Part shown: positions 1 through 22,505 of the stretch, one piece after another | How the letters are laid out: each line of letters begins with the position of its first letter | How positions within the stretch are numbered: the first letter of the stretch is position 1 | Virus record (IMG/VR): IMGVR_UViG_2585427793_000014 | Span: 1-22,505 of that record | DNA length: 22,505 nt | From: a virus | Taxonomy: Duplodnaviria; Heunggongvirae; Uroviricota; Caudoviricetes | Strand: one strand, 5' to 3' | Program-made: the position numbers and the translations under genes | Notes under the pieces: model-generated | Told to the model about the DNA's origin: nothing | Seen by the model: only the letters and a program-made list of their open reading frames with translations | The model's database searches: none

Positions 1-618
1 CCAGACCGAGCCTTCAATACGTTTGTCGCCAAGGAACGTCGGAGAGCCTTCCTGTTCAATATCCTCATCAAAGGCAGCAAGTTCATCATAACCCGCCACA
101 TCCACCGACTTTTCACGGTAGTTTTTTGCCGCTTTACCGCCCAGGCACCAGAAGCCACGACCATTGGAAAAACGCTTCATAGTGAGCGTGTTATCCCGGT
201 GCTTTTTGCCATACCACGGAGCCAGCGCCAGCAGCGACGGAATATCGCGGATGGTCGGCTCAACGTGGGTTTTCATAAAGTTCTCGGCATCACCATCCGT
301 CGGCAACCAGATAAGGGTGTTGCGCTGCTTATGCTCTATAAAGTAGGCATAAACACCCAGCAGCATTTTGGAATAACCGACACGGGCAGACTTCACCACA
401 TTCACCTCACGGATGTAGTCGCTGCCCATCGCATTCATGATGGCCCGCTGAAAGGGCAGTGTTTCCCAGCGCCCTTCCTGGTATGCGGATTCTTTCGGGA
501 GATAGTAATTAGCATCCGCCCATTCAACGGCGGTCTGTGGCTCCGGCCTGAACAGTGAGCGAAGCCCGGCGCGGACAAAATGCCGCAGCCTGTTAACCTG
601 ACTGTTCGATATATTCAC
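1..618 (-). CDS. A: Terminase large subunit gpA, N-terminal 206 codons; gene runs past the window start
   Basis: Minus-strand frame reads GTG-NISNSQVNRLRHFVRAGLRSLFRPEPQTAVEWADANYYLPKE...RIEGSVW, matching my recollection of lambda gpA almost residue for residue. Start codon GTG at 616-618 lies 26 nt inside the Nu1 3' end, as in lambda. Confidence 0.93.
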   Translation of the reverse strand, partial: MNISNSQVNRLRHFVRAGLRSLFRPEPQTAVEWADANYYLPKESAYQEGRWETLPFQRAIMNAMGSDYIREVNVVKSARVGYSKMLLGVYAYFIEHKQRNTLIWLPTDGDAENFMKTHVEPTIRDIPSLLALAPWYGKKHRDNTLTMKRFSNGRGFWCLGGKAAKNYREKSVDVAGYDELAAFDEDIEQEGSPTFLGDKRIEGSVW

Positions 619-1138
619 TCAGCAACCCCGGTATCAGTTCATCCAGCGCGGCTGCTTTGTTCATGGCTTTGATGATATCCCGTTTCAGGAAATCAACATG
701 TCGGTTTTCCAGTTCCGGAAAACGCCGCTGCACCGACAGGGGGATCCCGTCGAGAATACTGGCAATTTCACCTGCGATCCGCGACAGCACGAAAGTACAG
801 AATGCGGTTTCCACCACTTCAGCGGAGTCTCTGGCATTCTTCAGTTCCTGTGCGTCGGCCTGCGCACGCGTAAGTCGATGGCGTTCGTACTCAATAGTCC
901 CTGGCTGGAGATCTGTCTCGCTGGCCTGCCGCAGTTCTGCAACTTCCCGGCGCAGCTTTTCGTTCTCAATTTCAGCATCCCTTTCGGCATACCATTTTAT
1001 GACGGCGGCAGAGTCATAAAGCACCTCATTACCCTTGCCACCGCCTCGCAGAACGGGCATTCCCTGTTCCTGCCAGTTCTGAATGGTACGGATACTCGCA
1101 CCGAAAATGTCAGCCAGCTGCTTTTTGTTGACTTCCAT
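593..1138 (-). CDS. nu1: Terminase small subunit Nu1
   Basis: 181-aa ORF MEVNKKQLADIFGASIRTIQNWQEQGMPVLRGGGKGNEVLYD..., near-identical to lambda Nu1 as I recall it. ATG at 1136-1138; the 3' end overlaps the A start. Confidence 0.95.
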   Translation of the reverse strand: MEVNKKQLADIFGASIRTIQNWQEQGMPVLRGGGKGNEVLYDSAAVIKWYAERDAEIENEKLRREVAELRQASETDLQPGTIEYERHRLTRAQADAQELKNARDSAEVVETAFCTFVLSRIAGEIASILDGIPLSVQRRFPELENRHVDFLKRDIIKAMNKAAALDELIPGLLSEYIEQSG

Positions 1139-1345
1139 TGTTCATTCCACGGACAAAAACAGAGAAAGGAAACGACAGAGGCCAAAAAGCTCGCTTTCAG
1201 CACCTGTCGTTTCCTTTCTTTTCAGAGGGTATTTTAAATAAAAACATTAAGTTATGACGAAGAAGAACGGAAACGCCTTAAACCGGAAAATTTTCATAAA
1301 TAGCGAAAACCCGCGAGGTCGCCGCCCCGTAACCTGTCGGATCGC
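1139..1345. other. cos: Lambda-type cohesive end site (cosB - cosN - cosQ side); cosN 12-nt cohesive end at 1316-1327
   Basis: Sequence 1141-1327 is the reverse complement of the lambda left end as I recall it (GGGCGGCGACCTCGCGGGTTTTCGCTATTTATGAAAATTTTCCGG...). AGGTCGCCGCCC at 1316-1327 is followed by CGTAACCTGTCGGATC, the lambda right end. Lies directly upstream of Nu1. Confidence 0.85.
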
Positions 1346-1526
1346 CGGAAAGGACCCACAAAATGATAATAATTATCATCTACATATCACAACGTGCCTG
1401 TACGCCATCAAACCACGAGAAATAATCAATTATGACGCAGGTATCGTATTAATTGATCTGCGTCAAATTAACGTAAAAGCAACTTCAGATAATACAAATC
1501 AGCGACACTGAATACAGGGCAACCTC

Positions 1527-1760
1527 ATGTCAACGAAGAACAGAACTCGCAGAACAACAACCCGCAACATCCGCTTTCCTAACCAAATGATTGAACAAAT
1601 TAACATCGCTCTTGTTCAAAAAGGGTCCGGGAATTTCTCAGCCTGGGTCATTGAAGCCTGCCGCCGGAGACTGTGCTCAGAAAAAAGAGTTTCGCCTGAA
1701 GCAAACAAAGAAAAGAGTGACATTACTGAATTGCTCAGAAAACAGGTTAGACCAGATTGA
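1527..1760 (+). CDS. Small hypothetical protein, possibly YlcI/YnfO-family (DUF3950-like)
   Basis: 77-aa ORF MSTKNRTRRTTTRNIRFPNQMIEQINIALVQKGSGNFSAWVIEACRRRL..., which I recall as typical of small prophage proteins near cos in DLP12/Qin-like prophages. Weak ribosome-binding site; orientation is opposite to the late genes. Confidence 0.45.
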   Translation: MSTKNRTRRTTTRNIRFPNQMIEQINIALVQKGSGNFSAWVIEACRRRLCSEKRVSPEANKEKSDITELLRKQVRPD

Positions 1761-1802
1761 AGCAATTTAGATAATCGAGCAGACTACGCCCCCTCATATC
1801 AC

Positions 1803-2228
1803 ATGGAAGGTACTACAATGGCTCAGGTTGCCATTTTTAAACAAATATTCGATAAAGTGCGAAATAATTTAAACTATCACTGGTTTTATTCTGAACTAAA
1901 ACGTCACAATGTCTCACATTACATTTACTATTTAGCCACAGAGAATATTCATCTTGTTCTTGAAAACGATAATACGGTTTTAATAAAAGGACAGGGTAAG
2001 GTTGTAAATGTAAGATTTTCAAAAAATAAATGCCTTATAGAAGCCACCTTAAAAGGATTCAAATCAGGAGAGTTATCATTTTACGAATACAGGAAAAATC
2101 TTGCTACAGCAGGGGTTTTCAGATGGATTACAAATATCCACGAAAACAAAAGGTATTACTATACCTTTGATAATTCATTACTCTTTACTGAGAACATTCA
2201 GAACACTACACAAATATTTCCGCACTAA
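1803..2228 (+). CDS. Hypothetical AT-rich moron protein (possibly YbcV/DUF1398-like); likely true start at ATG 1818
   Basis: 141-aa ORF with low GC. GGAAGG ribosome-binding site 7 nt before ATG 1818 gives a 136-aa product ([16 protein letters not shown]...). Sits between cos and the lysis cassette, as ybcV does in DLP12 (synteny recalled, not verified). Confidence 0.45.
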
Positions 2229-2514
2229 ATCATAACGTCCGGTTTCTTCCGTGCCAGAACCGGACTCGCTGGCATGATGAAATATGTGTACCCGGTAACC
2301 CCGGTGTGCATCGTTTTTGATTATTCCCGCACACTCGCGCAGAAGGAGTTCCCCGTCGGGCTACGGTCTCTGTTAATACGGGAATACGGCGGCGATACAG
2401 CGCATGATGTGTCAGGCTTGAATACCTTTATCCTTTAAAAGGGATATCAGTTAAGTTATCCCGTGTAGGGTATAAGCCATTATCAAGCCCACCCGTAGAT
2501 AGGCTTTGTAATGG

Positions 2515-2772
2515 CTACTTCGCTTTTGCTTCCGCTCGCTTACGCCGGCGCTCTTCTTTCCTCTCGGCTTTTGCCATGTCCATGAATGCCTGCATGATCG
2601 AGTTCCGCATCATGTAGCTAACAAAGTGATGATTGACACAGCCGTTGAGGCGCAGCTGCTCGCCAAACTCATCCACCGAGGCCAATGCTTCCATCATGCC
2701 CTTCTCGCCTTTCATGAACTCTGAGAAGTCGCGCCCCGCTCTGGAGGCGCATTCAATAACACGATCACTCAT
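2515..2772 (-). CDS. Hypothetical 85-aa protein with basic C-terminus (KAERKEERRRKRAEAKAK)
   Basis: ATG at 2770-2772 overlaps the stop of the upstream KilA-N gene (ATGA), suggesting translational coupling. No family recognised. Confidence 0.4.
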   Translation of the reverse strand: MSDRVIECASRAGRDFSEFMKGEKGMMEALASVDEFGEQLRLNGCVNHHFVSYMMRNSIMQAFMDMAKAERKEERRRKRAEAKAK

Positions 2773-3266
2773 CCCAGAAGCCCGGGGATCGTAATCTGCA
2801 GCTGGTTAGCCAGGGAGTTAATCTCAGCGACCAACACTGGCTTCGTATAGCGCCATGCTGCCAGCCCTTGTCCGCAGAAGCTCGCCATGTCTTTCTTCTG
2901 GTCAAACTCATGACATTTCATGTTGAGCTGCGCACTTAAGCTGTTGCGATGCTGAAGTTCTCCGGTGAAGTAGTCATCGAGGACTTTATAGGCCGCGTAC
3001 TTGAACCCGGGGTTTAACCAAGCCGCATAATCGTAAGCAACAAACTTCCCGCCATATGTTCCACCGTGTACACCGCGCTCAGTAAAAACCACAGATTCGT
3101 GGTTTTTCTCCAGCTCGGCTAAGAACTCTTTGGTCTGCTTGTTTCGCAGGTAGTGGTACGGAGATTCAGATTCACTTTTACCACTGGCTTTCCACATATC
3201 AGTGAGGCAGATCATGCCATCTTCACCGATACGAATTGGTTGATTGAAGAGGGTTAATGATTTCAT
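2769..3266 (-). CDS. KilA-N domain protein (165 aa)
   Basis: MKSLTLFNQPIRIGEDGMICLTDMWKASGK...GGTYGGKFVAYDYAAWLNPGFKYAAYKVL fits the KilA-N pattern (conserved GTY..., aromatic/AW block). Same strand as the late genes, between Rz and cos. Confidence 0.6.
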   Translation of the reverse strand: MKSLTLFNQPIRIGEDGMICLTDMWKASGKSESESPYHYLRNKQTKEFLAELEKNHESVVFTERGVHGGTYGGKFVAYDYAAWLNPGFKYAAYKVLDDYFTGELQHRNSLSAQLNMKCHEFDQKKDMASFCGQGLAAWRYTKPVLVAEINSLANQLQITIPGLLG

Positions 3267-3379
3267 AGCGTGTACCTACTCTTTGAAATGAACCTTTGCC
3301 GCACAGGAAACCAGCCCACCGAGGCTCGCCAGCACTAACTGGTATCCTCAAAGGCCCATTCCAAAGGGGCAGGTTCGGT

Positions 3380-3405
3380 GTAAAAAACATGCGTTGCGGT
3401 ACGCA
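3380..3405 (-). terminator. Candidate intrinsic terminator (minus strand) downstream of Rz
   Basis: On the minus strand: TGCGT-ACCGCA-ACGCA hairpin followed by TGTTTTTTA. Confidence 0.4.
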
Positions 3406-3410
3406 TTTAT

Positions 3411-3437
3411 TGCAAAAAGCCCCGCATCGCGAGGCTC
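3411..3437 (-). terminator. Candidate intrinsic terminator (minus strand) immediately downstream of Rz
   Basis: On the minus strand: an imperfect GC-rich hairpin (AGCCTCGCGATGCGGGGCT) followed by TTTTTGC. Confidence 0.35.
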
Positions 3438-3467
3438 ATTAAATGGACTTTGTGATTTGCAAAAAAA

Positions 3468-3905
3468 TTATTTCAGGCATTGCGTCCTGATGTATTCCTG
3501 CAGGTAGTTAACCTGCGCGGTTATCTTGTCGATTCCACTTCGGAGACGGTAATAATTGAGTTCAGCATCTGCTGTAAGTCCTGGGCTTTCTCCATTGCCC
3601 ATGCCGCTGGCTCCGGTCGTTGACTTTGCACAGGTGGCGGCGACTTGCAGGCGCTTACGCCCAGCAGAAACATCAGCACGGAGACTTTCGATAGTCGCGT
3701 TAGCATCAGCAAGCTCCTTTGTATATCTGGCATCGAGTTCTGCTACGTCACGTTGACGCTTCTGCATGTCAGCGATGATGTACGTGGCTTTATCGCGCTG
3801 TTCTTTATAGGTAATGGCGTTATCACGGTAATGATTAACAGCCCATGACAGACAGACGATGATGCAGATAACCAGAGCGGAGATAATCGCGGTTAACCTG
3901 CTCAT
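3468..3905 (-). CDS. Rz: Spanin inner-membrane subunit Rz (i-spanin)
   Basis: [34 protein letters not shown]... closely resembles lambda Rz (N-terminal transmembrane segment, coiled-coil body). ATG at 3903-3905 overlaps the R stop (ATGA). The six-frame track extends the ORF to a GTG at 3917. Confidence 0.85.
3521..3706 (-). CDS. Rz1: Spanin outer-membrane lipoprotein Rz1 (o-spanin), embedded in Rz in the +1 frame
   Basis: ORF wholly inside Rz. Signal peptide [20 protein letters not shown] with a lipobox cysteine, then a proline-rich mature part ([13 protein letters not shown]...), the classic Rz1 architecture. Start chosen at the internal Met before the signal peptide. Confidence 0.7.
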
Positions 3906-4399
3906 TGCTGCCCCCACAAACAGACTTCACGCTCAATCTCACGGCGAGTCATCAGCCCTTTCCATTGCTTACCGCCAGCGTATGTCCAGCGACGTAGCTG
4001 GTCACATGCGCCTTTGATATCGCCCTGGTTGATTTTGCGAAGAAGCGTCGATGTTCTGAAATTGCCAGCACCCACGTTGTAGACGAACGAGTAAAGAGCG
4101 CCGCGCGTTGTTTCCGGTATATCGACTTTGATGTACGGGTTAATTTGTCTGGCGACAGTGGTAAGGTCTTTATTCAGGAGGGCTTTGCACTCTGCTTCGG
4201 TATACGTTTTACCGGGAATGATGTCTTTTCCTGTATGCCCGTAACATACAGTCCATACACCAACTATGTCTTTGTAAGGATTATGTCTCACACCTTCCAG
4301 ACCATCGTTACCACTTGGGCCAGTGATTAACACAGATGCTATAGCAATAGCCCCGCCACCAATAGCAGCAGCAACAGCTTTTCGTAATGATGGAGGCAT
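3902..4399 (-). CDS. R: Endolysin R, phage-21-type SAR (signal-anchor-release) lysozyme
   Basis: [36 protein letters not shown]... with a Gly/Ala-rich N-terminal SAR segment and lysozyme body; matches my recollection of phage 21 R and DLP12 RrrD. Confidence 0.93.
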
Positions 4400-4614
4400 T
4401 ATCCACCTCTCGCAGCCTTGCGCTTATCTTCTTTAATCTTGAAATAAAGGTTTGTCAGGTACGTCAGCAGGCCAAATACCAGGCTACCCAGCACTCCAAT
4501 TGCCGCCCACTGTGAGGGCGTGACTTTATCTAGCAGCTGTAAAAACCAGTATCCGGCACTACCTGCTGAGGTGCCATAGGCGACACCCGTTGTTAACTTA
4601 TCCATGGATTTCAT
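4399..4614 (-). CDS. S: Pinholin S (phage 21 S21-type) with dual-start motif: antiholin from Met1 (4614), holin from Met4 (4605)
   Basis: [28 protein letters not shown]...[32 protein letters not shown]: two transmembrane segments, Lys between Met1 and Met4, basic C-terminus. GAGGTGG ribosome-binding site upstream. Confidence 0.93.
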
Positions 4615-4735
4615 AACCCCACCTCGCAGACAAAGCGGGTGTAAATTGAGGGAATACTACGAAACGTAACAGACTCGGAGTCAGTGAATAACTCAGGTAT
4701 TGGGTTATCAGCTAATATCGAGACTCAAAAAATGG

Positions 4736-4760
4736 AAAAACCCGCTCGACGGCGGGTTTA
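4736..4760 (-). terminator. Candidate intrinsic terminator (stronger on the minus strand) in the AT-rich spacer
   Basis: AAAAACCCGC-TCGACG-GCGGGTTTA hairpin. On the minus strand it is followed by TTCCATTTTTTG. Confidence 0.35.
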
Positions 4761-5186
4761 AGCTGTGTGACGAAGTGACCACTCTTAATAGCATAACCAA
4801 TTTTTTACGTACGTAAACCACTAAATGATATTTGCGAGAATGCTACCGAGTATTGAAAACACCACTACAAATACATAAGCAAATCTCAACAAATAACCAA
4901 CAAATAATTTCCAGTGTTATTTTTAGCCGGTTTAAATTGAACCTTCAAATTATAGAGCACTTATAAATAACAGACATTAATATAAATTGGCTAATAGATT
5001 TATTTTTATTCAGCCAAGAGCCATGAATAGGATTCGATAGAAAAAAGTTCAGATAAAAATAGAGATCTACTTCACAAATCAAACGAGAAACCAAAACTTA
5101 CATCTTGAAATAATCACATTGATTAGATGAATATTTATCGCGCAGTGACATCATTTTTTAATAATAGTTCAAAAAAAGGGCTCACG

Positions 5187-6269
5187 ATGAAAAAATTAAC
5201 AGTGGCAATTTCTGCTGTAGCTGCATCAGTACTGATGGCGATGTCTGCTCAGGCAGCTGAAATTTATAATAAAGACAGTAACAAGCTGGATCTGTACGGG
5301 AAAGTTAATGCTAAGCACTACTTCTCCTCTAATGATGCAGATGATGGTGATACTACTTATGCCCGTCTTGGCTTCAAAGGTGAAACCCAAATCAACGATC
5401 AACTGACTGGTTTCGGTCAGTGGGAATATGAATTCAAAGGCAACCGCGCTGAATCTCAAGGTTCCTCCAAAGATAAAACCCGTCTTGCCTTCGCTGGCCT
5501 GAAATTCGGTGACTACGGCTCCATCGATTACGGCCGTAACTACGGTGTAGCATACGACATCGGTGCGTGGACTGACGTCCTGCCAGAATTCGGTGGTGAC
5601 ACTTGGACTCAAACCGACGTGTTCATGACTCAACGTGCAACTGGTGTTGCAACTTATCGTAACAACGACTTCTTTGGTCTGGTCGATGGCCTGAACTTTG
5701 CTGCTCAGTATCAGGGTAAAAATGACCGCACTGACGTAACTGAAGCCAATGGTGATGGTTTCGGTTTCTCCACTACTTATGAGTATGAAGGATTCGGCGT
5801 GGGTGCAACCTATGCTAAATCAGATCGCACTGACGGTCAGGTCGCCTATGGTAAGAGCAAATTCAATGCCTCCGGCAAAAATGCGGAAGTATGGGCTGCA
5901 GGCCTGAAATATGATGCGAACAATATCTATCTGGCTACCACATATTCTGAAACTCAGAATATGACCGTTTTTGGTAATAACCATATTGCAAACAAAGCAC
6001 AAAACTTTGAAGCAGTAGCACAATATCAGTTTGACTTCGGTCTGCGCCCATCTGTTGCTTACCTTCAGTCAAAAGGTAAAGACCTTGGTGTTCATGGTGA
6101 CCGAGACTTAGTCAAGTATGTCGATGTCGGTGCTACTTACTACTTTAATAAAAACATGTCCACTTTTGTTGATTACAAAATCAACTTAATTGACGATAGT
6201 AAGTTTACCAAAACAGCTGGTATTGATACCGACGACATCGCCGCTGTAGGTCTGGTTTATCAGTTCTAA
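5187..6269 (+). CDS. nmpC: Outer-membrane general porin, OmpC/OmpF/NmpC family (prophage moron)
   Basis: Signal peptide [30 protein letters not shown]..., beta-barrel porin pattern, terminal ...VGLVYQF. Position between Q and S matches nmpC of DLP12 and lc of PA-2 (recalled). ATG 5187 is preferred over the upstream in-frame ATG 5127. Confidence 0.93.
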
Positions 6270-6278
6270 TCTGACTTA

Positions 6279-6320
6279 CGAAAAAGATATGTTGCGGGAG
6301 GCTTTGCCTCCGCAACATAT
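6279..6320 (-). terminator. Candidate tR'-like intrinsic terminator for the short late-promoter transcript (minus strand)
   Basis: Long inverted repeat ATATGTTGCGGGAGG-CTTTG-CCTCCGCAACATAT; on the minus strand the hairpin is followed by CTTTTTCG. Lies about 140-180 nt downstream of the Q stop, where lambdoid phages carry pR'/qut/tR'. Confidence 0.4.
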
Positions 6321-6406
6321 AAGTGGAGCCCTCAAGCCACTTCCTTTAGAAGCACTACCTTACTTCTTACTATATAAACCTTCTGTTATATATTACCCTT
6401 TATTTT

Positions 6407-6432
6407 GGGGGCGTTTCCACGCCCCATTTTTA
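6407..6432 (+). terminator. Candidate intrinsic terminator for the porin transcript (plus strand)
   Basis: GGGGCGT-TTCC-ACGCCCC hairpin followed by ATTTTTAAT on the plus strand. Confidence 0.45.
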
Positions 6433-6457
6433 ATAACTTTTAGTAAACAATTGCATA

Positions 6458-6841
6458 TCAATTAGAATTATTAGCAACGATATCCATATCTAACCGGATA
6501 TCTAATGTCATTAACATCCCTTCAATTATGCCCTCAGCCTTCTGTAACCTTTTCCCGATATAACCATCCGAGCAGCAATGCTTACTTGCCAGTGACATGA
6601 ATGTCATACCACATACATAATAATCTACTAATAAATCGTGTAAATCGCTGTTGTTCTTTTTCAGACGGGCCATGCACCCGCAAATGATCATCGCGTCATC
6701 GTCACAACATTGCAGGCGAGATTTTACTTTTGAAGGAATTAATCCCTTAAAACCGGCAGCAATGGACGACCAGGTCACATCCTCATGATTATTTGCCGCC
6801 CATGCACCCCAGCGTTCAAGAACCATCTGAATATCACGCAT
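6458..6841 (-). CDS. Q: Late-gene antiterminator Q (QuuD-like, 127 aa)
   Basis: [41 protein letters not shown]...[16 protein letters not shown] matches my recollection of DLP12 QuuD. Lies upstream of the lysis cassette. The track ORF begins at a TTG (6856); ATG 6841 is preferred. Confidence 0.85.
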
Positions 6842-6858
6842 CAACTTTCTCCACAAAA

Positions 6859-7854
6859 TCAGGACAGCACACCAATCGCCAGCGCGCGATCGATAAAACG
6901 AAATATCAGCTCCAGTTGGGAACCATACTTCTCTTCAAATGCCACTGTATCCGCATGCAGTTCGTCATGGTGTTTTCTGCACAAAGGCAACACAAAAAGG
7001 TCATGCGCTTTTGTACCCATTCCACCCTGACCATGACCAATCAGGTGGTGGGCATCATCAGCAGGCTTTCCGCAACATGCGCACGGCTGCGTCTTAACCC
7101 AGCGCGTGTACTTTTCATTAACCCAGCGGCGACGTTTTGGGCGTAACATAAAAGACTCCGGCGACTCCGGATCCACTTTCAGCGCCAGCACCTTTTTCGC
7201 TTTATCCTGGATGATGCTGGTGGCAGGAACCGAAGGCACAAGATCACTTTCCCGGGTGACAGACGGCACAACAGGCTTCGGTAATCTCAGTGCCTTACGG
7301 GCTGCACTTTCCGGTAAGGCATCCGCCAGATCATTACGAATCAGCCACCAGCACAGTTCAGGCATTGTCACAACGTGACTGTCATCAAAACCGAGATCCC
7401 GACGCACAACAGACAACACCCAGCGGGCACAGTTATCCGTTGCCATTGATTCCAGCCGTTCCGTGAACTGATCGCGCAACTGGTTATCGCAGTGCCAGCA
7501 CAGACGGATTGCGCCCGGCGCGTGTCGCATTGTTGTCATGTTCTCGCTGTGCCAGCCGGAATGAGGCCACTGACAGCCCTTTTCACGAAGTAACCAGCTT
7601 TCAAGACATTCCACACCACCAGCACGACGGATCACTGCCTCATTGCGGAACACGGCCCGAACGGCAGGATCATCCGCCAGCGGTTGTGATGCCGCCGGAA
7701 CGGCACCACTGGCGAAAGATGAATAACGCTCCGGCTCAGGCTCCAGCAGGACACGCCCCTGCATAAACAGGGGCATCAGCTCTGAACCTGGCCTGAACAA
7801 TACGATCCCCATACGCGGGGCAATTTCAGGGGTCAGTAGTGCTCTCACAGTCAC
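6859..7854 (-). CDS. nin-region protein with C-terminal HNH-like Cys/His motif (DUF968-like, putative nuclease)
   Basis: 331-aa ORF ending ...[43 protein letters not shown], a CxxC...HH...H...C..HH pattern typical of HNH zinc-finger nucleases. Start uncertain: the track start is GTG; an internal ATG at 7812 is possible. Confidence 0.5.
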
Positions 7855-7855
7855 C

Positions 7856-8653
7856 TCAATGAACGGTATCGAGCAGCTTTAACAGCTCAGGAAATCGGGA
7901 TTCGAAGAAATGCGGCTGCGTCTCGCGCGGATTTGCAGGACTGGTGATGTTCTTGCCGAACATGCAGCCTTTCGCGGTCAGCGACCAGAATTTTTTGATG
8001 TTGTTAATCGCGGTACGGCTGTATCGTTCGCGTTGTTCAACGATCCCCAGCTTCACCATCTGGTGATATGCCTGATTAGCCGTCAGGCGGATACCATACT
8101 GCTTCAGCAGTGCACTCAGCGACAGCGTGGGGCGACTTGAGCCATCAGGCGCGTCAGCAGGAGCATCAATGGCATAGCGCGGTGCCAGATTCGGTAAGCC
8201 AACAGCCTCCTGAAGCTTCTGACAGGCTCCAAGCACTGATGAGTTAGACAGATTTAATTCCCGGCGCATAAAGTCCAGCAGGATCACGCCAGCCTGCATC
8301 TTGTCAGCAGCCTGTCCGGATAATTTTTCCGGTGCGCTGGTTACCATGTCGAAAGTACGGATCACCTTCAGATGGAATGACGGGCTGATCCACATTGCAT
8401 AGGCATACACCAGTTCTTTGCAGACATACGTCCCCTGGTTATTTCCGCCACGAATAACGTTAACTGGCTCTATATTGACCGAGTTGCAAATCTGCAACTC
8501 GCTTATTAAACGCTCAGTTTGCTCATTGCGGAGCCAGAATGCAGGCTTATGCTTATCCAGAGAACCAGCAGCCCTATGCAGATCGTTCAGGCTGTAACGC
8601 CCATAAGCATCACGACGAACTTCAATACCATCAATGACCATCAGATTATTCAT
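7856..8653 (-). CDS. KilA-N domain protein (266 aa) with uncharacterised C-terminal domain
   Basis: MNNLMVIDGIEVRRDAYGRYSLNDLHRAAG...QGTYVCKELVYAYAMWISPSFHLKVIRTFD is a KilA-N signature. AGGAG ribosome-binding site 8 nt before ATG 8651-8653; the track extends the ORF to 8686. Confidence 0.65.
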   Translation of the reverse strand: MNNLMVIDGIEVRRDAYGRYSLNDLHRAAGSLDKHKPAFWLRNEQTERLISELQICNSVNIEPVNVIRGGNNQGTYVCKELVYAYAMWISPSFHLKVIRTFDMVTSAPEKLSGQAADKMQAGVILLDFMRRELNLSNSSVLGACQKLQEAVGLPNLAPRYAIDAPADAPDGSSRPTLSLSALLKQYGIRLTANQAYHQMVKLGIVEQRERYSRTAINNIKKFWSLTAKGCMFGKNITSPANPRETQPHFFESRFPELLKLLDTVH

Positions 8654-8672
8654 ACTTCGTTTCTCCTCTTGA

Positions 8673-9062
8673 TCAGGCGGCTGCACCCGCCGTTTTCTCG
8701 TACTTACTGATAGTGATCTCGACCTTCCCTTCCGGGATAACCGGTCCCCACTCCACCAGCATTCTTTTCACCTGGCTGTCGTCTTCCCACACACCCGCGT
8801 GGGTCAGGGCGTCAAACAGCGCCTTGTTATAGTTGTCCAGATCGCGGATCCGGTTATCCGGAGGAAACAACACGATCTCCACTGAAGCAGGTGCCGACGT
8901 TGGTTTTGGCAGACGACGTAACTGCTCAACTATTGCTGCACACGCCGCGCTCTGGAATTTGCGCCCCGCCGCGCTTATCAGGCTCTTACCTGCAAACGCC
9001 CCTTTGTTGGGGTGTCGCCAGTACGTGTTCACGCTGGGCGGAAAAGGCAGAATCAGCTTCAT
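8673..9062 (-). CDS. rusA: RusA-family Holliday junction resolvase
   Basis: LPFPPSVNTYWRH...RDLDNYNKALFDALTHAGVWEDDSQV... aligns by eye with E. coli RusA (PPS.N.Y.RH; RDLDN..KA.FDALT.AG.W.DD.QV). Confidence 0.85.
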   Translation of the reverse strand: MKLILPFPPSVNTYWRHPNKGAFAGKSLISAAGRKFQSAACAAIVEQLRRLPKPTSAPASVEIVLFPPDNRIRDLDNYNKALFDALTHAGVWEDDSQVKRMLVEWGPVIPEGKVEITISKYEKTAGAAA

Positions 9063-9385
9063 ACTTTCAGGCCCCTCTCATGTAACCAGTAGGCTGCACG
9101 CAGCCTGGCGTTTTCCTCACCGGCAAGCAGTGCGCGGATAATCCCGACCGCCTCGCTGTCGTCGTCCTTCACCGCGGTATGAAGCGTGATCCCCCGGGCC
9201 ACGCCACGCTTTATCGTGATGACGCCTTTTTTCTCCAGTGCGCGAAGATGCTCCACCGCTGTATTCACTGAACGGTATCCCAGCATGGTTGCCACCTCCT
9301 GATTGGTTGGCGGGAAGCCACGTTCTTTCTGATAAGAAATCAGCATATCCAGCACCTGCTGCTGGCATTGAGTTAACGTCGTCAT
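9059..9385 (-). CDS. LexA-like N-terminal DNA-binding domain protein lacking the S24 peptidase domain (108 aa)
   Basis: MTTLTQCQQQVLDMLISYQKERGFPPTNQEVATMLGYRSVNTAVEHLRALEKKGVITIKRGVARGITL aligns by eye at roughly 50% identity with the LexA winged-helix domain (LTARQQEVFDLI...[36 protein letters not shown]...SRGIRL). No Ser/Lys autoprotease region; ATGA overlap with the upstream gene. Confidence 0.6.
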   Translation of the reverse strand: MTTLTQCQQQVLDMLISYQKERGFPPTNQEVATMLGYRSVNTAVEHLRALEKKGVITIKRGVARGITLHTAVKDDDSEAVGIIRALLAGEENARLRAAYWLHERGLKV

Positions 9386-10035
9386 GCCGCCATCTCCCTG
9401 ACCAGTTTTTCCGCCTGCTGGCGAACCTGCGCCAGAAACGCCTCACCACATGCCTCAAGTTCATCGCGCCCGATGTAGCTGATTGCCGGTCCCTTCCAGG
9501 TCTTGTCAAAAACAGCAATAGCACCAGCGAAAAAAGCTCCTGTCGGTACCTGCTTCTCGTCTTTCGGGATAAACCAGACAGGCAGTTCAAAACCAATACG
9601 CCCACGAATAAAAGCAATATGATCTGCATATTCCGGCCACCACACTTCGCTGGTGGCAGCTTTGATCAGGAAAACATAGCGCCCGCCCTTATCACGCATG
9701 GCACTGGCATGTTTCATGATGTAACGCATGCCGGTGATGTATTGCCCATCATGTTGACTGGCGCGGCTGTATGGAGGATTACCAAAGGCAGCACCTTTAA
9801 GCCCCGCAAGGCGTTCTGACCAGTCATGCGCCAGCGCGTTGTCTTCCGCCGTGTAATACGCGGCACATTTGGCGTTATCACCGTCAGTGAACAGATCCAG
9901 AACAAACGGGCCAAACAGGGTGTTAATTCCCCAGAAAATGTTGTCCGGCGTGCACCACTGATCACCCACTTCCTTCAGTTCATGGGCTGGTTTGTTCCGC
10001 AGTTCCACCAGCTCCTGGCAATATTTATTACTCAT
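9382..10035 (-). CDS. dam: Phage Dam-type DNA N6-adenine methyltransferase
   Basis: Contains the catalytic GNPPYS (NPPY) motif; about 218 aa from ATG 10033-10035, which overlaps the upstream stop (TAATG). The track ORF extends to 10068. Confidence 0.8.
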   Translation of the reverse strand: MSNKYCQELVELRNKPAHELKEVGDQWCTPDNIFWGINTLFGPFVLDLFTDGDNAKCAAYYTAEDNALAHDWSERLAGLKGAAFGNPPYSRASQHDGQYITGMRYIMKHASAMRDKGGRYVFLIKAATSEVWWPEYADHIAFIRGRIGFELPVWFIPKDEKQVPTGAFFAGAIAVFDKTWKGPAISYIGRDELEACGEAFLAQVRQQAEKLVREMAA

Positions 10036-10523
10036 TAAGCCCCCACGTAATTCCCTGACAGATACCACTCATCACCCGATACAGCTCGCTTGCTGCTTTT
10101 CCGTAAGCACCGCTCACGACGCGCCAGAAAATTGTTTCGTTCTGGCTGGGAGTGGCTTTCACGGAATGCCGCCATCCACACGGTTGCAGCACGACGGTAT
10201 AAGCCCCTTGACTCCAGTTCTTCAGCCTGGCGGGTCAGGCACAAAATCACCCGGGGATCGTTAGTGCCGACATAGAAATTGCGCACAGGTCTGGTTTCAC
10301 GAACTGGTTGTGGTTCCGGCTCCTGCGCTCTCTCAGTCAGGCGTGGGAAATGTCTGCGTGTATCTCCTTCACAACGGTGAGCCACACGCCCACTCTGACG
10401 TAACTTGCTTGCTGACTGCAGAACGCGCTGCCGTGAGTAACCAGCAAAAGCATCCGCAATGTCTCCGGAAGTACACCCCGGATGGGCTTCAATGAATTTC
10501 TGAACTTCATTCAAAAGACTCAT
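10035..10523 (-). CDS. YfdN-like protein with PerC-like C-terminal region (putative transcriptional regulator)
   Basis: C-terminal ...LESRGLYRRAATVWMAAFRESHSQPERNNFLARRERCLRK resembles the PerC/Pch motif as I recall it; size and position (just after the O-like gene) match CPS-53 yfdN. Start at ATG 10521-10523. Confidence 0.45.
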   Translation of the reverse strand: MSLLNEVQKFIEAHPGCTSGDIADAFAGYSRQRVLQSASKLRQSGRVAHRCEGDTRRHFPRLTERAQEPEPQPVRETRPVRNFYVGTNDPRVILCLTRQAEELESRGLYRRAATVWMAAFRESHSQPERNNFLARRERCLRKSSKRAVSGDEWYLSGNYVGA

Positions 10524-10525
10524 GA

Positions 10526-11518
10526 TCACCCCCTGAATCCTACCGGGATCTGGCTGTAGTCCACGTTGTCGTAACTGGCTTTGAAGTACGGGTCTTCACG
10601 TTTTTCTGTGTGCGTGCTGACGGACGGCGATAAGCGCAGGGAAAGCTCATCCCATTTTTCCCGCAACTTCGACGGGCTGAGCACGTTACGGCACCAGAAC
10701 GGATCACGGCTGACGCGGCTGTACATTTCGCAGATTTGTTTGTGAGTACGACCATCCTGCACACACATCAGGCGAATTTCGTTTGCCCATGCTGTCCAGT
10801 TCGGTTCTTTGGGACGAACCACCTCGCCGTCACATTCGGCGGCCTGCTCGTACAGGGCGATGATTTTTTTCCAGAGACACTGTGCGCAGGTCAAATCATC
10901 CTGCGTTCCCCACTGGCGCTTTTTAGGGCTGAATACAACCGCATCAGGATGGCGAGTTAAAAACTCCTGTTCAGCCGTTTGCGTGTCCGGTTGCGAAGCG
11001 TCCGGACGAGAAGAGGTTTTATTCTCTGTAGTAATCTCTGTTGTATTCTCTGTAAGATCATTGGGCCATTTTGACCCGATGACAGCGTGTCGTTTTGAAC
11101 CAATGGATCGTGTCATTTTGCGCCCATCCATCAGGTCACTTTGACCCGATGGAGAAGTGCATTTTGACCTGATGGATTCGTTCACTTTGACCTCTTCTAA
11201 AAGCTCACTTTCATAGTTGATCGTGTAGAAGTTGGTCATGTCACGCTTCGATTTATTGAGTTGCTCGCGACGCAAAACCCCAAGTGATTTCAGGCTTGCA
11301 AATGTGCGTTTCAGAGTGGACTCTGACCAGAACGGAAACTGCTCCAGCCACTGTTCTGTCGTGTTATAAACCCAGCGAATTCCGCCATGCTCAGTGCCTG
11401 AATTCGTTTCATTCAGCCAGTAATGAAGCTGCTGCAACACAATTGCCTCATTCAGACCAATACGACATGCAAGATCACGATTTATCACAATGGGCTGGGA
11501 TGTCATTAACAGGCTCAT
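10526..11518 (-). CDS. Replication initiator (O-like, iteron-binding replisome organiser)
   Basis: N-terminal winged-helix-like domain (MSLLMTSQPIVINRDLACRIGLNEAIVLQQLHYWL...); origin-type iterons lie inside the coding sequence in the linker region, as in lambda O; position downstream of the cro/CII-like genes. ATGA overlaps at both ends. Confidence 0.75.
   Translation of the reverse strand: MSLLMTSQPIVINRDLACRIGLNEAIVLQQLHYWLNETNSGTEHGGIRWVYNTTEQWLEQFPFWSESTLKRTFASLKSLGVLRREQLNKSKRDMTNFYTINYESELLEEVKVNESIRSKCTSPSGQSDLMDGRKMTRSIGSKRHAVIGSKWPNDLTENTTEITTENKTSSRPDASQPDTQTAEQEFLTRHPDAVVFSPKKRQWGTQDDLTCAQCLWKKIIALYEQAAECDGEVVRPKEPNWTAWANEIRLMCVQDGRTHKQICEMYSRVSRDPFWCRNVLSPSKLREKWDELSLRLSPSVSTHTEKREDPYFKASYDNVDYSQIPVGFRG
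11010..11200. repeat. ori: Putative replication origin: about 6 iterons (consensus YCAYTTTGACCCGATGGA, about 22-bp period) plus 3 upstream TCTCTGT repeats, inside the O-like gene
   Basis: Directly visible repeats: CATTTTGACCCGATGAC (11065), CGTTTTGAACCAATGGATC (11088), CATTTTGCGCCCATCCATC (11110), CACTTTGACCCGATGGAG (11135), CATTTTGACCTGATGGATT (11157), CACTTTGACCTC (11179); also TCTCTGT at three places in 11020-11052. Confidence 0.65.
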
Positions 11519-11739
11519 GCCGCACCTCCGAGATGCTTCATGTTTTTTCCGGAGCGAAAGGCTATAAGCGGCATACTGACGCGGTAATTACGACCCAGCG
11601 GTTCACAAATCACCTTCTGACATTCACGGTCCACCAGGCTAACACGTAGAACATGCCCTGCAGGCGTGGTGTACCACTGACCGGGGCGAGGACAACGGAA
11701 AGTCTGATTGGTAAATCGTTTGAAAATATTCCGGATCAT
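11515..11739 (-). CDS. Hypothetical 74-aa protein
   Basis: Translationally coupled (ATGA overlaps) to both the upstream Rha-domain gene and the downstream O-like gene. No family recognised. Confidence 0.4.
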   Translation of the reverse strand: MIRNIFKRFTNQTFRCPRPGQWYTTPAGHVLRVSLVDRECQKVICEPLGRNYRVSMPLIAFRSGKNMKHLGGAA

Positions 11740-12899
11740 TTGCGCCCCCTTACCTCTGAAGAGTTCAGCGACGAATGAATAAGACGGGCAAGAAATGCCG
11801 CATCGTTAATTCGGTCATACAGACTTACAGCCAGAGGTGATTCAGCTTTTTCCAGCATGGGATAAAGCTGCTGCAACCAGACCTGATGAATTGATGAAAT
11901 GTAGGAATAGAGAACACTGGCGTTATGTGCAACGTCGCTCGGTACAGCGGGCTTTGAAAGCTGTTTCTCCATCTGGTTAAAGGCATTGATGTATGCCTCT
12001 TTGAACTGGGCAGCACGTTTACCCGTGAAACCCATAGCAAGAAACGCAAAGCCATCGCGGGTTATTTGATAGCAAGGTAGTTTGCGAGTACCGCCGTTGG
12101 GCTGGCGTACCAAAATTGATGTCTCCGCAAAATTGCGGGCACAAAACTCTGGAGAACAATCCAAAATGCGAATCTTTTTCAGAACATCGTCATGACGTTT
12201 AGAGAAGAAGTCAGCAACAGCCAAAGAAGATGTAACAGCCTGACCATCAACGATGGCAATTTCAGGTTGAGAGAGGGTTGGGAGAGTAGTCATAGTGACA
12301 GCCCCGGTAGTCAGTTTTTTAGAAAACTCACCACATGGGACGCCAATCACAGAGGTGGTGAGACGTACAGGGTTGGCGTTACCGGAGACTACCGAACCCG
12401 GCCCGACCGAAGTCGGCCCTGTACGCCCCACCATAATTTGGGCGTAGCAATGCTCATGACACGAAAAAACCGCATGAGCGCGGTTATGCTCAGTAATCAA
12501 TTTCAGGACGCCAATCCCGGCACCCGCTTTATAAGGTGCCTGAACAGTGTAACGTCCCGGAATGGCAGAATCAATGTGCTGGTGGTCCTTCACACTCAAC
12601 AAAATCACGCCTGAATTTCCACAAAGGACTAAAGCACTCATGCGGGTAGTCTTTGCGAAGATAGATAACGCGCTGAGTTTCTGGCTCCCAACGAATAACA
12701 TGGACATAAAGCCCTCTTCCATCACGAAACCAGCGGTTAAGTTCCTGCACAACTCGCCCCCCACAGTCAGGTAAAGTTCTCTGTGGTTACTTACAGCCAG
12801 GTGATTTGGTAATCTGCATTCATGCCGTAACAACAGGTGTTCAGCGACACTGACCACCAGCTGTTGCGACAAACGGTTATTTGCCGTTAAACTGTTCAT
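11736..12899 (-). CDS. Rha-domain phage regulatory protein with about 200-aa N-terminal extension
   Basis: Residues about 205-320 (LSQPEIAIVDGQAVTSSLAVADFFSKRHDDVLKKIRILD...GTRKLPCYQITRDGFAFLAMGFTGKRAAQFKEAYINAFNQME) match the Rha pattern. ATG 12897-12899 overlaps the CII-like stop (ATGA). The N-terminal 200 aa have atypical composition. Confidence 0.55.
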   Translation of the reverse strand: MNSLTANNRLSQQLVVSVAEHLLLRHECRLPNHLAVSNHRELYLTVGGELCRNLTAGFVMEEGFMSMLFVGSQKLSALSIFAKTTRMSALVLCGNSGVILLSVKDHQHIDSAIPGRYTVQAPYKAGAGIGVLKLITEHNRAHAVFSCHEHCYAQIMVGRTGPTSVGPGSVVSGNANPVRLTTSVIGVPCGEFSKKLTTGAVTMTTLPTLSQPEIAIVDGQAVTSSLAVADFFSKRHDDVLKKIRILDCSPEFCARNFAETSILVRQPNGGTRKLPCYQITRDGFAFLAMGFTGKRAAQFKEAYINAFNQMEKQLSKPAVPSDVAHNASVLYSYISSIHQVWLQQLYPMLEKAESPLAVSLYDRINDAAFLARLIHSSLNSSEVRGRK

Positions 12900-13459
12900 G
12901 CGTTAGTTTCTCCACAGACACAAAACGCCACGACGCCCGGAGCTGCACACTCGCGGGCGTCACTCTTTTCTGGAGCGCAAAAGATTTTGTAGACCAGTGC
13001 TGCATGCTCCTGGAGCTTCGAAATTGACAGATACAACTCATCATTAATTGCTGTCTGCTCGTGTGGCTCCACTACCCCATCTTCGATTGCCGAACGAATC
13101 TGCTTTGAGTAACTCCCGATCTGTTCGATGACTTCCAGCAGGCGCTGGTTTATATCGGCGTTCTCTACTTCCTCAATTTCAGGAAGCGATACAAACACCC
13201 CACCAGCAGACTGTGCGACAGCATCCGCAATGTAGTGAGTGCCAGCCGCGCGCTGTAAAATCATTGCCCATCCCAGCGGGAAAATCTGATCGCCATCTGC
13301 ACGAAGGCGGTTGAATAAAGCGTTCTCTGTTACATCCAGCCACTCAGCAGCTTCAGCGTAACCCCCCGGCAACGCCGCGATAGTTTTTCTGACAGCTTTC
13401 ACGTACCACTCAGGCTGTTTTTCTACTTTCCAGTGATGCTTACCCACGGTTAGCCTCAT
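12896..13459 (-). CDS. CII-like regulatory protein (possibly CP76-type phage CII family)
   Basis: 187-aa ORF immediately downstream of the cro-like gene in the rightward early operon (synteny with cII). Family assignment is from memory and weak. Confidence 0.4.
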   Translation of the reverse strand: MRLTVGKHHWKVEKQPEWYVKAVRKTIAALPGGYAEAAEWLDVTENALFNRLRADGDQIFPLGWAMILQRAAGTHYIADAVAQSAGGVFVSLPEIEEVENADINQRLLEVIEQIGSYSKQIRSAIEDGVVEPHEQTAINDELYLSISKLQEHAALVYKIFCAPEKSDARECAAPGVVAFCVCGETNA

Positions 13460-13490
13460 CGTTCTGTGGTTAAAAATTGAAGGTGTTCTG

Positions 13491-13691
13491 TTAATCTTTC
13501 GGATAGATATCCGGTCTTAAGTCAGATTTCGTAATTGCACCTGACGTGCATTGCTCAAGTTTTTTAGCCAACACAAAACTGGCTTTTTTATAACCATTGA
13601 AAACCAGCCGTAAGTAGCCTGGTGTTGAGCCAACTTTTCCGGCCAACTCGCCCTGCTGTTCTTTGGTTAAAGAGTCCCAATACGCTTTCAT
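13491..13691 (-). CDS. cro: Cro-like / YdaS-like HTH regulator (66 aa)
   Basis: MKAYWDSLTKEQQGELAGKVGSTPGYLRLVFNGYKKASFVLAKKLEQCTSGAITKSDLRPDIYPKD. GGAGGT ribosome-binding site 9 nt upstream of ATG 13689-13691; divergent from the cI-like gene. The longer track ORF (to 13994) overlaps cI and is rejected. Confidence 0.7.
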   Translation of the reverse strand: MKAYWDSLTKEQQGELAGKVGSTPGYLRLVFNGYKKASFVLAKKLEQCTSGAITKSDLRPDIYPKD

Positions 13692-13781
13692 ACAATATGT
13701 ACCTCCGATATACATATTACATGATTGAGATGAACCTTCAAGATACTTGTACCCTATCGGTACAAAGGTTTTAATTTCGTT
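13692..13781. promoter_or_regulatory. OR-like divergent control region: two operator palindromes sharing a (A/T)TGTACC half-site, PR-like and PRM-like promoters
   Basis: Palindromes AATATGTA-N9-TACATATT (13694-13718) and TTGTACC-CTATC-GGTACAA (13747-13765). Minus-strand promoter candidate: -35 TTGAAG (13736-13741), 16-bp spacer, -10 TAATAT (13714-13719). Plus-strand candidate: -35 TTGTAC (13747-13752), -10 TTAATT/TAATTT (13771-13777), giving a near-leaderless cI message. Confidence 0.6.
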
Positions 13782-14456
13782 ATGAAAACAGTCCATGACA
13801 TCCGGCGGTCTAACGCCAGAAAACTGAGAGATGGTGTTGGCGGGAATTCTTCCTTTGCCACCATGATTGATCGCGAGCCAACCCAGACCAGCAGGTTTAT
13901 GGGAGATGGTGCTACTAAAAATATCGGTGACAGCATGGCACGGCACATCGAAAAATGTTTCGACCTGCCTGTCGGATGGCTTGATCAAGAACACCAGACA
14001 ACAAACATCACAAAAAAACCTGATGTTTCAATTACTAACAAACAAATAACGTTAGTCCCTGTCATATCATGGGTACAGGCCGGAGCATGGAAAGAAGTTG
14101 GCTATTCTGAGGTTGATTTGAGCACAGCAGAAACTTATCCCTGCCCTGTACCCTGTGGCGAAATGACTTATATCTTGCGGGTGATTGGTGATTCAATGAT
14201 TGATGAGTACCGCCCGGGAGACATGATTTTTGTTGATCCTGAAGTCCCTGCCTGCCACGGTGACGACGTTATTGCATTGATGCACGATACAGGCGAAACC
14301 ACCTTCAAGCGGTTGATAGAAGATGGAACACAGCGTTATCTCAAAGCATTAAACCCAAACTGGCCTGAGCCTTACATTAAGATTAACGGTAATTGCTCTA
14401 TAATTGGTACAGTAATTTTCTCAGGAAAACCAAGAAGATACAAAATAAAGGCCTAA
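13782..14456 (+). CDS. cI: CI-type prophage repressor with C-terminal S24 (LexA-like) autopeptidase domain
   Basis: C-terminal VIGDSMIDEYRPGDMIFVDPE...ETTFKRLIEDGTQRYLKALNPNWPEPYIKING..CSIIGTVI aligns by eye with lambda CI (GNSM...[23 protein letters not shown]...CSVVGKVI). N-terminal DNA-binding region; divergent from cro. Confidence 0.9.
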   Translation: MKTVHDIRRSNARKLRDGVGGNSSFATMIDREPTQTSRFMGDGATKNIGDSMARHIEKCFDLPVGWLDQEHQTTNITKKPDVSITNKQITLVPVISWVQAGAWKEVGYSEVDLSTAETYPCPVPCGEMTYILRVIGDSMIDEYRPGDMIFVDPEVPACHGDDVIALMHDTGETTFKRLIEDGTQRYLKALNPNWPEPYIKINGNCSIIGTVIFSGKPRRYKIKA

Positions 14457-14469
14457 TCAATATTTATAA

Positions 14470-14491
14470 CCTGCTTCGGCAGGTTTTTTTA
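14470..14491 (+). terminator. Intrinsic terminator downstream of cI
   Basis: CCTGC-TTCG-GCAGG hairpin followed by a run of seven T. Confidence 0.7.
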
Positions 14492-14494
14492 TAC

Positions 14495-14528
14495 TTGACA
14501 ATGTACCCTTGAGATACATAATGTATCT
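14495..14528 (+). promoter_or_regulatory. PL-like early-left promoter with overlapping operator
   Basis: -35 TTGACA (14495-14500), 16-17 bp spacer, -10 CATAAT/ATAATG (14517-14523). The spacer contains ATGTACC (same half-site as in the OR region) and the palindrome AGATACATAATGTATCT (14512-14528) overlaps the -10. Confidence 0.6.
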
Positions 14529-15122
14529 AAAAGAAACATGCCACAGGCAAGATTAAACAAAATTTGCTTGTAACACGGCGTATGGCACATGCGTCGTTAG
14601 CGGTCTGGGGACGTTAAAGGGGACAATCCACTCCTTGCTCGGGCAAACAAACCAGGTAGCCGGAATGTGCAAGTCAATGAGGATGCTGATAAGACGCCTA
14701 ACCAGCGTGGCGATTCGGTTTGACGCCTGGGAAGAGACCAGGGTGCAACGATGAGGGCATTTATGGAGCCGCGACAAAGTGTGGTGCCGTAACTGGCTAA
14801 GTGCTCTCAGCGTTGTGGTAATCCGCGAAATGGCGCGGCGGTAAGTATGGCGGGGGTACTCTTTCCCCCTTGAGGACACCGGATTGTCAGGTTGACCATA
14901 CGCCTGAGTGACAACCCCACCACAACAGCCACTGCTTTGGCGGTACCAGTTTGTGCACTTGCTTCCGGCTGGTACCGCTCTTTTTACAAAACAGAGAAGA
15001 GCATCACCGGACGACGGGCTCATAACCCAATCCATCCGGGCGGCTGCCACCGCAGGTGTTCTTCTCTGTTTTGTGGAGAAACCAACCGACCTTGCAGGGT
15101 CGATATGATGAGGAGCAGCAAA
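14529..15122 (+). promoter_or_regulatory. Long (about 590 nt) structured untranslated leader of the early-left operon; no N-like ORF
   Basis: No plausible ORF on either strand (only compositionally junk ORFs). Several stable inverted repeats: GGGGGTACTCTTTCCCCC (about 14863-14881); GCGGTACCAG/CTGGTACCGC (14940-14949 / 14975-14984) followed by TCTTTTTAC; ACAAAACAGAGAAGAG / TTCTTCTCTGTTTTGT (about 14986-15001 / 15061-15076). A boxA-like CGCTCTTTTTACAA lies at about 14981-14994. Confidence 0.35.
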
Positions 15123-15485
15123 ATGGCTAGCGAACGCAGTACTGATGTGCAGGCATTTATCGGGGAGTTGGACGGCGGCGTATTTGAAACCAAAATCGGC
15201 GCAGTTCTCAGTGAAGTCGCTTCAGGTGTGATGAACACGAAAACCAAAGGTAAGGTCTCACTCAACCTGGAAATCGAACCATTTGATGAGAACCGTGTGA
15301 AAATCAAACACAAACTCTCATATGTTCGCCCGACTAACCGCGGGAAAATTTCTGAAGAAGACACCACCGAAACGCCGATGTATGTCAATCGCGGTGGTCG
15401 CCTGACTATTCTGCAGGAAGACCAGGGACAATTACTGACTCTTGCCGGTGAACCTGACGGAAAACTCCGCGCAGCAGGTCATTAA
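15123..15485 (+). CDS. Hypothetical 120-aa protein (YfdP-like by position and size)
   Basis: GAGGAG ribosome-binding site 8 nt upstream of ATG 15123; first gene after the leader; followed by the YfdQ-like gene. No arginine-rich motif, so not an N homolog. Confidence 0.5.
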   Translation: MASERSTDVQAFIGELDGGVFETKIGAVLSEVASGVMNTKTKGKVSLNLEIEPFDENRVKIKHKLSYVRPTNRGKISEEDTTETPMYVNRGGRLTILQEDQGQLLTLAGEPDGKLRAAGH

Positions 15486-15550
15486 TATCGTTCTTAATTA
15501 ACTGATTATTTATCTCATCACTGAATATCTTTATATAGTGAGGACTTATT

Positions 15551-16375
15551 ATGTCTCAGAACTTAGACGCAACCGCAATTAATCAAATCCATGCTCTTAT
15601 TTCTGCTCAGGGTGTTAATGAAATTATCAGTAAGATTGGTGCCGATGCTGTGGCATTGCCTGAGAATTTCCGCATTCATGATCTGGAAAAATTTAATTTA
15701 AATCGCTTCCGTTTCCGTGGTGCGCTTTCCACTGCCAGCATCGATGACTTTACCCGTTATTCTAAAGATCTTGCAGATGAAGGCACCCGCTGCTTTATCG
15801 ACGCCGATAATATGCGTGCCGTCAGTGTACTTAACCTGGGTACTATCGATGAACCAGGTCACGCAGATAACACCGCCACTCTCAAACTGAAAAAGACAGC
15901 ACCGTTTTCTGCCCTGTTGTCTGTTAACGGCGAGCGTAACTCCCAGAAGTCACTGGCAGAATGGATTGAAGACTGGGCCGACTACCTTGTGGGCTTTGAT
16001 GCTAATGGTGACGCCATTCAGGCAACCAAAGCGGCTGCGGCGATTCGTAAAATCACAATTGAAGCGAACCAGACAGCTGATTTTGAAGATAATGACTTCA
16101 GCGGCAAACGCTCCCTGATGGAGTCAGTCGAAGCGAAGACCAAAGACATTATGCCAGTGGCATTTGAATTTAAATGCGTTCCGTTTGAAGGCCTGAAAGA
16201 ACGTCCGTTTAAATTACGCCTCAGCATTATCACTGGCGATCGTCCTGTACTGGTTCTGCGCATTATTCAGCTGGAAGCGGTGCAGGAAGAAATGGCTAAC
16301 GAATTTCGTGATCTGCTTGTTGAGAAATTCAAAGACAGCAAAGTCGAAACCTTTATTGGTACTTTCACCGCCTGA
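15551..16375 (+). CDS. DUF2303 / YfdQ-like protein (274 aa)
   Basis: Length and sequence character match my recollection of CPS-53 YfdQ; GAGGA ribosome-binding site 7 nt upstream. Confidence 0.7.
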
Positions 16376-16502
16376 TTTCATTACTGCAAATGCCCCTGCG
16401 GGGGCATTTATGGAAACGTAATTAACTCAATAATCACCGGATGGTGAGAGCTTCCTTTTACCAGAATTCAGCGCGGTGCAGCGCATATACGTGGAGAACA
16501 AA

Positions 16503-17039
16503 ATGTCATTTATTAAAACTTTTTCCGGGAAGCATTTTTATTATGACAAGATAAATAAAGACGACATCGTGATTAACGATATCGCAGTTTCCCTCTCAAA
16601 TATCTGTCGCTTTGCAGGGCATCTTTCACACTTCTACAGCGTCGCCCAACATGCGGTGCTTTGCAGCCAGCTGGTACCGCAGGAGTTTGCTTTCGAAGCG
16701 TTAATGCATGATGCAACAGAAGCATATTGCCAGGACATCCCCGCGCCACTGAAACGACTTCTTCCTGACTATAAACGGATGGAAGAAAAAATAGACGCCG
16801 TAATCCGTGAGAAATACGGGTTACCTCCTGTTATGAGCACGCCAGTGAAATATGCCGATCTCATTATGCTGGCAACCGAACGCCGCGATCTCGGGCTTGA
16901 TGATGGCTCTTTCTGGCCTGTACTGGAAGGCATCCCGGCAACAGAGATGTTCAAAGTTATTCCACTGTCACCAGGCCATGCCTACGGGATGTTTATGGAA
17001 CGTTTTAACGAGTTATCGGAATTACGCAAATGTGCATAA
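16503..17039 (+). CDS. HD-domain phosphohydrolase, YfdR-like (178 aa)
   Basis: H...HD metal-binding signature (VAQHAVLCSQL ... LMHDATEAY...D); GGAG ribosome-binding site 6 nt upstream of ATG 16503. Size matches K-12 YfdR. Confidence 0.8.
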   Translation: MSFIKTFSGKHFYYDKINKDDIVINDIAVSLSNICRFAGHLSHFYSVAQHAVLCSQLVPQEFAFEALMHDATEAYCQDIPAPLKRLLPDYKRMEEKIDAVIREKYGLPPVMSTPVKYADLIMLATERRDLGLDDGSFWPVLEGIPATEMFKVIPLSPGHAYGMFMERFNELSELRKCA

Positions 17040-17908
17040 CTCATGTAGTTAGTTTTTCTGGCGGGAAAACATCTGCATATCTTGTTCACCTGATGGAAGA
17101 ACAAAGAAAGACTGGAAATAACGTCTGCTACATCTTTATGGATACCGGTTGCGAACATCCGCTGACATACCGCTTTATTCGGGAGGTTGTGAAGTTCTGG
17201 GGCATACCGCTAACTGTGTTGCAGGTCGATATAAATCCAGAGCTTGGGCAGCCAAATGGTTATACGGAATGGGAACCAAAGGATATTCAGACACGAATGC
17301 CGGTGCTTAAACCGTTTATGGACATGGTAAAAAAATATGGCACGCCATACATCGGCGGCGCGTTCTGCACTGACAGATTAAAACTCACCCCCTTCACAAA
17401 ATACTGCGATGACCATTTCGGACGAGGGAATTACATCACATGGCTGGGTATTCGTGCAGACGAACCTCGTAGGCTGAAACCGAAATCGGGCGTCCGGTAT
17501 CTTGCCGAGCTATCTGATTTTGATAAGTCGGATGTTATCCGGTGGTGGCATAAACAACCTTTTGATTTGCAAATCCCGGAGCACCTCGGGAACTGTGTTT
17601 TCTGCATCAAAAAGTCCACGCAAAAGCTGGGGCTTGCATGTAAAGACGAACCTGGTCTGATGCGAGTTTTTAATGAGCTGGTTACAGGTAAACACGTCCG
17701 GGATGGTCACCGAAAGACAAATAAAGACGTTATGTACCGTGGTCATCTGAGCCTTGACGGGATTGCCAGAATGTATGCCGACAGCGACTACAGAAATTTG
17801 TATCAGGCGATGGTGCAAGCCAGGCGATTCGATACCGGCTCGTGTTCAGAGTCATGTGAAATCTGGGGGGATCAATTGGAATTGAAATTCGAAGAGGTGG
17901 TGGCATGA
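17030..17908 (+). CDS. PAPS-reductase-like PP-loop ATP-pyrophosphatase family protein
   Basis: N-terminal VVSFSGGKTSAYLVHL PP-loop (SGGKDS-type) motif and FMDTGCEHPLTYRF, characteristic of the phosphoadenosine phosphosulfate reductase family; C-terminal Cys cluster (CSESCEIW). Overlaps the upstream gene by 10 nt. Confidence 0.8.
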   Translation: MCITHVVSFSGGKTSAYLVHLMEEQRKTGNNVCYIFMDTGCEHPLTYRFIREVVKFWGIPLTVLQVDINPELGQPNGYTEWEPKDIQTRMPVLKPFMDMVKKYGTPYIGGAFCTDRLKLTPFTKYCDDHFGRGNYITWLGIRADEPRRLKPKSGVRYLAELSDFDKSDVIRWWHKQPFDLQIPEHLGNCVFCIKKSTQKLGLACKDEPGLMRVFNELVTGKHVRDGHRKTNKDVMYRGHLSLDGIARMYADSDYRNLYQAMVQARRFDTGSCSESCEIWGDQLELKFEEVVA

Positions 17909-18108
17909 CAATCGTAAAAACCCATACCGGCATTGTGATCACCAAAGACGGCCCGCAGGTAAAAAAACTTCACCAGACAGAGCGGATGTGGGTCGTCGGC
18001 AAAAACGAGTTTTACCACAAAGAAACCGGACGCCGCCACTTTGCAGAAAATACGCGCCGCCGACTACTGATCGACACCATCAAGCCTATCGAGGTGAAGC
18101 ATGTTTAA
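17905..18108 (+). CDS. Hypothetical 67-aa protein
   Basis: ATGA overlap with the upstream stop suggests translational coupling in the operon. No family recognised. Confidence 0.4.
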   Translation: MTIVKTHTGIVITKDGPQVKKLHQTERMWVVGKNEFYHKETGRRHFAENTRRRLLIDTIKPIEVKHV

Positions 18109-18340
18109 ACAGAACGAAAAATCTATCGCTCAAATTGCTGAGTATATCCCGCGTGCGTGCCGGGGTATGCAGTTGCAGGAAGCCAAAGCGCGCCTGGAGA
18201 AAAAAATTGCGCTCTATATCGATGACGGCTGTGATGCTGCCGTTCTTAACGCAGCGTTCGCGCCAGCTCTTAACAGTCATACGCGGGAGTCTTTTTTTTC
18301 GCGCATCGCAGCGCAGATCCGCAAAGGAGGCAGCCAGTGA
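18101..18340 (+). CDS. Hypothetical 79-aa protein
   Basis: Overlaps both neighbouring genes in the same operon. No family recognised. Confidence 0.4.
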   Translation: MFKQNEKSIAQIAEYIPRACRGMQLQEAKARLEKKIALYIDDGCDAAVLNAAFAPALNSHTRESFFSRIAAQIRKGGSQ

Positions 18341-18981
18341 GTAACCGTTTTTACATGATGTGCTCGCGTGAAACTGTGGGTAATAACGCTTCATTCCATT
18401 GCCATAACGGCAATGGTTACAGTTCTGATATCGATCGCGCTCATGTTTACACGCTGGAAGAAGCCCAAAAAGCCTGGAATTGTGGGCGAGATATAGATCA
18501 GCCTGTTTGTGCCGATAGTGTGGATACAATGGCAGTGTGGCACGTTGATTGCCAGTACATCCCTACAGAAAACCTGATTGAGCCAGATTGCACTGCGTAT
18601 GTGGCCTACAAAAAAGGTAGCTGGAACGGCAACGATGTTTACTGGCTTCAACACGGTGGATTGCCAACAGATGACTTCAGTAAAGCGACCATCTTTAGCG
18701 TCGCCAACAAAAACGAACCAGGAATAGTTTGGTTGCCATTTTCCATTGCTGATGCAGCAAAGCGCCGGACGTTCAATATCAATAACTTTAACCGCAGAAC
18801 AATGGTTCAGGGCGCAGGTTTGGTCATGCCTGACTGGTTGAAAGAGCAGAACAGAAGAAAGAAGTCGCGAAGCGGGAAGGTGCGTTGGAATTGTCCGCAT
18901 TGCGGAAAAATAACCTGGCAGTACAGCCCATATGATTTTGAAGGCTGTAGTGATTACAACTGTGAAGGATGGCGAGAATGA
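18337..18981 (+). CDS. Hypothetical 214-aa protein with C-terminal zinc-ribbon-like motif
   Basis: Cys-rich regions (FHCHNGNGY; WNCPHCGK...CSDYNCEGW). Overlaps both neighbours in the operon. Confidence 0.5.
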   Translation: MSNRFYMMCSRETVGNNASFHCHNGNGYSSDIDRAHVYTLEEAQKAWNCGRDIDQPVCADSVDTMAVWHVDCQYIPTENLIEPDCTAYVAYKKGSWNGNDVYWLQHGGLPTDDFSKATIFSVANKNEPGIVWLPFSIADAAKRRTFNINNFNRRTMVQGAGLVMPDWLKEQNRRKKSRSGKVRWNCPHCGKITWQYSPYDFEGCSDYNCEGWRE

Positions 18982-19577
18982 CAATTGACTATCAGGCACT
19001 GCGTGAAAAGGCAGAGAAAGCAACGAGTGGTGTGTGGTCGCTCGAATATGGAGAGGGCCGATTTGATGGTGATGATGCACTAATTCATCGCGAGGCTGCT
19101 GGATATATTCCCATTTGCAGAATTGAAGGAGCGCATCCAGAAAGCGGTTTCGATGAAGATTTCCAAATGGAACAGCAGGCCAATGCTGAATTCATCGCCG
19201 CAGCCAATCCGGCTACCGTCTTGGCGCTGCTGGATGAACGGGAAAGGAACCAGCAATACATAAAACGCCGCGACCAGGAGAACGAGGATATTGCGCTAAC
19301 GGTAGGGAAGTTGCGCGTTGAGCTTGAGGAAGCAAAATCAAAACTCAACGAGCAGCGTGAGTATTACGAAGGTGTTATCTCTGATGGGTGCAAGCGTATT
19401 GCTGAACTGGAAGCGCGGGAAGTTCAATTACCGACTCGCTACGACCTTCGATATGGACACCCGATAAATGCAGATGAGCGACAAGTCATGATACCTAAAG
19501 AAAATGGCAGTTGGCTTTACCTGATTGACCTAGAACACGCATTACGCGTCGCTGACATTCGCATCAAAGGAGAGTGA
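18978..19577 (+). CDS. Ead/Ea22-like protein
   Basis: MTIDYQALREKAEKATSGVWSL... N-terminus and a central coiled-coil region, as in Ea22-like prophage proteins (recalled). ATG 18978 overlaps the upstream stop (ATGA) and has a GAAGG ribosome-binding site 9 nt upstream. Confidence 0.55.
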   Translation: MTIDYQALREKAEKATSGVWSLEYGEGRFDGDDALIHREAAGYIPICRIEGAHPESGFDEDFQMEQQANAEFIAAANPATVLALLDERERNQQYIKRRDQENEDIALTVGKLRVELEEAKSKLNEQREYYEGVISDGCKRIAELEAREVQLPTRYDLRYGHPINADERQVMIPKENGSWLYLIDLEHALRVADIRIKGE

Positions 19578-19578
19578 T

Positions 19579-19842
19579 ATGGCAACTTTGACAAAAAAAG
19601 AACAAGCATGGTTGAGCGAATTACAGGACGTTCTTGATCGCTGCCCATCACCGAAAAAAATTGGTTTTTACACCATTGGCGATAAAAGCATTTACCTGTA
19701 TGACCTGCGCCGCATGGATGAAATCATGGAGGCTCTTGATAATCGTTCGTCAATGGATTGGTGTGTTGCTGTCCATGATATGAATGCCGGATTTGAAGAA
19801 AAGATTTTGTTCCCCTCGTCAGTTGAAAGCACAGCGGGTTAA
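19579..19842 (+). CDS. Hypothetical 87-aa protein
   Basis: Starts 2 nt after the upstream stop. No family recognised. Confidence 0.45.
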   Translation: MATLTKKEQAWLSELQDVLDRCPSPKKIGFYTIGDKSIYLYDLRRMDEIMEALDNRSSMDWCVAVHDMNAGFEEKILFPSSVESTAG

Positions 19843-19852
19843 GGAGTAACAC

Positions 19853-20596
19853 ATGACCACTATTACCAAAGAGCGACTGCTGACAATCAAGCAGTGGCGC
19901 GAAACATACGGACCTGGTAGCAACGTTGTACTGCCAGCAGAAGAAGCGGAAGAACTGGCACGGATTGCACTGGCATCGTTGGAAGCAAAACCAATAGGTG
20001 CATTCCACATTGCAGAACAGCAAGTTGACGGCACAAGTGACTACCTCAAGGATGGAGAATGGCCTATTGATAATGGAATTATTGAGGTCTACGCCGCTCC
20101 CCCCGTTCCAGTAGTACCGGAAGAAAAACCAATGCCTAACGCTCTAAGCATGCTTGAAAGAGAGATCACACAACTGATTGGTGATGCGCAGGAAGCCACT
20201 GTTACTGGCTATGAGTTAATCGCTGAAGCTTGGCGTTTGATGGATGGACAAGACCCTAAAACCAGCGATTGGCATAGCAAGGCTTCGAAGTATTTAAATT
20301 CCAATATTGTAGAAAAAGTTGATGATGACCGTATTGAGGCTGTTAAGGCTGTTTTGCGCAGACTGGCTGTCAACTATCCGGTAACTCCGGATGGTTGGAT
20401 AAGCTGTAGTGAGCGAATGCCAGATGATGGTCAGCACGTAATTATTTTATGTGATGGCGCATTCGTTCTTTATGCGCAATATCGAGACGGAGAGTTTTTC
20501 GATATTGTCCGCAATGGTGATGAATATTTCGAAACACAGAGTCGCAATGTAACCGACTGGATGCGGCTACCGGAACCGCCGCAGGAGGTGAAGTGA
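19853..20596 (+). CDS. DUF551-domain protein (247 aa)
   Basis: C-terminal ...DGWISCSERMPDDGQHVIIL...YAQYRDGEF matches the DUF551 pattern common in enterobacterial prophages (recalled). Confidence 0.55.
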   Translation: MTTITKERLLTIKQWRETYGPGSNVVLPAEEAEELARIALASLEAKPIGAFHIAEQQVDGTSDYLKDGEWPIDNGIIEVYAAPPVPVVPEEKPMPNALSMLEREITQLIGDAQEATVTGYELIAEAWRLMDGQDPKTSDWHSKASKYLNSNIVEKVDDDRIEAVKAVLRRLAVNYPVTPDGWISCSERMPDDGQHVIILCDGAFVLYAQYRDGEFFDIVRNGDEYFETQSRNVTDWMRLPEPPQEVK

Positions 20597-21168
20597 TGAA
20601 CAACTTAATGATCGATCTTGAGACGATGGGGAAAAATAAGGATGCACCGATCGTTTCCATTGGCGCGGTGTTCTTCACTCCAGAAACCGGAGACATCGGA
20701 CAAGAATTCTATGCGGTTGTCAGCCTAGACAGTGCTATGAAGCAAGGAGCTACACCTGACGGCGATACCATCCTGTGGTGGTTGAAACAAAGCCCTGAAG
20801 CGCGAGCTGCAATCTGTATTGATGATACTTTGTCGATCAGCGATGCTCTCTCAGAACTAAACCATTTCATTAACCGGCACGCAGACAATACGAAATATTT
20901 AAAAGTCTGGGGTAACGGGGCCACCTTCGACAACGTAATTTTACGTGGAGCTTATGAGCGAGCAGGACAAATTTGCCCGTGGGCATACTGGAATGACCAC
21001 GATGTACGCACGATCGTTACGCTTGGGCGTTCCATCGGATTCGACCCCAAAATGGACATGCCTTTCGATGGCGAACGGCACAACGCCCTGGCCGATGCCC
21101 GTCATCAGGCAAAATATGTTTCCGCTATCTGGCAGAAATTAATTCCTGCCACCAGCACAGAATTATGA
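20596..21168 (+). CDS. DnaQ-like (DEDDh) 3'-5' exonuclease
   Basis: Exo motifs MIDLETMG (Exo I), WGNGATFDNVIL (Exo II), HNALADARH (Exo III). GGAGG ribosome-binding site 7 nt upstream of ATG 20596; the track ORF begins at GTG 20593. Confidence 0.8.
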   Translation: MNNLMIDLETMGKNKDAPIVSIGAVFFTPETGDIGQEFYAVVSLDSAMKQGATPDGDTILWWLKQSPEARAAICIDDTLSISDALSELNHFINRHADNTKYLKVWGNGATFDNVILRGAYERAGQICPWAYWNDHDVRTIVTLGRSIGFDPKMDMPFDGERHNALADARHQAKYVSAIWQKLIPATSTEL

Positions 21169-21204
21169 TTTTCCCGGGTGCAGCCGGTTTTGATGGAGAA
21201 AATT

Positions 21205-21477
21205 ATGAACACCTTGTTTTTACTGATGGCTGAATTCAATACCCCAAACATTGAACTCTCAGCAGTTAGCCAAAAGTACTTTGGCATGAGTCCAGCCACG
21301 GCAGAAGCAAAAGCAAACGCTTGTAAGTTGCCCGTTCCAACATATCGCATCGGCACATCACAAAAAGCAAAACGTTGCATCAATATTCAGGATCTTGCGG
21401 AATACATAGACAAAAGGCGAGAAGAAGGGCGTGCTGAGTGGGAAAGGGTCAGAACCCATAAACAAAGGCTCATTTAA
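21205..21477 (+). CDS. PrtN-family small DNA-binding protein (possible excisionase-like or regulator)
   Basis: MNTLFLLMAEFNTPNIELSAVSQKYFGMSPATAEAKANACKLPVPTYRIGTSQKAKRCINIQDLAEYID resembles the pyocin-activator PrtN family as I recall it. GGAG ribosome-binding site before ATG 21205; last gene of the plus-strand operon. Confidence 0.5.
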   Translation: MNTLFLLMAEFNTPNIELSAVSQKYFGMSPATAEAKANACKLPVPTYRIGTSQKAKRCINIQDLAEYIDKRREEGRAEWERVRTHKQRLI

Positions 21478-21490
21478 ATAGAATATAAAT

Positions 21491-21512
21491 AAACCCATCC
21501 AAAGATGGGTTT
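21491..21512. terminator. Bidirectional intrinsic terminator between convergent genes
   Basis: AAACCCATC-CAAA-GATGGGTTT hairpin flanked by A-rich and T-rich tracts on both sides. Confidence 0.5.
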
Positions 21513-21981
21513 ATTCATAATGTTGAAGAGCAGCGAGTATCAGTTTTTTATGCCGTTTAACCATAGTTTTAGATATCTCAACTGCACATCGAACTTGTCT
21601 CATACAATGATCTGTAATGCGACCTTTTAGCACGTCACCATATTGGATGGCTATTTTCTCTTTAATAATTTCAAGATCGAAAGCAGCATGAGCCTCAATG
21701 CAATTAACAAATGAGTCCCATTTAAGAAAATCATGGTCCTCTCTATTAATTTCGCCCTGAAAAGCCATAAGATCATTGTTTCTCTTAATAAATTCATTTA
21801 TATCTGAATTTATTAGAAGAACTAAAAGAGGTTCACAGCAAACAACCACCATATATTTTACTTTAGGTGGGGTCGTAAAATCACAATGAAGATACAATAC
21901 ATCACCGGGTGATATACCTCTTTCACGACTAAAATTAGCCTTAAAATCAGGAGGGAAACAATCACCCAGCATAAGTATCAA
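21511..21981 (-). CDS. Uncharacterised 156-aa protein, candidate toxin/effector partner of the Panacea-domain protein
   Basis: AT-rich ORF whose start overlaps the upstream Panacea gene stop by 4 nt (ATGA). No family recognised. Confidence 0.4.
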   Translation of the reverse strand: MILMLGDCFPPDFKANFSRERGISPGDVLYLHCDFTTPPKVKYMVVVCCEPLLVLLINSDINEFIKRNNDLMAFQGEINREDHDFLKWDSFVNCIEAHAAFDLEIIKEKIAIQYGDVLKGRITDHCMRQVRCAVEISKTMVKRHKKLILAALQHYE

Positions 21982-22505
21982 TATCCGTTCTTCAGATAAT
22001 CCAGTATTAATTTGCTATTTTTTAGCTGTGCAACTATCGATTCCAAAGACATCTCACCATTGTGATCTGCCTGTTCCCATGCCGCGTCATGGCTCATGGT
22101 TCTGATAGCTTCAAAGGACATGTTTCCAAGCATCGCGATAGACTTATCAATACACTCTAAATCTGAGTCACTAAAAAAGTCTTCATCAGCTTCACGGCTC
22201 GGCACAATCGTCATACCTGATACAGAAAATGCTTTTCGCACAGAATCGACATCACAACCATTAGGAATGTAACGTCCATCTCCACGAGCAATTTTTATAA
22301 TATCGTATGTGTTGCTTGCTACAGGCCCATCCTTCATAGCGTTATAGTGATCGCCCGTTATGAGGCGTCCAAAACTTTCAAGGTGAAACCTGTCAGCATA
22401 ATAAAGAATTTTTCCGACATGATAGATATCTGGGATCGGTGCTTTAGAGGCGACGTACAGAATGGCCTCTAAAGCCTTTTCTGAATCAAACCTTACATTT
22501 AGCAT
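21978..22505 (-). CDS. Panacea-domain (DUF4065 / GepA / SocA-like) protein, candidate antitoxin (PanA-like)
   Basis: ...GKILYYADRFHLESFGRLITGDHYNAMKDGPVASNTYD... matches the Panacea core as I recall it (KLLYYA...G.P.....A...GPV). ATG sits exactly at the window edge, so the true start may lie beyond the window. Confidence 0.55.
   Translation of the reverse strand: MLNVRFDSEKALEAILYVASKAPIPDIYHVGKILYYADRFHLESFGRLITGDHYNAMKDGPVASNTYDIIKIARGDGRYIPNGCDVDSVRKAFSVSGMTIVPSREADEDFFSDSDLECIDKSIAMLGNMSFEAIRTMSHDAAWEQADHNGEMSLESIVAQLKNSKLILDYLKNGY

Follow-up and report, generated by a model that had tools for sequence, protein, structure and literature searches.

A KilA-N gene pair of phage late operons shares a covarying, pseudoknotted leader RNA with P22 rha

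What does a KilA-N gene with a small, coupled partner do among the late genes of a temperate phage, and how does it come to be expressed there? We addressed this question for a gene pair in a 22,505-nucleotide stretch of viral DNA (IMG/VR record IMGVR_UViG_2585427793_000014, positions 1 to 22,505; hereafter the window), a lambdoid E. coli prophage whose late genes are read from the minus strand (Table 1). A preliminary description of this DNA had presented the pair as two translationally coupled late-strand genes, forming a moron that occupies the slot between Rz and cos and that may be expressed independently. Both open reading frames are indeed present, and the junction between them in the window sequence, CTG GGA TGA / ATG AGT, is a true ATGA overlap. 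The position of the cassette between Rz and cos stands, as does its accessory, non-structural character, given its place in the variable region that runs from the lysis genes to the packaging genes. DUF1398/YbcV and YlcI/YnfO genes also lie in the Rz-cos interval, and the cassette is thus not its sole occupant.

Two further observations concern these surroundings. The DUF1398/YbcV gene is intact in the window and is annotated as frameshifted in the near-identical prophage of WP8-S18-ESBL-07 (L003 7420-7829), which carries, in addition, a second, longer KilA-N gene (L003 13457-14254) between its rusA and DUF968/Q genes. Upstream of S, and divergent from the late genes, the window encodes an OmpC/NmpC-like porin (5127-6269, plus strand); the gene is found between Q and S in near-identical PhiR49_1, where it is annotated as OmpD.

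Table 1. Positions of the cassette, its upstream signals and neighbouring genes in the window.
Feature	Position	Strand	Basis or remark
Nu1	593-1138	-	late gene, downstream of cassette
YlcI/YnfO	1527-1760	+	opposite to cassette; between cassette and Nu1
DUF1398/YbcV	1803-2228	+	opposite to cassette; between cassette and Nu1
85-aa gene	2515-2772	-	ORF call; PHROG 875; equivalent to HK620 hkbL
165-aa gene	2769-3266	-	ORF call; KilA-N + ORF11CD3; equivalent to HK620 hkbK
ATG of 165-aa gene	3264-3266	-	3' end of leader
Structured 5' leader RNA	3264-3380	-	117 nt including ATG; fold and covariance model
Long hairpin of leader	3274-3374	-	fold
Shine-Dalgarno region GAGUAGG	3275-3281	-	paired in basal stem
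Conserved 3' bulge UGUGCGG	3299-3305	-	leader
Pseudoknot strand P1b (apical loop)	3317-3322	-	UCGGUG
Pseudoknot strand P1a	3375-3380	-	CACCGA
Hairpin 2	3383-3406	-	ATGCGT-N6-ACGCAT (3389-3406), then T6; terminator scan
Hairpin 1, intrinsic terminator	3414-3437	-	stem 3417-3437, U-run 3414-3418; 30 nt past Rz stop
Rz	3468-3917	-	PF03245, 4e-35; Rz1 embedded; directly upstream of cassette
R	3902-4399	-	lambdoid late gene
S (holin)	4399-4614	-	lambdoid late gene

The product of the larger gene combines two domains. Pfam profile searches place KilA-N (PF04383) at residues 9-101 (57.6 bits against a cutoff of 23.8), bearing out the original assignment, and add a domain that had not been named, ORF11CD3 (PF10549), at residues 109-161 (50.5 bits). 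The KilA-N domain conforms to the APSES/Mbp1-type fold. Judged by this domain content, the 165-aa protein is a member of the Bro network, with a predicted DNA-binding (APSES-like) KilA-N domain and a C-terminal ORF11CD3 helical hairpin. Neither ANT nor P22_AR was found in it by a Pfam scan at E <= 0.1; profile searches returned no recognizable nuclease domain and no match to Phage_pRha (PF09669), the N-terminus being KilA-N, and a profile search with the 165-aa family found nothing among PDB sequences. Relatives of the protein are 165-189 aa in length and share the same IPGL motif at the end. We also considered whether the cassette might be a degenerate fragment of a larger gene, as the preliminary description had allowed, and rejected this, since (i) close relatives all end where the 165-aa protein ends and (ii) nearly all clusters have the small gene on its own, with fusions occurring as singletons. 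PHROG 129, which represents the large protein, is longer (273 positions).

For the 85-aa partner, the reported lack of a recognizable family holds for Pfam and NCBIfam, in which profile searches yielded no family, and fails for PHROGs, in which PHROG 875 (function unknown) matches the protein from end to end (3e-54). Its tail is basic as described, with 10 K/R against 5 D/E in the last 22 residues. An AF2 model (pLDDT 92.5; helices at residues 3-20, 26-42, and 48-84) predicts, with high confidence, a protein of three helices of which the last is long and basic; in this model, the tail looks nucleic-acid-binding rather than inhibitory. The PDB contained no significant structural or sequence match to the protein. 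The family occurs only in Enterobacterales and its members are 83-88 aa long in nearly all clusters; C8, C45, and N47 are invariant, with H48/H49 nearly so (at least 90% of sequences), and from this conservation C8, C45, H48, and H49 could form a metal site or a disulfide. Comparison of the small gene with divergent homologues gives dN/dS values of 0.07-0.29, indicative of purifying selection on a real gene and not a fragment.

The nearest characterized relative of the cassette is rha of phage P22. The window leader matches P22 positions 39530-39646, directly upstream of rha, with 94.9% identity over 117 nt (query positions 7-123). Read from the ATG that this leader defines, P22 Rha is a 178-aa protein composed of pRha and ORF11CD3, the latter of which, together with a shared IPGL end, aligns to residues 98-163 of the window protein (BLASTP 35% identity, 1e-8). 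Like the cassette, rha lies on the late strand after the spanin genes (gene 15/Rz1) and before the packaging genes (gene 3). The two differ in the N-terminal domain of the encoded protein, KilA-N in the window and Phage_pRha in P22, and in the PHROG 875 gene, which is present in the cassette and absent after rha in P22. From the common slot, leader, and C-terminal domain, we infer that the cassette is the KilA-N counterpart of rha, in which the N-terminal domain has been swapped and a small partner added; as pRha yielded no match, the 165-aa gene is a domain-swapped variant and not a Rha orthologue. A passage in PMC4936722, citing Henthorn and Friedman 1995, presents rha of P22 and phi80 as a late-operon gene that inhibits lytic growth in IHF-deficient hosts. 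The regulation of P22 rha may not transfer to the cassette, in or near which no IHF consensus site was found, and with KilA-N in place of pRha the target may differ from that of Rha. The annotated start of P22 rha ('orf201'; L339, NC_002371 2146-2751) lies 69 nt inside the structured leader.

Domain exchange of this type is characteristic of the Bro network (Bro-N, KilA-N, pRha, ANT, ORF11CD3, and P63C, with P22 Ant among its members), the proteins of which, like that of the window, join an N-terminal DNA-binding domain to a variable C-terminal domain; the genes shuffle domains and may be mobilized by HNH-AP2 modules (PMC10111431). The same swapping is seen in front of the small gene. More distant homologues of the small protein are encoded immediately after KilA-N+P63C proteins (242-251 aa) in phages of Klebsiella, Raoultella, and Trabulsiella, and immediately after a pRha+ANT protein in a P22-like immunity region of Rouxiella; across all three architectures (these two and KilA-N+ORF11CD3), the small gene is tightly coupled to the upstream gene. 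A further protein, P0133, is a domain-swapped hybrid. Unlike Bro antirepressors, the 165-aa protein is without ANT or P22_AR and is encoded in a late operon, not in an immunity region.

Independent expression of the pair was originally suggested on account of two terminator-like hairpins following Rz. Hairpin 1, with its 9-bp GC-rich stem (GAGCCUCGC/GCGGGGCUU), 3-nt loop, and U5 run (-14.6 kcal/mol, z = -3.2), is by its sequence a canonical intrinsic terminator, and a hairpin with a GC stem and T-run occupies the corresponding place ahead of the leader in nearly all contexts, its stem showing many compensatory changes. Hairpin 2 was detected by the terminator scan but is weak (-6.9 kcal/mol, z = -1.4; not significant alone), and represents the form taken in the window by a conserved GCGC-N6/7-GCGC element that, in other leader classes, is without the T-run in most variants. 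Scanning of the minus strand revealed no sigma-70-like promoter at 3267-3467, the interval from Rz to the ATG (promoters that are non-consensus or depend on an activator would escape such a scan), and no terminator-like site 3' of the cassette at 2230-2515; nor was a conserved -35/-10 seen by eye across the leader classes. Independent expression is not supported by these results, nor by (i) the nature of the hairpins, which constitute a 5' terminator and part of a conserved leader sequestering the ribosome-binding site, (ii) the arrangement of the unit elsewhere, where it is co-oriented with, and overlaps, late genes, or (iii) P22 rha, which shares both leader and slot with the cassette and which the passage of PMC4936722 mentioned above treats as belonging to the late operon. 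With a terminator ahead of it and its ribosome-binding site hidden by the leader, the cassette looks tightly gated rather than independently expressed. A separate candidate, an SOS-controlled antirepressor of the Gifsy type, was dropped, as no LexA box was seen by eye upstream of the ATG.

The leader in the window folds into one long hairpin (MFE -48.7 kcal/mol, z = -3.18). At its base, Stem I joins the Shine-Dalgarno region to a 5' strand of CCUUU type, and Stems II-IV follow; where Stem III gives way to Stem II, the 3' strand carries a conserved, asymmetric bulge, CUGUGNGA. When upstream regions from different contexts are aligned, several sequence classes emerge, among which the base pairing is kept, and folds computed for each sequence share this architecture. 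A covariance model (R1; 28 pairs), built from six well-aligned sequences of three classes, identifies the window leader at 3264-3376 on the minus strand (46.3 bits, E ~1e-10) as the single copy in the window, and also finds all other classes; beyond the classes that seeded it, its matches are confined to the sense strand. In an alignment of 47 distinct leader sequences, which was fitted to R1 and hence leans toward the structure of the model, 95.4% of cells are paired, compensatory changes occur in 23 of the 28 nested pairs, and the covariation score is 0.592, compared to 0.216 in shuffles (none of 500 reaching the observed value) and 0.04-0.11 in slid registers. The collapse in the slid controls, along with the size of the covariation effect, makes an artefact unlikely. 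Leader alignments made with MAFFT were not structure-consistent, and RNAalifold returned weak or partial structures from these.

A pseudoknot is superimposed on this hairpin. The 5' flank pairs with the apical loop to form a helix, P1, which covaries through at least 15 sequence versions. Beside that of the window (Table 1), these include (5' flank/apical loop) CGUCGA/UCGACG in L320, CGAGAG/CUCUCG in HK620, CCCGAG/CUCGGG in class C, CACAGAA/UUCUGUG in class D, CUCAGAA/UUCUGAG in L260, CCAAGAGC/GCUCUUGG in classes E and H, GAGAGC/GCUCUC in class F, and UCCCAGAG/CUCUGGGA in class G. With search windows fixed relative to the ATG, a Watson-Crick P1 helix of 6 bp or more is present in 41 of the 45 distinct leaders, as opposed to 11.6% of non-cognate combinations and 12.4% of shuffles. 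U-G pairs, frequent in the alignment of 47 sequences, are indicative of a sense-strand RNA. The leader is a sense-strand RNA structure, the basal stem of which pairs the Shine-Dalgarno region, with a pseudoknot linking apical loop and 5' flank. Rfam gave no match at E <= 1 for positions 2200-3700 of the window on either strand. At Rfam gathering thresholds, only two matches were obtained, both elsewhere in the window, namely C4 antisense RNA (12351-12438, minus strand, 82.3 bits) and the adjoining isrK (12463-12539, minus strand, 59.3 bits), which together make up a P1/P4-type immunity-RNA pair of the prophage.

Hairpins that occlude a ribosome-binding site are known to precede accessory and homing-endonuclease genes of phages, among them intron-borne and free-standing genes of T4, and the leader of lambda N is processed by RNase III. 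Like the T4-type leaders, that of the window sets a stable hairpin on the Shine-Dalgarno region of a non-essential gene in a long operon. It differs from them in being much larger (a hairpin of ~100 nt with four stems and a conserved bulge), in its covarying pseudoknot, and in the upstream terminator that travels along with it; neither an internal late promoter nor a processing site could be found for it.

The explanation that we favour, and to which we would give an even chance, is that of a Rha-type accessory DNA-binding cassette of the phage late operon, expressed only late and gated in translation. Late-only transcription is suggested by the failure to find a consensus promoter. The cassette would have no promoter of its own, and would be transcribed solely by the Q-modified, terminator-resistant polymerase arriving from pR', with the upstream terminator keeping unmodified polymerase out of it in the lysogen. 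Translation would be held low or conditional by the leader, in a manner resembling the RBS-occluding hairpins of other accessory and selfish phage genes. Via the ATGA overlap, the 165-aa and 85-aa proteins would be made in fixed proportion and would probably act together, the large protein serving as a non-essential, oligomeric DNA-binding regulator (Rha- or antirepressor-like) during lytic growth, as opposed to a component of the virion or of the lysis machinery.

The cassette is a common one in temperate phages of enterobacteria. The 1.1-kb region matches 206 phage records, including HK620, Stx phages 1717 and 2851, PhiR49_1 (99.6%), and numerous Salmonella phages of the P22-like kind; of 5426 complete E. 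coli genomes, 2891 match it at least in part. Both genes are found in HK620 (as hkbK/hkbL) and in 1717, 2851, PhiR49_1, and ECP1 (as 'KilA-N domain-containing protein + hypothetical protein') with a nucleotide identity of 95-99.6% and with the overlap and post-Rz position of the window, although the leader of HK620 is of class B, as opposed to class A in the window; these records assign no function to the pair, and nothing relevant was found in the literature on hkbK/hkbL and PhiR49. In 80 viral loci, which were fetched via the small protein of the window, that protein is identical in all 80. Immediately upstream of it, and overlapping it in the same way, is the large gene, which is complete in 79 loci and has 147 of 165 residues in the other. 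The contig L084 (JARKOR010000234.1), binned as 'Candidatus Nanosynbacter', carries this E. coli phage region at 96-97% nucleotide identity, probably as a binning or contamination artefact.

In HK620, PhiR49_1, and the Stx phages, the cassette follows Rz. Other phages have it between the tail chaperone and tape measure genes, between the tape measure and Dit genes (with ATGA-type overlaps at both ends), or before a Nu1-like terminase gene, and the small gene of L175 runs into the tail gene that follows it; in every late-operon position, it is co-oriented with the late genes. It is thus inserted between genes that are adjacent in related phages, at various late-operon sites, and is mobile. Homology between phages breaks sharply at ~3339-3404 upstream and at ~2237-2478 downstream, meaning that the upstream non-coding region travels with the genes; terminator, leader, and gene move as one into tail operons.

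The same leader also directly precedes genes of another kind, those of HNH_3 endonucleases (L070 2021-2638, also with AP2; L282 126-739; L087 3572-4229), and further KilA-N genes, several without the small partner. A single viral contig (L161 1940-4519) contains three tandem leader-gene units, consisting of a leader with a KilA-N+P63C gene (251 aa), a leader with a KilA-N+ORF11CD3 gene and small gene, and a leader with a KilA-N gene (176 aa). Leader sharing with HNH_3(+AP2) genes and the three-unit tandem fit the published remarks on Bro-network shuffling and HNH-AP2 mobilization (PMC10111431). Leaders of classes B and C are without an in-frame stop, and ORF callers consequently extend the KilA-N gene to 213-223 aa, where the leader-defined ATG gives 165 aa; L299, L313, L323, and L328 are loci with starts placed inside the leader. 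We tentatively propose, at somewhat less than an even chance, that the leader at 3264-3380 and its upstream terminator represent an undescribed cis-regulatory RNA family, possibly signal-responsive, that acts as a portable 'expression gate' in front of genes of an accessory or selfish nature (those of Rha, KilA-N, and HNH-AP2 endonucleases) in the late operons of enterobacterial temperate phages. The signal for such a gate may be a protein, RNase III processing, or a small molecule; alternatively, the hairpin may be passive.

These same data could be taken to mean that the terminator-leader-gene unit is selfish and passes from phage to phage during co-infection, much as free-standing homing-endonuclease genes do, with the KilA-N protein serving its own mobility or retention and not phage regulation. 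The leaders in front of HNH_3(+AP2) genes, the tandem units of L161, the many different insertion sites in late operons, and domain-swapped hybrids such as P0133 all speak for this. However, the 165-aa protein has no recognizable nuclease domain, common leaders could simply provide homology for ordinary recombination, and the purifying selection seen in the small gene suggests that more than mobility is at stake. We consider this explanation unlikely, though it is the one that best survives beside a late-expressed, gated regulator.

A lysogenic-conversion or defence moron, in which the pair would be expressed from the prophage and would exclude or abort superinfecting phages, appears distinctly unlikely. 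The slot is that of bor in lambda. KilA-N is also the N-terminal domain of BstA (PMC8585504), an abortive-infection protein of prophages, as it is of the 165-aa protein; the C-terminal parts of the two differ. PADLOC, for its part, matches residues 60-90 of the 165-aa protein to a different candidate system, PDC-S22; this match is weak (32 bits), covers part of KilA-N only and not the full architecture that a BstA-type assignment calls for, and has no convincing equivalent for the small protein. BstA is ~307 aa in length, about twice that of the 165-aa protein, and sits next to the repressor, unlike the cassette. Expression from a prophage is also difficult to reconcile with a unit that has no promoter-like site, has a terminator on its 5' side and none on its 3' side, has its ribosome-binding site sequestered, and, in other phages, lies inside tail operons, overlapping structural genes.

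We regard as very unlikely a toxin-antidote pair, in which a toxic ('kil') KilA-N protein would be neutralized or dosed by the coupled small protein. Expression of P1 KilA does kill the host, translational coupling is kept across three upstream architectures, and two layers of gating (terminator and leader) would suit a harmful product; the relative Rha, moreover, inhibits phage growth in IHF-deficient hosts according to the passage in PMC4936722. Yet P22 rha and several KilA-N genes lie behind the same leader without a small partner, the small gene is downstream, where antitoxins are usually upstream, and its basic helical tail is predicted to be suited to binding nucleic acid more than to inhibition. 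Least probable of all is an RNA-binding autoregulator, in which the C-terminal helix of the 85-aa protein (ERKEERRRKRAEAKAK), presumably reminiscent of the arginine-rich motif of N proteins and carrying the basic tail, would bind the conserved asymmetric bulge CUGUGNGA between covarying stems, or the loop, and feed back on translation. Against this, P22 rha and HNH genes have the leader but not the small gene, the Rouxiella pRha-ANT and small-gene unit has no leader recognizable upstream by eye or with the covariance model, and one identical small protein is found behind leaders of classes A, B, and C.

The gene pair as such is already in databases, as hkbK/hkbL and as PHROGs 129/875, and its distribution is ordinary. 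What is new is (i) the placement of the cassette as a domain-swapped variant of the rha cassette, (ii) the linkage of the 85-aa partner to several Bro architectures, and (iii) a strongly covarying, pseudoknotted leader, absent from Rfam, that is common to rha and HNH genes. With this leader, several database start codons are seen to be over-extended into it, e.g., P22 rha 'orf201' and the ORF calls of 213-223 aa.

Ultimately, a cassette found at least in part in about half of complete E. coli genomes, and present in Stx-converting phages, is tied through its status as the counterpart of rha to an old, unexplained phenotype, namely growth inhibition by Rha in IHF mutants. The leader and terminator could explain how late operons tolerate potentially harmful accessory genes, and could likewise explain how accessory genes are exchanged between phages.

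Follow-up and report, generated by a model that had tools for sequence, protein, structure and literature searches.

The window (the whole stretch of 22,505 nucleotides that was analysed) carries an early operon with every gene on the minus strand, and the features of its replication cassette and the neighbouring genes are listed in Table 1. The cassette supplies a lambdoid prophage with its origin and initiator and belongs to the CPS-53 / mEp460 / SfII / Stx "Eru6" type, a module that is common and already known from these phages. The open reading frames and the junction TGA-TC-ATG agree with the original prediction, in which an O-like gene was followed by a 162-aa YfdN/PerC-like gene after a stop TGA, 2 nt and an ATG. 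An alternative overlapping GTG start would give the PerC-like gene a product of 164 aa instead of 162 aa. The PerC-like stop and the start of the methyltransferase gene overlap, and the same kind of stop/start overlap is found throughout the operon (Rha/74-aa, 74-aa/initiator, PerC/Dam, Dam/LexA-like, LexA-like/RusA). The translational coupling proposed for the genes of the initiator and the 162-aa protein therefore has the junction described for it but, such overlaps being the rule along the operon, indicates no special link between the two proteins. Several genes of the early operon have no known function.

Table 1. Position of the initiator, its domains, the origin elements and the adjoining genes in the window.
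Feature	Coordinates	Strand	Basis or remark
Dam-type N6-adenine methyltransferase, next in operon	9382..10035	-	PF05869, E=2.6e-44; TIGR01712, E=8e-75
YfdN-like 162-aa protein, N-terminal wHTH and C-terminal PerC	10035..10523	-	ORF; PF06069; phrog_1324
Replication initiator, 330 aa	10526..11518	-	ORF; phrog_391 "replication initiation O-like", E=1.3e-99
C-terminal tail ASYDNVDYSQIPVGFRG, residues 314-330, DnaT-like IPxGFRG, proposed DnaC (DnaB-DnaC)-recruiting peptide	10529..10579	-	
Lambda-O-type C-terminal helical domain, residues ~183-297	10628..10972	-	motif WANEIRLM..DGRTH..FW..NVLSPSKLREKWDEL
Disordered linker, residues ~109-180, coding DNA holds the origin	10979..11194	-	AF2 pLDDT below 50
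AT-rich tract with repeated GTTKTATTCTCTGTA motif, presumed DNA-unwinding element	11016..11054	.	adjoins iterons
Six origin iterons of ~23 bp, plus-strand core CAYTTTGACCYGATGG	11059..11200	.	inside linker-coding part of initiator gene
N-terminal winged helix, residues ~11-100, presumed iteron-binding	11219..11488	-	AF2, Foldseek
74-aa ORF	11515..11739	-	phrog_1153; stop overlaps initiator start

The presence of origin iterons inside the O-like gene was confirmed, with six repeats and a number far above chance. The core CAYTTTGACCYGATGG has six matches in the window, five of which are clustered at 11067-11175, while chance would give 0.54 matches over the whole window and none of 100 shuffles reached six; a chance repeat was rejected on these grounds. 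A perfect 13-nt inverted repeat lies within the array (11126-11138 / 11165-11177). The AT-rich tract is on the downstream side of the iterons in gene orientation, and the G+C content is 0.37 at about 11010-11069. In relatives with other N-terminal domains, different iterons are found in the same place.

In the AF2 model, the initiator has an N-terminal winged helix followed by a disordered linker and by a C-terminal domain of the lambda-O type, with the DnaT-like tail at the end. The N-terminal domain was modelled with moderate pLDDT (57-87 by 10-residue block), and Foldseek matched it to RepA_N-type plasmid initiators (4pql, 4pt7 and 5kbj; prob 1.0, E 0.02-0.08) and also to DnaD-N (2v79); over these four structures the matches had prob 0.9-1.0, E 0.02-0.2 and a TM of about 0.5 on the target, at the moderate pLDDT just given. 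The initiator also matched PHROG families named "DnaD-like helicase loader" (E=3e-35), gave no Pfam match to Phage_rep_O (PF04492) at E<=0.1, and its N-terminus had no BLASTP similarity to lambda O. As modelled, the N-terminal DNA-binding domain would be a DnaD-N/RepA_N-like winged helix and not Phage_rep_O, and this domain is swapped among phages with the same C-terminal domain. Full-length Foldseek searches returned N-terminal winged-helix matches only, so the C-terminal domain was modelled separately. BLASTP aligned residues 147-294 with residues 135-270 of lambda O (32% identity, E=5e-25), and the alignment ends just before the tail. The label "O-like" thus holds for the C-terminal half but not for the N-terminal domain. 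A profile of the C-terminal domain covered 9294 cluster representatives, lambda-type tails among them, and single-sequence PDB searches with the initiator and the 162-aa protein found nothing.

No P, DnaC/IstB, DnaB or primase was found in the ten ORFs from 8673 to 14456 by Pfam, PHROG and NCBIfam scans, and lambda P, DnaC and YdaV used as tblastn queries gave nothing below E=1 in the window. The domains of P (PF06992), of the DnaC/IstB AAA+ type (PF01695) and of DnaB-type helicases are absent from the initiator, the 162-aa protein and the rest of the window, and the NCBI annotation of a 98.9%-identical prophage contains no loader from the terminase to the prophage left end. The domain scans, the annotation of the relative and tblastn are all consistent with the original prediction that the window encodes no P, DnaC or helicase, and the profile search it had proposed as a check revealed no P/DnaC-like domain in either protein. 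The complete phage genomes mEp460_4F5 and SfII, which have the same module, have no loader annotated anywhere. A defective prophage remnant that has lost its loader is unlikely, the records of these two phages being equally without an annotated loader.

The several early genes of uncharacterised function could supply helicase loading, and one of them (74-aa ORF, LexA-like wHTH, KilA-N or DUF968) might act as the loader, or else priming might depend on host DnaA, transcription or recombination; the classifiers of the "Eru" regions state that nothing is known on the replication of such phages (PMC8951638). This explanation is considered improbable, since none of these genes changes in step with the initiator. 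The 74-aa gene does not travel with the module: it is missing from mEp460_4F5 and SfII, where a different gene stands at its position, and Rha is missing from both as well. The clean partition of tails and loaders among similar C-terminal domains, described below, also points to the C-terminus of the initiator as the site of loader choice.

The 162-aa protein scores 38.1 bits for the PerC domain (PF06069, E=1.8e-9), above the Pfam threshold of 22.6, matches phrog_1324 "transcriptional activator" (E=2.7e-78), has an additional MarR-like match, and is named "PerC family transcriptional regulator" in the NCBI annotation. The first alternative of the original prediction was that this protein is a new helicase recruiter or adaptor in the "P slot". 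Such a role would fit the position of the gene directly after the initiator and its presence after the lambda-O-type C-terminal domain in 71/80 viral loci, even with differing N-terminal domains, and other GFRG-tailed initiators often precede a small wHTH protein (DUF977, DUF1627-type, and YfdN-like in locus L099). The role is nevertheless very improbable, because the protein consists of PerC and a MarR-like wHTH and has no P, DnaC or AAA+ signal. In five contigs with the same replication module, the PerC-like gene carries an identical 395-nt internal deletion that leaves a stub of ~30 codons. The genes that follow the tailed initiators are varied: a methyltransferase gene comes directly after the GFRG-tailed initiators of loci L085 and L087, and in Rac and locus L316 the wHTH genes come after the DnaC homolog, indicating that they do not replace it. 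The coupling of stop and start, being general in the operon, is uninformative for a recruiter. The five contigs with the deletion have three different initiator N-terminal types, indicating that the deleted allele has spread. The 162-aa protein is therefore disfavoured as a recruiter and, judging from its domains and relatives, is probably a transcription regulator that acts outside the helicase-loading step.

The last nine residues of the initiator, SQIPVGFRG, are identical in 8/9 positions to the end of E. coli DnaT, SQIPPGFRG, whose sequence was checked against PDB 9zbt_D. The shared element comprises only 9-17 residues, and the similarity between the tail and DnaT has a BLASTP E value of 0.011 as a single comparison and an hhalign probability of 17%. 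Among 104 DnaT orthologs (71-99% identity), the residues I173, P174, G176, R178 and G179 never vary and F177 is kept in 99%, while variation is seen at position 175 and in the adjacent linker. The mature PriA-PriB-DnaT complex was deposited with a DnaT chain of 154 residues, which stops short of the tail. The host genome has dnaC directly behind dnaT, with 2 nt between stop and start (TAA-CG-ATG). According to reviews, no interaction between DnaT and DnaC is documented (PMC5778457), and the way in which DnaT recruits DnaB-DnaC in restart was called unknown in a 2017 review and in a 2026 preprimosome structure paper. No description of a link between the DnaT tail and DnaC, or between YdaU and DnaT, was found in the literature searched, of which coverage is incomplete, and the mechanistic lead appears undescribed so far.

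The association of tails with loaders was followed in 80 diverse loci from a genome-contig scan; scans of viral contigs with the C-terminal domain, YdaU and DnaC homologs returned almost only near-identical E. coli prophages, which were useful for linkage counts but offered little diversity. In the 80 genome loci, initiators with Trp/acidic lambda-like tails (including the lambda-O-like NTDWI.GV) were adjoined by lambda P (PF06992) in 48/48 cases and initiators with IPxGFRG-type tails in 0/19, counts that are not phylogenetically independent. In three of these 19 the gene directly downstream encodes a DnaC homolog (48-51% identity to the E. coli protein), and the other 16 have neither P nor a DnaC homolog. 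A third tail class, from Betaproteobacteria, was accompanied by a divergent DnaC-like gene in 5/5 loci. Degenerate GFRV tails without IP were observed in loci L105 and L107. In their core C-terminal domains, proteins with GFRG and Trp tails are interspersed at >=70% identity, the core of the GFRS-tailed initiator of L085 being 86% identical to that of the Trp-tailed initiator of locus L091; since the tail classes are intermixed in the globular domain, the tail is the part that tracks the loader.

Among viral loci with a YdaV-like DnaC homolog, the upstream ORF ends in IPPGFRG or IPSGFRG in 75 of 79, and these 75 ORFs belong to two unrelated scaffolds, the YdaU/DUF1376 type and the type with the lambda-O C-terminal domain. 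The closest sister of the initiator in the window, with a 79% identical N-terminus, has a DnaC homolog 6 nt downstream in loci L316 and L320, and the same sister initiator occurs at 95% DNA identity without a DnaC homolog in locus L094. The named genera of the 16 loader-less GFRG-tailed loci are Escherichia, Shigella, Citrobacter, Scandinavium and Pantoea, none of which is listed as DciA-type; the DciA-type genera include Serratia, Photorhabdus, Proteus and Yersinia (PMC5109545), and the relatives from Serratia all have P.

From these data, the best explanation, held with slightly better than even confidence, is that the DnaT-like tail of the initiator recruits host DnaB-DnaC, the 162-aa protein being a regulator transcribed along with the initiator. 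The 330-aa initiator would bind the six iterons in its own gene via the N-terminal winged helix and would open the adjoining AT-rich tract in the manner of lambda O. The C-terminal IPxGFRG peptide would then recruit DnaB in complex with a DnaC-type loader, and this loader would be the DnaB-DnaC complex of the host, because the phage encodes no DnaC. Binding of the tail to DnaC or DnaB-DnaC, and dependence on host dnaC, are suggested by the sequence comparisons. The second alternative of the original prediction, recruitment of DnaB/DnaC by the C-terminus of the initiator itself, is thus favoured by the comparative evidence but in a sharper form: the element is not a globular domain, that domain being of the ordinary lambda-O type, but the last ~10-17 residues, which copy the DnaT tail and co-vary with the loader.

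It is also conceivable, although unlikely, that the tail docks another host protein (DnaB, PriC, PriA/PriB or SSB), leading to the restart primosome or to direct capture of DnaB. DnaT works in the PriA/PriB/PriC pathways and has been reported to bind PriC (PMC5778457), and a later step would still require host DnaC, so that the loader-less modules would remain explained. A DnaB-binding tail would suit P-partnered initiators too, yet IPxGFRG is found in 0/48 of them; the tail stands specifically upstream of DnaC homologs, in the YdaV-type loci counted above and in dnaT-dnaC; and the paper on the PriA-PriB-DnaT structure gives contacts for the C-terminal domain and linker of DnaT only, with the tail unmentioned (PMC13377028).

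With recruitment of host DnaB-DnaC by the tail as the preferred explanation, the IPxGFRG tail may be, at somewhat less than even confidence, a portable docking peptide for DnaC-type loaders that is used by host DnaT and at least two unrelated phage initiator families. The phage initiator families with this tail are the lambda-O-C-terminal-domain type and the YdaU/DUF1376 type. If this is true, DnaT would use the tail to pass DnaB-DnaC on to the restart primosome, which would supply the link missing so far, a 7-residue motif being indicated for this recruitment in replication restart, and a phage cassette of this kind, with initiator and loader, would be the ancestor of the dnaT-dnaC operon. 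The last ~15 residues would determine which loader a lambdoid initiator uses (P, DnaC or host DnaC), and such a swappable C-terminal tail would aid the annotation of phage replication modules and make host-factor dependence predictable from the tail (dnaC rather than dnaK/dnaJ/grpE). There would also be a testable answer to how very common temperate phages of E. coli and Shigella load helicase without a loader of their own; the loader-less class includes the serotype-converting SfII and the Shiga-toxin "Eru6" phages.

Compared with known systems, the same module at 95-98% DNA identity is present in Stx "Eru6" (Stx2a_WGPS2; PMC8951638), CPS-53 yfdO-yfdN, mEp460 and SfII, for which the papers and records give no mechanism and NCBI calls the initiator a "hypothetical protein". 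RAST-style annotation calls the phage initiator "Primosomal protein I", the name of DnaT. Both proteins have S-Q-I-P-x-G-F-R-G at the extreme C-terminus after a flexible segment, and in sister phage cassettes a DnaC homolog comes directly after the tailed initiator, as dnaC comes after dnaT in the host operon. [quoted passage not shown] Unlike DnaT, the initiator in the window is presumed to be sequence-specific and origin-bound and not PriA/PriB-dependent.

Rac YdaU has the same IPPGFRG tail upstream of the DnaC homolog YdaV, but on an unrelated DUF1376 N-terminal scaffold. Cassettes with an O-like and a DnaC-like gene (loci L090 and L316) also have the IPPGFRG tail, and L316 carries the sister N-terminus mentioned above. 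The Rac, L090 and L316 type encodes a DnaC paralog of its own at a distance of 6 nt downstream (3-6 nt in the DnaC-linked loci checked), whereas the cassette in the window has none. A precedent is DopC-DopE from Cellvibrionales/Oceanospirillales, for which the parallel between O-P and DnaT-DnaC has already been drawn and in which a lambda-O-like HTH N-terminus is joined to DnaT-derived C-terminal parts (Brezellec et al. 2017, PMC5509034). DopC has a globular DnaT_C domain, no iterons and a P-like loader partner; in contrast, the initiator in the window has an O-type globular domain with only the tail DnaT-like, and its cassette contains iterons but no loader gene.

Lambda O and ori-lambda resemble the cassette in their arrangement: the origin, iterons and then an AT-rich tract, is in the linker-coding part of the initiator gene, as annotated in lambda; the protein has two domains and a disordered linker, with a homologous C-terminal domain; and phages exchange the N-terminal domain together with the iterons, keeping the C-terminal half constant. 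The initiator in the window differs in having neither the Phage_rep_O N-terminal domain nor a P gene, and in its last ~15 residues, where lambda O ends in TNTDWIYGVDL and the window initiator in the DnaT-type IPxGFRG. Lambda hands over to the phage-encoded P-DnaB complex, and lambda P imposes a release step by DnaK/DnaJ/GrpE. By analogy, the cassette in the window is predicted to depend on host DnaC and to need no release by DnaK/DnaJ/GrpE.

The region, with all of its genes on the minus strand, is part of a lambdoid prophage's early-right operon. The absence of a helicase loader, as put forward in the original prediction, was borne out. Lambda P, DnaC/IstB, DnaB and primase were not detected by Pfam, PHROG and NCBIfam scans in the ten ORFs between RusA and cI, and these scans revealed no P/DnaC-like domain in either the 330-aa initiator or the 162-aa YfdN/PerC-like protein. 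No remnant turned up in the window when lambda P, DnaC and YdaV (the DnaC homolog of the Rac prophage) were used as tblastn queries, and the NCBI annotation of a 98.9%-identical prophage shows no loader between the terminase gene and the prophage's left end; none is annotated either in the complete genomes of mEp460_4F5 (same initiator) and SfII (same C-terminal half).

Features of the replication region and neighbouring genes, the genes from the cI-like repressor to Q being in gene order
Feature	Position	Strand
cI-like repressor	13782-14456	+
Cro/YdaS-like		
YmfL/CII-like		
Rha/Ash (387-aa mechanical ORF)	11736-12899	-
74-aa ORF		
Initiator, 330 aa	10526-11518	-
Iterons (six)	11059-11200	
13-nt inverted repeat	11126-11138 / 11165-11177	
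Short repeats of low-G+C tract	11016-11054	
YfdN/PerC-like, 162 aa	10035-10523	-
Segment deleted in five contigs	10051-10445	
Dam-type methyltransferase		
LexA-like wHTH		
RusA		
KilA-N		
DUF968 protein	6859-7854	-
Q		
380-aa ORF	5127-6269	+

Several neighbouring genes showed features of their own. NCBI splits the ORF that combines Ash and Rha domains into two genes (296-aa Rha and 59-aa DUF4222), so its true start is uncertain; neither Rha nor the 74-aa ORF occurs in mEp460_4F5 or SfII, which both have the same replication module. The DUF968 protein has a Cys/His cluster at its C-terminus and is named inconsistently in public records ('Phage antitermination protein Q' in one, 'HNH endonuclease' in another). 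The 380-aa ORF, on the opposite strand, separates the Q antiterminator from the lysis genes; NCBI annotates it as 'porin OmpC' in the near-identical prophage mentioned above, and it looks like a prophage-borne porin moron.

The iterons are about 23 bp long with the core CAYTTTGACCYGATGG on the plus strand, five matches to which are clustered at the array, against 0.54 expected by chance across the whole window. A low-G+C tract (0.37) with its own short repeats adjoins them downstream with respect to the gene, which is the same order as in the lambda ori, annotated inside lambda O. The inverted repeat within the array is perfect (ATCCATCAGGTCA / TGACCTGATGGAT), so that adjacent iterons make up a dyad. 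According to the AF2 model, the origin DNA codes for a disordered linker (residues 109-180) flanked by an N-terminal winged-helix domain (11-100) and a helical C-terminal domain (183-297).

The C-terminus of the initiator (...DYSQIPVGFRG) matches that of E. coli DnaT (...PDSQIPPGFRG, checked against PDB 9zbt_D and the MG1655 genome) at 8/9 positions. When the family profile was aligned with DnaT (hhalign), only the 17 tail residues aligned, and every test of globular-domain similarity was negative, which rules out the initiator as a DnaT homolog; the tail of DnaT alone is carried. Among 104 non-identical DnaT orthologs (71-99% identity), I173, P174, G176, R178 and G179 were invariant and F177 was 99% conserved, while position 175 and much of the segment before it were variable, a pattern that equals the I-P-x-G-F-R-G of the phage proteins. 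Neither the crystallised DnaT fragments nor the 154 DnaT residues deposited for the mature PriA-PriB-DnaT structure reach this tail, and the paper on that structure neither mentions it nor assigns it a contact.

In 80 loci from different species, the ORF with the O-type C-terminal domain was taken and the locus searched for lambda P and DnaC homologs. Trp/acidic tails (HWNSPEAWENTL, NWNNREEWEEEFI, NTDWINGVL), comparable to the lambda O C-terminus TNTDWIYGVDL, had a gene of the lambda P family (PF06992) next in 48/48 cases, and IPxGFRG-type tails in 0/19 (naive Fisher 4e-17, the loci not being independent). Three of these 19 (L090, L102, L103) have, within 3 nt, a gene for a protein 48-51% identical to full-length E. 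coli DnaC; the other 16 have neither homolog. A third class, with tails of the form QDYxxGVxxDGxF, comprises five betaproteobacterial proteins, after which comes a DnaC-like gene that is more divergent. In these loci (L144, L147, L150, L155 and L158, from Duganella, Janthinobacterium and Oxalobacteraceae), the tail ...QDY(R/H)xGVxxDG(S/T)F is on the same lambda-O-type C-terminal domain, and the DnaC-like AAA+ gene is always next (34-40% identity to E. coli DnaC). More telling than the Fisher value, globular cores from GFRG- and from Trp-tailed proteins intermix at >=70% identity; the GFRS-tailed L085, for example, shares 86% core identity with the Trp-tailed L091, more than with any other GFRG-tailed protein. 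Loader type goes with the tail and not with the globular domain.

The same tail was found on other scaffolds. The Rac prophage initiator YdaU, whose DUF1376 N-terminus is unrelated to lambda O, has a C-terminus nearly identical to that of DnaT (...VNTVSLPDSAIPPGFRG in YdaU, ...VNTVSEPDSQIPPGFRG in DnaT), and YdaV, 50% identical to DnaC, is encoded 6 nt after it (E. coli K-12 Rac, L164:2620-4230). Among viral loci encoding a DnaC homolog of the YdaV type, 75/79 have upstream an ORF that ends in IPPGFRG or IPSGFRG, on either the YdaU or the O-C-terminal-domain scaffold. The closest sister of the window initiator (N-terminus 79% identical, same iteron type, tail EPDTEIPPGFRG) has a DnaC homolog 6 nt downstream in L316 and L320 and none in L094 (95% DNA identity). 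On the host chromosome, dnaC follows dnaT with a 2-nt spacer (TAA-CG-ATG).

Recruitment of host DnaB/DnaC through the initiator C-terminus is the better of the two alternatives in the original prediction, refined to a DnaT-like tail of 7-17 residues. Like lambda O, the initiator would bind its own iterons and open the AT-rich tract, and the IPxGFRG tail would then most likely recruit a DnaC-type loader carrying DnaB, here the host DnaB-DnaC complex, since no DnaC is encoded by the phage. In lambda, the DnaK/DnaJ/GrpE release step is tied to P; without P, this step should not be needed. We infer from strong, purely comparative evidence that the tail docks DnaC. The 2026 PriA-PriB-DnaT structure paper suggests instead that the DnaT N-terminal domain recruits DnaB/DnaC, which competes with the tail reading. 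According to reviews, a DnaT-DnaC interaction is not documented, and DnaT's way of recruiting DnaB/DnaC is unknown. If true, docking by the tail would bear on this open question in replication restart.

Host range fits the use of host DnaC. The named genera with loader-less GFRG-tailed cassettes (Escherichia, Shigella, Citrobacter, Scandinavium, Pantoea) are none of them listed as DciA-type, the other such loci coming from Enterobacteriaceae bins, uncultured bacteria and apparent MAG contaminants. DciA-type Enterobacterales (among them Serratia, Photorhabdus, Proteus and Yersinia) lack a resident dnaC (PMC5109545), and the relatives found in Serratia all have P.

The other alternative, the 162-aa protein as helicase recruiter, is disfavoured by family assignment and linkage. 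The protein has a MarR-like wHTH (weak matches) and a PerC domain above the Pfam threshold, and its gene is next after the initiator's type of C-terminal domain in 71/80 viral loci. One identical 395-nt internal deletion, leaving a stub of about 30 codons (MSLLNDVQKFIEAHPGCTSGDIADAF-YVGA), was found in five viral contigs (L016, L021, L034, L039, L056) behind three different initiator N-terminal types, indicating that the deleted allele spread by recombination. Behind more distant GFRG-tailed initiators, the next gene codes instead for a methyltransferase, DUF977, a double-wHTH protein, a ParB-like protein or DnaC, and wHTH genes of this kind come after the DnaC homolog in Rac and L316. On these grounds, we read the PerC-like protein as a probable co-transcribed regulator. 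Its predicted translational coupling to the initiator held in that the TGA-TC-ATG junction is present, but it is not specific to the pair, because stop and start codons overlap or abut at nearly every junction of the operon.

The module sequence is already known and widespread, occurring in CPS-53-like prophages, in mEp460 and SfII, and in Shiga-toxin phages, among which it makes up the 'Eru6' type with Stx2a_WGPS2 as its representative; according to the authors of the Eru classification, nothing is known about the replication proteins that Eru phages encode (PMC8951638). In two E. coli chromosomes (L081, L082; 6073-6441), the initiator ORF is cut to 122 aa, with only the C-terminal domain and tail; the PerC-like gene still comes next, an arrangement that matches the yfdO pseudogene remnant in cryptic prophages of the CPS-53 type. 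Two MAG contigs, L095 ('Bacillota bacterium') and L098 ('Veillonella parvula'), whose initiator and neighbours are nearly identical to those of prophages from Escherichia albertii and E. ruysiae, are most likely binning contamination.

No description of the shared tail, or of its association with the loader, was found in the literature searched. The module is a variant of the lambda O kind, not a separate kind. Brezellec et al. (2017) set O-P, DopC-DopE and DnaT-DnaC side by side, and found that DopC joins an O-like HTH to a DnaT_C domain (PMC5509034), and dnaC is itself regarded as a domesticated phage gene (PMC5109545).

Follow-up and report, generated by a model that had tools for sequence, protein, structure and literature searches.

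We propose that positions 10980-11200 of the window, the whole 22,505-nucleotide stretch of viral DNA analysed here, constitute the replication origin of an mEp460-like prophage, and that an array of 10-mers within it is an integral opening element, most likely read by the N-terminal domain of the initiator. We regard this combined reading as moderately probable. The anatomy of the region was observed directly, as were the conservation of the 10-mers at the DNA level, their register with the iterons and the low duplex stability of the array; the array was also found to be independent of the neighbouring genes and of the type of C-terminal domain. Binding, opening, helicase loading and the identity of the 10-mer reader are what we infer. 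The iteron origin is ordinary, and the 10-mer element is the new part, of which no published description was found.

The initiator gene and its locus

The initiator reading frame matched PHROG 391 ("replication initiation O-like") over its full length (E 1e-99), and its counterpart in phage mEp460_4F5 is 97.8% identical. No family match was obtained in Pfam and NCBIfam, leaving PHROGs as the sole source of the name. When Pfam was searched up to E 10, RepA_N (PF06970) was absent and only weak Slx4 and Cdc6_C matches were returned; the N-terminal domains of five further family members had no Pfam match either, and a sequence search of the initiator against the PDB gave none. A fold search with the predicted structure, for which the underlying alignment was made of homologous and mostly truncated proteins, assigned the N-terminal domain to the winged helix-turn-helix of the RepA/DnaD-NTD fold. 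In BLASTP, the C-terminal half showed 32% identity to lambda O over 148 aa (E 5e-25), whereas the N-terminal domain showed no similarity to that of lambda O and had no Pfam match. Judged by sequence, the initiator is a chimera in which an O-type C-terminal domain is joined to a different family of N-terminal domain. The preliminary description of this DNA had called the gene O-like; the term holds for the C-terminal half (5e-25), but not for the N-terminal domain, and no P-like gene follows.

The initiator gene belongs to a lambdoid early-right operon, where CI, Cro and a CII-like gene come before it in that order. Genes for a Rha/Ash-like protein of 387 aa and a DUF4222 protein of 74 aa are located immediately upstream of it in the same operon, and a 164-aa PerC/YfdN-like gene, followed by Dam, LexA-like and RusA genes, is located downstream. 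No P-like, DnaC-like or DnaB-like gene adjoins the initiator in this prophage. The prophage is of the mEp460-like type (E. coli lambdoid), which was present in 1772 of 5426 complete E. coli genomes, about a third. The initiator family, counting phage and prophage members, comprises more than 4,000 clusters at 50% identity (E<=1e-10) and is without a Pfam model.

Iterons and a low-stability 10-mer block in the linker-coding region

Six iterons, taken as 19-mers, were found inside the initiator gene, in agreement with the roughly six copies first noticed, with centre-to-centre spacings of 23, 23, 23, 23 and 24 bp instead of the 22 bp first given. The degenerate 15-mer CATYTTGACCYGATG, allowing up to 3 mismatches, matched the window 10 times against 2.3 expected, a number reached by 0 of 100 shuffles, and five of the ten matches fall in 11067-11174. 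On the gene strand, the iteron core reads (G)GTCA-AAR-TG(AC). Dyad symmetry is partial, covering 3-7 of 8 arm positions, and is weak in some copies.

Three exact copies of TCTCTGT were confirmed at 11023, 11035 and 11047, that is, with a period of 12 bp, and TRF likewise reported a 12-bp repeat of 2.7 copies. Across the whole 22.5-kb window and on both strands, 11 copies of TCTCTGT were counted against 2.4 expected, and 0 of 100 shuffles reached this count. Behind TCTCTGT lies a conserved 10-mer unit, which reads CAGAGAnTAC on the minus strand, that of the gene (Table 1). These repeats had been described as preceding the iterons, which is correct on the plus strand; in gene orientation, however, they come after the iterons. 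All iterons and short repeats lie in codons ~108-170 of the 330-aa frame, between the N- and C-terminal domains, as had been stated. Between the iteron half-site and the 10-mer there is only a vague resemblance, a CA followed by a purine run, on which we place no weight.

The least stable 40-mer of the gene begins at 11017, within the 10-mer block. The dG of the block was -44.6 compared with a window mean of -54.4 (sd 4.3), placing it in the top 1.8% of the window, and as single-stranded DNA the block was unstructured on either strand. The adjoining GC-rich block ranked within the most stable 2-5% of the window. Relatives with other N-terminal domains (SfII, SfIV) share it, as do relatives with other C-terminal domains, and it marks the zone of the mosaic joint. 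An Rfam scan of 10400-11800 gave no match. In a promoter scan, neither the origin nor its surroundings contained a sigma-70-like site, and two terminator-like matches were at chance level. An RNA or promoter reading of the origin region was therefore dropped. A scan for DnaA boxes found none near the origin.

Table 1. Features of the proposed origin and of the initiator gene, by position in the window
Feature	Position	Strand	Remarks
Initiator gene, 330 aa	10526..11518	-	N-terminal winged-helix domain, origin-encoded linker and C-terminal lambda-O-like domain
N-terminal domain, coding region (aa 1-112)	11183..11518	-	Putative DNA-binding domain
Iteron 1	11177..11195	-	AGAGGTCAAAGTGAACGAA on gene strand
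Iteron 2	11154..11172	-	TCAGGTCAAAATGCACTTC
Iteron 3	11131..11149	-	TCGGGTCAAAGTGACCTGA; dyad 7/8
Iteron 4	11108..11126	-	TGGGCGCAAAATGACACGA; most degenerate copy
Iteron 5	11085..11103	-	TTGGTTCAAAACGACACGC
Iteron 6	11061..11079	-	TCGGGTCAAAATGGCCCAA; dyad 6/8; adjoins 10-mer array
10-mer block	11016..11058		70% AT in 40-bp window; proposed unwinding and loading element
10-mer unit 1	11043..11052	-	CAGAGAATAC; begins 21 nt past start of last iteron core
10-mer unit 2	11031..11040	-	CAGAGATTAC
10-mer unit 3	11019..11028	-	CAGAGAATAA
GC-rich block	10980..11015		Adjoins 10-mers; inverted GTCCGG/CCGGAC arms at 10985-10990 and 11002-11007
Coding region of the C-terminal domain, aa ~185-294	10637..10966	-	Homologous to lambda O C-terminal domain; presumed helicase-recruiting

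Conservation of the 10-mer array in distant phages

At least two clustered 10-mer units were present in 69 of 75 distant loci, and none of the 75 was without any unit. The hosts of these phages are Staphylococcus, Bacillus, Lactobacillus, Pseudomonas, Erwinia and Bacteroidota. Named carriers in Firmicutes include S. aureus phiIPLA88 gp17, Bacillus TP21-L gp4 and Lactobacillus mv4 ORF292, and others are Erwinia PEp14, Klebsiella SopranoGao and Pseudomonas AF. In the relatives examined, 2-4 copies occur 9-12 nt apart, always on the gene strand. Of 105 loci, 81 have their first unit beginning 20-21 nt past the last iteron core. Spacings of 11+12 or 12+12 between units add up to one iteron period, 22-24 bp. 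In an unbiased 8-mer count over 63 diverse viral loci, ACCAGAGA ranked first (50/63), and the iteron core TCAAAATG was present in 43/63. Unit density in the distant loci was 6.3 per kb in the zone versus 0.073 per kb elsewhere. The position weight matrix of the 10-mer overstates the invariance of the specified positions because it was built from pattern matches; the enrichment and reading-frame results are independent of it.

The 10-mers, the iterons and the N-terminal domain travel together, whereas the C-terminal domain varies, being of the lambda-O type, Phg_2220_C or other. The 10-mers are absent from SfII and SfIV, which have the same C-terminal domain and the same host and another N-terminal domain. 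The motif diverges along with the N-terminal domain: where identity has fallen to 31%, in Bacteroides phages, it takes an invariant variant form, ATACCAGATAGTAT...ACAGATAGTAAT, and in the most divergent subgroup of that domain (Bacteroides type), it is CAGATAGTAT. As far as the compared loci indicate, the initiator's own N-terminal domain is the sole protein feature that travels with the 10-mers.

These distributions also bear on whether the 10-mers are read by a universal host protein, such as primase, the replicative helicase, SSB, RNA polymerase or DnaA, instead of by the initiator. The motif is nearly identical in hosts of several phyla, which such a reader would account for, and CTG, always on the complementary strand, and CTA, on the gene strand in Firmicutes versions, are known primase start trinucleotides. 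A host protein would, however, not explain why the motif is confined to one N-terminal domain family and missing from SfII, SfIV and SPP1 G38P, or why it shifts to CAGATAGTAT where that domain is most divergent. Moreover, a partner anchored on the iterons is suggested by the constant distance of 20-21 nt from the last iteron, and DnaA boxes were lacking near the origin. We consider a host reader unlikely, and reading by the N-terminal domain remains our preferred explanation.

Selection acting on the DNA sequence of the repeats

In 51 distinct enterobacterial relatives, which include a diverged group with 77-81% DNA identity to the window, third-codon-position diversity was 0.019 in the 12-mers versus 0.337 in the N-terminal domain. 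Variable synonymous sites numbered 0 of 12 in the 12-mers versus 83 of 100 in the N-terminal domain (Fisher p 1.2e-8). A rival reading is that the repeats are maintained for what they encode, a linker of Thr-Glu-x-Thr repeats that the protein requires; in its favour, the 12-nt period of the enterobacterial repeats holds one frame, giving TENT/TEIT/TEST. In 32 of 69 distant loci, however, the frame changes between successive units (e.g. TRDY then TETT). The third codon of the enterobacterial repeat is free at its second position (Asn/Ser/Ile), whereas ACA and GAG are invariant at their synonymous sites. In lambda and pSK41, the protein can dispense with the linker peptide that the origin encodes. 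Reading frames and synonymous sites led us to reject the peptide reading, to which we give next to no chance. With its synonymous sites invariant, its units placed in different frames and its distant carriers bearing different C-terminal domains, the array is constrained as DNA and not as peptide. A sequence-specific element conserved at the DNA level implies some reader.

The block was a local stability minimum in 71 distant loci (z about +1), the iteron zone being stable (z -0.5 to -1.0). On a locus-wide scale, the Firmicutes block was only moderately unstable (median 20th percentile), and the Firmicutes-type unit, CAGAGACTAC, has 50% GC and is not especially AT-rich; thus, low stability alone fails to explain the element. 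The block might still be a passive AT-rich unwinding element without a specific reader, its repeats a by-product of slippage in a low-complexity linker. Being the stability minimum of the gene, it would suit such a role, copy number ranges from 2 to 4 among close relatives as slippage predicts, and no defined motif is known to be needed in the AT-rich region of lambda. A passive element would, however, keep composition and not sequence. Here, synonymous sites are frozen and two G's and the TAC are fixed across phyla between variable flanks, even where the unit is half GC as in Firmicutes. We therefore judge a passive element to be decidedly improbable and retain the reading of the 10-mers as a recognised sequence.

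It is also conceivable that the block is kept as a recombination joint, a short shared sequence at a module boundary that promotes exchange of the N-domain/origin part and the C-terminal domain. Mosaic breakpoints do lie at its downstream edge, where the 96-97% DNA identity of SfII and SfIV to the window stops (~11022-11028), and relatives with other C-terminal domains diverge a few codons further on. Second-order selection of this kind, however, cannot fix a 10-mer across phyla while the flanking gene is at ~45-50% amino-acid identity, and the segment common to different N-terminal domain families is the GC-rich block at 10980-11015, not the 10-mers. A role as a joint is thus highly improbable.

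The preliminary description had further suggested that TCTCTGT forms a second protein-binding array, possibly for the Rha-like or the 74-aa product. The part of this suggestion that stands is a sequence-specific DNA-level element for which some reader is implied; the array is neither an extra one nor one for these two proteins. The Rha/Ash-like and DUF4222 genes are immediate upstream neighbours in the initiator's operon and the repeats are clearly sequence-specific, as a site for a nearby regulator would be. However, of 86 related loci that had two or more repeats and an upstream flank of 1.4 kb or longer, 12 contained the 74-aa gene and 16 the Rha-like gene. In HannyBb and mEp460_ev081, the 45-nt repeat block is identical and cII is the immediate upstream neighbour, and the element is kept in Firmicutes, Bacteroidota and Pseudomonas phages with unrelated neighbours. 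We attach almost no probability to a neighbouring regulator as the reader.

Proposed mechanism and significance

From its fold and from homologous systems, the winged-helix N-terminal domain would be expected to bind the six partly dyad-symmetric iterons and to form an O-some-like complex. The TCTCTGT repeats would be the next integral origin element after the iterons, not an accessory array, and the duplex most likely opens within the 10-mer block. There, the N-terminal domain most likely contacts the 10-mers sequence-specifically, possibly on one melted strand, in the way that TrfA, RepE and DnaA do with 13-mers. Such contacts would stabilise the open complex, and the exchangeable C-terminal domain, here of the lambda-O type, would then recruit the host helicase machinery. 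Their retention next to initiator-binding sites in related phages with widely different bacterial hosts makes the 10-mers a probable marker of the site at which the origin opens, although opening may instead take place immediately downstream of the block.

A broader proposal is offered tentatively, with clearly less than even confidence. The CAGAGAnTAC array may be an unrecognised origin signal spanning phyla, which the winged-helix N-terminal domain reads in iteron register, probably on one melted strand, and which sets the helicase loading site whatever the C-terminal domain, as a phage counterpart of DnaA-trios and 13-mers. Full-text literature searches with the 10-mer strings returned unrelated primers only, and searches by topic returned reviews on lambda, RK2 and RepA_N and nothing on the 10-mer element or mEp460 replication, older subscription papers being outside the reach of both. 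Experimental work was found neither for this origin nor for any initiator of the family.

A very large and uncurated initiator family shares a 10-nt DNA word that is kept more strongly than the surrounding protein code and at a fixed distance from the iterons, in phages of E. coli, Klebsiella, Pseudomonas, Staphylococcus, Bacillus, Lactobacillus and Bacteroidota. If this word is an opening or loading signal, origins could be located in thousands of phage genomes by means of a simple sequence marker. The word would also be a concrete target for studying how winged-helix initiators melt DNA, which is poorly understood beyond DnaA and a few plasmids, and it would account for the independent shuffling of the N-domain/origin module and the helicase-recruiting C-terminal domain.

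Comparison with known origins

The window initiator resembles the RepA_N type in having central repeats, the binding of which is putative, and an exchangeable C-terminal domain. It differs from pSK41 Rep in lacking sequence-level membership of RepA_N (the Pfam model was not matched). RepA_N initiators belong to plasmid replicons, whereas the window family belongs to phages, and no report of a CAGAGAnTAC-type array in RepA_N origins was found in the literature.

Rep proteins bind the repeated 13-mers of DUEs sequence-specifically on one strand (PMC4081077). The array was compared with the repeated DUEs of RK2 oriV (13-mers, TrfA), F oriS (RepE) and oriC (13-mers and DnaA-trios, DnaA). All consist of 3-4 direct repeats of 10-13 nt, located beside the double-stranded sites of the initiator in the least stable part, with a strand-specific orientation and an exact sequence that matters beyond composition. 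In the window, three such direct repeats adjoin the initiator sites in one orientation with a 12-nt period, and selection on sequence beyond composition was evident from synonymous sites, reading frames and phyla. The window differs in its motif, in the fold family of its initiator and in the location of the repeats inside a coding region; single-stranded DNA binding is here a putative property.

The oriL of Bacillus phage SPP1, inside gene 38 (G38P), is similar to the origin in the window in that linker-coding direct repeats are followed by an AT-rich DUE. G38P also ends in a Phg_2220_C-type domain, which many relatives of the window initiator possess. However, the N-terminal domain of G38P is not related to that of the window initiator (BLASTP E 0.8), the repeats of oriL differ, and CAGAGAnTAC units are absent. 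With an unrelated N-terminal domain and no 10-mers, G38P was rejected as a characterised member of the family.

In ori-lambda, four dyad iterons are adjacent to a 39-bp high-AT region that unwinds, and in-frame deletions of this region kill ori in cis, O still complementing in trans (PMC6022878). Lambda O binds AT-rich single-stranded DNA (PMC7466680). The ori-lambda layout proposed at the outset for this origin was supported. In both, the origin lies mid-gene in the part of the initiator gene coding for the inter-domain linker, with at least four A-tract-centred, dyad-like iterons of ~18-19 bp about two helical turns apart; lambda has four at 20/24/23-bp spacing, the Stx phages 933W and P27 have six, and the window has six. 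Directly after the last iteron, both have a low-stability region, AT-rich in the window by composition and least stable by computation, and then a GC-richer segment with an inverted repeat. The C-terminal domains are homologous (E 5e-25), and the operon context is lambdoid. The window differs from lambda in that its initiator falls outside the lambda O family as defined by an iteron-binding N-terminal and a P-binding C-terminal domain, the N-terminal DNA-binding domain being unrelated by sequence. Its iteron sequence is also different, and the 164-aa PerC/YfdN-like gene, not a P gene or P-type helicase loader, stands directly downstream. Furthermore, the window has a defined 10-mer in three copies, conserved across phyla, where lambda has a compositionally AT-rich tract. 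When the two initiators were aligned, the repeat-encoded peptide was opposite the peptide encoded by the AT-rich region of lambda. The TCTCTGT repeats, first seen as an additional array, thus occupy the position of the lambda AT-rich region.

The initiator gene and the anatomy of the origin

The repeat region lies within a minus-strand ORF for a 330-aa initiator protein, whose gene is labelled "hypothetical protein" in RefSeq. The whole protein matched phrog_391, "replication initiation O-like" (PHROGs, E 1e-99), and gave no match against Pfam and NCBIfam. Homology to lambda O, in its C-terminal half, was seen for residues 147-294 (32% identity, E 5e-25), and the N-terminal 110 aa showed no similarity to lambda O. 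The N-terminal winged-helix domain (N-domain) belongs to a family of 10,625 clusters at E ≤ 1e-3 and 4,478 at E ≤ 1e-10 (clustered at 50% identity). The setting is a lambdoid early operon: LexA-type repressor, Cro, CII-like, Rha/Ash-like and 74-aa DUF4222 genes precede the initiator gene, PerC/YfdN-like, Dam, LexA-like and RusA genes follow it, and none of the adjoining genes is P-, DnaC- or DnaB-like. The closest phage was mEp460_4F5 (97.8% identity across the initiator gene), and a 261-bp origin-spanning piece was present at ≥80% coverage in 1772 of 5426 complete E. coli genomes.

The gene directly after the initiator encodes 164 aa with a PerC-like (YfdN-like) C-terminus and an uncharacterised N-terminal half, and it accompanies the initiator gene in 75 of 86 enterobacterial relatives. 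The upstream Ash/Rha ORF is a mechanical call of 387 aa, with an Ash domain at aa 117-212 and a Rha domain at aa 223-312; since its first ~116 aa lack any domain match, translation may in fact begin further inside. The prophage of E. coli AR_0085, otherwise related, lacks this gene and has a different short segment separating its CII-like and DUF4222 genes. The ATGA overlap of the DUF4222 stop codon with the initiator start codon suggests that the two genes may be translationally coupled.

Coordinates of the origin elements and neighbouring features
Feature	Position	Strand	Remark
Initiator gene	10526-11518	-	330 aa
Winged-helix N-domain coding region	11183-11518	-	no Pfam or NCBIfam model
Iteron 1, 19-mer	11177-11195	-	
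Iteron 2, 19-mer	11154-11172	-	
Iteron 3, 19-mer	11131-11149	-	
Iteron 4, 19-mer	11108-11126	-	
Iteron 5, 19-mer	11085-11103	-	
Iteron 6, 19-mer	11061-11079	-	
GATC	11056-11059		TGATCTTACAGAG
10-mer unit 1, CAGAGAATAC	11043-11052	-	conserved part of 12-bp unit
10-mer unit 2, CAGAGATTAC	11031-11040	-	conserved part of 12-bp unit
10-mer unit 3, CAGAGAATAA	11019-11028	-	conserved part of 12-bp unit
GC-rich block	10980-11015		inverted GTCCGG/CCGGAC arms
PerC/YfdN-like gene	10035-10529	-	164 aa
Dam-type methylase gene	9382-10068	-	
Ash/Rha ORF	11736-12899	-	387 aa
DUF4222/initiator overlap	11515-11518		ATGA

The six-iteron array and the three TCTCTGT repeats reported in the preliminary description were confirmed by their coordinates and counts, both lying above chance. 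A degenerate iteron pattern matched 10 times in the window versus 2.3 expected, a number reached in 0 of 100 shuffles, and TCTCTGT matched 11 times versus 2.4 expected, three of them at 12-bp intervals in the origin. On the gene strand the iteron core reads (G)GTCA-AAR-TG(AC) and is partly dyad-symmetric, at 3-7 of 8 arm positions. The centre-to-centre distances were 23, 23, 23, 23 and 24 bp, so that the spacing of 22 bp given earlier is corrected to 23 bp. The short repeats, described as preceding the iterons, do so on the plus strand; in the gene direction they come after them, in the order of six iterons, three 12-bp units and the GC-rich block.

Most, not all, enterobacterial relatives kept the GATC that lies between iteron 6 and 10-mer unit 1, and the prophage carries its own Dam-type methylase gene four genes downstream of the initiator gene. 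A link of methylation or SeqA to the use of this origin is possible.

Conservation of the short repeats as DNA

We next consider close to moderately diverged relatives, drawn from species-representative genomes and IMG/VR, which were prophages of Citrobacter, Raoultella, Enterobacter, Izhakiella, Trabulsiella, E. albertii and others. They carried 2-4 ACAGAGA units immediately past the last iteron. Over a gap-free alignment of 51 distinct sequences, third-codon-position diversity was 0.337 in the N-domain (83/100 third positions variable), 0.165 in the iteron zone (19/46) and 0.019 in the 12-mers (0/12; Fisher p 1.2e-8 for 12-mers versus N-domain). In the third codon of the 12-mer the second base varied freely, giving Asn, Ser or Ile. 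Frozen third positions together with free amino-acid change are the opposite of the pattern of protein-level selection. HannyBb and mEp460_ev081 showed 78% identity overall, yet their 45-nt block was identical to that of the window. Among close relatives the 12-bp unit occurred in 2-4 copies, in frame without exception (four in loci L011 and L109, two in L012 and L103, three identical in L017), which is consistent with slippage constrained by frame and a minimum unit number.

Distant N-domain relatives (45-63% amino-acid identity) carried CAGAGAyTAC units directly past their own, different iterons. These included Providencia PSTCR8lys, Erwinia PEp14, Klebsiella SopranoGao, Pseudomonas AF, S. 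aureus phiIPLA88 gp17, Bacillus TP21-L gp4, Lactobacillus mv4 ORF292, and prophages of Bacillus, Vagococcus, Paenisporosarcina, Geobacter-like genomes and one Bacteroidota genome. IMG/VR was scanned a second time with a diverse N-domain alignment as the seed. Here, an unbiased count placed ACCAGAGA as the top 8-mer downstream of the N-domain (50/63 loci), above the iteron core TCAAAATG (43/63). Allowing at most one mismatch per unit, 69 of 75 distinct distant loci held at least two clustered units, 27 at least three, and none held zero; unit density was 6.3 per kb in the zone versus 0.073 per kb on both strands elsewhere. In 32 of the 69 loci the units lay in more than one reading frame (e.g. 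TRDY then TETT), which rules out conservation at the peptide level.

The register was also conserved. In 81 of 105 loci the first unit began 20-21 nt from where the last iteron core starts; elsewhere the distance was greater by multiples of ~22-23 nt, pointing to a last iteron too degenerate for the search pattern. Since units were spaced by 12 nt (58 cases), 11 nt (28) or 9-10 nt (9), and iterons by 23 bp (142), 22 bp (55) or 24 bp (40), two units (11+12 or 12+12 nt) correspond to one iteron period.

Association of the 10-mers with the N-domain

Bacteroides phages (31% N-domain identity), which had diverged furthest among the subgroups examined, carried a variant at the same position, ATACCAGATAGTAT...ACAGATAGTAAT; this element, ATACCAGATAGTATATATACAGATAGTAATAC (loci L200 and L202-L229), was invariant in two subclades with differing flanks. 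A Stenotrophomonas phage (36% N-domain identity) had no clear 10-mer copy. Thus, the motif drifts along with the N-domain. In some family members, among them L029-L031 from Deferribacterales and other MAGs, a single long protein carries the N-domain twice in tandem; many short iteron-like repeats come next, and the 10-mers after these.

The 10-mers accompany the N-domain and iterons irrespective of the C-terminal domain, which is of lambda-O type in the window, Phg_2220_C in many Citrobacter and Enterobacter prophages, and of other types elsewhere. SfII and SfIV share the C-domain and have another N-domain, with different iterons and zero 10-mers. The repeats had been suggested to serve the Rha-like or 74-aa product; among 86 loci with repeats these genes occurred in just 16 and 12, respectively, and both candidates are dismissed. 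That a universal host protein reads the 10-mers is the main rival explanation, and we consider it unlikely: the initiator is the simplest reader, since sequence, orientation and register are conserved and no partner other than the N-domain co-occurs with the 10-mer block.

The sequence of the GC-rich block, GTCCGG...GCAACC.GAC, is translated as RPDASQPD or CPVAxQPD. The block is common to genes with other N-domains (SfII, SfIV) and to genes with other C-domains (L007, a relative with Phg_2220_C, and others). Mosaic breakpoints concentrate near it, and 12 nt of it are deleted in frame in L070, a relative from IMG/VR.

Duplex stability of the 10-mer block

The 40-bp stretch from 11017 is 70% AT and forms the least stable duplex of the initiator gene (dG -44.6 versus a window mean of -54.4, sd 4.3; top 1.8% of the 22.5-kb window), directly adjoining one of the most stable stretches. 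As single-stranded DNA, the 10-mer block showed no structure on either strand. Across 71 distant loci it was the local stability minimum (mean z about +1) and adjoined an iteron zone that was stable (z -0.5 to -1.0); at whole-locus scale its instability was only moderate. Within ±150 nt, the 30-mer of lowest stability began a median +17 nt from the first unit. These properties would suit a passive unwinding element; beside the sequence conservation of the units, we regard this explanation as improbable, even more so than a host reader.

Proposed working and comparison with known origins

Taken together, the region is very probably an origin with the 10-mers as an integral cis element. The full statement, which adds opening at or beside the 10-mer block and the initiator as reader, is put forward with less assurance, as the probable one. 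Lambda O, pSK41 Rep and SPP1 G38P provide the analogy for the steps proposed here: N-domain dimers would bind the iterons, each centred on an A-tract, and a compact complex would form as they bend the DNA; the resulting strain would melt the adjoining 10-mer block. The initiator itself might then read the 10-mers, maybe reaching over from the last iteron and possibly on one strand, after which the C-domain would bring in the helicase machinery. Such reading would be like that of 13-mers and trios by DnaA. It would also resemble that of TrfA and RepE, which act on the 13-mers of RK2 and F (PMC4081077).

The iteron array itself is ordinary. The CAGAGAnTAC element was not described in the literature searched, where older phage work is thinly covered, so that an earlier mention is possible. 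The novelty rests in the short repeats, an origin element of familiar type conserved unexpectedly deeply.

The ori-lambda architecture proposed earlier held: lambda has the same order of iterons (annotated as 18 bp, spaced by 20, 24 and 23 bp), AT-rich tract and GC-richer inverted repeat, and the C-terminal halves are homologous. Six iterons are usual in Stx phages, and lambda O binds AT-rich ssDNA (PMC7466680). The AT-rich region is the unwinding site of the lambda origin, and in-frame deletions in it kill ori in cis, O remaining active in trans (PMC6022878). TENTTEITTEN, the translation of the 10-mers, aligns opposite the peptide from lambda's AT-rich region. The short repeats occupy the place of this region and therefore are not "extra" in position, as had been thought. 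Lambda also has a single one-mismatch copy, CAGAGAATTC (39164-39173; 865-874 of its locus, L006), encoding SENS, immediately after the AT-rich region and the sole such match on both strands of the 2.1-kb locus; this may be a remnant of the element or a chance match (~1-2% by the window background rate).

The origin of the window would work like ori-lambda; however, its N-domain belongs to a different family from that of lambda O and the prophage has no P gene, so it is not a clean member of the ori-lambda family. The initiator architecture fits the RepA_N/pSK41 scheme at the fold level but not by sequence. In position and logic the 10-mer array is like the repeated unwinding elements that oriC and RK2 have, although unlike them in sequence.

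Follow-up and report, generated by a model that had tools for sequence, protein, structure and literature searches.

Genes and RNA elements at the locus

The window analysed here, a stretch of 22,505 nucleotides from a virus of the Caudoviricetes, carries on its minus strand a CII-like regulator gene followed by a long open reading frame (ORF) that ends as a Rha protein. A second gene, a predicted promoter, two RNAs and the target boxes of one of these RNAs are enclosed within the same ORF. From upstream to downstream, the features are:

12896 to 13459, minus strand: CII/CP76-like regulator, a YmfL homolog (Pfam Phage_CP76, 8.5e-15)
11736 to 12899, minus strand: long "eta-like" ORF, 387 codons, ATG start, ending as Rha protein
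12571 to 12750, minus strand: DUF4222 gene, 59 aa, GTG start, G-rich SD (Pfam DUF4222, 9.5e-14)
12546 to 12574, minus strand: predicted sigma-70-like promoter, TTGATT-N17-TACACT, read from the sequence
12463 to 12539, minus strand: isrK/seqA-type leader RNA, 77 nt (Rfam RF01394, 59.3 bits, gathering threshold 50, positions 1-77 of 77)
12508 to 12514, minus strand: target b1, TTGGCGT, in a hairpin loop of the leader
12488 to 12498, minus strand: target a1, GATTACTGAGC, in the leader
12463 to 12485, minus strand: intrinsic terminator hairpin and U-run (U6), from terminator scan and fold
12351 to 12438, minus strand: C4/CI-type antisense RNA, 88 nt (Rfam RF01695, 82.3 bits, gathering threshold 45, positions 1-87 of 87)
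12432 to 12434, minus strand: AUG inside C4, M156 of the long frame
12387 to 12397, minus strand: C4 loop a', GTTCGGTAGTC
12373 to 12379, minus strand: C4 single-stranded element b', ACGCCAA
12340 to 12346, minus strand: downstream target b2, TTGGCGT
12303 to 12312, minus strand: downstream target a2, GACTACCGGG, overlapping the SD-like GGGG (12302-12305) of the nested start
11736 to 12293, minus strand: Rha-family gene nested in the same frame, 185 aa starting with M203 (its Rha domain covers nt 11964-12233)
11515 to 11739, minus strand: next gene (orf74), 74 aa, phrog_1153, with a 4-nt overlap between its start and the Rha stop

The module sits within a lambdoid prophage of E. coli, in its early-right operon. 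In an E. coli prophage of 99.8% identity, PGAP names the CII/CP76-like gene ymfL. The TGA of this gene overlaps the ATG of the long ORF as ATGA (the junction reads ...AACGCATGAACAG...), and 4-nt overlaps continue in a chain from the CII-like gene through the long ORF, orf74 and a replication gene to a PerC-like gene. Translation of the long ORF probably occurs only from upstream (pR) transcripts. These claims of the original prediction were borne out: the ATGA overlap itself, the 387-aa ORF with a late Rha domain (Pfam Phage_pRha at residues 223-312, E 7.5e-27), and the odd composition of the first 202 residues (His 5.0%, Cys 3.0%, Gly 9.4%, Val 10.4%) compared with the Rha part (2.2%, 1.6%, 3.8% and 5.9%). 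Asp amounts to 1.0% of these 202 residues and Trp is absent. ARAGORN found neither tRNA nor tmRNA in the region.

The long ORF is annotated at full length in many phages, for instance mEp460, ST64B and cdtI. The start chosen by PGAP is M67, which cuts DUF4222 short. NCBIfam holds no model for DUF4222, YmfM or the N-terminal extension.

The C4 RNA, its leader and the nested Rha start

The leader scored above the gathering threshold of RF01394, a family defined by two 5' hairpins and a Rho-independent terminator, with its terminator hairpin and U6 in place. The putative promoter is located 6 nt before the 5' end of isrK (12539), its hexamers 325-353 nt inside the long ORF. This stretch is almost invariant in a 9-locus alignment, and the hexamers occupy the equivalent place in Gifsy-1 (PisrK) and P4 (PLE). 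A consensus promoter scan did not call the internal promoter because only 8 of 12 consensus positions match; in Gifsy-1, PisrK activity has been demonstrated (PMC4825925). The C4 motifs RF01695 and RF03163 were described by Weinberg et al. 2010 (PMC2864571). The second of these, c4-a1b1, stays below its gathering threshold of 46.7 bits in the window (21.6 bits, E 0.009, at 12500-12552); it scores 48.1 in Gifsy-1 and 44.1 in P4. The stretch of this weak match is the same as that called isrK. The leader also contains a UGAGC..GCUCA hairpin at 12475-12492, and one may speculate that it acts as an antiterminator, which could explain how C4 binding to a1 would favour termination.

The C4 fold, two hairpins within a long closing stem, shows covariation: across 61 distinct sequences, 10 of its 27 pairs show compensatory changes and none is broken except by gaps. 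In the window, a' (GTTCGGTAGTC) can pair with a1 (GATTACTGAGC, including G-U pairs) and with a2 (GACTACCGGG), while b' is complementary to TTGGCGT, which is present twice, as b1 and b2. Targets of both elements are found upstream and downstream of C4, the two-element arrangement of P1 immI. Alleles were collected with the pattern AATTATGGTGGGN7GGG, which was productive in IMG/VR; in genome contigs it gave mainly chance matches from unrelated phyla, and about 6 loci were usable after a crude C4 check. In all 56 alleles compared, a' pairs with its own a1 and a2 over 6-13 nt, and b' with its own b1 and b2 over 6-9 nt. Among them, specificities number at least 10 for a and at least 8 for b, and many of these co-vary. 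Duplex energies are -38 kcal/mol for own vs -25 for foreign upstream targets, and -36 vs -25 kcal/mol downstream. The isrK and C4 pair was present in 13 of the 13 related phage loci retrieved. In relatives, an RNA of this kind has been shown to be cut from the very transcript that carries the gene it represses: Gifsy-1 STnc1160, which depends on PisrK (PMC4825925), and P4 CI (PMC10111431).

The AUG inside C4 belongs to the Rfam C4 consensus and corresponds to the codon with which Gifsy-1 orf45 and the old P4 "cI ORF" begin. It is present in all sampled alleles because the search pattern contained it.

Downstream of the last target box, the Rha protein itself begins at M203 (MTTLPTLSQ, ATG 12293). 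The nested product matches Pfam Phage_pRha (PF09669; 94.2 bits, cut-off 29.9) at 2.1e-27 and TIGR02681 at 90.9 bits (cut-off 45.95), and its PHROG matches are Rha-like and anti-repressor families. By the anti-repressor PHROG matches and by the position it shares with P1 Ant and Gifsy-1 AnrP, it is presumably an antirepressor-type regulator, and it is probably the product under C4 control. A GGAGG, a spacing of 7-8 nt, the ATG and an M(A/T)T.PTL N-terminus are conserved in other alleles; the SD in the window is a weaker GGGG, vs GGAGG in most alleles. Protein-type constraint sets in at this start, with entropies by codon position of 0.165/0.114/0.466, and in 22 of 22 Rha alleles, whose indels are of 3 nt, the nested ATG and the C4 AUG share one frame. 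The suggestion that an internal start could give a shorter Rha protein is supported by the SD-ATG of the other alleles and by the onset of constraint at M203; moreover, this start is homologous to that of P4 kil in position and sequence, and to that of Gifsy-1 anrP in position.

Constraint on the long reading frame

The original prediction had proposed that the N-terminal 200 residues might form a new sensor or effector domain. The DNA beneath them is otherwise occupied. The DUF4222 gene lies wholly within the long ORF in a different frame and covers residues 50-110; it matches phrog_1343 over its full length (1e-36) and has a coding signature in its own frame (entropies by codon position of 0.115/0.086/0.406 in 16 distinct alleles). 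Under residues 109-202 lie the predicted promoter and the isrK leader, followed by C4 and its target boxes. Codon-position periodicity is absent from the long frame, where entropy is flat across 50 alleles (0.64/0.67/0.62). These results speak against such a domain.

The statement that this part has no recognisable fold requires some qualification. A PDB sequence search with the extension gave nothing significant (best E 0.28), but Pfam Phage_ASH (PF10554) matches residues 117-212 of the long ORF at 43 bits (E 6.8e-11, gathering threshold 26 bits). The matched DNA (12264-12551) coincides with isrK, C4 and a2/b2; Phage_ASH is thus a model of translated RNA genes. AlphaFold2 gave a mean pLDDT of 33.5 for the whole 387-aa protein, with 21-32 at the N-terminus and values that are also low, 42-52, in the Rha part. 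Homologs do not uniformly begin at the internal Met, as 1089 database proteins share the extension; the upstream conservation is nevertheless of the RNA or DNA type and not of the protein type.

The frame is open all the same. Between -135 and +88 around C4, it is free of stops in 50 of the 56 alleles, whereas the remaining two frames of those 50 carry stops at 12 variable positions each (-101 to +88); the alleles share ancestry, so these counts are no phylogenetic test. Losses of the frame, in 6 of the 56 alleles of equal spacing, are clustered. The distance from isrK to C4 in fused alleles is 98, 101, 110 or 140, all 2 mod 3, with the exception of one fused allele at 111 (L161); in the Gifsy-like class it is 102-104. 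An ATG is found upstream of the leader start in 64 of 66 fused alleles and adjoins the stop of the preceding ORF in 42, as ATGA in 30 of these. Synonymous recodings of DUF4222 leave the long frame open in only about 5% of cases, yet it is open in four diverged alleles. As far as these alleles indicate, the long frame is kept open without conservation at the amino-acid level. The claim that the full-length ORF is translated gains support from the open frame, the indels in threes and the starts just upstream of the promoter, and is now plausible. By analogy to P4 Eta, it is probably the act of translating the long ORF that matters, not the peptide.

Related immunity regions and a model of regulation

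The arrangement has already been described in satellite phage P4, where eta and kil are nested with the CI RNA, seqA and seqC (Forti et al. 1999, J Bacteriol 181:5225, as summarised in PMC10111431); here, Rha occupies the place of Kil. In both, the long ORF starts in an ATGA overlap with the stop codon of the regulator gene before it, a promoter (predicted in the window) and the isrK/seqA and C4/CI RNAs are inside the ORF (199 aa in the case of P4 eta), and an in-frame nested start that yields a shorter product follows the last target in the same SD-ATG-MATT context. P4 Eta matches Phage_ASH over the whole profile (82.4 bits), and the same stretch is covered here. BLASTP between the extension and P4 Eta is not significant (E 4.6), though both match Phage_ASH; judging from these comparisons, homology to P4 Eta is visible at the RNA or DNA level only. 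The two regions differ in that the P4 nested product is the 65-aa Kil and not a 185-aa Rha-domain protein, that the module here belongs to a lambdoid prophage, where cII and the replication genes flank it, and that termination here would occur at an intrinsic terminator in the leader, unlike in P4. The overprinted DUF4222 gene is extra relative to P4, and because of this addition the leader follows the start of the long ORF by about 360 nt, compared with 75 in P4.

Gifsy-1 isrK-orf45-anrP has the same Rfam isrK leader with its terminator and the same C4 RNA (STnc1160), which is processed from read-through transcripts (Hershko-Shalev et al. 2016, PMC4825925). In that locus, orf45 begins at the C4 AUG (nt 107), is detected by western blot and is needed for translation of anrP, delivering ribosomes to the regulator (PMC4825925). 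Helix b-I of Gifsy-1 (G28/G31 with C162/C159; PMC4825925) maps to b1:b'. The three elements isrK, orf45 (which overlaps C4) and anrP map to the same positions as here, and the regulator gene likewise starts directly after an a2-type target. In contrast, Gifsy-1 lacks a long ORF because a stop codon immediately precedes the C4 AUG, orf45 terminates where anrP begins whereas the window has an in-frame fusion, AnrP is an ORF6N protein and not Rha, and the locus follows the Q gene instead of lying in the pR operon.

The immI region of P1 and P7, with its c4 antisense RNA, icd and ant, was reportedly described by Citron and Schuster in 1990. It resembles the window in the C4 fold, in the a'/b' elements and in their targets, duplicated so that a1b1 precedes and a2b2 follows the RNA gene; in both, the downstream target occludes the ribosome-binding site and the box sequences are allele-specific (heteroimmune). 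Unlike in P1/P7, a small ORF of the icd type is not apparent in the interval from C4 to the regulator, which is Rha instead of Ant1/2, and the whole unit is inside a long ORF.

All together, these likenesses suggest that the region is an RNA-based immunity module (anti-repressor control) of the P4 CI and P1 c4 type in which Rha is the regulated protein and the N-terminal 202 residues are a by-product of read-through and no domain, a reading to which we assign a probability of about 75%. By inference from P4, P1 and Gifsy-1, the internal promoter in a lysogen would produce mainly the terminated leader RNA, and read-through transcripts would be processed to C4. Pairing of C4 with its targets a1/b1 and a2/b2 would enforce termination and block Rha translation, and free leader RNA could titrate C4. 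Upon loss of the LexA-like repressor, pR transcripts would bear the start codon coupled to CII, and ribosomes on them would traverse the DUF4222 region (in the alternate frame), the terminator, C4 and the target boxes. We propose that pR transcripts evade C4 and termination because ribosomes read through the region; they would then yield the 387-aa Rha protein, with its first 202 residues as by-product, followed by translational coupling into the replication genes. Several observations count against this explanation: the promoter matches its consensus at 8 of 12 positions only, the SD of the nested start is weaker than in most alleles, 6 of the 56 alleles have lost the long frame, the Gifsy-1-type class functions without any long ORF, and translation of one mRNA in two frames (DUF4222 and the long frame) is required, which is unusual. 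The published Gifsy-1 model puts its emphasis on activation by the short leader RNA and not on C4 repression (PMC4825925).

If the module is as described, the N-terminal part encoded by thousands of prophage genes in enterobacteria, under names such as "Ash family protein", "Rha family regulator" or "Icd-like", would really be two RNA genes and a promoter; such RNAs and the DUF4222 gene are usually unannotated or labelled pseudogenes. Recognition of the module would add a second, RNA-based control layer to lambdoid prophage induction, Stx-converting phages included, with many heteroimmune specificities.

Compatible with the RNA-immunity reading, although rather doubtful, is translation of internal-promoter read-through transcripts from the C4 AUG (M156, 12434), which would give a Rha of 232 aa, 47 of them leader residues. 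The start of Gifsy-1 orf45 at the equivalent AUG and its requirement for anrP translation argue for it, as do the consensus status of this AUG and its constant frame relative to the nested start. However, the window has no SD upstream of it, the AUG lies in the base of the C4 stem, and in 23 of 95 alleles this frame is closed by a stop no more than 120 nt from where C4 begins, in 9 cases within C4 itself. The old P4 "cI ORF" is also said to be dispensable as a protein.

That ribosomes never translate the long frame, and that DUF4222 and the 185-aa Rha from M203 are the sole proteins made, is unlikely. The 387-codon ORF would then be a gene-caller artefact kept open through conservation of the RNAs and DUF4222, which agrees with the absent codon periodicity, the M67 start preferred by PGAP, the Gifsy-1-type loci with a stop just before the C4 AUG and the low-confidence AlphaFold2 model (Rha part included). 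Against it stand the 50 stop-free alleles with variable stops in their other frames, the clustering of losses in 6 alleles, length changes in multiples of three, start codons just upstream of the promoter and coupled to the preceding genes, a synonymous-recoding result of about 0.05 per lineage, and the precedent of P4 Eta (PMC10111431).

A true two-domain protein, which the open and CII-coupled ORF, its full-length annotations, the shared extension and the existence of a Pfam "Ash" family might have suggested, is very improbable given that variation is not concentrated at third codon positions, that residues 50-110 overlie a gene selected in another frame and residues 109-202 a promoter, two covarying RNAs and their targets, that the same "domain" precedes unrelated C-termini (Rha, the P4 Kil peptide and a 278-aa type without C-terminal Pfam match), and that its composition is biased, with neither a PDB match nor a confident fold (AlphaFold2 being low throughout, the Rha part included).

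Within the RNA-immunity reading, we tentatively suggest that the long frame, translated from pR across DUF4222, the promoter and the two RNA genes, serves solely to carry ribosomes past the terminator and the C4 targets, so that the promoter used would set whether the sequence is coding or non-coding. If true, this would be a compact case of promoter-dependent coding and non-coding use of a single sequence. A corollary, held with the same reserve, concerns e14 of E. coli K-12, where YmfM is SfiC, a cell-division inhibitor (bioRxiv 10.1101/2020.11.19.390815). The ymfM gene is in the same position, ATGA-coupled to ymfL, shows a weak similarity of 32% identity to the initial ~89 residues of the long ORF, and also contains a DUF4222 ORF in another frame; isrK, C4 and the Rha part are lost, and ymfM stops after 112 codons. 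It may be the stump of such a frame, and the embedded DUF4222 ORF, conserved but unannotated, might be the real effector.

The extension overlaps a small gene and an RNA module

The long ORF ends as a Rha protein: the Rha domain occupies residues 223-312 (Pfam), and the sequence MTTLPTLSQ begins at an internal methionine, M203 (ATG 12293). Its own ATG shares bases with the TGA of the CII/CP76-like gene (junction ...GCATGAAC...), and residues 1-202, the extension, are richer in His, Cys, Gly and Val and poorer in Asp and Trp than the Rha part and the neighbouring genes. The original prediction had noticed the ORF, the ATG/TGA overlap, the late Rha domain and the odd N-terminal composition, all of which we confirm, and had proposed either a new domain or an internal start.

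Two Rfam families exceed their gathering scores inside the extension, the isrK leader RNA and the C4 antisense RNA. The leader is closed by an intrinsic terminator, and TTGATT-N17-TACACT lies directly upstream of its 5' end; promoter hexamers occur at the matching place in P4 (PLE) and in Gifsy-1 (PisrK, whose activity was shown experimentally; PMC4825925). In a frame other than that of the long ORF, 59 codons encode a full-length DUF4222 / phrog_1343 protein. A Pfam 'Ash' match to residues 117-212 is exactly isrK, C4 and the C4 targets in translation.

Features of the long ORF (window numbering, long-ORF residues)
11736..12899, minus strand: long ORF, 387 codons, ending as Rha
Residues 1-50: spacer after CII
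Residues 50-110 (nt 12571-12750): DUF4222 gene, in another frame
Residues 109-119: putative promoter
Residues 121-146 (nt 12463-12539): isrK leader RNA (Rfam, 59.3 bits)
Residues 154-183 (nt 12351-12438): C4 antisense RNA (Rfam, 82.3 bits)
Residues 184-202: C4 targets and ribosome-binding site

Variation by codon position separated these frames. The DUF4222 frame carries a normal coding signature (0.115/0.086/0.406), and the long frame gives 0.165/0.114/0.466 from M203 on. Over isrK-C4 the long frame is flat (0.64/0.67/0.62), thus the peptide there is without selection. With this flat variation, and with the extension DNA accounted for by the DUF4222 gene, putative promoter, isrK, C4 and targets, the new domain is rejected. 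The internal start, supported by the signature from M203, is kept as SD-ATG-M(A/T)T.PTL even when the downstream protein differs, and the P4 kil start (caggaggctgccatcATGGCTACA) has the same context, which argues that it is real.

Annotations of this region vary. For the 99.8% identical E. coli strain 219 (L001, locus 2251-3265), PGAP places the Rha CDS start at residue M67 in the long ORF, labels DUF4222 a C-terminally truncated pseudogene and leaves both RNAs unannotated; other records name the full ORF antirepressor, 'immunity region', 'peptidase' or 'Ash family protein'. The 149 nt that separate the DUF4222 start from the CII stop (12751-12899) hold the inverted repeats AACGG..CCGTT and CAACAG..CTGTTG. 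The ST64B counterpart has a 6-nt in-frame deletion and, at the second repeat, another sequence that is yet likewise an inverted repeat (CAACAACCGG..CCGGCCGTTG); Stx1-type alleles are without the whole stretch. A three-codon mini-ORF (ATG TGG TGA, 12327-12335), out of frame with the long ORF, lies directly 3' of target b2.

Conservation of the RNA system and of the open frame

Judged by comparative criteria, the RNA system is functional. The isrK and C4 pair was present in all 13 related phage loci fetched, and a pattern search of IMG/VR and genomes yielded 95 distinct alleles. Ten of the 27 pairs in the C4 fold show compensatory changes (61 distinct sequences). In the window, the C4 loop a' (GTTCGGTAGTC) is complementary to a1 in the leader and a2 directly before the internal ATG, and b' (ACGCCAA) to TTGGCGT, present once in the loop of the leader hairpin and again downstream. 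This a/b target logic was first established in P1 c4-icd-ant. Both elements fit their own four targets in 56/56 equal-spacing alleles, which carry no fewer than 10 a and 8 b specificities, mosaically assorted; own duplexes are ~12 kcal/mol stabler than foreign ones. In most alleles a' pairing extends into GGAGG (GGGG in the window), 7-8 nt upstream of the nested ATG.

The long frame is nonetheless kept open. Because the alleles are related by descent, the numbers behind this are suggestive and do not amount to a formal test. From -135 to +88 around C4, 50 of the 56 alleles with equal spacing are free of long-frame stops; in these 50, over -101..+88, the other two frames have stops at 12 variable positions each. 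The six in which the frame has been lost have up to five stops apiece. Alleles differ in length by multiples of three: the distance from isrK to C4 is 98/101/110/140 in fused alleles (one exception at 111), versus 102-104 in Gifsy-like loci, and the nested ATG, at offset 142 or 145, is in frame every time. An ATG precedes the leader start in 64/66 fused alleles, commonly at -51 to -60, directly before the -35 box; it adjoins the stop of an upstream ORF in 42 and forms an ATGA overlap in 30. Where DUF4222 lies in between, as in the window, the long frame runs on through it, and it is open there in the window, ST64B, an Stx1-phage allele and e14; only ~5% of synonymous DUF4222 recodings would keep it so.

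Specificity boxes are mosaic (window 12340-12514 versus L002, L003, L006-L009, L014), with the b boxes of the window and the a boxes of ST64B combined in L006, pointing to recombination inside the ~250-nt module. Four IMG/VR contigs (L150, L151, L165, L203; e.g. L165 9707-11108) carry isrK-C4-small-gene cassettes as tandem sets of two or three, spaced 656 nt apart, with a'/b' specificity differing between copies in L150 and L165; such sets have the look of heteroimmune antirepressor module arrays.

Relation to P4 and Gifsy-1

By its parts, their order and pairing potential, its nested start and a long frame that is open but unconstrained, the window module is of an already known type, exemplified by P4. 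The ATG of P4 eta (199 aa) overlaps the ORF88 stop; eta encloses isrK (seqA) and C4 (CI), covers the complete Pfam Phage_ASH profile and ends as the 65-aa Kil (N-terminus MATTLTPS). As recounted in PMC10111431 (citing Forti et al. 1999), transcripts of a constitutive promoter within eta are terminated via CI-seqA pairing and processed to CI, Kil comes from occasional read-through, and full-length Eta, made only from an upstream promoter and coupled to the upstream gene, prevents termination by its translation. On these grounds the claim that the full-length Rha protein is made is plausible.

Gifsy-1 has isrK, C4 (STnc1160) and anrP at matching positions; its published orf45 begins at an AUG that lies at nt 107, position 5 of C4, in the 5' end of that RNA, and the published helix of IsrK G28/G31 with C162/C159 is the b1:b' pairing (PMC4825925). 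A full-length Rfam C4 RNA (L004 1594-1677, 69 bits) occupies the same stretch as this protein-coding 'orf45'; the 2016 study treated the region as STnc1160 and likened it to P4 CI, the name C4 not being used (PMC4825925). The window differs in that Rha occupies the Kil/AnrP position, DUF4222 is overprinted on the long frame, and the module sits in the pR operon of a lambdoid prophage (repressor, cro-like, CII-like, RNA/Rha module, replication genes).

In the most likely mechanism, the internal promoter would give, in the lysogen, terminated leader RNA and some C4, which would enforce termination and block the Rha ribosome-binding site. Upon repressor loss, pR transcripts would be translated from the CII-coupled ATG through the terminator and C4 region, yielding the 387-aa Rha, and translation would carry on into the replication genes via 4-nt gene overlaps, found at 12896, 11736, 11515 and 10526. 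Read-through transcripts may, as in Gifsy-1, also be translated from the C4 AUG (M156, 12434). The main value of this reading lies in a corrected annotation, in a layer of RNA-based immunity for many lambdoid and Stx prophages, and in a simple test case for promoter-dependent read-through translation.

e14 ymfM and possible cassette junctions

In E. coli K-12 (NC_000913 1201500-1206500, L256), e14 ymfM (locus 2323-2681, 112 aa, 'cell division inhibitor') is ATGA-coupled to ymfL and holds an unannotated 59-aa DUF4222 ORF in another frame (2502-2681, Pfam 8.6e-19); the frame that e14 and the window have conserved is DUF4222. In the published study of filamentation the ymfM ORF was cloned, and frame-specific mutants are not mentioned (bioRxiv 10.1101/2020.11.19.390815), so the phenotype could be of either frame.

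The 74-aa gene after Rha (11515-11739) starts MIRNIFKRFTNQ, and the long ORF preceding isrK in other phages (L224/L198/L182) starts MIRNQHIDS or MIRNIFKLFTNRHQHIDS; comparison of these N-termini suggests cassette shuffling at ATGA junctions.

What the first reader, a model, noticed from the sequence alone, without database searches (positions are those of the whole stretch)
13692..14528. Immunity region operators defined by a repeated (A/T)TGTACC half-site at both OR-like and OL-like positions
Three palindromic elements (13694-13718; 13747-13765; 14501-14528) share the ATGTAC(C) core and overlap the -10/-35 hexamers of the predicted PR-like, PRM-like and PL-like promoters. That gives a testable operator consensus for this CI/Cro pair, different from lambda's. 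The OR region appears to hold only two clear palindromes rather than three, and cI is followed directly by a terminator and the PL-like promoter with no rex-like genes.
Basis: seen in the sequence. Interest (0 to 1): 0.4.

Follow-up and report, generated by a model that had tools for sequence, protein, structure and literature searches.

The report
Operators of an e14/SfV-type prophage switch
The repeated ATGTACC half-sites are real, conserved repressor-binding sites of an ordinary lambda-like prophage switch, the same one carried by the e14 prophage of E. coli K-12 and by phages SfV and cdtI, so the finding is sound but not new.

Summary
A scan for ATGTACC-N5-GGTACAT finds five 19-bp sites with at least 11 of 14 matches in the 22.5-kb window. 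All five lie in the immunity region, against 0.66 expected by chance (0 of 200 shuffles).

- **OR sites:** three, at 13697-13715, 13730-13748 and 13747-13765.
- **OL sites:** two, at 14501-14519 and 14521-14539.

In 22 distinct homologous immunity regions from many Enterobacterales genera, all five sites sit at fixed positions. Half-sites are nearly invariant (wTGTAYC) and spacers vary freely. The right half of OL2 is weak or lost in some relatives.

The sites overlap conserved PR, PRM and PL promoters. The repressor mRNA of the 223/224-identical e14 gene ymfK is experimentally leaderless, which anchors PRM. That places the middle OR site at -43, the position lambda OR2 holds.

The module is 99.5% identical to phage cdtI and 96.7% to SfV. 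The SfV GenBank record already marks exactly this 69-bp stretch as a "putative operator region". The module occurs in 1324 of 5426 complete E. coli genomes.

Verdict: a correct reading of a known, ordinary lambdoid switch. Binding has not been shown experimentally in any paper I could reach.

The parts
13491..13691 (-). cro-like gene (66 aa; equivalent to YmfT/CroE of e14)
   Evidence: ORF with ATG at 13691. Weak Pfam YdaS_toxin/HTH_3 matches. Annotated cro in SfV and cdtI and ymfT in E. coli. The helix GYLRLVF is invariant in orthologues.
13697..13715 (.). O1: ATGTACC-tccga-TATACAT, 12/14. Covers the last 2 bp of the PR -10, the predicted PR start and the cro Shine-Dalgarno sequence (GGAGG, complement of 13702-13706).
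   Evidence: TGTACCTCC and TACA are invariant in 22 distinct homologues.
13714..13719 (-). PR -10 hexamer TAATAT (read on the - strand)
   Evidence: Same register in all homologues as TAATAT, CATAAT or TATCCT, keeping T-12, A-11 and T-7. Inference from consensus and conservation; no transcription start mapped here.
13730..13748 (.). O2: ATGAACC-ttcaa-GATACTT, 11/14. Covers the PR -35. Centre at -43 of PRM. Overlaps O3 by 2 bp.
   Evidence: ATGAACC is invariant (GTGAACC once) although it lies in the PR spacer. The right half is GGTACTT in 10 of the 21 distinct OR sequences (10 loci).
13736..13741 (-). PR -35 hexamer TTGAAG (read on the - strand), 16-bp spacer to the -10
   Evidence: TTGnnG is kept in nearly all homologues at a fixed 16-bp spacing. 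It falls below the 9/12 cut-off of the generic promoter scan.
13747..13765 (.). O3: TTGTACC-ctatc-GGTACAA, 12/14 with perfect 7-bp arms. Covers the PRM -35 and spacer (-35 to -17).
   Evidence: Half-site information is 1.94 bits against 0.44 bits for the spacer.
13747..13775 (+). PRM: -35 TTGTAC (13747-13752), 17-bp spacer, -10 TTTAAT (13770-13775). Start at the A of the cI ATG (13782), giving a leaderless mRNA.
   Evidence: TAAT and the 6-nt gap to the ATG are kept in all homologues, and there is no Shine-Dalgarno sequence. The mRNA of ymfK (223/224 identical) is leaderless by differential RNA-seq in K-12 (PMC4681348).
13782..14456 (+). cI-like repressor gene (224 aa; equivalent to YmfK/CohE of e14)
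   Evidence: Peptidase_S24, E = 1.5e-26. Lambda cI C-terminal domain in PDB, E = 2e-9. VQA100-G101, S138 (VIGDSM) and K176 (TFKRL) align with the lambda cleavage site and dyad. N-terminal domain weakly like phage repressor N-terminal domains.
14468..14492 (+). Intrinsic terminator after cI (stem 14468-14485, then a T run)
   Evidence: Conserved hairpin plus T run in homologues. Annotated as a terminator in SfV and Ayreon.
14495..14522 (+). PL: -35 TTGACA (14495-14500), 16-bp spacer, -10 CATAAT (14517-14522)
   Evidence: 11/12 match to consensus. Both hexamers are invariant in 23 distinct homologues. Annotated as a promoter in phage Ayreon.
14501..14519 (.). OL1: ATGTACC-cttga-GATACAT, 13/14. 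Fills the PL spacer and the first 3 bp of the -10.
   Evidence: Reaches 14/14 in many relatives. Half-site information is 1.92 bits against 0.56 bits for the spacer.
14521..14539 (.). OL2: ATGTATC-taaaa-GAAACAT, 11/14. Covers the end of the PL -10 and the predicted start.
   Evidence: The left half is near-invariant. The right half is weakly conserved and unrecognisable in about six relatives.

Best explanation
This is the control region of a lambda-type lysis/lysogeny switch of the e14/SfV/cdtI immunity group.

**The binding sites.** The 224-aa CI-like repressor probably binds as a dimer to 19-bp sites of consensus ATGTACC-N5-GGTACAT, with core half-site wTGTAYC. The Cro-like protein most likely binds the same sites. 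There are five sites.

**At OR.** O1 covers the -10, start and ribosome-binding site of the cro promoter PR. O2 covers the PR -35. Occupying both shuts off cro and the rightward early operon.

O2 ends at -34 and is centred at -43 of the repressor promoter PRM, as lambda OR2 is. Repressor bound there is placed to stimulate PRM. O3 covers the PRM -35 and spacer, and would turn repressor synthesis down when filled by excess CI or by Cro. PRM makes a leaderless cI mRNA.

**At OL.** Directly after the cI terminator, OL1 fills the spacer of the strong PL promoter and OL2 sits on its start site.

**Induction.** DNA damage leads to RecA-stimulated self-cleavage of CI at Ala100-Gly101 by the Ser138/Lys176 dyad. 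This frees PR and PL.

**Status of each step.**
- Shown here: existence, clustering, fixed positions and conservation of the sites and promoters; the domain make-up of CI.
- Shown in the literature for the near-identical e14 gene: the leaderless start.
- Inferred: actual binding, which protein fills which site first, cooperativity, activation from O2, and autocleavage.
For: 1. The five best matches to the 19-bp pattern in 22.5 kb are the five sites. Observed 5 against 0.66 expected, 0 of 200 shuffles. They are the only five in the whole 47-kb cdtI genome.
2. In 22 distinct homologous regions (CI 73-100% identical; Escherichia, Shigella phages, Klebsiella, Leclercia, Pantoea, Rahnella, Hafnia, Edwardsiella and others), the OR sites keep identical spacing of 33 and 17 bp centre to centre. 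OL1 and OL2 keep 20 bp. Pooled O1/O3/OL1 half-sites are T 130/132, G 132, T 132, A 132, C 113 (T 19), C 116. Spacers vary: 0.44 bits at O3 and 0.56 bits at OL1, against about 1.9 bits for half-sites.
3. The CI helix TQTSRF and the Cro helix GYLRLVF are conserved in all these loci. More distant CI relatives with other helices have other repeats upstream.
4. Promoter elements are conserved in register around the sites.
5. ymfK mRNA is leaderless in K-12 (PMC4681348), and the e14 OR is near-identical to the window.
6. CI has the S24 domain and aligns with the lambda cI cleavage site and dyad.
7. The cassette from cro to OL2 moves as a unit. Phages with other immunity regions match only the flanks, for example from 14556 onward.
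8. In K-12 the PR-side genes (ymfT, ymfL, ymfM, ymfN and others) and the PL-side genes (ymfJ, ymfH, xisE, intE) form one co-expressed set together with the SOS genes sulA and recN. This fits one SOS-sensitive repressor acting at both operators.
9. The SfV GenBank record marks O1 start to O3 end as 'putative operator region'.
Against: - No binding experiment for this repressor or Cro was found in the papers I could reach.
- The N-terminal domain of CI matches no Pfam HTH model and only weakly matches solved repressor domains (E = 1e-3).
- O2 and OL2 are weaker matches. Parts of them are also constrained by the PR -35, the PRM -35 and the PL -10/start. O1 is also constrained by the cro Shine-Dalgarno sequence. 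Not all conservation can therefore be credited to repressor binding.
- O2 and O3 overlap by 2 bp (17 bp centre to centre), which is tighter than in lambda and may prevent joint occupancy.
- PR scores only 8/12 against the sigma-70 consensus, and its start is not mapped.
- For phage 933W, consensus match does not predict affinity (PMC3317979). No order of occupancy can be read from the sequences.
Confidence: 0.8

Rival explanations
1. Only O1, O3 and OL1 are true operators. On this reading, O2 and OL2 look like sites because they overlap promoter elements (PR -35, PRM -35, PL -10 and start), so the switch has 2+1 sites.
For: - O2 and OL2 score 11/14 here.
- The O2 spacer 'CAA' is the PR -35 TTG, and its last bases are the PRM -35.
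- The first bases of OL2 belong to the PL -10.
- The right half of OL2 has low information (0.1-1.3 bits) and is lost in about six relatives.
Against: - The O2 left half ATGAACC is invariant in 21 of 22 homologues, although it lies in the PR spacer where promoters impose little sequence constraint.
- The O2 right half is GGTACTT (6/7) in 10 loci, giving 12/14 for the whole site.
- The OL2 left half ATGTACC extends 5 bp beyond the -10 and is near-invariant.
- Both sites lie at fixed distances from their neighbours (33 and 20 bp, about 3 and 2 helical turns).
- 933W likewise has five natural sites.
Confidence: 0.15
2. The palindromes act in RNA, as hairpins or terminators, rather than as protein-binding DNA. 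For example, 13747-13765 followed by AGGTTTTAAT would be an intrinsic terminator.
For: The generic scan lists 13747-13765 as terminator-like: a 7-bp stem, a 5-nt loop and a T-rich tail.
Against: - The T-rich tail is the PRM -10 region and is not kept as a T run in homologues (for example CACAATGTTTAAT and GGATGTCTAAT).
- Arms never vary, so there is no compensatory change.
- The same half-site recurs in sites whose two arms are not complementary to each other (O1, O2, OL2), which fits protein recognition and not folding.
- Rfam finds nothing here at E <= 1.
Confidence: 0.02
3. The sites are host LexA (SOS) boxes, so the prophage is held directly by LexA.
For: The half-site contains TGTA, as the LexA box CTGTAT does. 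CI is annotated 'LexA family protein' in RefSeq. e14 genes are co-expressed with sulA and recN.
Against: - The E. coli LexA box is CTGT-N8-ACAG (established knowledge).
- Here TGT and ACA are 11 bp apart, and the C before TGT is absent: the base there is A, T or G in 126 of 132 half-sites.
- The 'LexA family' label reflects the S24 domain only.
- The sites travel with cI/cro as a cassette and co-vary with that module, not with the host.
Confidence: 0.02

Closest known systems
Immunity region of prophage e14 (ymfK/cohE - ymfT/croE) of E. coli K-12, and of phages SfV, SfIV, cdtI, Ayreon, 2H10 and several Stx2c phages
   Same: - It is the same module.
- CI is 223/224 identical to YmfK, and the same five sites are present in MG1655.
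- DNA identity is 99.5% to cdtI, 98.8% to Stx2c phages and 96.7% to SfV.
- The SfV record marks O1 start to O3 end as 'putative operator region'.
- ymfK mRNA is leaderless.
- The module is present in 1324 of 5426 complete E. coli genomes.
   Different: - A few base changes in the spacers: the O1 spacer is tccga-T here and tccgg-T in e14; the O3 spacer is ctatc here and ttaac in e14.
- The OL2 left half is ATGTATC here and ATGTACC in e14 and SfV.
- The DNA downstream of OL2 (from about 14556) is a different mosaic piece from that in e14 and SfV.
Bacteriophage lambda OR/OL with CI and Cro
   Same: - Divergent cI and cro genes.
- Three sites in OR overlapping PR and PRM.
- A leaderless cI mRNA with the same 6-nt gap between the -10 and the ATG.
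- A middle site ending at -34 of PRM.
- A repressor with an S24 self-cleavage domain that aligns with lambda's Ala-Gly site and Ser/Lys dyad.
- PL lies downstream of cI on the same strand.
   Different: - Sites are 19 bp (ATGTACC-N5-GGTACAT) rather than 17 bp.
- Centre spacings in OR are 33 and 17 bp, against 24 and 23 in lambda.
- O2 and O3 overlap by 2 bp.
- O1 lies over the start and ribosome-binding site rather than in the promoter spacer.
- OL has two sites, and the second lies downstream of the promoter.
- There are no rex genes.
- OL is only about 0.8 kb from OR.
- No N gene is evident after PL.
- Cro belongs to the YdaS-like family.
Bacteriophage 933W operators (Koudelka laboratory)
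   Same: A lambdoid switch with five natural repressor sites rather than six (PMC3317979).
   Different: - 933W sites are 15 bp with a different sequence.
- 933W binding is experimentally measured and reported as non-cooperative.
- Nothing has been measured for the present repressor.

Membership tests
Lambda-type (lambdoid) CI/Cro immunity region | Divergently transcribed repressor and cro genes separated by a short control region | tested here: met
   cro is at 13691-13491 (-) and cI at 13782-14456 (+), with 90 bp between the start codons. The same arrangement is found in all 23 related loci.
Lambda-type (lambdoid) CI/Cro immunity region | Repressor with a C-terminal S24 (LexA/UmuD-like) self-cleavage domain, an Ala-Gly site and a Ser/Lys dyad | tested here: met
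   Pfam Peptidase_S24, E = 1.5e-26. Lambda cI C-terminal domain, E = 2e-9. A100-G101, S138 and K176 align with lambda A111-G112, S149 and K192. Cleavage itself was not tested.
Lambda-type (lambdoid) CI/Cro immunity region | Repressor N-terminal helix-turn-helix DNA-binding domain | tested here: inconclusive
   No Pfam HTH match even at E <= 10. Weak sequence matches to N-terminal domains of solved phage repressors: 5d50 at E = 1e-3 and 7nkv at E = 0.05. No structure was predicted.
Lambda-type (lambdoid) CI/Cro immunity region | Several imperfectly symmetric operator sites sharing one half-site, overlapping PR and PRM (OR) and PL (OL) | tested here: met
   Five 19-bp sites, statistically enriched and clustered. 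They are conserved in position, with conserved half-sites and variable spacers, in 22 distinct homologues.
Lambda-type (lambdoid) CI/Cro immunity region | Maintenance promoter giving a leaderless repressor mRNA, with an operator placed next to its -35 for activation | tested here: met
   The geometry TTGTAC-N17-TTTAAT-N6-ATG is conserved. Leaderless ymfK mRNA was shown in K-12 (PMC4681348). O2 spans -52 to -34. Activation itself was not tested.
Lambda-type (lambdoid) CI/Cro immunity region | Physical binding of both CI and Cro to the sites, with opposite orders of preference and cooperative CI binding | not testable with these tools
   No binding data were found. This needs EMSA, footprinting or ChIP.
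Lambda-type (lambdoid) CI/Cro immunity region | N protein and nut-site antitermination downstream of PL | tested here: inconclusive
   There is no plausible protein-coding ORF between PL and 15123: the mechanical ORF list does include a 165-aa reverse-strand ORF at 14553-15050, which has no support as a gene. Instead there is a roughly 600-nt highly structured leader (z = -5.6) with no Rfam match. The SfIV paper states that SfV and SfIV lack N, cII and cIII homologues (PMC3851460). N-like proteins were not searched for further.
e14/SfV immunity group (YmfK/CohE - YmfT/CroE) | Repressor and Cro essentially identical to YmfK and YmfT, with the same operator sequences | tested here: met
   CI is 223/224 identical to YmfK, and the five sites are present in MG1655 with the same spacing. 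Cro is identical to SfV Cro. RefSeq names the genes under the match ymfK and ymfT.
LexA (SOS) boxes | CTGT-N8-ACAG 16-bp palindrome | tested here: not met
   The TGT and ACA triplets are 11 bp apart in all five sites. The preceding base is A, T or G in 126 of 132 half-sites.

The most novel reading that the evidence does not exclude
The wiring may differ from lambda in ways that matter.

- O2 and O3 overlap by 2 bp, with centres 17 bp apart on roughly opposite faces of the helix. Occupancy of the activating site and of the auto-repressing site could therefore be mutually exclusive.
- The O2 left half-site carries a T-to-A 'defect' (ATGAACC) in all 22 homologues (GTGAACC in one), as if its weakness were selected.
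- OL has its second site downstream of the PL start.
- OL lies only about 0.8 kb from OR, which could allow an unusually tight OL-OR loop.

If these features hold, this widespread E. coli switch, present in K-12 itself, would be a third worked example of lambdoid switch logic beside lambda and 933W.
Probability: 0.2. Interest if true: 0.35.

Novelty: already known. Interest (0 to 1): 0.2.

Why it matters
The practical value is modest.

- **A testable motif.** The analysis gives a well-supported binding motif (ATGTACC-N5-GGTACAT) and five sites, three at OR and two at OL, for YmfK and YmfT. These two E. coli K-12 regulators are still listed as 'putative'.
- **A simpler account of the 'YmfT iModulon'.** The PR-side and PL-side e14 genes rise together with sulA and recN after oxidative or DNA damage. 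The simple explanation is loss of the SOS-sensitive repressor YmfK from OR and OL, with no separate stress-sensing role needed for YmfT.
- **Wide reach.** The same switch controls toxin-carrying phages (cdtI, Stx2c) and serotype-converting Shigella phages. It sits in about a quarter of complete E. coli genomes.

It does not open a new kind of mechanism.

Tried and rejected
1. **Motif search in papers.** Searching for the 7-mers returned 19,022 unrelated papers and was of no use.
2. **Papers not held.** The SfV genome paper (Allison et al. 2002) and the e14 analysis (Mehta et al. 2004) are not in the library. I therefore could not check what they say about the individual operators. Only the GenBank feature of SfV could be used.
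3. **Binding data.** Searches for SfV, e14, ymfK, cohE and croE binding data found only lists and expression studies.
4. **PDB identifiers.** Searching for the PDB codes of the weak CI and Cro structural matches found nothing relevant.
5. **Rfam.** There are no matches in 13300-15300 at E <= 1, so no known RNA element explains the palindromes.
6. **Terminator reading of O3.** Rejected because its T tail is not conserved.
7. **LexA-box reading.** Rejected on spacing.
8. **Fourth OR site.** A site 20 bp from O1, by analogy with OL1-OL2, does not exist: 13717-13735 matches poorly (one search list).
9. **Site inside cI.** The 10-11/14 match at 14146 occurs only in the E. coli-type loci and not in more distant homologues, so it is taken as chance.
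10. **Bare half-site enrichment.** Absent in the window as a whole.
11. **Structure prediction of the CI N-terminal domain.** Not attempted, because only single-sequence input was allowed without an expensive homologue search and the answer would not change the verdict.
Full report
**What is in the sequence**

The region holds a 66-aa Cro-like gene on the minus strand (13691-13491). A 224-aa CI-like gene lies on the plus strand (13782-14456), 90 bp from it.

- CI carries a Peptidase_S24 domain (E = 1.5e-26).
- It matches the lambda cI C-terminal domain in the PDB (E = 2e-9).
- It aligns with lambda's cleavage site and catalytic residues: VQA100-G101, S138 in VIGDSM and K176 in TFKRL.
- Cro gives weak YdaS/HTH_3 matches.
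- Beyond cro lies a CII/CP76-family gene (12896-13459).
- After cI come an intrinsic terminator (14468-14485 plus a T run) and a near-consensus promoter, TTGACA-N16-CATAAT (14495-14522). No gene lies between them.

**Checking the observation**

The natural unit is a 19-bp site, ATGTACC-N5-GGTACAT. I scored every 19-mer of the window for matches to the two 7-bp arms. The five best are all in the immunity region:

| Site | Coordinates | Matches of 14 |
|---|---|---|
| OL1 | 14501-14519 | 13 |
| O1 | 13697-13715 | 12 |
| O3 | 13747-13765 | 12 |
| O2 | 13730-13748 | 11 |
| OL2 | 14521-14539 | 11 |

- The repeat finder independently grouped four of them as one 20-nt family.
- In 200 dinucleotide-preserving shuffles, sites with at least 11/14 average 0.66 (maximum 4) against 5 observed. 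Sites with at least 12/14 average 0.07 against 3 observed.
- The bare half-site is not enriched in the window, so the signal lies in the paired, spaced arrangement and its clustering.
- In the full 47-kb genome of phage cdtI, the only sites with at least 11/14 are the same five.

**Related sequences**

The 1.3-kb region is 99.5% identical to phage cdtI, 98.8% to a set of Stx2c phages, 98.3% to Ayreon and 96.7% to SfV. It is 74% and 69% identical to Hafnia phage yong2 and Edwardsiella phage EPP-1.

A scan of one genome per species found 19 further loci whose CI is 73-100% identical. They come from Escherichia, Pseudocitrobacter, Klebsiella, Leclercia, Atlantibacter, Phytobacter, Pantoea, Trabulsiella, Kluyvera, Limnobaculum, Rahnella, Edwardsiella and others.

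In every one, the three OR sites lie at the same distances from the cI start and from each other: 33 and 17 bp centre to centre. OL1 follows the cI terminator directly after an invariant TTGACA.

Over 22 distinct site sets:
- Pooled half-sites of O1, O3 and OL1 are T 130/132, G 132/132, T 132/132, A 132/132, C 113 (T 19) and C 116 (A 15).
- The five spacer positions carry 0.44 bits at O3 and 0.56 bits at OL1.
- The half-sites carry about 1.9 bits.

This is the pattern expected of a protein-binding site rather than of general sequence conservation.

**The third OR site and the second OL site**

O2 (ATGAACC-ttcaa-GATACTT) is less symmetric in this window.
- Its left arm is invariant (GTGAACC in one locus), although it lies in the spacer of PR.
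- Its right arm is GGTACTT in 10 loci, giving 12/14 for the whole site.
- The T-to-A departure in its left arm is kept everywhere.

OL2 has a near-invariant left arm and a weakly conserved right arm. The right arm is unrecognisable in about six relatives.

Parts of O2, OL2 and the O1 spacer are also constrained by promoter hexamers and by the cro ribosome-binding site (GGAGG, complement of 13702-13706). The case for O2 and OL2 is therefore good but weaker than for O1, O3 and OL1.

**Promoters**

- **PL** is TTGACA-N16-CATAAT. Both hexamers are invariant. OL1 fills the spacer and OL2 covers the predicted start.
- **PRM** is TTGTAC (13747-13752)-N17-TTTAAT (13770-13775), followed by exactly 6 nt and the ATG. 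This geometry holds in all homologues, with no Shine-Dalgarno sequence. It predicts a leaderless mRNA as for lambda cI.
- **Experimental support for PRM:** differential RNA-seq in E. coli K-12 lists ymfK of prophage e14 among only five leaderless mRNAs (PMC4681348). YmfK is 223/224 identical to this CI, with a near-identical upstream region.
- **Positions relative to PRM**, with +1 at 13782: O2 spans -52 to -34 (centre -43), O3 spans -35 to -17 and O1 is centred at -76. By general knowledge, lambda OR2 also ends at -34 of PRM.
- **PR**, read on the minus strand, is TTGAAG (13741-13736)-N16-TAATAT (13719-13714). It scores 8/12, below the cut-off of the generic scan. However, TTGnnG and T-12/A-11/T-7 are kept in register in all homologues. 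O1 covers its last -10 bases, the start and the cro ribosome-binding site. O2 covers its -35.

**Which proteins**

- The CI segment TQTSRF and the Cro segment GYLRLVF are conserved in all loci that keep the half-site.
- Three distant CI relatives from betaproteobacteria have other sequences at that position and other repeats upstream.
- The CI N-terminal domain matches no Pfam HTH model. It matches solved phage repressor N-terminal domains only weakly. Its fold is therefore inferred, not shown.
- That Cro uses the same sites is by analogy with lambda, 434 and P22, and is not tested.

**Identity of the module**

- RefSeq names the genes under the match ymfK and ymfT. 1324 of 5426 complete E. 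coli genomes carry the region.
- MG1655 e14 has the same five sites.
- The SfV GenBank record (U82619.2) carries a 'putative operator region' feature whose ends coincide exactly with the start of O1 and the end of O3.
- Phage Ayreon annotates the terminator and PL.
- Phages with other immunity regions share only the flanks, for example from window 14556 onward. The cassette from cro to OL2 therefore moves as a unit.
- In K-12 expression compendia, e14 genes on both sides of ymfK form one co-expressed set with sulA and recN. The set is active in fur mutants and after peroxide. This fits an SOS-sensitive repressor acting at OR and OL. A K-12 regulator survey lists YmfK as the 'SOS-sensitive repressor'.
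- I found no binding experiment for these proteins. The SfV and e14 genome papers could not be read.

**Mechanism proposed**

1. CI dimers at O1 and O2 block PR. Their centres are 33 bp apart, about three helical turns.
2. The dimer at O2 abuts the PRM -35 and probably stimulates PRM.
3. O3 is filled at higher CI, or by Cro, and shuts PRM.
4. OL1 and OL2 block PL. Their centres are 20 bp apart, about two turns.
5. RecA-stimulated self-cleavage of CI lifts all of this.

The anatomy and conservation are shown. The rest is inference from the lambda paradigm. Work on 933W warns that a consensus match does not predict affinity (PMC3317979), so I do not rank the sites.

**Differences from lambda**

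- Sites are 19 bp rather than 17 bp.
- OR spacings are 33 and 17 bp, and O2 and O3 overlap by 2 bp.
- O1 lies over the transcript start.
- There are only two OL sites, and the second is downstream of PL. 933W also has five sites in all.
- There are no rex genes.
- OL lies about 0.8 kb from OR.

**Verdict**

The object is the known e14/SfV-type immunity region, already annotated as a putative operator region in a public record. Interest is low. The residual value is a concrete, testable motif for YmfK and YmfT of E. coli K-12.

Noticed in passing
window 12351-12438 (-) and 12463-12539 (-): Rfam finds a C4 antisense RNA (RF01695, 82 bits) and an isrK RNA (RF01394, 59 bits) above their gathering scores. 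Both lie inside the mechanical 387-aa ORF 11736-12899, whose C-terminal part is Rha/Ash-like. This looks like a second, RNA-based immunity module of the P1/P7 immI or P4 type, downstream of cro and the CII-like gene. SfV labels the ORF here 'immunity region'. From memory, an RNA-mediated transcription-termination immunity was described for SfV (Roberts, Allison and Verma 2007); I could not verify this here.
   Followed up: partly
window 14529-15122 (+): The roughly 600-nt leader between PL and the first plausible gene (ATG about 15123) has no plausible protein-coding ORF: the mechanical ORF list shows only a 165-aa reverse-strand ORF at 14553-15050 and short ORFs there, none with support as a gene. 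It folds far better than shuffles (-234.7 kcal/mol, z = -5.6, 0 of 100). It has no Rfam match at E <= 1. By eye, it contains a terminator-like hairpin with a U run (about 14943-14990) and a long perfect hairpin (about 14988-15075). With no N gene evident, an RNA-based antitermination or processing element is possible.
   Followed up: partly
window 14556-14700; loci L001, L005, L008, L010-L013, L015, L018, L022: A mosaic joint lies just after OL2. From 14556 the window is 99% identical to Stx2a phages, mEp460 and 1720a-02, which have other immunity regions. e14, SfV and many other relatives instead carry a different conserved leader after OL2, beginning ACAGGCAGGACGCCCACGAAGTAGCCGCC.
   Followed up: no
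E. coli K-12 MG1655 e14, locus L030 (NC_000913.3 1202259-1203224): The published 'YmfT iModulon' of K-12 groups e14 genes from both sides of ymfK with the SOS genes sulA and recN. It was attributed to YmfT sensing oxidative stress. The operator layout suggests the simpler cause is SOS cleavage of YmfK, which would release PR and PL.
   Followed up: partly
window 12896-13459 (-): The gene after cro belongs to the CII/CP76 family (Pfam PF06892, E = 8.5e-15). The SfIV paper states that SfV-type phages lack cII. A CII-dependent establishment promoter aimed at cI was not looked for.
   Followed up: no
locus L003 (Hafnia phage yong2) 2472-2545 (+): A tRNA-Gly (CCC) gene sits in the PL leader of this relative, about 130 nt after OL2. 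The window itself has no tRNA gene.
   Followed up: yes
loci L005 and L014: In two relatives the cro reading frame is altered. It is 108 aa with a different C-terminus in L005 and truncated to 24 aa in L014, while the operators and cI are intact. These are possibly decaying prophages locked in repression.
   Followed up: no

Follow-up and report, generated by a model that had tools for sequence, protein, structure and literature searches.

In phage lambda, the stretch from PL to the first early-left gene is the nutL-N leader, which includes an RNase III-sensitive hairpin that affects the translation of N. Many lambdoid prophages of E. coli, Shigella, and Salmonella, Stx2c- and CDT-converting phages among them, have no N, which raises the question of how transcription of their early operons proceeds. 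HK022 is a lambdoid phage without an N antiterminator, and it has a non-coding RNA just downstream of the early promoter, which suppresses terminators in cis via the beta' zinc-binding domain. These put RNAs are about 70 nt long and form two stem-loops (in a V shape), and a similar pair of them is found downstream of PL and PR (PMC9378689). A put-like mechanism has also been speculated by the authors who described phage LLS, another lambdoid phage without N (PMC12315714).

The DicF-type locus of early-left operons is another known kind of element, and part of the leader that we describe here belongs to it. In the cryptic Qin prophage of E. coli K-12, DicF arises from the polycistronic transcript of dicBp (Ragunathan et al., PMC10448788). 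DicF has a 190-nt species that depends on RNase III and a 53-nt species that depends on RNase E, and two transcripts were inferred from the sizes of Northern bands: one of 1,146 nt for ydfABC-dicF, and one of 1,608 nt that reaches dicB-ydfD (PMC10448788). The leader of the ban operon in phages P1 and P7 is also repressor-controlled, and directly behind Pban it has a region annotated as "dicF-like", with a terminator.

The window that we analyzed is the whole stretch of 22,505 nucleotides, and it is from a lambdoid prophage of the SfV / cdtI / Ayreon / mEp460 type. Cro, CII, the antirepressor, the replication genes, and Q (6458-6856) are all on the - strand. On the + strand, the gene for the cI-like repressor is followed by an intrinsic terminator (also annotated as a terminator in phages Ayreon and SfV) and then by a PL-type promoter, whose counterpart carries a promoter annotation in Ayreon. 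The promoter is overlapped by a 19-nt operator-like inverted repeat (14501-14539). Given the position of this promoter, transcription is expected to start at about 14529. The first early-left gene is similar to yfdP, and we saw no arginine-rich motif in its protein. It is followed by yfdQ (DUF2303) and by a yfdR-like gene (187 aa, with weak matches to YfbR-like/HD domains). Since the repressor's terminator and PL lie before it and the yfdP-like gene starts at 15123, the segment 14529-15122 is the leader of a PL-type operon. This leader is 98-99% identical to those of phages cdtI and Ayreon. In CPS-53, which is the home of yfdP in E. coli K-12, the leader has been deleted.

We found that the leader is a string of separately conserved folded RNA modules, which we call A, S1, B, T, and C (Table 1). 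Its composite architecture directly after PL, the family to which module A belongs, and module C (a junction with an arm like that of tRNAfMet) appear to be undescribed: in the literature on yfdP, on mEp460/SfV/cdtI, on the ban operon of P1, and on an invariant 15-mer, we found no description of the modules.

Table 1. Predicted features of the leader and its surroundings. Positions are those of the window.
Feature	Position	Strand	Description or basis
cI-like repressor gene	13782-14456	+	Peptidase_S24 domain
Intrinsic terminator of the cI-like repressor gene	14468..14491 (terminator at 14468-14485)	+	stem AACCTGCTTCGGCAGGTT, then T-run
PL-type early-left promoter, TTGACA-16-CATAAT	14495..14522	+	11/12 consensus matches
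Transcript 5' end, small A/U-rich hairpin (14543-14571), then AAAUUUGCUUGUAAC	14529..14571	+	weak hairpin, z = -1.9
Module A, multi-helix structured RNA, 177 nt	14572..14748	+	covariation, model R1, distribution
S1, long hairpin with arms CAACGAUGAGGGCAUU / AGUGCUCUCAGCGUUG and a variable insert	14744..14817	+	-34.2 kcal/mol, z = -4.1
Module B, domain closed by GUUGUGG/CCACAAC	14812..14934	+	homology to the Qin spacer
T, DicF-type intrinsic terminator, 13-bp stem GGCGGUACCAGUU.../...GGCUGGUACCGCU, then CUUUUUAC	14939..14987	+	fold and alignment
Module C, three-way junction	14981..15079	+	-51 kcal/mol, z = -7.8
Small hairpin with hexaloop UUGCAG	15087..15102	+	between module C and the yfdP Shine-Dalgarno sequence
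yfdP-like first early-left gene	15123..15485	+	120 aa; phrog_204; no Pfam match

A first-pass annotation of this DNA had described a structured, non-coding, GC-rich leader of about 590 nt behind PL, with several inverted repeats, and this description was correct. The G+C fraction is 0.55-0.57 over 14600-15100 versus 0.35-0.48 in the flanks. The + strand of the leader folds with -234.7 kcal/mol (z = -4.96; none of 100 shuffled sequences folded as well), and the - strand folds less well (z = -3.35). Both of the hairpins that had been pointed out are present: the inverted repeat 14940-14949/14969-14978 is 10 nt with 100% complementarity and belongs to the terminator-like stem of 14940-14984, and the repeat 14986-15010/15050-15074 is 25 nt with 84% complementarity and forms the arm pair of 14986-15076, within module C. 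In homologues the structure is conserved: there are compensatory changes in modules A and C, and the arms of S1 covary as well.

The leader does not have a conserved ORF. It contains an ORF of 165 aa on the - strand and one of 66 aa on the + strand, neither of which had a match in a Pfam search. The - strand ORF is split in mEp460, and the ORFs that are annotated here in related phages vary in strand and extent between records. The homologues of module A are 157-185 nt long, and all three residues modulo 3 are represented. We rejected a protein-coding reading, given the lack of Pfam matches, frames that are not kept, and lengths that are not multiples of three. We saw no arginine-rich, N-like ORF among the translations of the leader's ORFs, so the earlier statement that this operon has no N gene stands.

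We also compared the window and eight homologous loci to Rfam 15, at the gathering thresholds and at a permissive threshold (E ≤ 10). Over 14300-15300 there was nothing better than E = 0.5 or 24 bits, and the homologous loci matched only tRNA, C4, and isrK.

The first-pass annotation treated the leader as one element, and this turned out to be wrong: at least four modules, each mobile independently of the others, make up a mosaic. When the leader is compared to phage genomes by BLAST, its pieces are found apart from each other in other phages. The order of modules was A-B-T-C in 36 cases, A-T-C in 26, A-tRNAArg-T in 26, and tRNAIle followed by A in 25. SfV and the window have different 5' modules behind a near-identical PL (the leader's first 96 nt are 88.7% identical). 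The arms ACAAC..AAGAG / CUCUU..GUUGUGG recur around variable inserts, including fragments that resemble the T arm of tRNAs, and similar arms make up the long stem of module C. Within the window, none of the leader's parts has a second copy. In this group of prophages, then, the space after PL is an organized set of conserved RNA domains.

Module A is a widespread RNA family that is absent from Rfam: there is no match in Rfam 15 even at E ≤ 10. It has a hairpin H1; a stem H2 with the loop motif YCCUUG; H6 with the loop GAAGAGA; and a small stem J of three pairs, which closes around H4 (loop YUCACCA) and a variable hairpin. Between these are long invariant unpaired stretches, including GGUAGCCGGAAUGUGCAAG at 14655-14673. 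A long-range pairing between GGCACAU and AUGUGCC, which are both invariant, is possible within this structural model. We derived the structure by hand and tested it on 28 diverse sequences. In these, 93.7% of cells are paired, and in 12 pairs both partners have changed (68 cells). In 500 shuffles, none of these measures was reached, and if the structure is slid by 1-3 columns, then only 25-42% is paired. G-U pairs are frequent, and they are compatible only with the + strand. A covariance model of the family (R1) gives the window's copy a score of 149 bits, and this is its one hit in the window. R1 had no match in HK022, SfV, ST64B, or the CPS-53 (yfdP) locus of K-12.

We scanned sequence collections for module A with exact 19-21-mers only. 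Its invariant 19-mer GGTAGCCGGAATGTGCAAG is in at least 120 IMG/VR contigs and at 23 loci from about 19 species of Enterobacterales, including Kosakonia, Citrobacter, Klebsiella, Kluyvera, Phytobacter, Buttiauxella, Enterobacter, and "Candidatus Erwinia dacicola". Module A is in 1375 of 5426 complete E. coli genomes (about a quarter), and 255 of the places are on plasmids. Among the 25 RefSeq records listed, there is no annotation under the matches to module A, and R1 provides a covariance model for this RNA family.

Module A occurs in three unrelated contexts, all of them temperate phages: SfV/mEp460-type lambdoids, P1-like phage-plasmids, and Uetakeviruses. In the lambdoids (such as mEp460 and mEp390), it follows cI and PL. 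In the ban operon of P1 and P7, it lies between tRNA-Ile and ban (78% identity; R1 score of 143.6 bits). This copy starts 1 nt past the CCA end of the tRNA and ends about 100 nt before ban, with the ribosome-binding site of ban directly behind it and without S1 or T. The flanking sequence AAAUUUGCUUGUAAC is shared with the P1 copy and is kept in P1 and mEp460. In the Uetakeviruses (SPN1S, O157 typing phage 9, Klebsiella phage BUCT711, and others), module A is part of a unit that is antisense between structural genes. The order of this unit is a promoter-like sequence with an operator-like palindrome, A, S1, tRNA-Arg(UCU), and a T-type terminator. Where a tRNA abuts module A, the RNA would get one of its ends from tRNA processing, which is what one expects of a stable RNA that is released from its transcript. 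We looked for complementarity between the invariant loops of module A and E. coli 16S, 23S, and 5S rRNA, rnpB, the ssrA region, and four tRNAs, and it was not above that of shuffled probes. Similarly, module A had no same-sense similarity above chance to the rRNAs, rnpB, the ssrA region, or several tRNAs of E. coli.

The middle of the leader is related to the dicF locus of Qin. Module B is 87.8% identical over 123 nt (E = 1e-40) to the spacer directly upstream of dicF, and 75% identical to the start of the leader of P1's ban operon. Its predicted fold is no better than that of shuffled sequences (z = -0.3). S1 is at the position of the hairpin upstream of this spacer in Qin. Its arms show compensatory changes in relatives, and its sequence differs from the Qin hairpin except at the CAAC...GUUGUGG ends. 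Behind module B, and after a short single-stranded stretch (about 14918-14938), lies T, which had already been recognized as terminator-like. Its 13-bp stem has a predicted energy of -24 kcal/mol (z = -4.8) and is followed by the U-tract UCUUUUUAC, so that on paper T is predicted to be a good intrinsic terminator. T can be aligned with dicF, with SfV, and with the terminator behind tRNA-Arg in the Uetakevirus units (where T ends the A-tRNA-Arg unit), and its arms covary among SfV, ST64B, many prophages, and these units.

T and dicF have in common the 5' arm UUUGGCGGUAYCAGUUU and the tail CCGC(C/U)CUUUUU. T lacks about 19 nt that hold the 5' seed of DicF (UUUCUGGUGACG), and its loop and 3' arm also differ from dicF. 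These changes explain why the Rfam model for DicF (RF00039) had no hit at E ≤ 10, even in a search of just 121 nt. We also checked if the T region could pair with the leader of ftsZ, and it did so no better than shuffled sequences did, although this is a weak test. The features of a DicF locus that we found are a repressor-controlled early operon, a conserved spacer, and a GGCGG..CCGCC+U terminator at the end. In both Qin and the window, the operon is controlled by a cI-like repressor (DicA in Qin), is on the same side of the immunity region, and has long hairpins that bracket domains, with the GGCGG...CCGCC terminator hairpin at the same place. In contrast to Qin, the leader in the window is directly after PL, without the ydfABC genes, and modules A and C are absent from the stretch of Qin that we examined. 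The ban leader differs in another way: it has the reverse order (B/T first and A last), it lacks S1 and C, and tRNA genes and tciABC lie between its modules. The first-pass suggestion of a riboregulator or an unrecognized non-coding RNA was close to the truth, but part of the leader is homologous to a locus that has been studied, and this ties the leader to the dicBF paradigm of prophage RNAs that are made from the early-left operon and act on the host.

T is followed by module C. Its stem P1 has 19-25 bp (14987-15005 / 15055-15073); P2 (15007-15039) has the tip GGG-CUCAUAA-CCC; and P3 is a variable hairpin (15040-15053). Positions 15015-15028 are identical (14/14) to the anticodon arm of E. 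coli tRNAfMet (positions 29-42 of metZ/W/V, CGGGCTCATAACCC), and this 14-mer is the leader's only same-sense similarity to the E. coli RNAs that we compared. Among 51 distinct homologues of module C, P1 and the base of P2 are 96% paired, and 8 of 24 pairs have compensatory changes. The G-U pairs fit the + strand. Mimics of tRNA anticodon arms are known from other systems, such as the thrS operator; here, the first early gene has a candidate mimic in its 5' untranslated region. Unlike a tRNA, module C has no D arm, T loop, or CCA end, and its "acceptor" stem has about 20 bp. ARAGORN found 0 tRNA genes in the window, and the tRNA model of Rfam had no hit in the window or on the short form of module C from Klebsiella phages. 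The "acceptor" stem of this short form has 6 bp, and the tail is ACCA or GCCA. The short form lies behind tRNA-Asn and tRNA-Arg, downstream of Q; neither the annotation nor Rfam calls it a tRNA. Behind the version of module C in PL leaders there are always, in this order, GUGGAGAAAC, a small hairpin with a U(U/G)GCAG loop, and the ribosome-binding site of a yfdP-like gene. In relatives, the small hairpin reads GGCGG-U(U/G)GCAG-CCGCC. We looked for a second, nut-like U(U/G)GCAG hairpin and saw none elsewhere on the + strand.

On balance, we lean towards the view that the leader is a precursor of several stable non-coding RNAs, which would be cut at the long stems and attenuated at T, in an arrangement that resembles the ban leader of P1 and the non-coding portion of the dicBF operon. 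One transcript from about 14529 would carry the independently folding modules A, S1, B, T, and C (an "RNA operon"). After derepression of the prophage, many transcripts would stop at T, which would give a non-coding RNA of about 460 nt, and the rest would read through a leaky T into yfdP and the genes beyond. By analogy to Qin, RNase III would cut S1 and the P1 stem of module C, which are long and perfect, and RNase E would cut the A/U-rich linkers. A and B+T would thereby come free as discrete, stable RNAs, and the yfdP mRNA would lose the structured leader; in relatives, the adjacent tRNAs would supply ends made by RNase P or by 3' processing. We place a putative RNase III site at S1 because the 5' end of Qin's 190-nt DicF, if 190 nt are counted back from the 3' end of dicF, maps to the hairpin before module B, within its 3' arm, and this hairpin is in S1's position. 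(This is length arithmetic, and cleavage in our leader is an extrapolation from Qin.) Module A, and probably also module C, would act in trans, via invariant unpaired nucleotides, on a conserved component of the host.

Some observations do not fit the precursor model so well. S1 is unlike the Qin hairpin in sequence, shuffled sequences fold about as well as module B, and the DicF seed is missing from T. Module A has no partner among the E. coli RNAs that we compared, and the pairing of T with the ftsZ leader is no better than for shuffles. Also, a conserved terminator before the first gene would fit regulated read-through too, and so would the Uetakevirus genes that lie right behind terminators.

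Regulated read-through would be central if module A, or the whole leader, were a cis-acting processive antiterminator that replaces N: RNA polymerase would be modified and would read through T and later terminators. Such an element could be like put or like the Bacillus EAR element in its action and yet be unrelated to them. We consider this unlikely, even though there is no N-like gene, the conserved T stands between the promoter and the first gene, and in both the lambdoids and the Uetakeviruses, module A is followed downstream by T and by same-strand genes. In a Klebsiella Uetakevirus, a gene starts about 11 nt past the second terminator, so this terminator must be read through. The invariant unpaired stretches would suit binding to a conserved host machine, and the speculation about LLS (PMC12315714) points the same way. 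However, the specific idea of a put-like RNA, which had been raised in the first-pass annotation, fails on every feature that we compared. BLAST of the leader against the regions of HK022 from PL to nun and downstream of cro found only chance-level matches (10-14 nt), R1 had no hit on HK022, and putL and putR align with each other but do not resemble the leader by eye. HK022 has a similar RNA behind both promoters, but our leader consists of the 177-nt module A (with at least 5 helices) and other modules in a single copy, and no part of it is repeated downstream of PR, even though PR faces the isrK terminator. In P1, the T-like terminator is upstream of module A and 2.3 kb away, and there is no terminator between A and ban. 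Qin reads through the DicF terminator without module A, and SfV and ST64B share PL, T, and C but lack A. The leader also differs from that of lambda in being about three times longer and in having neither N nor boxB. A boxA-like string had been reported, and CGCTCTTTTTACAA is indeed present at about 14977-14990, but it consists of the 3' arm and U-tract of T and it is not conserved: its counterparts in homologues are CCGCCCTTTTTAC, CCGTCCTTTTTAC, or GCCGACCTTTTTAC. Behind it is the stem of module C (about 20 bp) and not a short hairpin of the boxB type. Judging from these alignments, the resemblance to boxA is a coincidence, a by-product of the terminator's tail.

The mosaicism suggests another possibility, which is that the leader is a scar of recombination: decayed sRNA and tRNA genes plus "linker" hairpins for mosaic exchange, with little function of its own, whose structure is conserved only because the parts had functioned elsewhere. 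The different 5' modules behind near-identical PL in SfV and the window, the repeated arms around variable inserts (including the T-arm-like fragments), and the loss of the DicF seed from T would all fit. We think that this is quite improbable, because the pairing of module A is kept via compensatory changes in three unrelated lineages of phages and more than 10 genera, with 19-25 nt absolutely invariant, and the pairing of module C is likewise kept in its 51 distinct variants. The compensatory changes in A and C imply purifying selection on the RNA in these contexts. If the leader instead controlled entry into the early-left operon as an attenuator that senses a ligand or a factor, like a riboswitch, then module A would be the sensor, and the expression platform would consist of T and the alternative pairings of GUUGUGG (in S1 or in the closing stem of B). 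Module A does have a complex junction with many invariant unpaired nucleotides, as an aptamer would; the 3' arm of S1 and the stem that closes B (GUUGUGG/CCACAAC) both use GUUG, so that these helices would compete; and T follows S1 and B. But about 190 nt lie between A and T (in Uetakeviruses, a whole tRNA gene), and in P1, module A is directly before the ribosome-binding site of ban, without S1 or T. Rfam has no riboswitch that matches, and the genes behind module A are unrelated across contexts, so there is no common function to be regulated. We view a riboswitch-like attenuator as very improbable. Finally, the leader is almost certainly not the source of a small protein (N-like or otherwise) from a non-canonical start. 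Some phage records do annotate hypothetical ORFs here, and PHROG families exist for them, but these ORFs have no Pfam domains, their strand and extent differ between records, the differences in length are not multiples of three, and the substitutions are compensatory for RNA pairing. This also speaks against an N-like protein from a non-canonical start, which had been named as a finding that would refute the first-pass reading: there is no N-like ORF.

We tentatively suggest a wider reading, which is possible rather than probable: module A would be an undescribed class of phage RNA, of about 180 nt, that acts on a conserved host machine, and module C would be a functional mimic of the anticodon arm of the initiator tRNA. 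Module A would act via its 19-25 invariant nucleotides, for instance on RNA polymerase (as a new N-independent antiterminator), or on the apparatus for tRNA processing or translation. Module C would control translation of the early-left operon or would be a decoy for enzymes that recognize tRNAfMet. The anticodon arm of tRNAfMet is cleaved by VapC-type nucleases. If this reading is true, then module A would be of general interest either way, as a new antitermination RNA or as one of a group of new trans-acting phage RNAs.

We also note that the leader is G-rich and C-poor, with a G>C skew of +0.2. Rho loads at C-rich sites, so this composition would disfavor Rho on a long untranslated RNA.

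SfV (L003 3040-3130) and ST64B (L007 930-1010) have a PL promoter almost identical to that of the window, yet the first module of their leaders differs from the one there: it is about 60 nt long and forms two stem-loops (..GUAGCCGCC(U/G)G..GGAUGAUUCG..). This alternative module has the GGAUGA motif in common with the antiterminator RNAs of HK022, putL and putR. The SfV leader also has an additional ~600 nt, with orf33. In the K-12 prophage Qin, the domain between the sRNA gene dicF and dicB has a relative in SfV and ST64B, namely the segment before their T terminator (GUGGUGAAUGCGGCUCAGCGCACGCGG...). The same building blocks thus recur in varying order.

Features of the window and of related phages
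Feature	Location	Strand	Details
OmpC-type porin gene	window 5127-6269	+	Porin_1, E 1.7e-151
LexA DNA-binding-domain-only protein (108 aa), Dam-type methyltransferase, PerC-like activator	window 9059-10529	-	PR operon
C4 antisense RNA	window 12351-12438	-	82 bits; PR operon
isrK RNA	window 12463-12539	-	59 bits; PR operon
Hairpin, hexaloop UUGCAG	window 15087-15102	+	just 5' of yfdP ribosome-binding site
tRNA-like gene without D arm	Klebsiella phage RCIP0034 (L006) ~1510-1590		6-bp acceptor-like stem, CAU anticodon-type arm, ACCA tail
Strong terminator	Klebsiella phage ST512-KPC3phi13.3 (L129) 1916-1953		GCCCGGTTCGTCCGGGC then seven T
Domain between dicF and dicB	K-12 Qin (L245) 2940-3105		closing stem ~18 bp, GUGAAUUUUGUGAUG.../...CAUCACAAAAUUCAU

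Some relatives carry tRNA-like elements. In SPN1S (L128 ~1615-1715) and in an IMG/VR locus (L097), the S1 hairpin has an insert of 95 nt with two T-arm-like hairpins (CTGGTTCAATTCCAG and GTCAGTTCGATTCGGAC); judging from these, the conserved S1 stem encloses tRNA-derived fragments. The tRNA-like gene of Klebsiella phage RCIP0034 lies downstream of Q, immediately after genes for tRNA-Asn and tRNA-Arg. This gene is unannotated, and the Rfam tRNA model gives no call for it. In Klebsiella phage ST512-KPC3phi13.3, the unit of module A, tRNA-Arg and a T-type terminator is followed downstream by a DUF2829 gene, and the strong terminator ends ~11 nt before the start of that gene. Expression of the DUF2829 gene seems to depend on reading through two terminators.

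At the position of the hairpin before yfdP, relatives have GGCGG-U(U/G)GCAG-CCGCC, with covarying stems. The same loop is also found in some variants of helix P3 of module C (the three-way junction). The hairpin may bind a protein.

In the PR operon of the window, the C4 and isrK RNAs are flanked by the CII-like gene and the antirepressor. A mechanically called ORF of 387 amino acids (11736-12899) contains both RNAs, so its N-terminal half is probably not coding. The isrK model has a stem and then a U-run at its 3' end; together these would form a terminator within the PR operon that transcription meets before it reaches the replication genes and Q. The porin gene, which lies downstream of Q (6458-6856) on the opposite strand, towards putative lysis-gene ORFs, looks like a lysogenic-conversion moron.

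Follow-up and report, generated by a model that had tools for sequence, protein, structure and literature searches.

A probably mosaic early-left operon with yfdP, yfdQ, yfdR, and a lambda ninC ortholog in a lambdoid prophage of Escherichia coli

Four co-directional genes of a prophage sequence of 22,505 nucleotides (the window) were identified as yfdP, yfdQ, yfdR, and an ortholog of lambda ninC. All four are already named genes, and none of the sequences is new. Taken jointly, they probably represent a mosaic string of exchangeable early cassettes for host takeover and anti-defense rather than one pathway, with NinC serving anti-restriction. A host-takeover role for YfdQ and YfdR is plausible, and so is a putative DNA-modification role for NinC. 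They would make up the promoter-proximal section of an early-left operon in an intact lambdoid prophage of E. coli that belongs to the CPS-53/mEp460/LLS/ST64B type. The accessory cassettes in this section would be separately exchangeable and expressed first after induction or infection.

Organization of the operon and its control region

The four genes occupy positions 15123-17908, 3' of a near-consensus PL-like promoter (Table 1), and are predicted to be the first genes transcribed from it. This promoter lies directly 3' of the cI terminator, and its region contains an operator-like sequence, TGTACCCTTGAGATACA, at 14502-14518 and a palindrome, GATACATAATGTATC, at 14513-14527. One repeat (D1) matches the palindrome TGTACCCTATCGGTACA (13748-13764) of the cro-cI intergenic region at 76%. 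The promoter would be controlled by the repressor through the operator-like sites. The strongly structured leader that follows has an RNA fold z-score of -5.45 relative to 100 shuffles and carries a 25-nt inverted repeat (I1, 14986-15010/15050-15074). It had no match in Rfam, and a scan for reading frames revealed no convincing ORF and no N-like ORF. PHROG matches to ORFs of the leader were contradictory, falling on both strands, and were discounted.

The YfdP/YfdQ/YfdR-like cluster named in the preliminary description is real and its coordinates were exact. The genes have the same order and spacing as in yfdP-yfdQ-yfdR-yfdS-yfdT of the cryptic K-12 prophage CPS-53 (KpLE1), with 98-99% identity. 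The window prophage was described earlier as an intact relative of CPS-53, and this holds: it also contains yfdM, yfdN, and yfdO homologs with 96-97% identity to K-12, and it has kept cI, cro, the PL-like promoter, and the 600-nt leader, all of which are lost in K-12 CPS-53. There, the control region was removed by deletion, and homology to the window starts only ~25 nt 5' of yfdP. The two elements further differ in that the window has NinC in place of YfdS, no YfdT homolog, and a DUF551 protein 2 kb further 3'. K-12 YfdS is a DUF551 protein (PMC4776307) and has this domain in common with the 247-aa protein of the window. The product of the full-length yfdM has 97% identity to YfdM of K-12, which is truncated, and 28% (E = 2e-12) to the C-terminal half of P0094; its Dam family is the one fused to a NinC-like domain in Vibrio phage 44E38.1.

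From yfdR onward, the genes overlap by 4-13 nt, indicating translational coupling. The start of yfdR was taken as ATG 16503, as in RefSeq, and the GTG at 16476 in the ORF list marks an upstream extension. The 67- and 79-aa ORFs are found 3' of NinC in Ss-VASD (90-98% identity) and 3' of YfdS in mEp460 (91-96%). Phage mEp460 shares with the window the yfdP-yfdQ-yfdR start, these small ORFs, the DUF551 protein, the DEDD exonuclease, and an excisionase; likewise, it has no Rec module and a single O-like replication gene, whereas a YfdS-like gene stands at the position of NinC. Among the early-left ORFs tested, Pfam and PHROG searches detected no recombination genes (Red/RecT/Erf/Gam; Exo/Bet/Gam, RecET, Erf, Sak4), confirming the proposed absence of lambda-type recombination genes, and the sole nuclease was the DEDD exonuclease. 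This enzyme had been called DnaQ-like; an exonuclease is indeed encoded there, and its family is Rv2179c-like. The whole arrangement of ~7 kb was found at 99.3% identity in 3 of 5,426 complete E. coli genomes, and parts of it in thousands.

Table 1. Features of the early-left region and of yfdM in the window
Feature	Position	Strand	Evidence and remarks
yfdM (intact), Dam-family N6-adenine methyltransferase, full-length	9382..10068	-	PF05869, E = 2.6e-44
cI-type (LexA/S24 family) repressor gene	13782..14456	+	ORF; RefSeq 'LexA family protein' at the matching site of a 99.3% identical prophage
Intrinsic-terminator-like hairpin closing cI transcription	14468..14485	+	7-bp stem with 4 GC pairs, then T-run
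PL-like promoter and operator-like sequences	14495..14527	+	TTGACA-16-CATAAT at 14495-14522, 11/12 sigma-70 consensus
Untranslated leader, ~600 nt	14530..15122	+	Between promoter and yfdP
yfdP (120 aa)	15123..15485	+	99% identity to K-12 YfdP; phrog_204, E = 1e-49
yfdQ (274 aa, DUF2303)	15551..16375	+	99% identity to K-12 YfdQ
yfdR (178 aa), HD-domain 5'-deoxynucleotidase	16503..17039	+	98% identity to K-12 YfdR
ninC ortholog (292 aa), PP-loop enzyme	17030..17908	+	78% identity to lambda NinC; 10-nt overlap with yfdR
67-aa ORF, translationally coupled to the next	17905-18108	+	phrog_1226
79-aa ORF	18101-18340	+	phrog_1344
214-aa cysteine-rich ORF	18337-18981	+	Early-left
Ead/Ea22-like ORF	18969-19577	+	Early-left
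87-aa ORF	19579-19842	+	Early-left
DUF551-domain protein (247 aa)	19853..20596	+	PF04448, E = 7.7e-19, residues 181-244
DEDD 3'-5' exonuclease (Rv2179c-like)	20593..21168	+	PF16473, E = 1.3e-75; 98% identity in mEp460

The yfdP-yfdQ pair and the nucleotidase YfdR

The DUF2303 assignment of YfdQ proposed earlier was borne out over the full length of the protein (PF10065, residues 7-272, E = 6e-93; score 311 bits, gathering threshold 26.6). YfdP was assigned by its PHROG match together with its position directly 5' of yfdQ. The two genes are an old, strictly adjacent pair: they adjoin each other in all six divergent phages compared, and in the five other than the window phage the YfdP homologs immediately 5' of yfdQ are 39-59% identical. 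The hosts of these phages are Escherichia, Vibrio, Pseudomonas, Xanthomonas, and Thalassomonas. Genes for Erf/RecT, YqaJ/RecE, SSB, or a DEDD exonuclease lie beside the pair in four of the six, and it would usually be embedded in phage recombination/replication modules. A YfdR homolog (39% identity) is encoded one gene 3' of yfdQ in Pseudomonas phage LPPA56, and CP2 and BA3 have YfdPQ but, over the stretches covered, no YfdR and no NinC. When viral contigs were scanned with a diversified YfdQ alignment, all matches were E. coli prophages of near-identical sequence, so the diversity of YfdQ described here is drawn from the annotated phage collection. PADLOC gave no defense-system match for YfdP, YfdQ, or YfdR.

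YfdQ consists of two SRP9/14-like alpha-beta3-alpha modules. A homolog from a CP2-like phage is part of the 36-chain assembly PDB 9o7m, whose chains A and B do not belong to YfdQ. A Foldseek search of the YfdQ model against a PDB library (entries to 2026-04-08, without 9o7m) found nothing significant. Likewise, a literature search for YfdQ and cryo-EM returned nothing, and no paper was found for the 9o7m structure. The DUF2303 protein gp10 of phage JC1 has been reported as virion-associated. YfdQ as a virion protein was considered and rejected: the PDB has no near-identical entry for capsid or portal proteins of the CP2-like source phage, and 9o7m is therefore probably a recombinant assembly. 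In the reading we prefer, YfdQ would be an oligomeric factor that binds nucleic acid or replisome proteins.

For YfdR, the HD domain claimed in the preliminary description was retained, whereas the family named there, PF01966, gave no match at E ≤ 0.01. The scores for the YfbR-like HD family PF12917 (24.2 bits, threshold 25.9; E = 3e-5) and for PF13023 (16.9 bits, threshold 22.5) were too low for Pfam, which is a matter of model sensitivity, as K-12 YfdR differs from the window protein at only 3 of 178 residues. The HD assignment stands because of this near identity, a match to the HD protein Atu1052 (PDB 2gz4, E = 2e-13), and the presence of the HD residues H50 and H69-D70. Judged by its sequence, window YfdR is an HD 5'-deoxynucleotidase, and the RefSeq product name is also 5'-deoxynucleotidase. 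[quoted passage not shown] This agrees with the preliminary description, according to which YfdR binds DnaA and overexpression of yfdQ-T inhibits host replication initiation.

In K-12, YfdR binds domain I of DnaA and, jointly with YfdQ and either YfdS or YfdT, damps initiation at oriC. On the reading as exchangeable cassettes, and judging from the overexpression data, the phage would most likely use this to shut down or divert host replication early on. Against this reading, the replication effect in K-12 requires multicopy supply, and deletion of yfdQRST has no replication phenotype (PMC4776307). Another joint reading, which we consider unlikely, takes YfdP-YfdQ, often with YfdR, as an unrecognized widespread DNA-metabolism module that diverts host replication, and NinC as a stand-alone transferase against phosphorothioate-sensing defenses. 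YfdQ would then represent a novel type of oligomeric protein that binds nucleic acid, and YfdR would sit on the DnaB-contact surface of DnaA, so that initiation and helicase loading would be diverted to phages that encode an O-like initiator alone, without a helicase loader, while NinC would be a nucleic-acid-directed PP-loop sulfur or adenylyl transferase.

It also seems decidedly unlikely that YfdP-YfdQ, as an unrecognized annealing protein or protector of DNA ends, takes over the recombination role of the missing Red-type module. This proposal draws on the place of yfdPQ in the operon position of lambdoid Rec modules in a phage without such a module, on the Erf/RecT, exonuclease, and SSB genes that adjoin the pair in four of the six phages, and on the 36-chain assembly with its two chains, A and B, that are not YfdQ. 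Sensitivity of a yfdQ deletion to MMS, according to work cited in PMC4776307, points the same way.

The exchange site after yfdR

Among 81 loci with near-identical yfdPQR, the slot after yfdR was filled by a YfdS-like gene in 67 and by a NinC-like gene in 7. Both kinds of gene overlap yfdR by the same 10 nt, their first base lying 9 nt ahead of the yfdR end. Megablast homology of the window to mEp460 and Stx2c phages ends at 17037, which is the yfdR/ninC junction. The block of NinC and the 67- and 79-aa ORFs is 90-98% identical in Ss-VASD, the YfdP and YfdQ of which are only 52-59% identical to those of the window. The slot after yfdR is an exchange site. K-12 YfdS was also considered as a truncated NinC; there is no similarity between them, and the idea was dropped. 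In lambda, O276, and APC_JM3.2, ninC follows NinB in the nin region, which in lambda belongs to the early-right operon, whereas the window ninC is early-left, after yfdR, and the nin-equivalent region of the window phage contains no NinC. To our knowledge, lambda has no yfdPQR.

These results do not support the proposal of the preliminary description that a single module couples YfdPQR to the PP-loop enzyme. In such a nucleotide/DNA-modification pathway, nucleotides processed by YfdR, or the DNA, would be adenylated or thiolated by NinC, with the DEDD exonuclease as editor and YfdP/YfdQ as a scaffold. The genes are co-directional and, from yfdR on, translationally coupled; NinC lies 3' of the yfdP-yfdQ pair in two divergent lineages, namely the window and the Ss-VASD/Stx2a phages, so some functional link may be conceivable; and the genome of Vibrio phage 75E35.1 has YfdP, YfdQ, a DEDD exonuclease, and a NinC-Dam fusion. 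However, the unrelated YfdS mostly fills the slot, the level of identity in the NinC block does not follow that in the YfdPQ block, and the vibriophage NinC-Dam gene is ~6 kb away from yfdPQ on the opposite strand. The nin-region location of the gene in lambda, O276, and APC_JM3.2 also speaks against coupling; lambda already suggests that NinC functions without yfd genes, and CP2 and BA3, in the stretches examined, have YfdPQ without YfdR or NinC. A single coupled pathway is thus very improbable.

We attach still less weight to the view, proposed for K-12 CPS-53, that the genes chiefly serve the lysogen as stress-tolerance genes. Deletion phenotypes of CPS-53, yfdQ, and yfdS (H2O2, acid, MMS) have been reported, as has a role in the control of phage SW1. 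But the intact prophage holds the genes behind a predicted repressor-type promoter with operator-like sites, a control region that K-12 has lost, and yfdP-yfdQ is also carried by phages, CP2 among them, for which a temperate lifestyle is not known.

NinC and its probable chemistry

The window NinC and lambda NinC (lambdap64, 290 aa) are identical at 226 of 290 residues over the full length without gaps, and have the PP-loop and cysteine motifs in common. On sequence, NinC is the ortholog of lambda NinC and a PP-loop enzyme of the PAPS-reductase/SspD/DndC superfamily. The PAPS-reductase-like label of the preliminary description was correct as far as PF01507 matches (E = 5.9e-10, only N-terminal residues 5-72), but it missed the identity with lambda NinC and the anti-Dnd homolog. 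The PP-loop, SGGKTS, lies at residues 10-15, with S10, G11, G12, and S15 invariant across 39 homologs; the family pattern, SGG(K/R)TS, is intact. Invariant cysteines are C113, C126, C189xxC192, and C276. The ECG[LI]H motif sought in the C-terminus was absent, and this part reads GSCSESCE.

Profile comparisons gave the best value with PADLOC SspD (E = 7e-16), although the alignment is confined to residues 5-150 and to positions 2-123 of the 277 in the model; those with BrxP (2e-5) and PADLOC DndC (1.6e-4) were weaker. As in SspD/DndC, of which only the counterpart of the N-terminal half aligns, the PP-loop is intact and cysteines are conserved. The scores against the equivalogs for CysH (PRK02090 of NCBIfam, 20.4 bits against a cut-off of 154) and DndC (TIGR03183, 16.3 against 290.4) fell far below the thresholds. 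With an AF2 model of pLDDT 86, the best Foldseek matches were APS/PAPS reductases at TM-scores of only 0.34-0.38; further fold matches were the PP-loop sulfur transferases LarE, MnmA, NcsA, and TtuA, as well as TilS and NAD/GMP synthetases. No dnd partners (DndA/D/E) or SspA/B/C homologs came up in those parts of the window that were inspected. NinC looks more like an anti-restriction enzyme than one of sulfate metabolism.

A functional precedent is p0018 of Vibrio phage 44E38.1/75E35.1, a PAPS-reductase-Dam fusion with 55% identity over 96% of the window NinC and all of its invariant motifs. Transfer of p0018 and p0019 together gave escape from Dnd (Piel et al. 2022; preprint 10.1101/2021.05.05.442762). 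Because two genes were moved jointly and the PAPS domain is fused to Dam, the anti-Dnd effect belongs to p0018 and p0019 together, and the PAPS domain by itself is a candidate for the active agent. The vibriophage also has the yfdP-yfdQ pair, adjoining a DEDD exonuclease. It differs in that its Dam methylase is the C-terminal part of p0018, whereas the Dam-family methylase of the window is a separate gene in another operon. By analogy with this homolog, NinC would most likely act on nucleic acid against phosphorothioate-based (Dnd/Ssp) defense. It would belong to the SspD/DndC/APS-reductase clade of PP-loop enzymes, use ATP, and probably have a sulfur relay of Fe-S or cysteine type. Lambda ninC is dispensable in the laboratory. 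We know of no report of phosphorothioates or other NinC-dependent modifications in lambda DNA, which counts against this reading.

PHROG 424 (NinC) is filed under 'auxiliary metabolic gene', and database annotation and several phage-genome papers propose a CysH-type PAPS/APS reductase that boosts host sulfate assimilation, a role to which the PF01507 match, the shared fold family, and the best structural matches also point. This is extremely improbable, given the low CysH score and TM-scores, the missing ECGLH motif, a PP-loop that is intact and of the ATP type, unlike the degenerate SFGIQA of CysH, an SspD match that beats the Pfam PAPS model, the cysH gene that E. coli itself possesses, and the predicted control of ninC by a repressor, so that this early lytic gene would be silent in the lysogen. 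NinC would accordingly not be a sulfate-assimilation enzyme, and lambda NinC and many virome 'PAPS reductases', which are counted as sulfur-metabolism auxiliary genes, are probably misnamed. If NinC does disarm phosphorothioate-sensing defenses, a lambda gene known for ~40 years would gain a function. The yfdP-yfdQ pair, conserved beside recombination genes and with a homolog of solved 36-chain structure, is the other lead, and either could reveal what a gene long familiar from model phages and E. coli K-12 does.

Gene identities and kinship with CPS-53

ORF calling returned exactly the coordinates that the preliminary description had given for four co-directional genes at 15123-17908. In a near-identical prophage, RefSeq names their products YfdP, YfdQ family protein, 5'-deoxynucleotidase YfdR and 'phosphoadenosine phosphosulfate reductase domain-containing protein'. 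The genes are already known and annotated, as is their arrangement. YfdP, YfdQ and YfdR were 99%, 99% and 98% identical, respectively, to the proteins of CPS-53, a cryptic prophage of E. coli K-12, indicating that they are the same genes and not merely similar ones. The domain assignments also held: YfdQ matched Pfam DUF2303 (E = 6e-93), and the match of the fourth protein to PAPS_reduct (E = 5.9e-10) was confined to 70 N-terminal residues. YfdR matched the YfbR-like HD model at E = 3e-5, slightly under that model's gathering score; the HD assignment stands all the same, on the K-12 identity, the similarity to Atu1052, an HD protein (PDB 2gz4, E = 2e-13), and the HD residues H50 and H69-D70.

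Features of the window (+ and -, strand)
Feature	Position	Strand	Detail
General porin gene, complete	5127-6269	+	PF00267, E = 1.7e-151
LexA DNA-binding domain protein	9059-9385	-	108 aa; PF01726, E = 4.6e-19
Dam-family methylase, full length	9382-10068	-	
yfdM, yfdN, yfdO homologs	9769-10894	-	96-97% identical to K-12
O-like initiator	10526-11518	-	phrog_391, E = 1e-99
Ash/Rha-domain ORF	11736-12899		
C4 antisense RNA	12351-12438	-	Rfam, 82 bits, above gathering score
isrK Hfq-binding RNA	12463-12539	-	Rfam, 59 bits, above gathering score
cI-type repressor gene	end at 14456		
Terminator-like hairpin	14468-14485		
Predicted PL-like promoter	14495-14522		TTGACA-16-CATAAT
Leader	14530-15122	+	
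Inverted repeat in leader	14986-15010 / 15050-15074		25 nt
yfdP	15123-15485		
yfdQ	15551-16375		
yfdR	16503-17039		
ninC	17030-17908		
o67	17905-18108		67 aa
o79	18101-18340		79 aa
DUF551 protein	19853-20596		247 aa
DEDD exonuclease	20593-21168	+	Rv2179c / RNase T-like
156-aa ORF	21511-21981	-	no family matches
Panacea-domain gene	21978-22505	-	SocA-like antitoxin; runs off window end

The window belongs to a lambdoid E. coli prophage. Of 5,426 complete E. coli genomes, three matched the stretch 14400-21500 over its full length at 99.3% identity, and 5,012 gave partial matches. The early-right operon contains the yfdM, yfdN and yfdO homologs. In the window yfdM is complete (a 228-aa Dam-family methylase), and its K-12 counterpart is a 91-aa fragment. 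Upstream of yfdP, homology to K-12 extends for only ~25 nt. Because of the yfdM fragment and this short homology, we regard CPS-53 as a deletion derivative of a window-like phage, its losses being the O-like gene, Rha, cII, cro, cI, PL and the leader.

The early-left operon and its surroundings

The near-consensus promoter lies 3' of the hairpin that follows the cI-type repressor gene. Its spacer holds TGTACCCTTGAGATACA, similar to the perfect palindrome TGTACCCTATCGGTACA of the cro-cI intergenic region, and a further palindrome, GATACATAATGTATC, overlaps the -10 element. As a prediction, this layout has the appearance expected of a repressor-controlled PL. The ~600 nt between the promoter and yfdP contained no convincing ORF and no N-like gene, and had no match in Rfam. 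This leader was far better folded than shuffled controls (z = -5.45) and includes an inverted repeat. Many E. coli prophage matches start at 14556/7, so prophages that differ in their immunity regions have this leader in common; it may serve antitermination or processing. Beginning with yfdR, most genes overlap their neighbours by 4-13 nt, as is typical of a translationally coupled operon. We infer that in the intact phage yfdPQR-ninC are the first products after derepression.

Among the early-left ORFs tested, there were no matches to the Red, RecET, Erf, Sak or Gam families, bearing out the earlier statement that lambda-type recombination genes are missing. Given this absence, the window fits the 'no Rec module' lambdoid class (LLS, ST64B and relatives), in which yfdP/Q/R-type genes are frequent, though not confined there (PMC12315714). 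Ten Chi sites (GCTGGTGG) were counted in the whole 22.5 kb window, three on the plus strand and seven on the minus strand. This density, about double that of E. coli on average, agrees with the description, for LLS, of Chi-rich lambdoid phages that lack a Rec module.

Several other features were recorded in the window. The C4 and isrK matches both fall inside the 5' part of the Ash/Rha-domain ORF, a placement that suggests P1/P7-style antisense control of an antirepressor-like gene. The porin gene, which is on the opposite strand and flanked by the Q antiterminator and lysis genes, looks like a lysogenic-conversion gene. The 108-aa LexA-domain protein has no protease domain and could compete for SOS boxes. 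The Panacea-domain gene and the 156-aa ORF, which overlap by 4 nt, probably form a toxin-antitoxin pair located where the prophage ends; in a near-identical genome they adjoin a dusA fragment.

A conserved pair and an exchangeable slot

The preliminary description read YfdPQR and the PP-loop enzyme as a coupled module of unknown chemistry. Its domains stood, as did its DnaA account, but comparative evidence went against the coupling. DNA homology to mEp460 and Stx2c phages ends at 17037, the yfdR/ninC junction. We surveyed this slot in 80 viral contigs whose yfdQ genes are essentially identical, alongside reference loci and the window. The gene directly 3' of yfdR was YfdS-like in 67 of the 81 loci counted and NinC in 7, a few loci having other genes. 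The YfdS-like and NinC genes share a start point, 9 nt before the yfdR end. In mEp460, YfdS-o67-o79 stands in place of NinC-o67-o79 (o67 and o79 being two small coupled ORFs 3' of ninC). In Ss-VASD and Stx2a phages, NinC-o67-o79 were 90-98% identical to the window, whereas YfdP and YfdQ were only 52-59% identical and YfdR was missing. These swap-site and identity patterns indicate that NinC is one of several cassettes able to fill the post-yfdR slot.

The genes yfdP and yfdQ form a conserved pair. Six divergent phages were compared (the window, Ss-VASD, Xanthomonas CP2, Vibrio 75E35.1, Pseudomonas LPPA56 and Thalassomonas BA3), and in each the YfdQ homolog has a YfdP homolog, 39-59% identical, directly upstream. 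In four of the six, the pair adjoins Erf or RecT, YqaJ/RecE exonuclease, SSB and/or DEDD exonuclease, and LPPA56 has a YfdR homolog (39% identical) one gene beyond the pair. The early-left operon of the window also encodes a DEDD exonuclease, and a counterpart sits directly beside yfdP-yfdQ in Vibrio phage 75E35.1 (L088 8305-8850); tblastn gave no match between the two at E <= 0.01. Mutations in the Vibrio exonuclease allowed escape from retron Ec48 (Piel et al., preprint 10.1101/2021.05.05.442762).

PDB entry 9o7m, 'YfdQ Protein', comprises 36 chains, and its sequence is that of a Xanthomonas phage resembling CP2 (98.8% identical to MET23-P3). Since the PDB holds no near-identical capsid or portal protein of such a phage, 9o7m is probably a recombinant assembly; a literature search found no paper describing it.

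NinC and proposed roles in Dnd escape and host replication

The fourth gene's product has no similarity to YfdS and is 78% identical, gap-free, to phage lambda NinC; by this alignment, the 'PAPS reductase' gene is lambda ninC. In lambda, O276 and APC_JM3.2, ninC lies 3' of NinB in the early-right nin region, and the window's own nin-equivalent region has no ninC. Lambda ninC is dispensable in the laboratory. Across 39 NinC homologs, the PP-loop S-x-SGG(K/R)TS, the DTGxEH motif and cysteines 113, 126, 189, 192 (a CxxC pair) and 276 were invariant. The window NinC lacks ECG[LI]H, the catalytic motif of CysH, and scored 20 bits against the CysH equivalog (cut-off 154) and 16 bits against that of DndC (cut-off 290). 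Of the defence-system profiles, SspD scored best (E = 7e-16, aligning with the N-terminal half only), ahead of BrxP and DndC. The confident AlphaFold model (pLDDT 86) was nearest to APS and PAPS reductases and next to the PP-loop sulphur transferases LarE, MnmA, NcsA and TtuA, at low TM-scores (0.34-0.39). We conclude that NinC is a PP-loop enzyme of divergent type, probably with ATP use and a cysteine or Fe-S sulphur relay, and that 'PAPS reductase' labels its fold family and not its reaction.

Vibrio phage 44E38.1 has the most informative relative, p0018, which aligns with 96% of the window protein at 55% identity and adds a C-terminal Dam methylase. The window encodes a separate full-length methylase of the same Pfam family as this fused domain. 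Moved jointly into a sister phage, p0018 and its neighbour p0019 allowed infection of a host protected by Dnd, there a phosphorothioation-restriction system (Piel et al.); a later paper cites this work as a phage PAPS reductase promoting Dnd escape. From the literature on homologs, a NinC-type domain sits in a two-gene locus giving Dnd escape.

For the Yfd proteins, the statement in the preliminary description that YfdR binds DnaA and that yfdQ-T excess inhibits initiation proved correct: YfdR is a DnaA-binding protein that, in excess and together with YfdQ, damps initiation (PMC4776307). According to the same paper, yfdP is dispensable for this effect in K-12, deletion of the K-12 genes gives no replication phenotype, and YfdS belongs to the DUF551 proteins. 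Neither YfdS nor YfdT has a homolog in the window, which encodes a DUF551 protein further downstream. The replication module seems to consist of one O-like initiator; as has been reported for phage LLS, the early-right operon showed no helicase loader of the P, DnaC or DnaB type. Speculatively, a factor blocking DnaA-DnaB contact would be attractive because this initiator comes with no recognisable loader. YfdP, YfdQ and YfdR would act on host replication or DNA-transaction machinery, and NinC may act on nucleic acid, evading phosphorothioate-based restriction.

Follow-up and report, generated by a model that had tools for sequence, protein, structure and literature searches.

What do the two genes at the outer end of this viral sequence encode, and do they act as a pair? 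The DNA analysed (hereafter the window) is a stretch of 22,505 nt from a virus of the Caudoviricetes (IMG/VR record IMGVR_UViG_2585427793_000014, positions 1 to 22,505), and positions 21511-22505 hold two tightly coupled, co-oriented minus-strand ORFs, 21978-22505 (175 aa) and 21511-21981 (156 aa). A preliminary description made from the sequence had taken the upstream gene for a Panacea antitoxin and the downstream one for a protein matching nothing recognised, possibly a new toxin; the two-gene module is present as described there, with both genes on the minus strand. Kurata et al. (2022; PNAS, PMC8832971) distinguished 88 clusters of Panacea partners, and MazF/PemK is among the commonest toxin folds of the PanAT network (Ernits et al., 2023; PMC10440598). 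We consider it fairly probable that the two genes of the window form a type II PanAT toxin-antitoxin pair, in which the downstream product (PanT) is a MazF-fold endoribonuclease neutralised by the upstream product (PanA).

Layout and composition of the module

The features of the module are listed in Table 1. The GC content of the module is 0.382 (0.348 for panT and 0.413 for panA) against 0.481 for the rest of the window, in agreement with the AT-richness noted earlier; this is the most AT-rich kilobase of the window, and GC is as low in only 0.9% of 995-nt windows.

Table 1. Features of the panAT module, with positions in the window.
Feature	Position	Strand	Description
panA	21978..22505	-	Stand-alone Panacea (DUF4065) protein, putative antitoxin, 175 aa; ATG 22505-22503, TGA 21980-21978
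panT	21511..21972	-	153-aa MazF/Kid-fold putative endoribonuclease toxin, PanT cluster T5; ATG start 21972
panT alternative start	TTG at 21981	-	156-aa ORF; overlaps panA stop as TTGA
panA-panT junction	21973..21980	-	TGA stop, 5-nt spacer TACTT, panT ATG; read directly from the sequence
Hairpin	21484..21519	-	16 pairs, 4-nt loop, then T-rich tail; between the convergent PrtN-like gene and panT
Allele-specific substitutions in panT	21755..21761	-	21761 = C71F, 21755 = V73G

The start of panT differs from that assumed previously. An ATGA overlap of stop and start had been read at the junction; the actual overlap is TTGA, and the supported start is the ATG 5 nt past the panA TGA, which is backed by the PGAP annotation in E. 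coli DA33137 and by the length of the closest homologs. The short spacing suggests translational coupling of the two genes.

The gene adjoining panT is PrtN-like (PF11112, E 3.9e-23), as had been proposed. A consensus terminator scan called the hairpin between the two genes as a terminator on the minus strand and not on the plus strand, and it is likely the intrinsic terminator of panAT. The preliminary description had placed a bidirectional terminator here: the hairpin does exist next to the PrtN-like gene, and since it passes the scan in the minus orientation only, its bidirectional nature is rated as plausible. Promoter-like sites are no more frequent than in shuffled sequence, and therefore no promoter was assigned. 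TTGACC-18-TAAGAT upstream of panA (L001) is recorded as a candidate promoter only.

The upstream Panacea protein

PanA matches Pfam PF13274 (SocA_Panacea) with 73.3 bits against a cut-off of 25.7 (E 3.9e-20, residues 32-143), and the HMM search that had been suggested thus identifies the upstream gene as a Panacea gene. The protein also matches phrog_1281 (E 1.1e-20) and carries no extra domain at its N-terminus. This exact 175-aa protein occurs on 955 contigs. PADLOC-DB v2 holds no model for the pair, and PanA has no match in it.

The module had been thought to be cut by the window edge. The ATG at the very edge gives the N-terminus MLNVRFDSEKALEAILY, which is common to cognate PanAs from five other genera; cognate PanAs of Rahnella, Morganella, Klebsiella, Enterobacter, Providencia and Erwinia are 172-176 aa long and start with M(x)LN/KxRFDSEKALEAILY. 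Because these N-termini match, the 175-aa start is preferred and, judged in this way, panA is complete within the window. Two longer starts, that of PGAP (189 aa, 42 nt outside the window) and one giving 193 aa, also upstream of the window, were judged less likely on the homolog N-termini.

Family, fold and candidate active site of PanT

The panT product has no family match in Pfam, NCBIfam, PADLOC or PHROGs; PDC-M02B of PADLOC (E 0.035) and phrog_29007 (E 0.014) were treated as noise. Its homologs form a compact family of 148-157 aa. A word-indexed search gave 40 homolog clusters at 90% identity, of which the named ones are mostly from Enterobacterales and one is from Idiomarina, and an exhaustive HMM search gave 1235 representatives (50% identity level) at E <=1e-3 and 613 at E <=1e-10.

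The family is already represented in published data. In the searched part of Dataset S1 of Kurata et al. (PMC8832971), Photorhabdus heterorhabditis WP_054475897.1 appears under PanT T5 with the "noNTD" PanA WP_054475899.1 as its partner, and cluster T5 is annotated as EndoA/MazF/PemK/CcdB-like by HHpred (approximately 99.5% for another T5 member); the common E. coli PanT, WP_000900143, has no match in that part of the dataset. WP_054475897.1 (P0071) falls in the 90% cluster of P0033, which is homologous to the PanT of the window (E 3.1e-48, 52% identity, 99% coverage), and by this homology the partner in the window belongs to cluster T5. The suggestion of a new toxin is thus withdrawn, since the cluster was catalogued in 2022 (PMC8832971).

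At the sequence level, the link between PanT and MazF is weak. None of 105 PanT family representatives matches PF02452 (PemK_toxin) at E up to 1, nor was a CcdB Pfam match found. The family HMM found no MazF among PDB sequences, where its sole match (E 0.52) is due to chance. Comparison of the family with single MazF sequences by hhalign gave insignificant E values of 0.01-0.18. When the 105 representatives were aligned with seven MazF/Kid sequences, hhalign gave E 2.5e-4 with a probability of only 43% over residues 18-143; since of the seven sequences only BsMazF was confirmed (identical to PDB 4ME7), this value is regarded as supporting evidence and not as proof. A database search seeded with B. 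subtilis MazF was useless for a diverse MazF profile, the matches listed all being at least 94% identical.

The fold gives a clearer result. An AlphaFold2 model built from the window allele and 24 homologs is confident (pLDDT 87.7, pTM 0.81) and has an SH3-like barrel of the MazF/CcdB type. The top four Foldseek matches of this model are all MazF, with probabilities of 1.00 for MazF-mt1, 0.95 for D. radiodurans MazF and 0.84 for a K. pneumoniae toxin. In the structure comparison, ten MazF/Kid structures rank above CcdB (8.1), which is not the closest structural relative, and the type III RNase toxins CptN (7.3), AbiQ (5.3) and ToxN (5.0) follow. The structure prediction and structural search that had been proposed for the partner therefore lead to a MazF fold, and the earlier view that it matches nothing recognised holds for the family libraries, not for the fold or for the published cluster.

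Conserved residues coincide with functional positions of MazF. B. subtilis MazF uses Arg25 and Thr48 as its catalytic pair. In the hhalign alignment, from which these residue equivalences were taken rather than from structural superposition, PanT Lys39 is paired with BsMazF Arg25, Asn55 with Thr48, Gly23-Asp24 with Gly6-Asp7, and Asp86-Ser87 with Asp72-Ser73. Across the 105 representatives (25-52% identity to the query), K39 and S87 are invariant, and conservation is at least 90% for G23, N55, S56, F82, L83 and C91. At the positions of the canonical MazF Arg (R25 in B. subtilis, R29 in E. coli) and Thr (T48 and T52), PanT has invariant Lys39 and near-invariant Asn55-Ser56, which are chemically plausible substitutes for the canonical catalytic residues. 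The candidate active site would consist of Lys39 for the catalytic Arg and Asn55-Ser56 for the catalytic Thr, with Asp86-Ser87 in the RNA-binding strand. Because Lys and Asn/Ser stand where MazF has its catalytic Arg and Thr, the RNase chemistry of PanT is put forward as a proposal only.

Position in the prophage and exchange of cargo

A dusA-integrated prophage carries the module as its outermost cargo. This prophage occupies approximately 38.6 kb in E. coli DA33137; one end is marked by an intact dusA with a tyrosine integrase, and the other by a 105-nt dusA 5' remnant (dusA'). Over 107 nt the remnant can be aligned with the dusA 5' end supplied by the phage, and both end at ATGCTCGA. Such a duplication of the dusA end is a signature of dusA-specific integration.

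A longer operon had been considered possible. When the sequence was extended past 22505 by use of DA33137, the panA start was found approximately 196 nt inside the prophage/dusA' junction, with no further gene between. The operon comprises two genes, because these approximately 196 nt beyond panA in related genomes end at the dusA 5' remnant. The remnant is co-oriented with panAT, and the terminator scan found no terminator-like site between the remnant and panA, so that read-through from the host dusA promoter is possible.

The place beside the PrtN-like gene is a slot with variable content, in keeping with the earlier assignment of a cargo slot at the prophage edge. Of 5426 complete E. coli genomes, 741 have the neighbouring exonuclease and PrtN-like genes, and most of these 741 matches stop at or shortly before the 3' end of the PrtN-like gene. 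Four alternative cargos are held by this slot in related prophages: the T5 cassette described here in 46 complete E. coli genomes; PanA WP_000287252.1 with a 182-aa protein having C-terminal transmembrane helices in 79; a third PanA, WP_000458583.1, with an unknown 128-aa protein in 208; and non-Panacea hypothetical proteins of 177 aa and 57 aa in 358 (O157:H7 and others). Since the three PanAs of the slot are only about 30% identical to one another, whole cassettes have been replaced, rather than toxins being swapped onto one PanA.

Conservation of the pair across genera

A Panacea gene lies directly upstream of the PanT homolog in all of 10 independent contexts (homologs with 41-76% identity) from at least eight genera, in accordance with the toxin-antitoxin layout that had been proposed for a Panacea antitoxin and its partner. 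The contexts span Escherichia, Enterobacter, Klebsiella, Rahnella, Erwinia, Morganella, Providencia, Idiomarina and a metagenomic island. The gap or overlap between the two genes is -8 to +6 nt in homologous pairs, with Idiomarina (+42 nt) as an exception. PanAs and toxins diverge in parallel (40-57% and 41-59% identity, respectively).

All 10 contexts are prophage or island cargo slots. The pair is found in the dusA prophage of E. coli, in the same PrtN-adjacent slot of Enterobacter, next to the dusA integrase in Morganella, at two different prophage positions in Klebsiella, in a tail-gene cluster in Erwinia, in the immunity region in Providencia, and in an integrase-bounded island next to xseA that also carries a ParE/HTH pair. 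In Rahnella it lies in a P2-like prophage, with the replication gene A on one side and the portal gene on the other, a position which we take to be the tin/old defence slot of P2, and it adjoins an AbiJ-like protein matching the PADLOC candidate PDC-S32 (E 2e-49). Because the flanking genes share nothing between contexts, the conserved unit is the two-gene cassette. In its arrangement the pair agrees with the criteria of Kurata et al. (2022) for a PanAT two-gene locus: the spacer here is 5 nt, PanA lies directly upstream in every context, and the flanks differ everywhere. In the phage-genome collection no copy of the panAT module was found, and only the PrtN end matches.

Allele state of panT

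A comparison with DA33137 shows only two base differences within the module of the window, at 21761 and 21755, and both lie in panT. The resulting substitutions, C71F and V73G, fall in a core beta-strand (strand 72-75 of the model). This PanT allele (WP_032242551.1) is found on one contig, and the common allele (WP_000900143.1) on at least 1000. None of the 46 complete E. coli genomes holding the module has the window allele, the best match being 99.8%. At column 73 the 105 PanT representatives have V (75), I (19), L (5), A (4) or T (1), and G once only. On this basis the window allele may be attenuated.

Independently of the window allele, insertion of one A near 21658 causes a frameshift that gives a 112-aa PanT on 82 contigs; in strain AST240, which has this frameshift allele, panT is unannotated and panA is intact. 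Recurrent damage to the toxin gene with retention of the antitoxin gene fits a gene that is costly when active, and constitutes indirect evidence for toxicity, not proof. A 113-aa "truncated" PanT of strain ACN002 was rejected as a decay allele, since it merely reflects a later annotated start (M41) in an intact gene.

Proposed mechanism and alternative explanations

The above observations establish the domain identity of PanA, the fold of PanT, the conserved pairing, the setting in mobile elements and the place in cluster T5; from them we infer the toxicity of PanT, its RNase chemistry, its direct neutralisation and the biological role of the pair. According to the proposed mechanism, panAT would be the terminal cargo of a dusA-integrated lambdoid prophage, and PanA would be translated first and bind PanT directly to neutralise it, with PanT translation coupled to panA. 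If PanA were lost or triggered, PanT would be freed, and most likely would cleave RNA and arrest translation. Stand-alone PanAs have been found to neutralise their toxin directly via the Panacea domain (Ernits et al., 2023; PMC10440598). The role of the pair could be abortive-infection defence, prophage stabilisation or no more than persistence of the pair itself. A role in phage defence is plausible from context, and the defence hotspots, the AbiJ-like neighbour and the variable slot favour it circumstantially; in the searchable literature we found no test of this E. coli pair and no phage-defence phenotype for a PanA/MazF-like pair.

The state of the allele itself offers another explanation, one which we hold possible though somewhat doubtful: the pair in the window may be decaying or attenuated, with PanT carrying C71F and V73G no longer folding or killing, so that an orphan antitoxin and a dead toxin are left. 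The occurrence on a single contig, where the common allele has at least 1000, the absence from all 46 complete E. coli genomes with the module, the Gly at column 73 that is unique among the 105 representatives, and the separate 112-aa frameshift allele on 82 contigs with panA intact all point in this direction. However, the panT ORF is intact, two other family members also have Phe at position 71, V73G is only presumed to disturb folding, and the region around residues 70-80 is modelled with confidence even though the model was built from the window allele itself. Attenuation of this allele is compatible with the reading of the pair as a PanAT system. It is quite improbable that the genes are no toxin-antitoxin system at all and that the 153-aa protein is a nontoxic companion of PanA, for example a regulator or an RNA-binding factor. 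Several predicted PanTs, including a MazF-like one and the "mRNase" partner of E. coli MOD1, were indeed nontoxic when tested; but the strict two-gene coupling is kept in 10 of 10 contexts from at least eight genera, the characterised members of the fold superfamily are all toxins, the polar residues are invariant as an active site would predict, and the toxin gene is repeatedly disrupted with panA retained.

Still less credit is given to a CcdB-like PanT that would poison DNA gyrase, or bind another protein target, instead of acting as a ribonuclease. Against this stand the ten MazF/Kid structures ranking above CcdB, with lower-ranked relatives that are also RNases, and the invariant polar residues K39, N55, S56 and S87 on the catalytic or RNA-binding positions of MazF. 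Furthermore, validated MazF-like PanTs block translation, not replication, and the C-terminus of PanT is a helical extension, unlike the gyrase-binding tail of CcdB. The reading of PanT as a MazF-fold endoribonuclease within a PanAT pair is retained.

A more far-reaching proposal goes beyond this reading, and we regard it as speculative and unlikely to hold in full. It states that the T5 PanTs of Enterobacterales would be a distinct MazF-fold branch, with a Lys/Asn-Ser site, trimmed substrate loops and extra helices, perhaps cutting tRNA or rRNA, and would act as effectors of prophage abortive infection with PanA sensing the infecting phage. The PrtN-like/dusA slot would then be an exchange site for whole PanAT cassettes with unrelated toxins, each under read-through from the dusA promoter.

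The present result turns a "hypothetical protein", found in approximately 1% of complete E. coli genomes and in many Enterobacterales, into a specific toxin prediction, namely a MazF-fold RNase with the candidate active-site residues K39, N55, S56 and S87. In addition, the PrtN-like/dusA' slot presents a natural cassette exchange, with three PanA-toxin cassettes and one unrelated cargo at one prophage position. Rearrangement hotspots were proposed by Kurata et al. (PMC8832971) as a driver of partner swapping, and the slot is a hotspot of this kind. The picture of how PanAT systems work is unchanged; the value of the result lies mainly in annotation and in a convenient test case native to E. 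coli.

Comparison with known systems

PanT resembles the MazF/Kid/PemK family (PF02452) in having an N-terminal G-D motif, a D-S motif in the RNA-binding strand and a C-terminal helix; in the hhalign alignment, the two catalytic positions are taken by residues of a similar kind, one basic and the other with a hydroxyl or amide group. In contrast to that family, it has no PF02452 match, has Lys in place of Arg and Asn-Ser in place of Thr, has much shorter beta1-beta2 and beta2-beta3 loops, and is longer (153 aa against approximately 110 aa), with an additional helix at each terminus and an insertion near residues 100-114. The antitoxin also differs from those of MazEF and Kis-Kid, since it is a globular Panacea domain and not MazE or Kis.

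SocA is the founding Panacea protein, and the Panacea domain in the antitoxin is what the pair has in common with the type VI system SocAB of Caulobacter. PanA of the window scores only 17.8 bits against the cut-off of 190 of the SocA equivalog model (NCBIfam NF047745), and it is not paired with SocB; nor do we imply that this PanA works as a ClpXP adaptor like SocA.

WP_000287252.1, the PanA of the second cassette in the slot, serves as antitoxin in PanAT(Esc. col.), a validated system of E. coli STEC O31 with a membrane toxin (PMC8832971), and the identical protein occupies the same PrtN-like/dusA' slot, for example in O91:H21 FWSEC0008. That PanA is about 32% identical to the PanA of the window over 40 residues only, and its 182-aa partner with C-terminal transmembrane helices is unrelated to MazF.

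Two MazF-like PanTs, from P. moraviensis (T6) and B. ruminantium, have been validated as toxins. Their inhibition is specific to translation, their PanA neutralises them, and the P. moraviensis PanT co-purifies and forms a complex with its PanA (PMC8832971). Both resemble PanT of the window as EndoA/PemK/MazF-like proteins by profile or structure methods only, and both fall in sequence clusters other than that of the window protein. A MazF-like PanT of F. xanthum was nontoxic in E. coli, as were several other predicted PanTs (PMC8832971). Within T5, only the pair of C. bovis was tested by Kurata et al. (PMC8832971), and both its toxin and its antitoxin were toxic, so that neutralisation within T5 is a prediction. 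The pair of the window is a member of the published PanAT kind and not a new system, and it shares with PanAT T5 a stand-alone Panacea antitoxin encoded first and a toxin of approximately 150 aa encoded directly downstream.

Cargo slot at the dusA' end of the prophage

Coordinates of the features are collected in the table below. In related E. coli dusA prophages, four alternative cargos have been found to occupy the slot between the PrtN-like gene and dusA', the displaced 5' remnant of dusA: the PanAT of the window, belonging to cluster T5, is the cargo in 46 genomes; in 79 the slot contains the validated PanA(Esc. col.) (WP_000287252.1) and a transmembrane toxin, in 208 a third PanA (WP_000458583.1) whose partner is a protein of 128 aa, and in 358 a pair of unrelated hypothetical proteins of 177 and 57 aa. 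For the 128-aa and 177-aa proteins, no match was obtained in Pfam or PADLOC.

In the E. coli DA33137 prophage, dusA' (105 nt) has the same orientation as panAT and no terminator-like site was found between them; transcription from the host dusA promoter could therefore extend into panAT. That prophage also has a weak promoter-like site, TTGACC-18-TAAGAT, about 67 nt 5' of the panA ATG.

Coordinates of features in the window and in the compared loci
Feature	Sequence	Position
lambda-type Nu1	window	593-1138
AT-rich island	window	1803-2228
AT-rich island	window	5127-6269
Cargo slot (compared in L011, L012, L013, L014)	window	21477-22505 and beyond
PanT frameshift of E. coli AST240 (L022)	window equivalent	~21658
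PanT codon 73	window	21755
PanT codon 71	window	21761
Region with dusA' and the promoter-like site (about 45-300 nt past window end)	DA33137 prophage (L001)	13150-13410
ParE-toxin/HTH pair	metagenomic island (L003-L006)	4120-4816
AbiJ_NTD4 gene	Rahnella prophage (L007)	5771-6688

Alleles of panT

The window PanT is separated from the common allele (WP_000900143.1) by C71F and V73G. A single contig is the only record of it, all 46 complete genomes that carry the module lack it, and Gly at position 73 occurs in no other of 105 family representatives; the substitution in this allele may be an attenuating mutation. In E. coli AST240, a +1 A frameshift shortens PanT to 112 aa; panA is intact and panT has no PGAP annotation. 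This frameshifted protein (P0045) was found on 82 contigs.

Mosaicism and other cargo

The window prophage and the DA33137 prophage have the early-left region and the PanAT end in common, whereas their late regions differ, with lambda-type Nu1 in the former and a P27-type small terminase and contractile-tail genes in the latter (L010); therefore, dusA prophages bearing the T5 PanAT cassette are mosaic. The two further AT-rich islands of the window are cargo genes as well: one codes for a DUF1398 protein (E 3e-43), the second for a general porin carried by the prophage (Porin_1, E 2e-151), next to the genes for lysis (lysozyme, Rz) and for the Nu1 terminase subunit.

Neighbors of PanAT homologs

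In the metagenomic island, a ParE-toxin/HTH pair lies just 5' of the most divergent PanAT homolog, and thus two toxin-antitoxin modules are adjacent there, both bounded by integrase and AlpA-type regulators. In the Rahnella P2-like prophage, the gene immediately 3' of the PanAT homolog codes for a 305-aa AbiJ_NTD4 protein, which matches PDC-S32, a candidate system of PADLOC (E 2e-49). This gene and the homolog are flanked by the P2-type replication gene on one side and by the portal gene on the other, the position of the tin/old hotspot.
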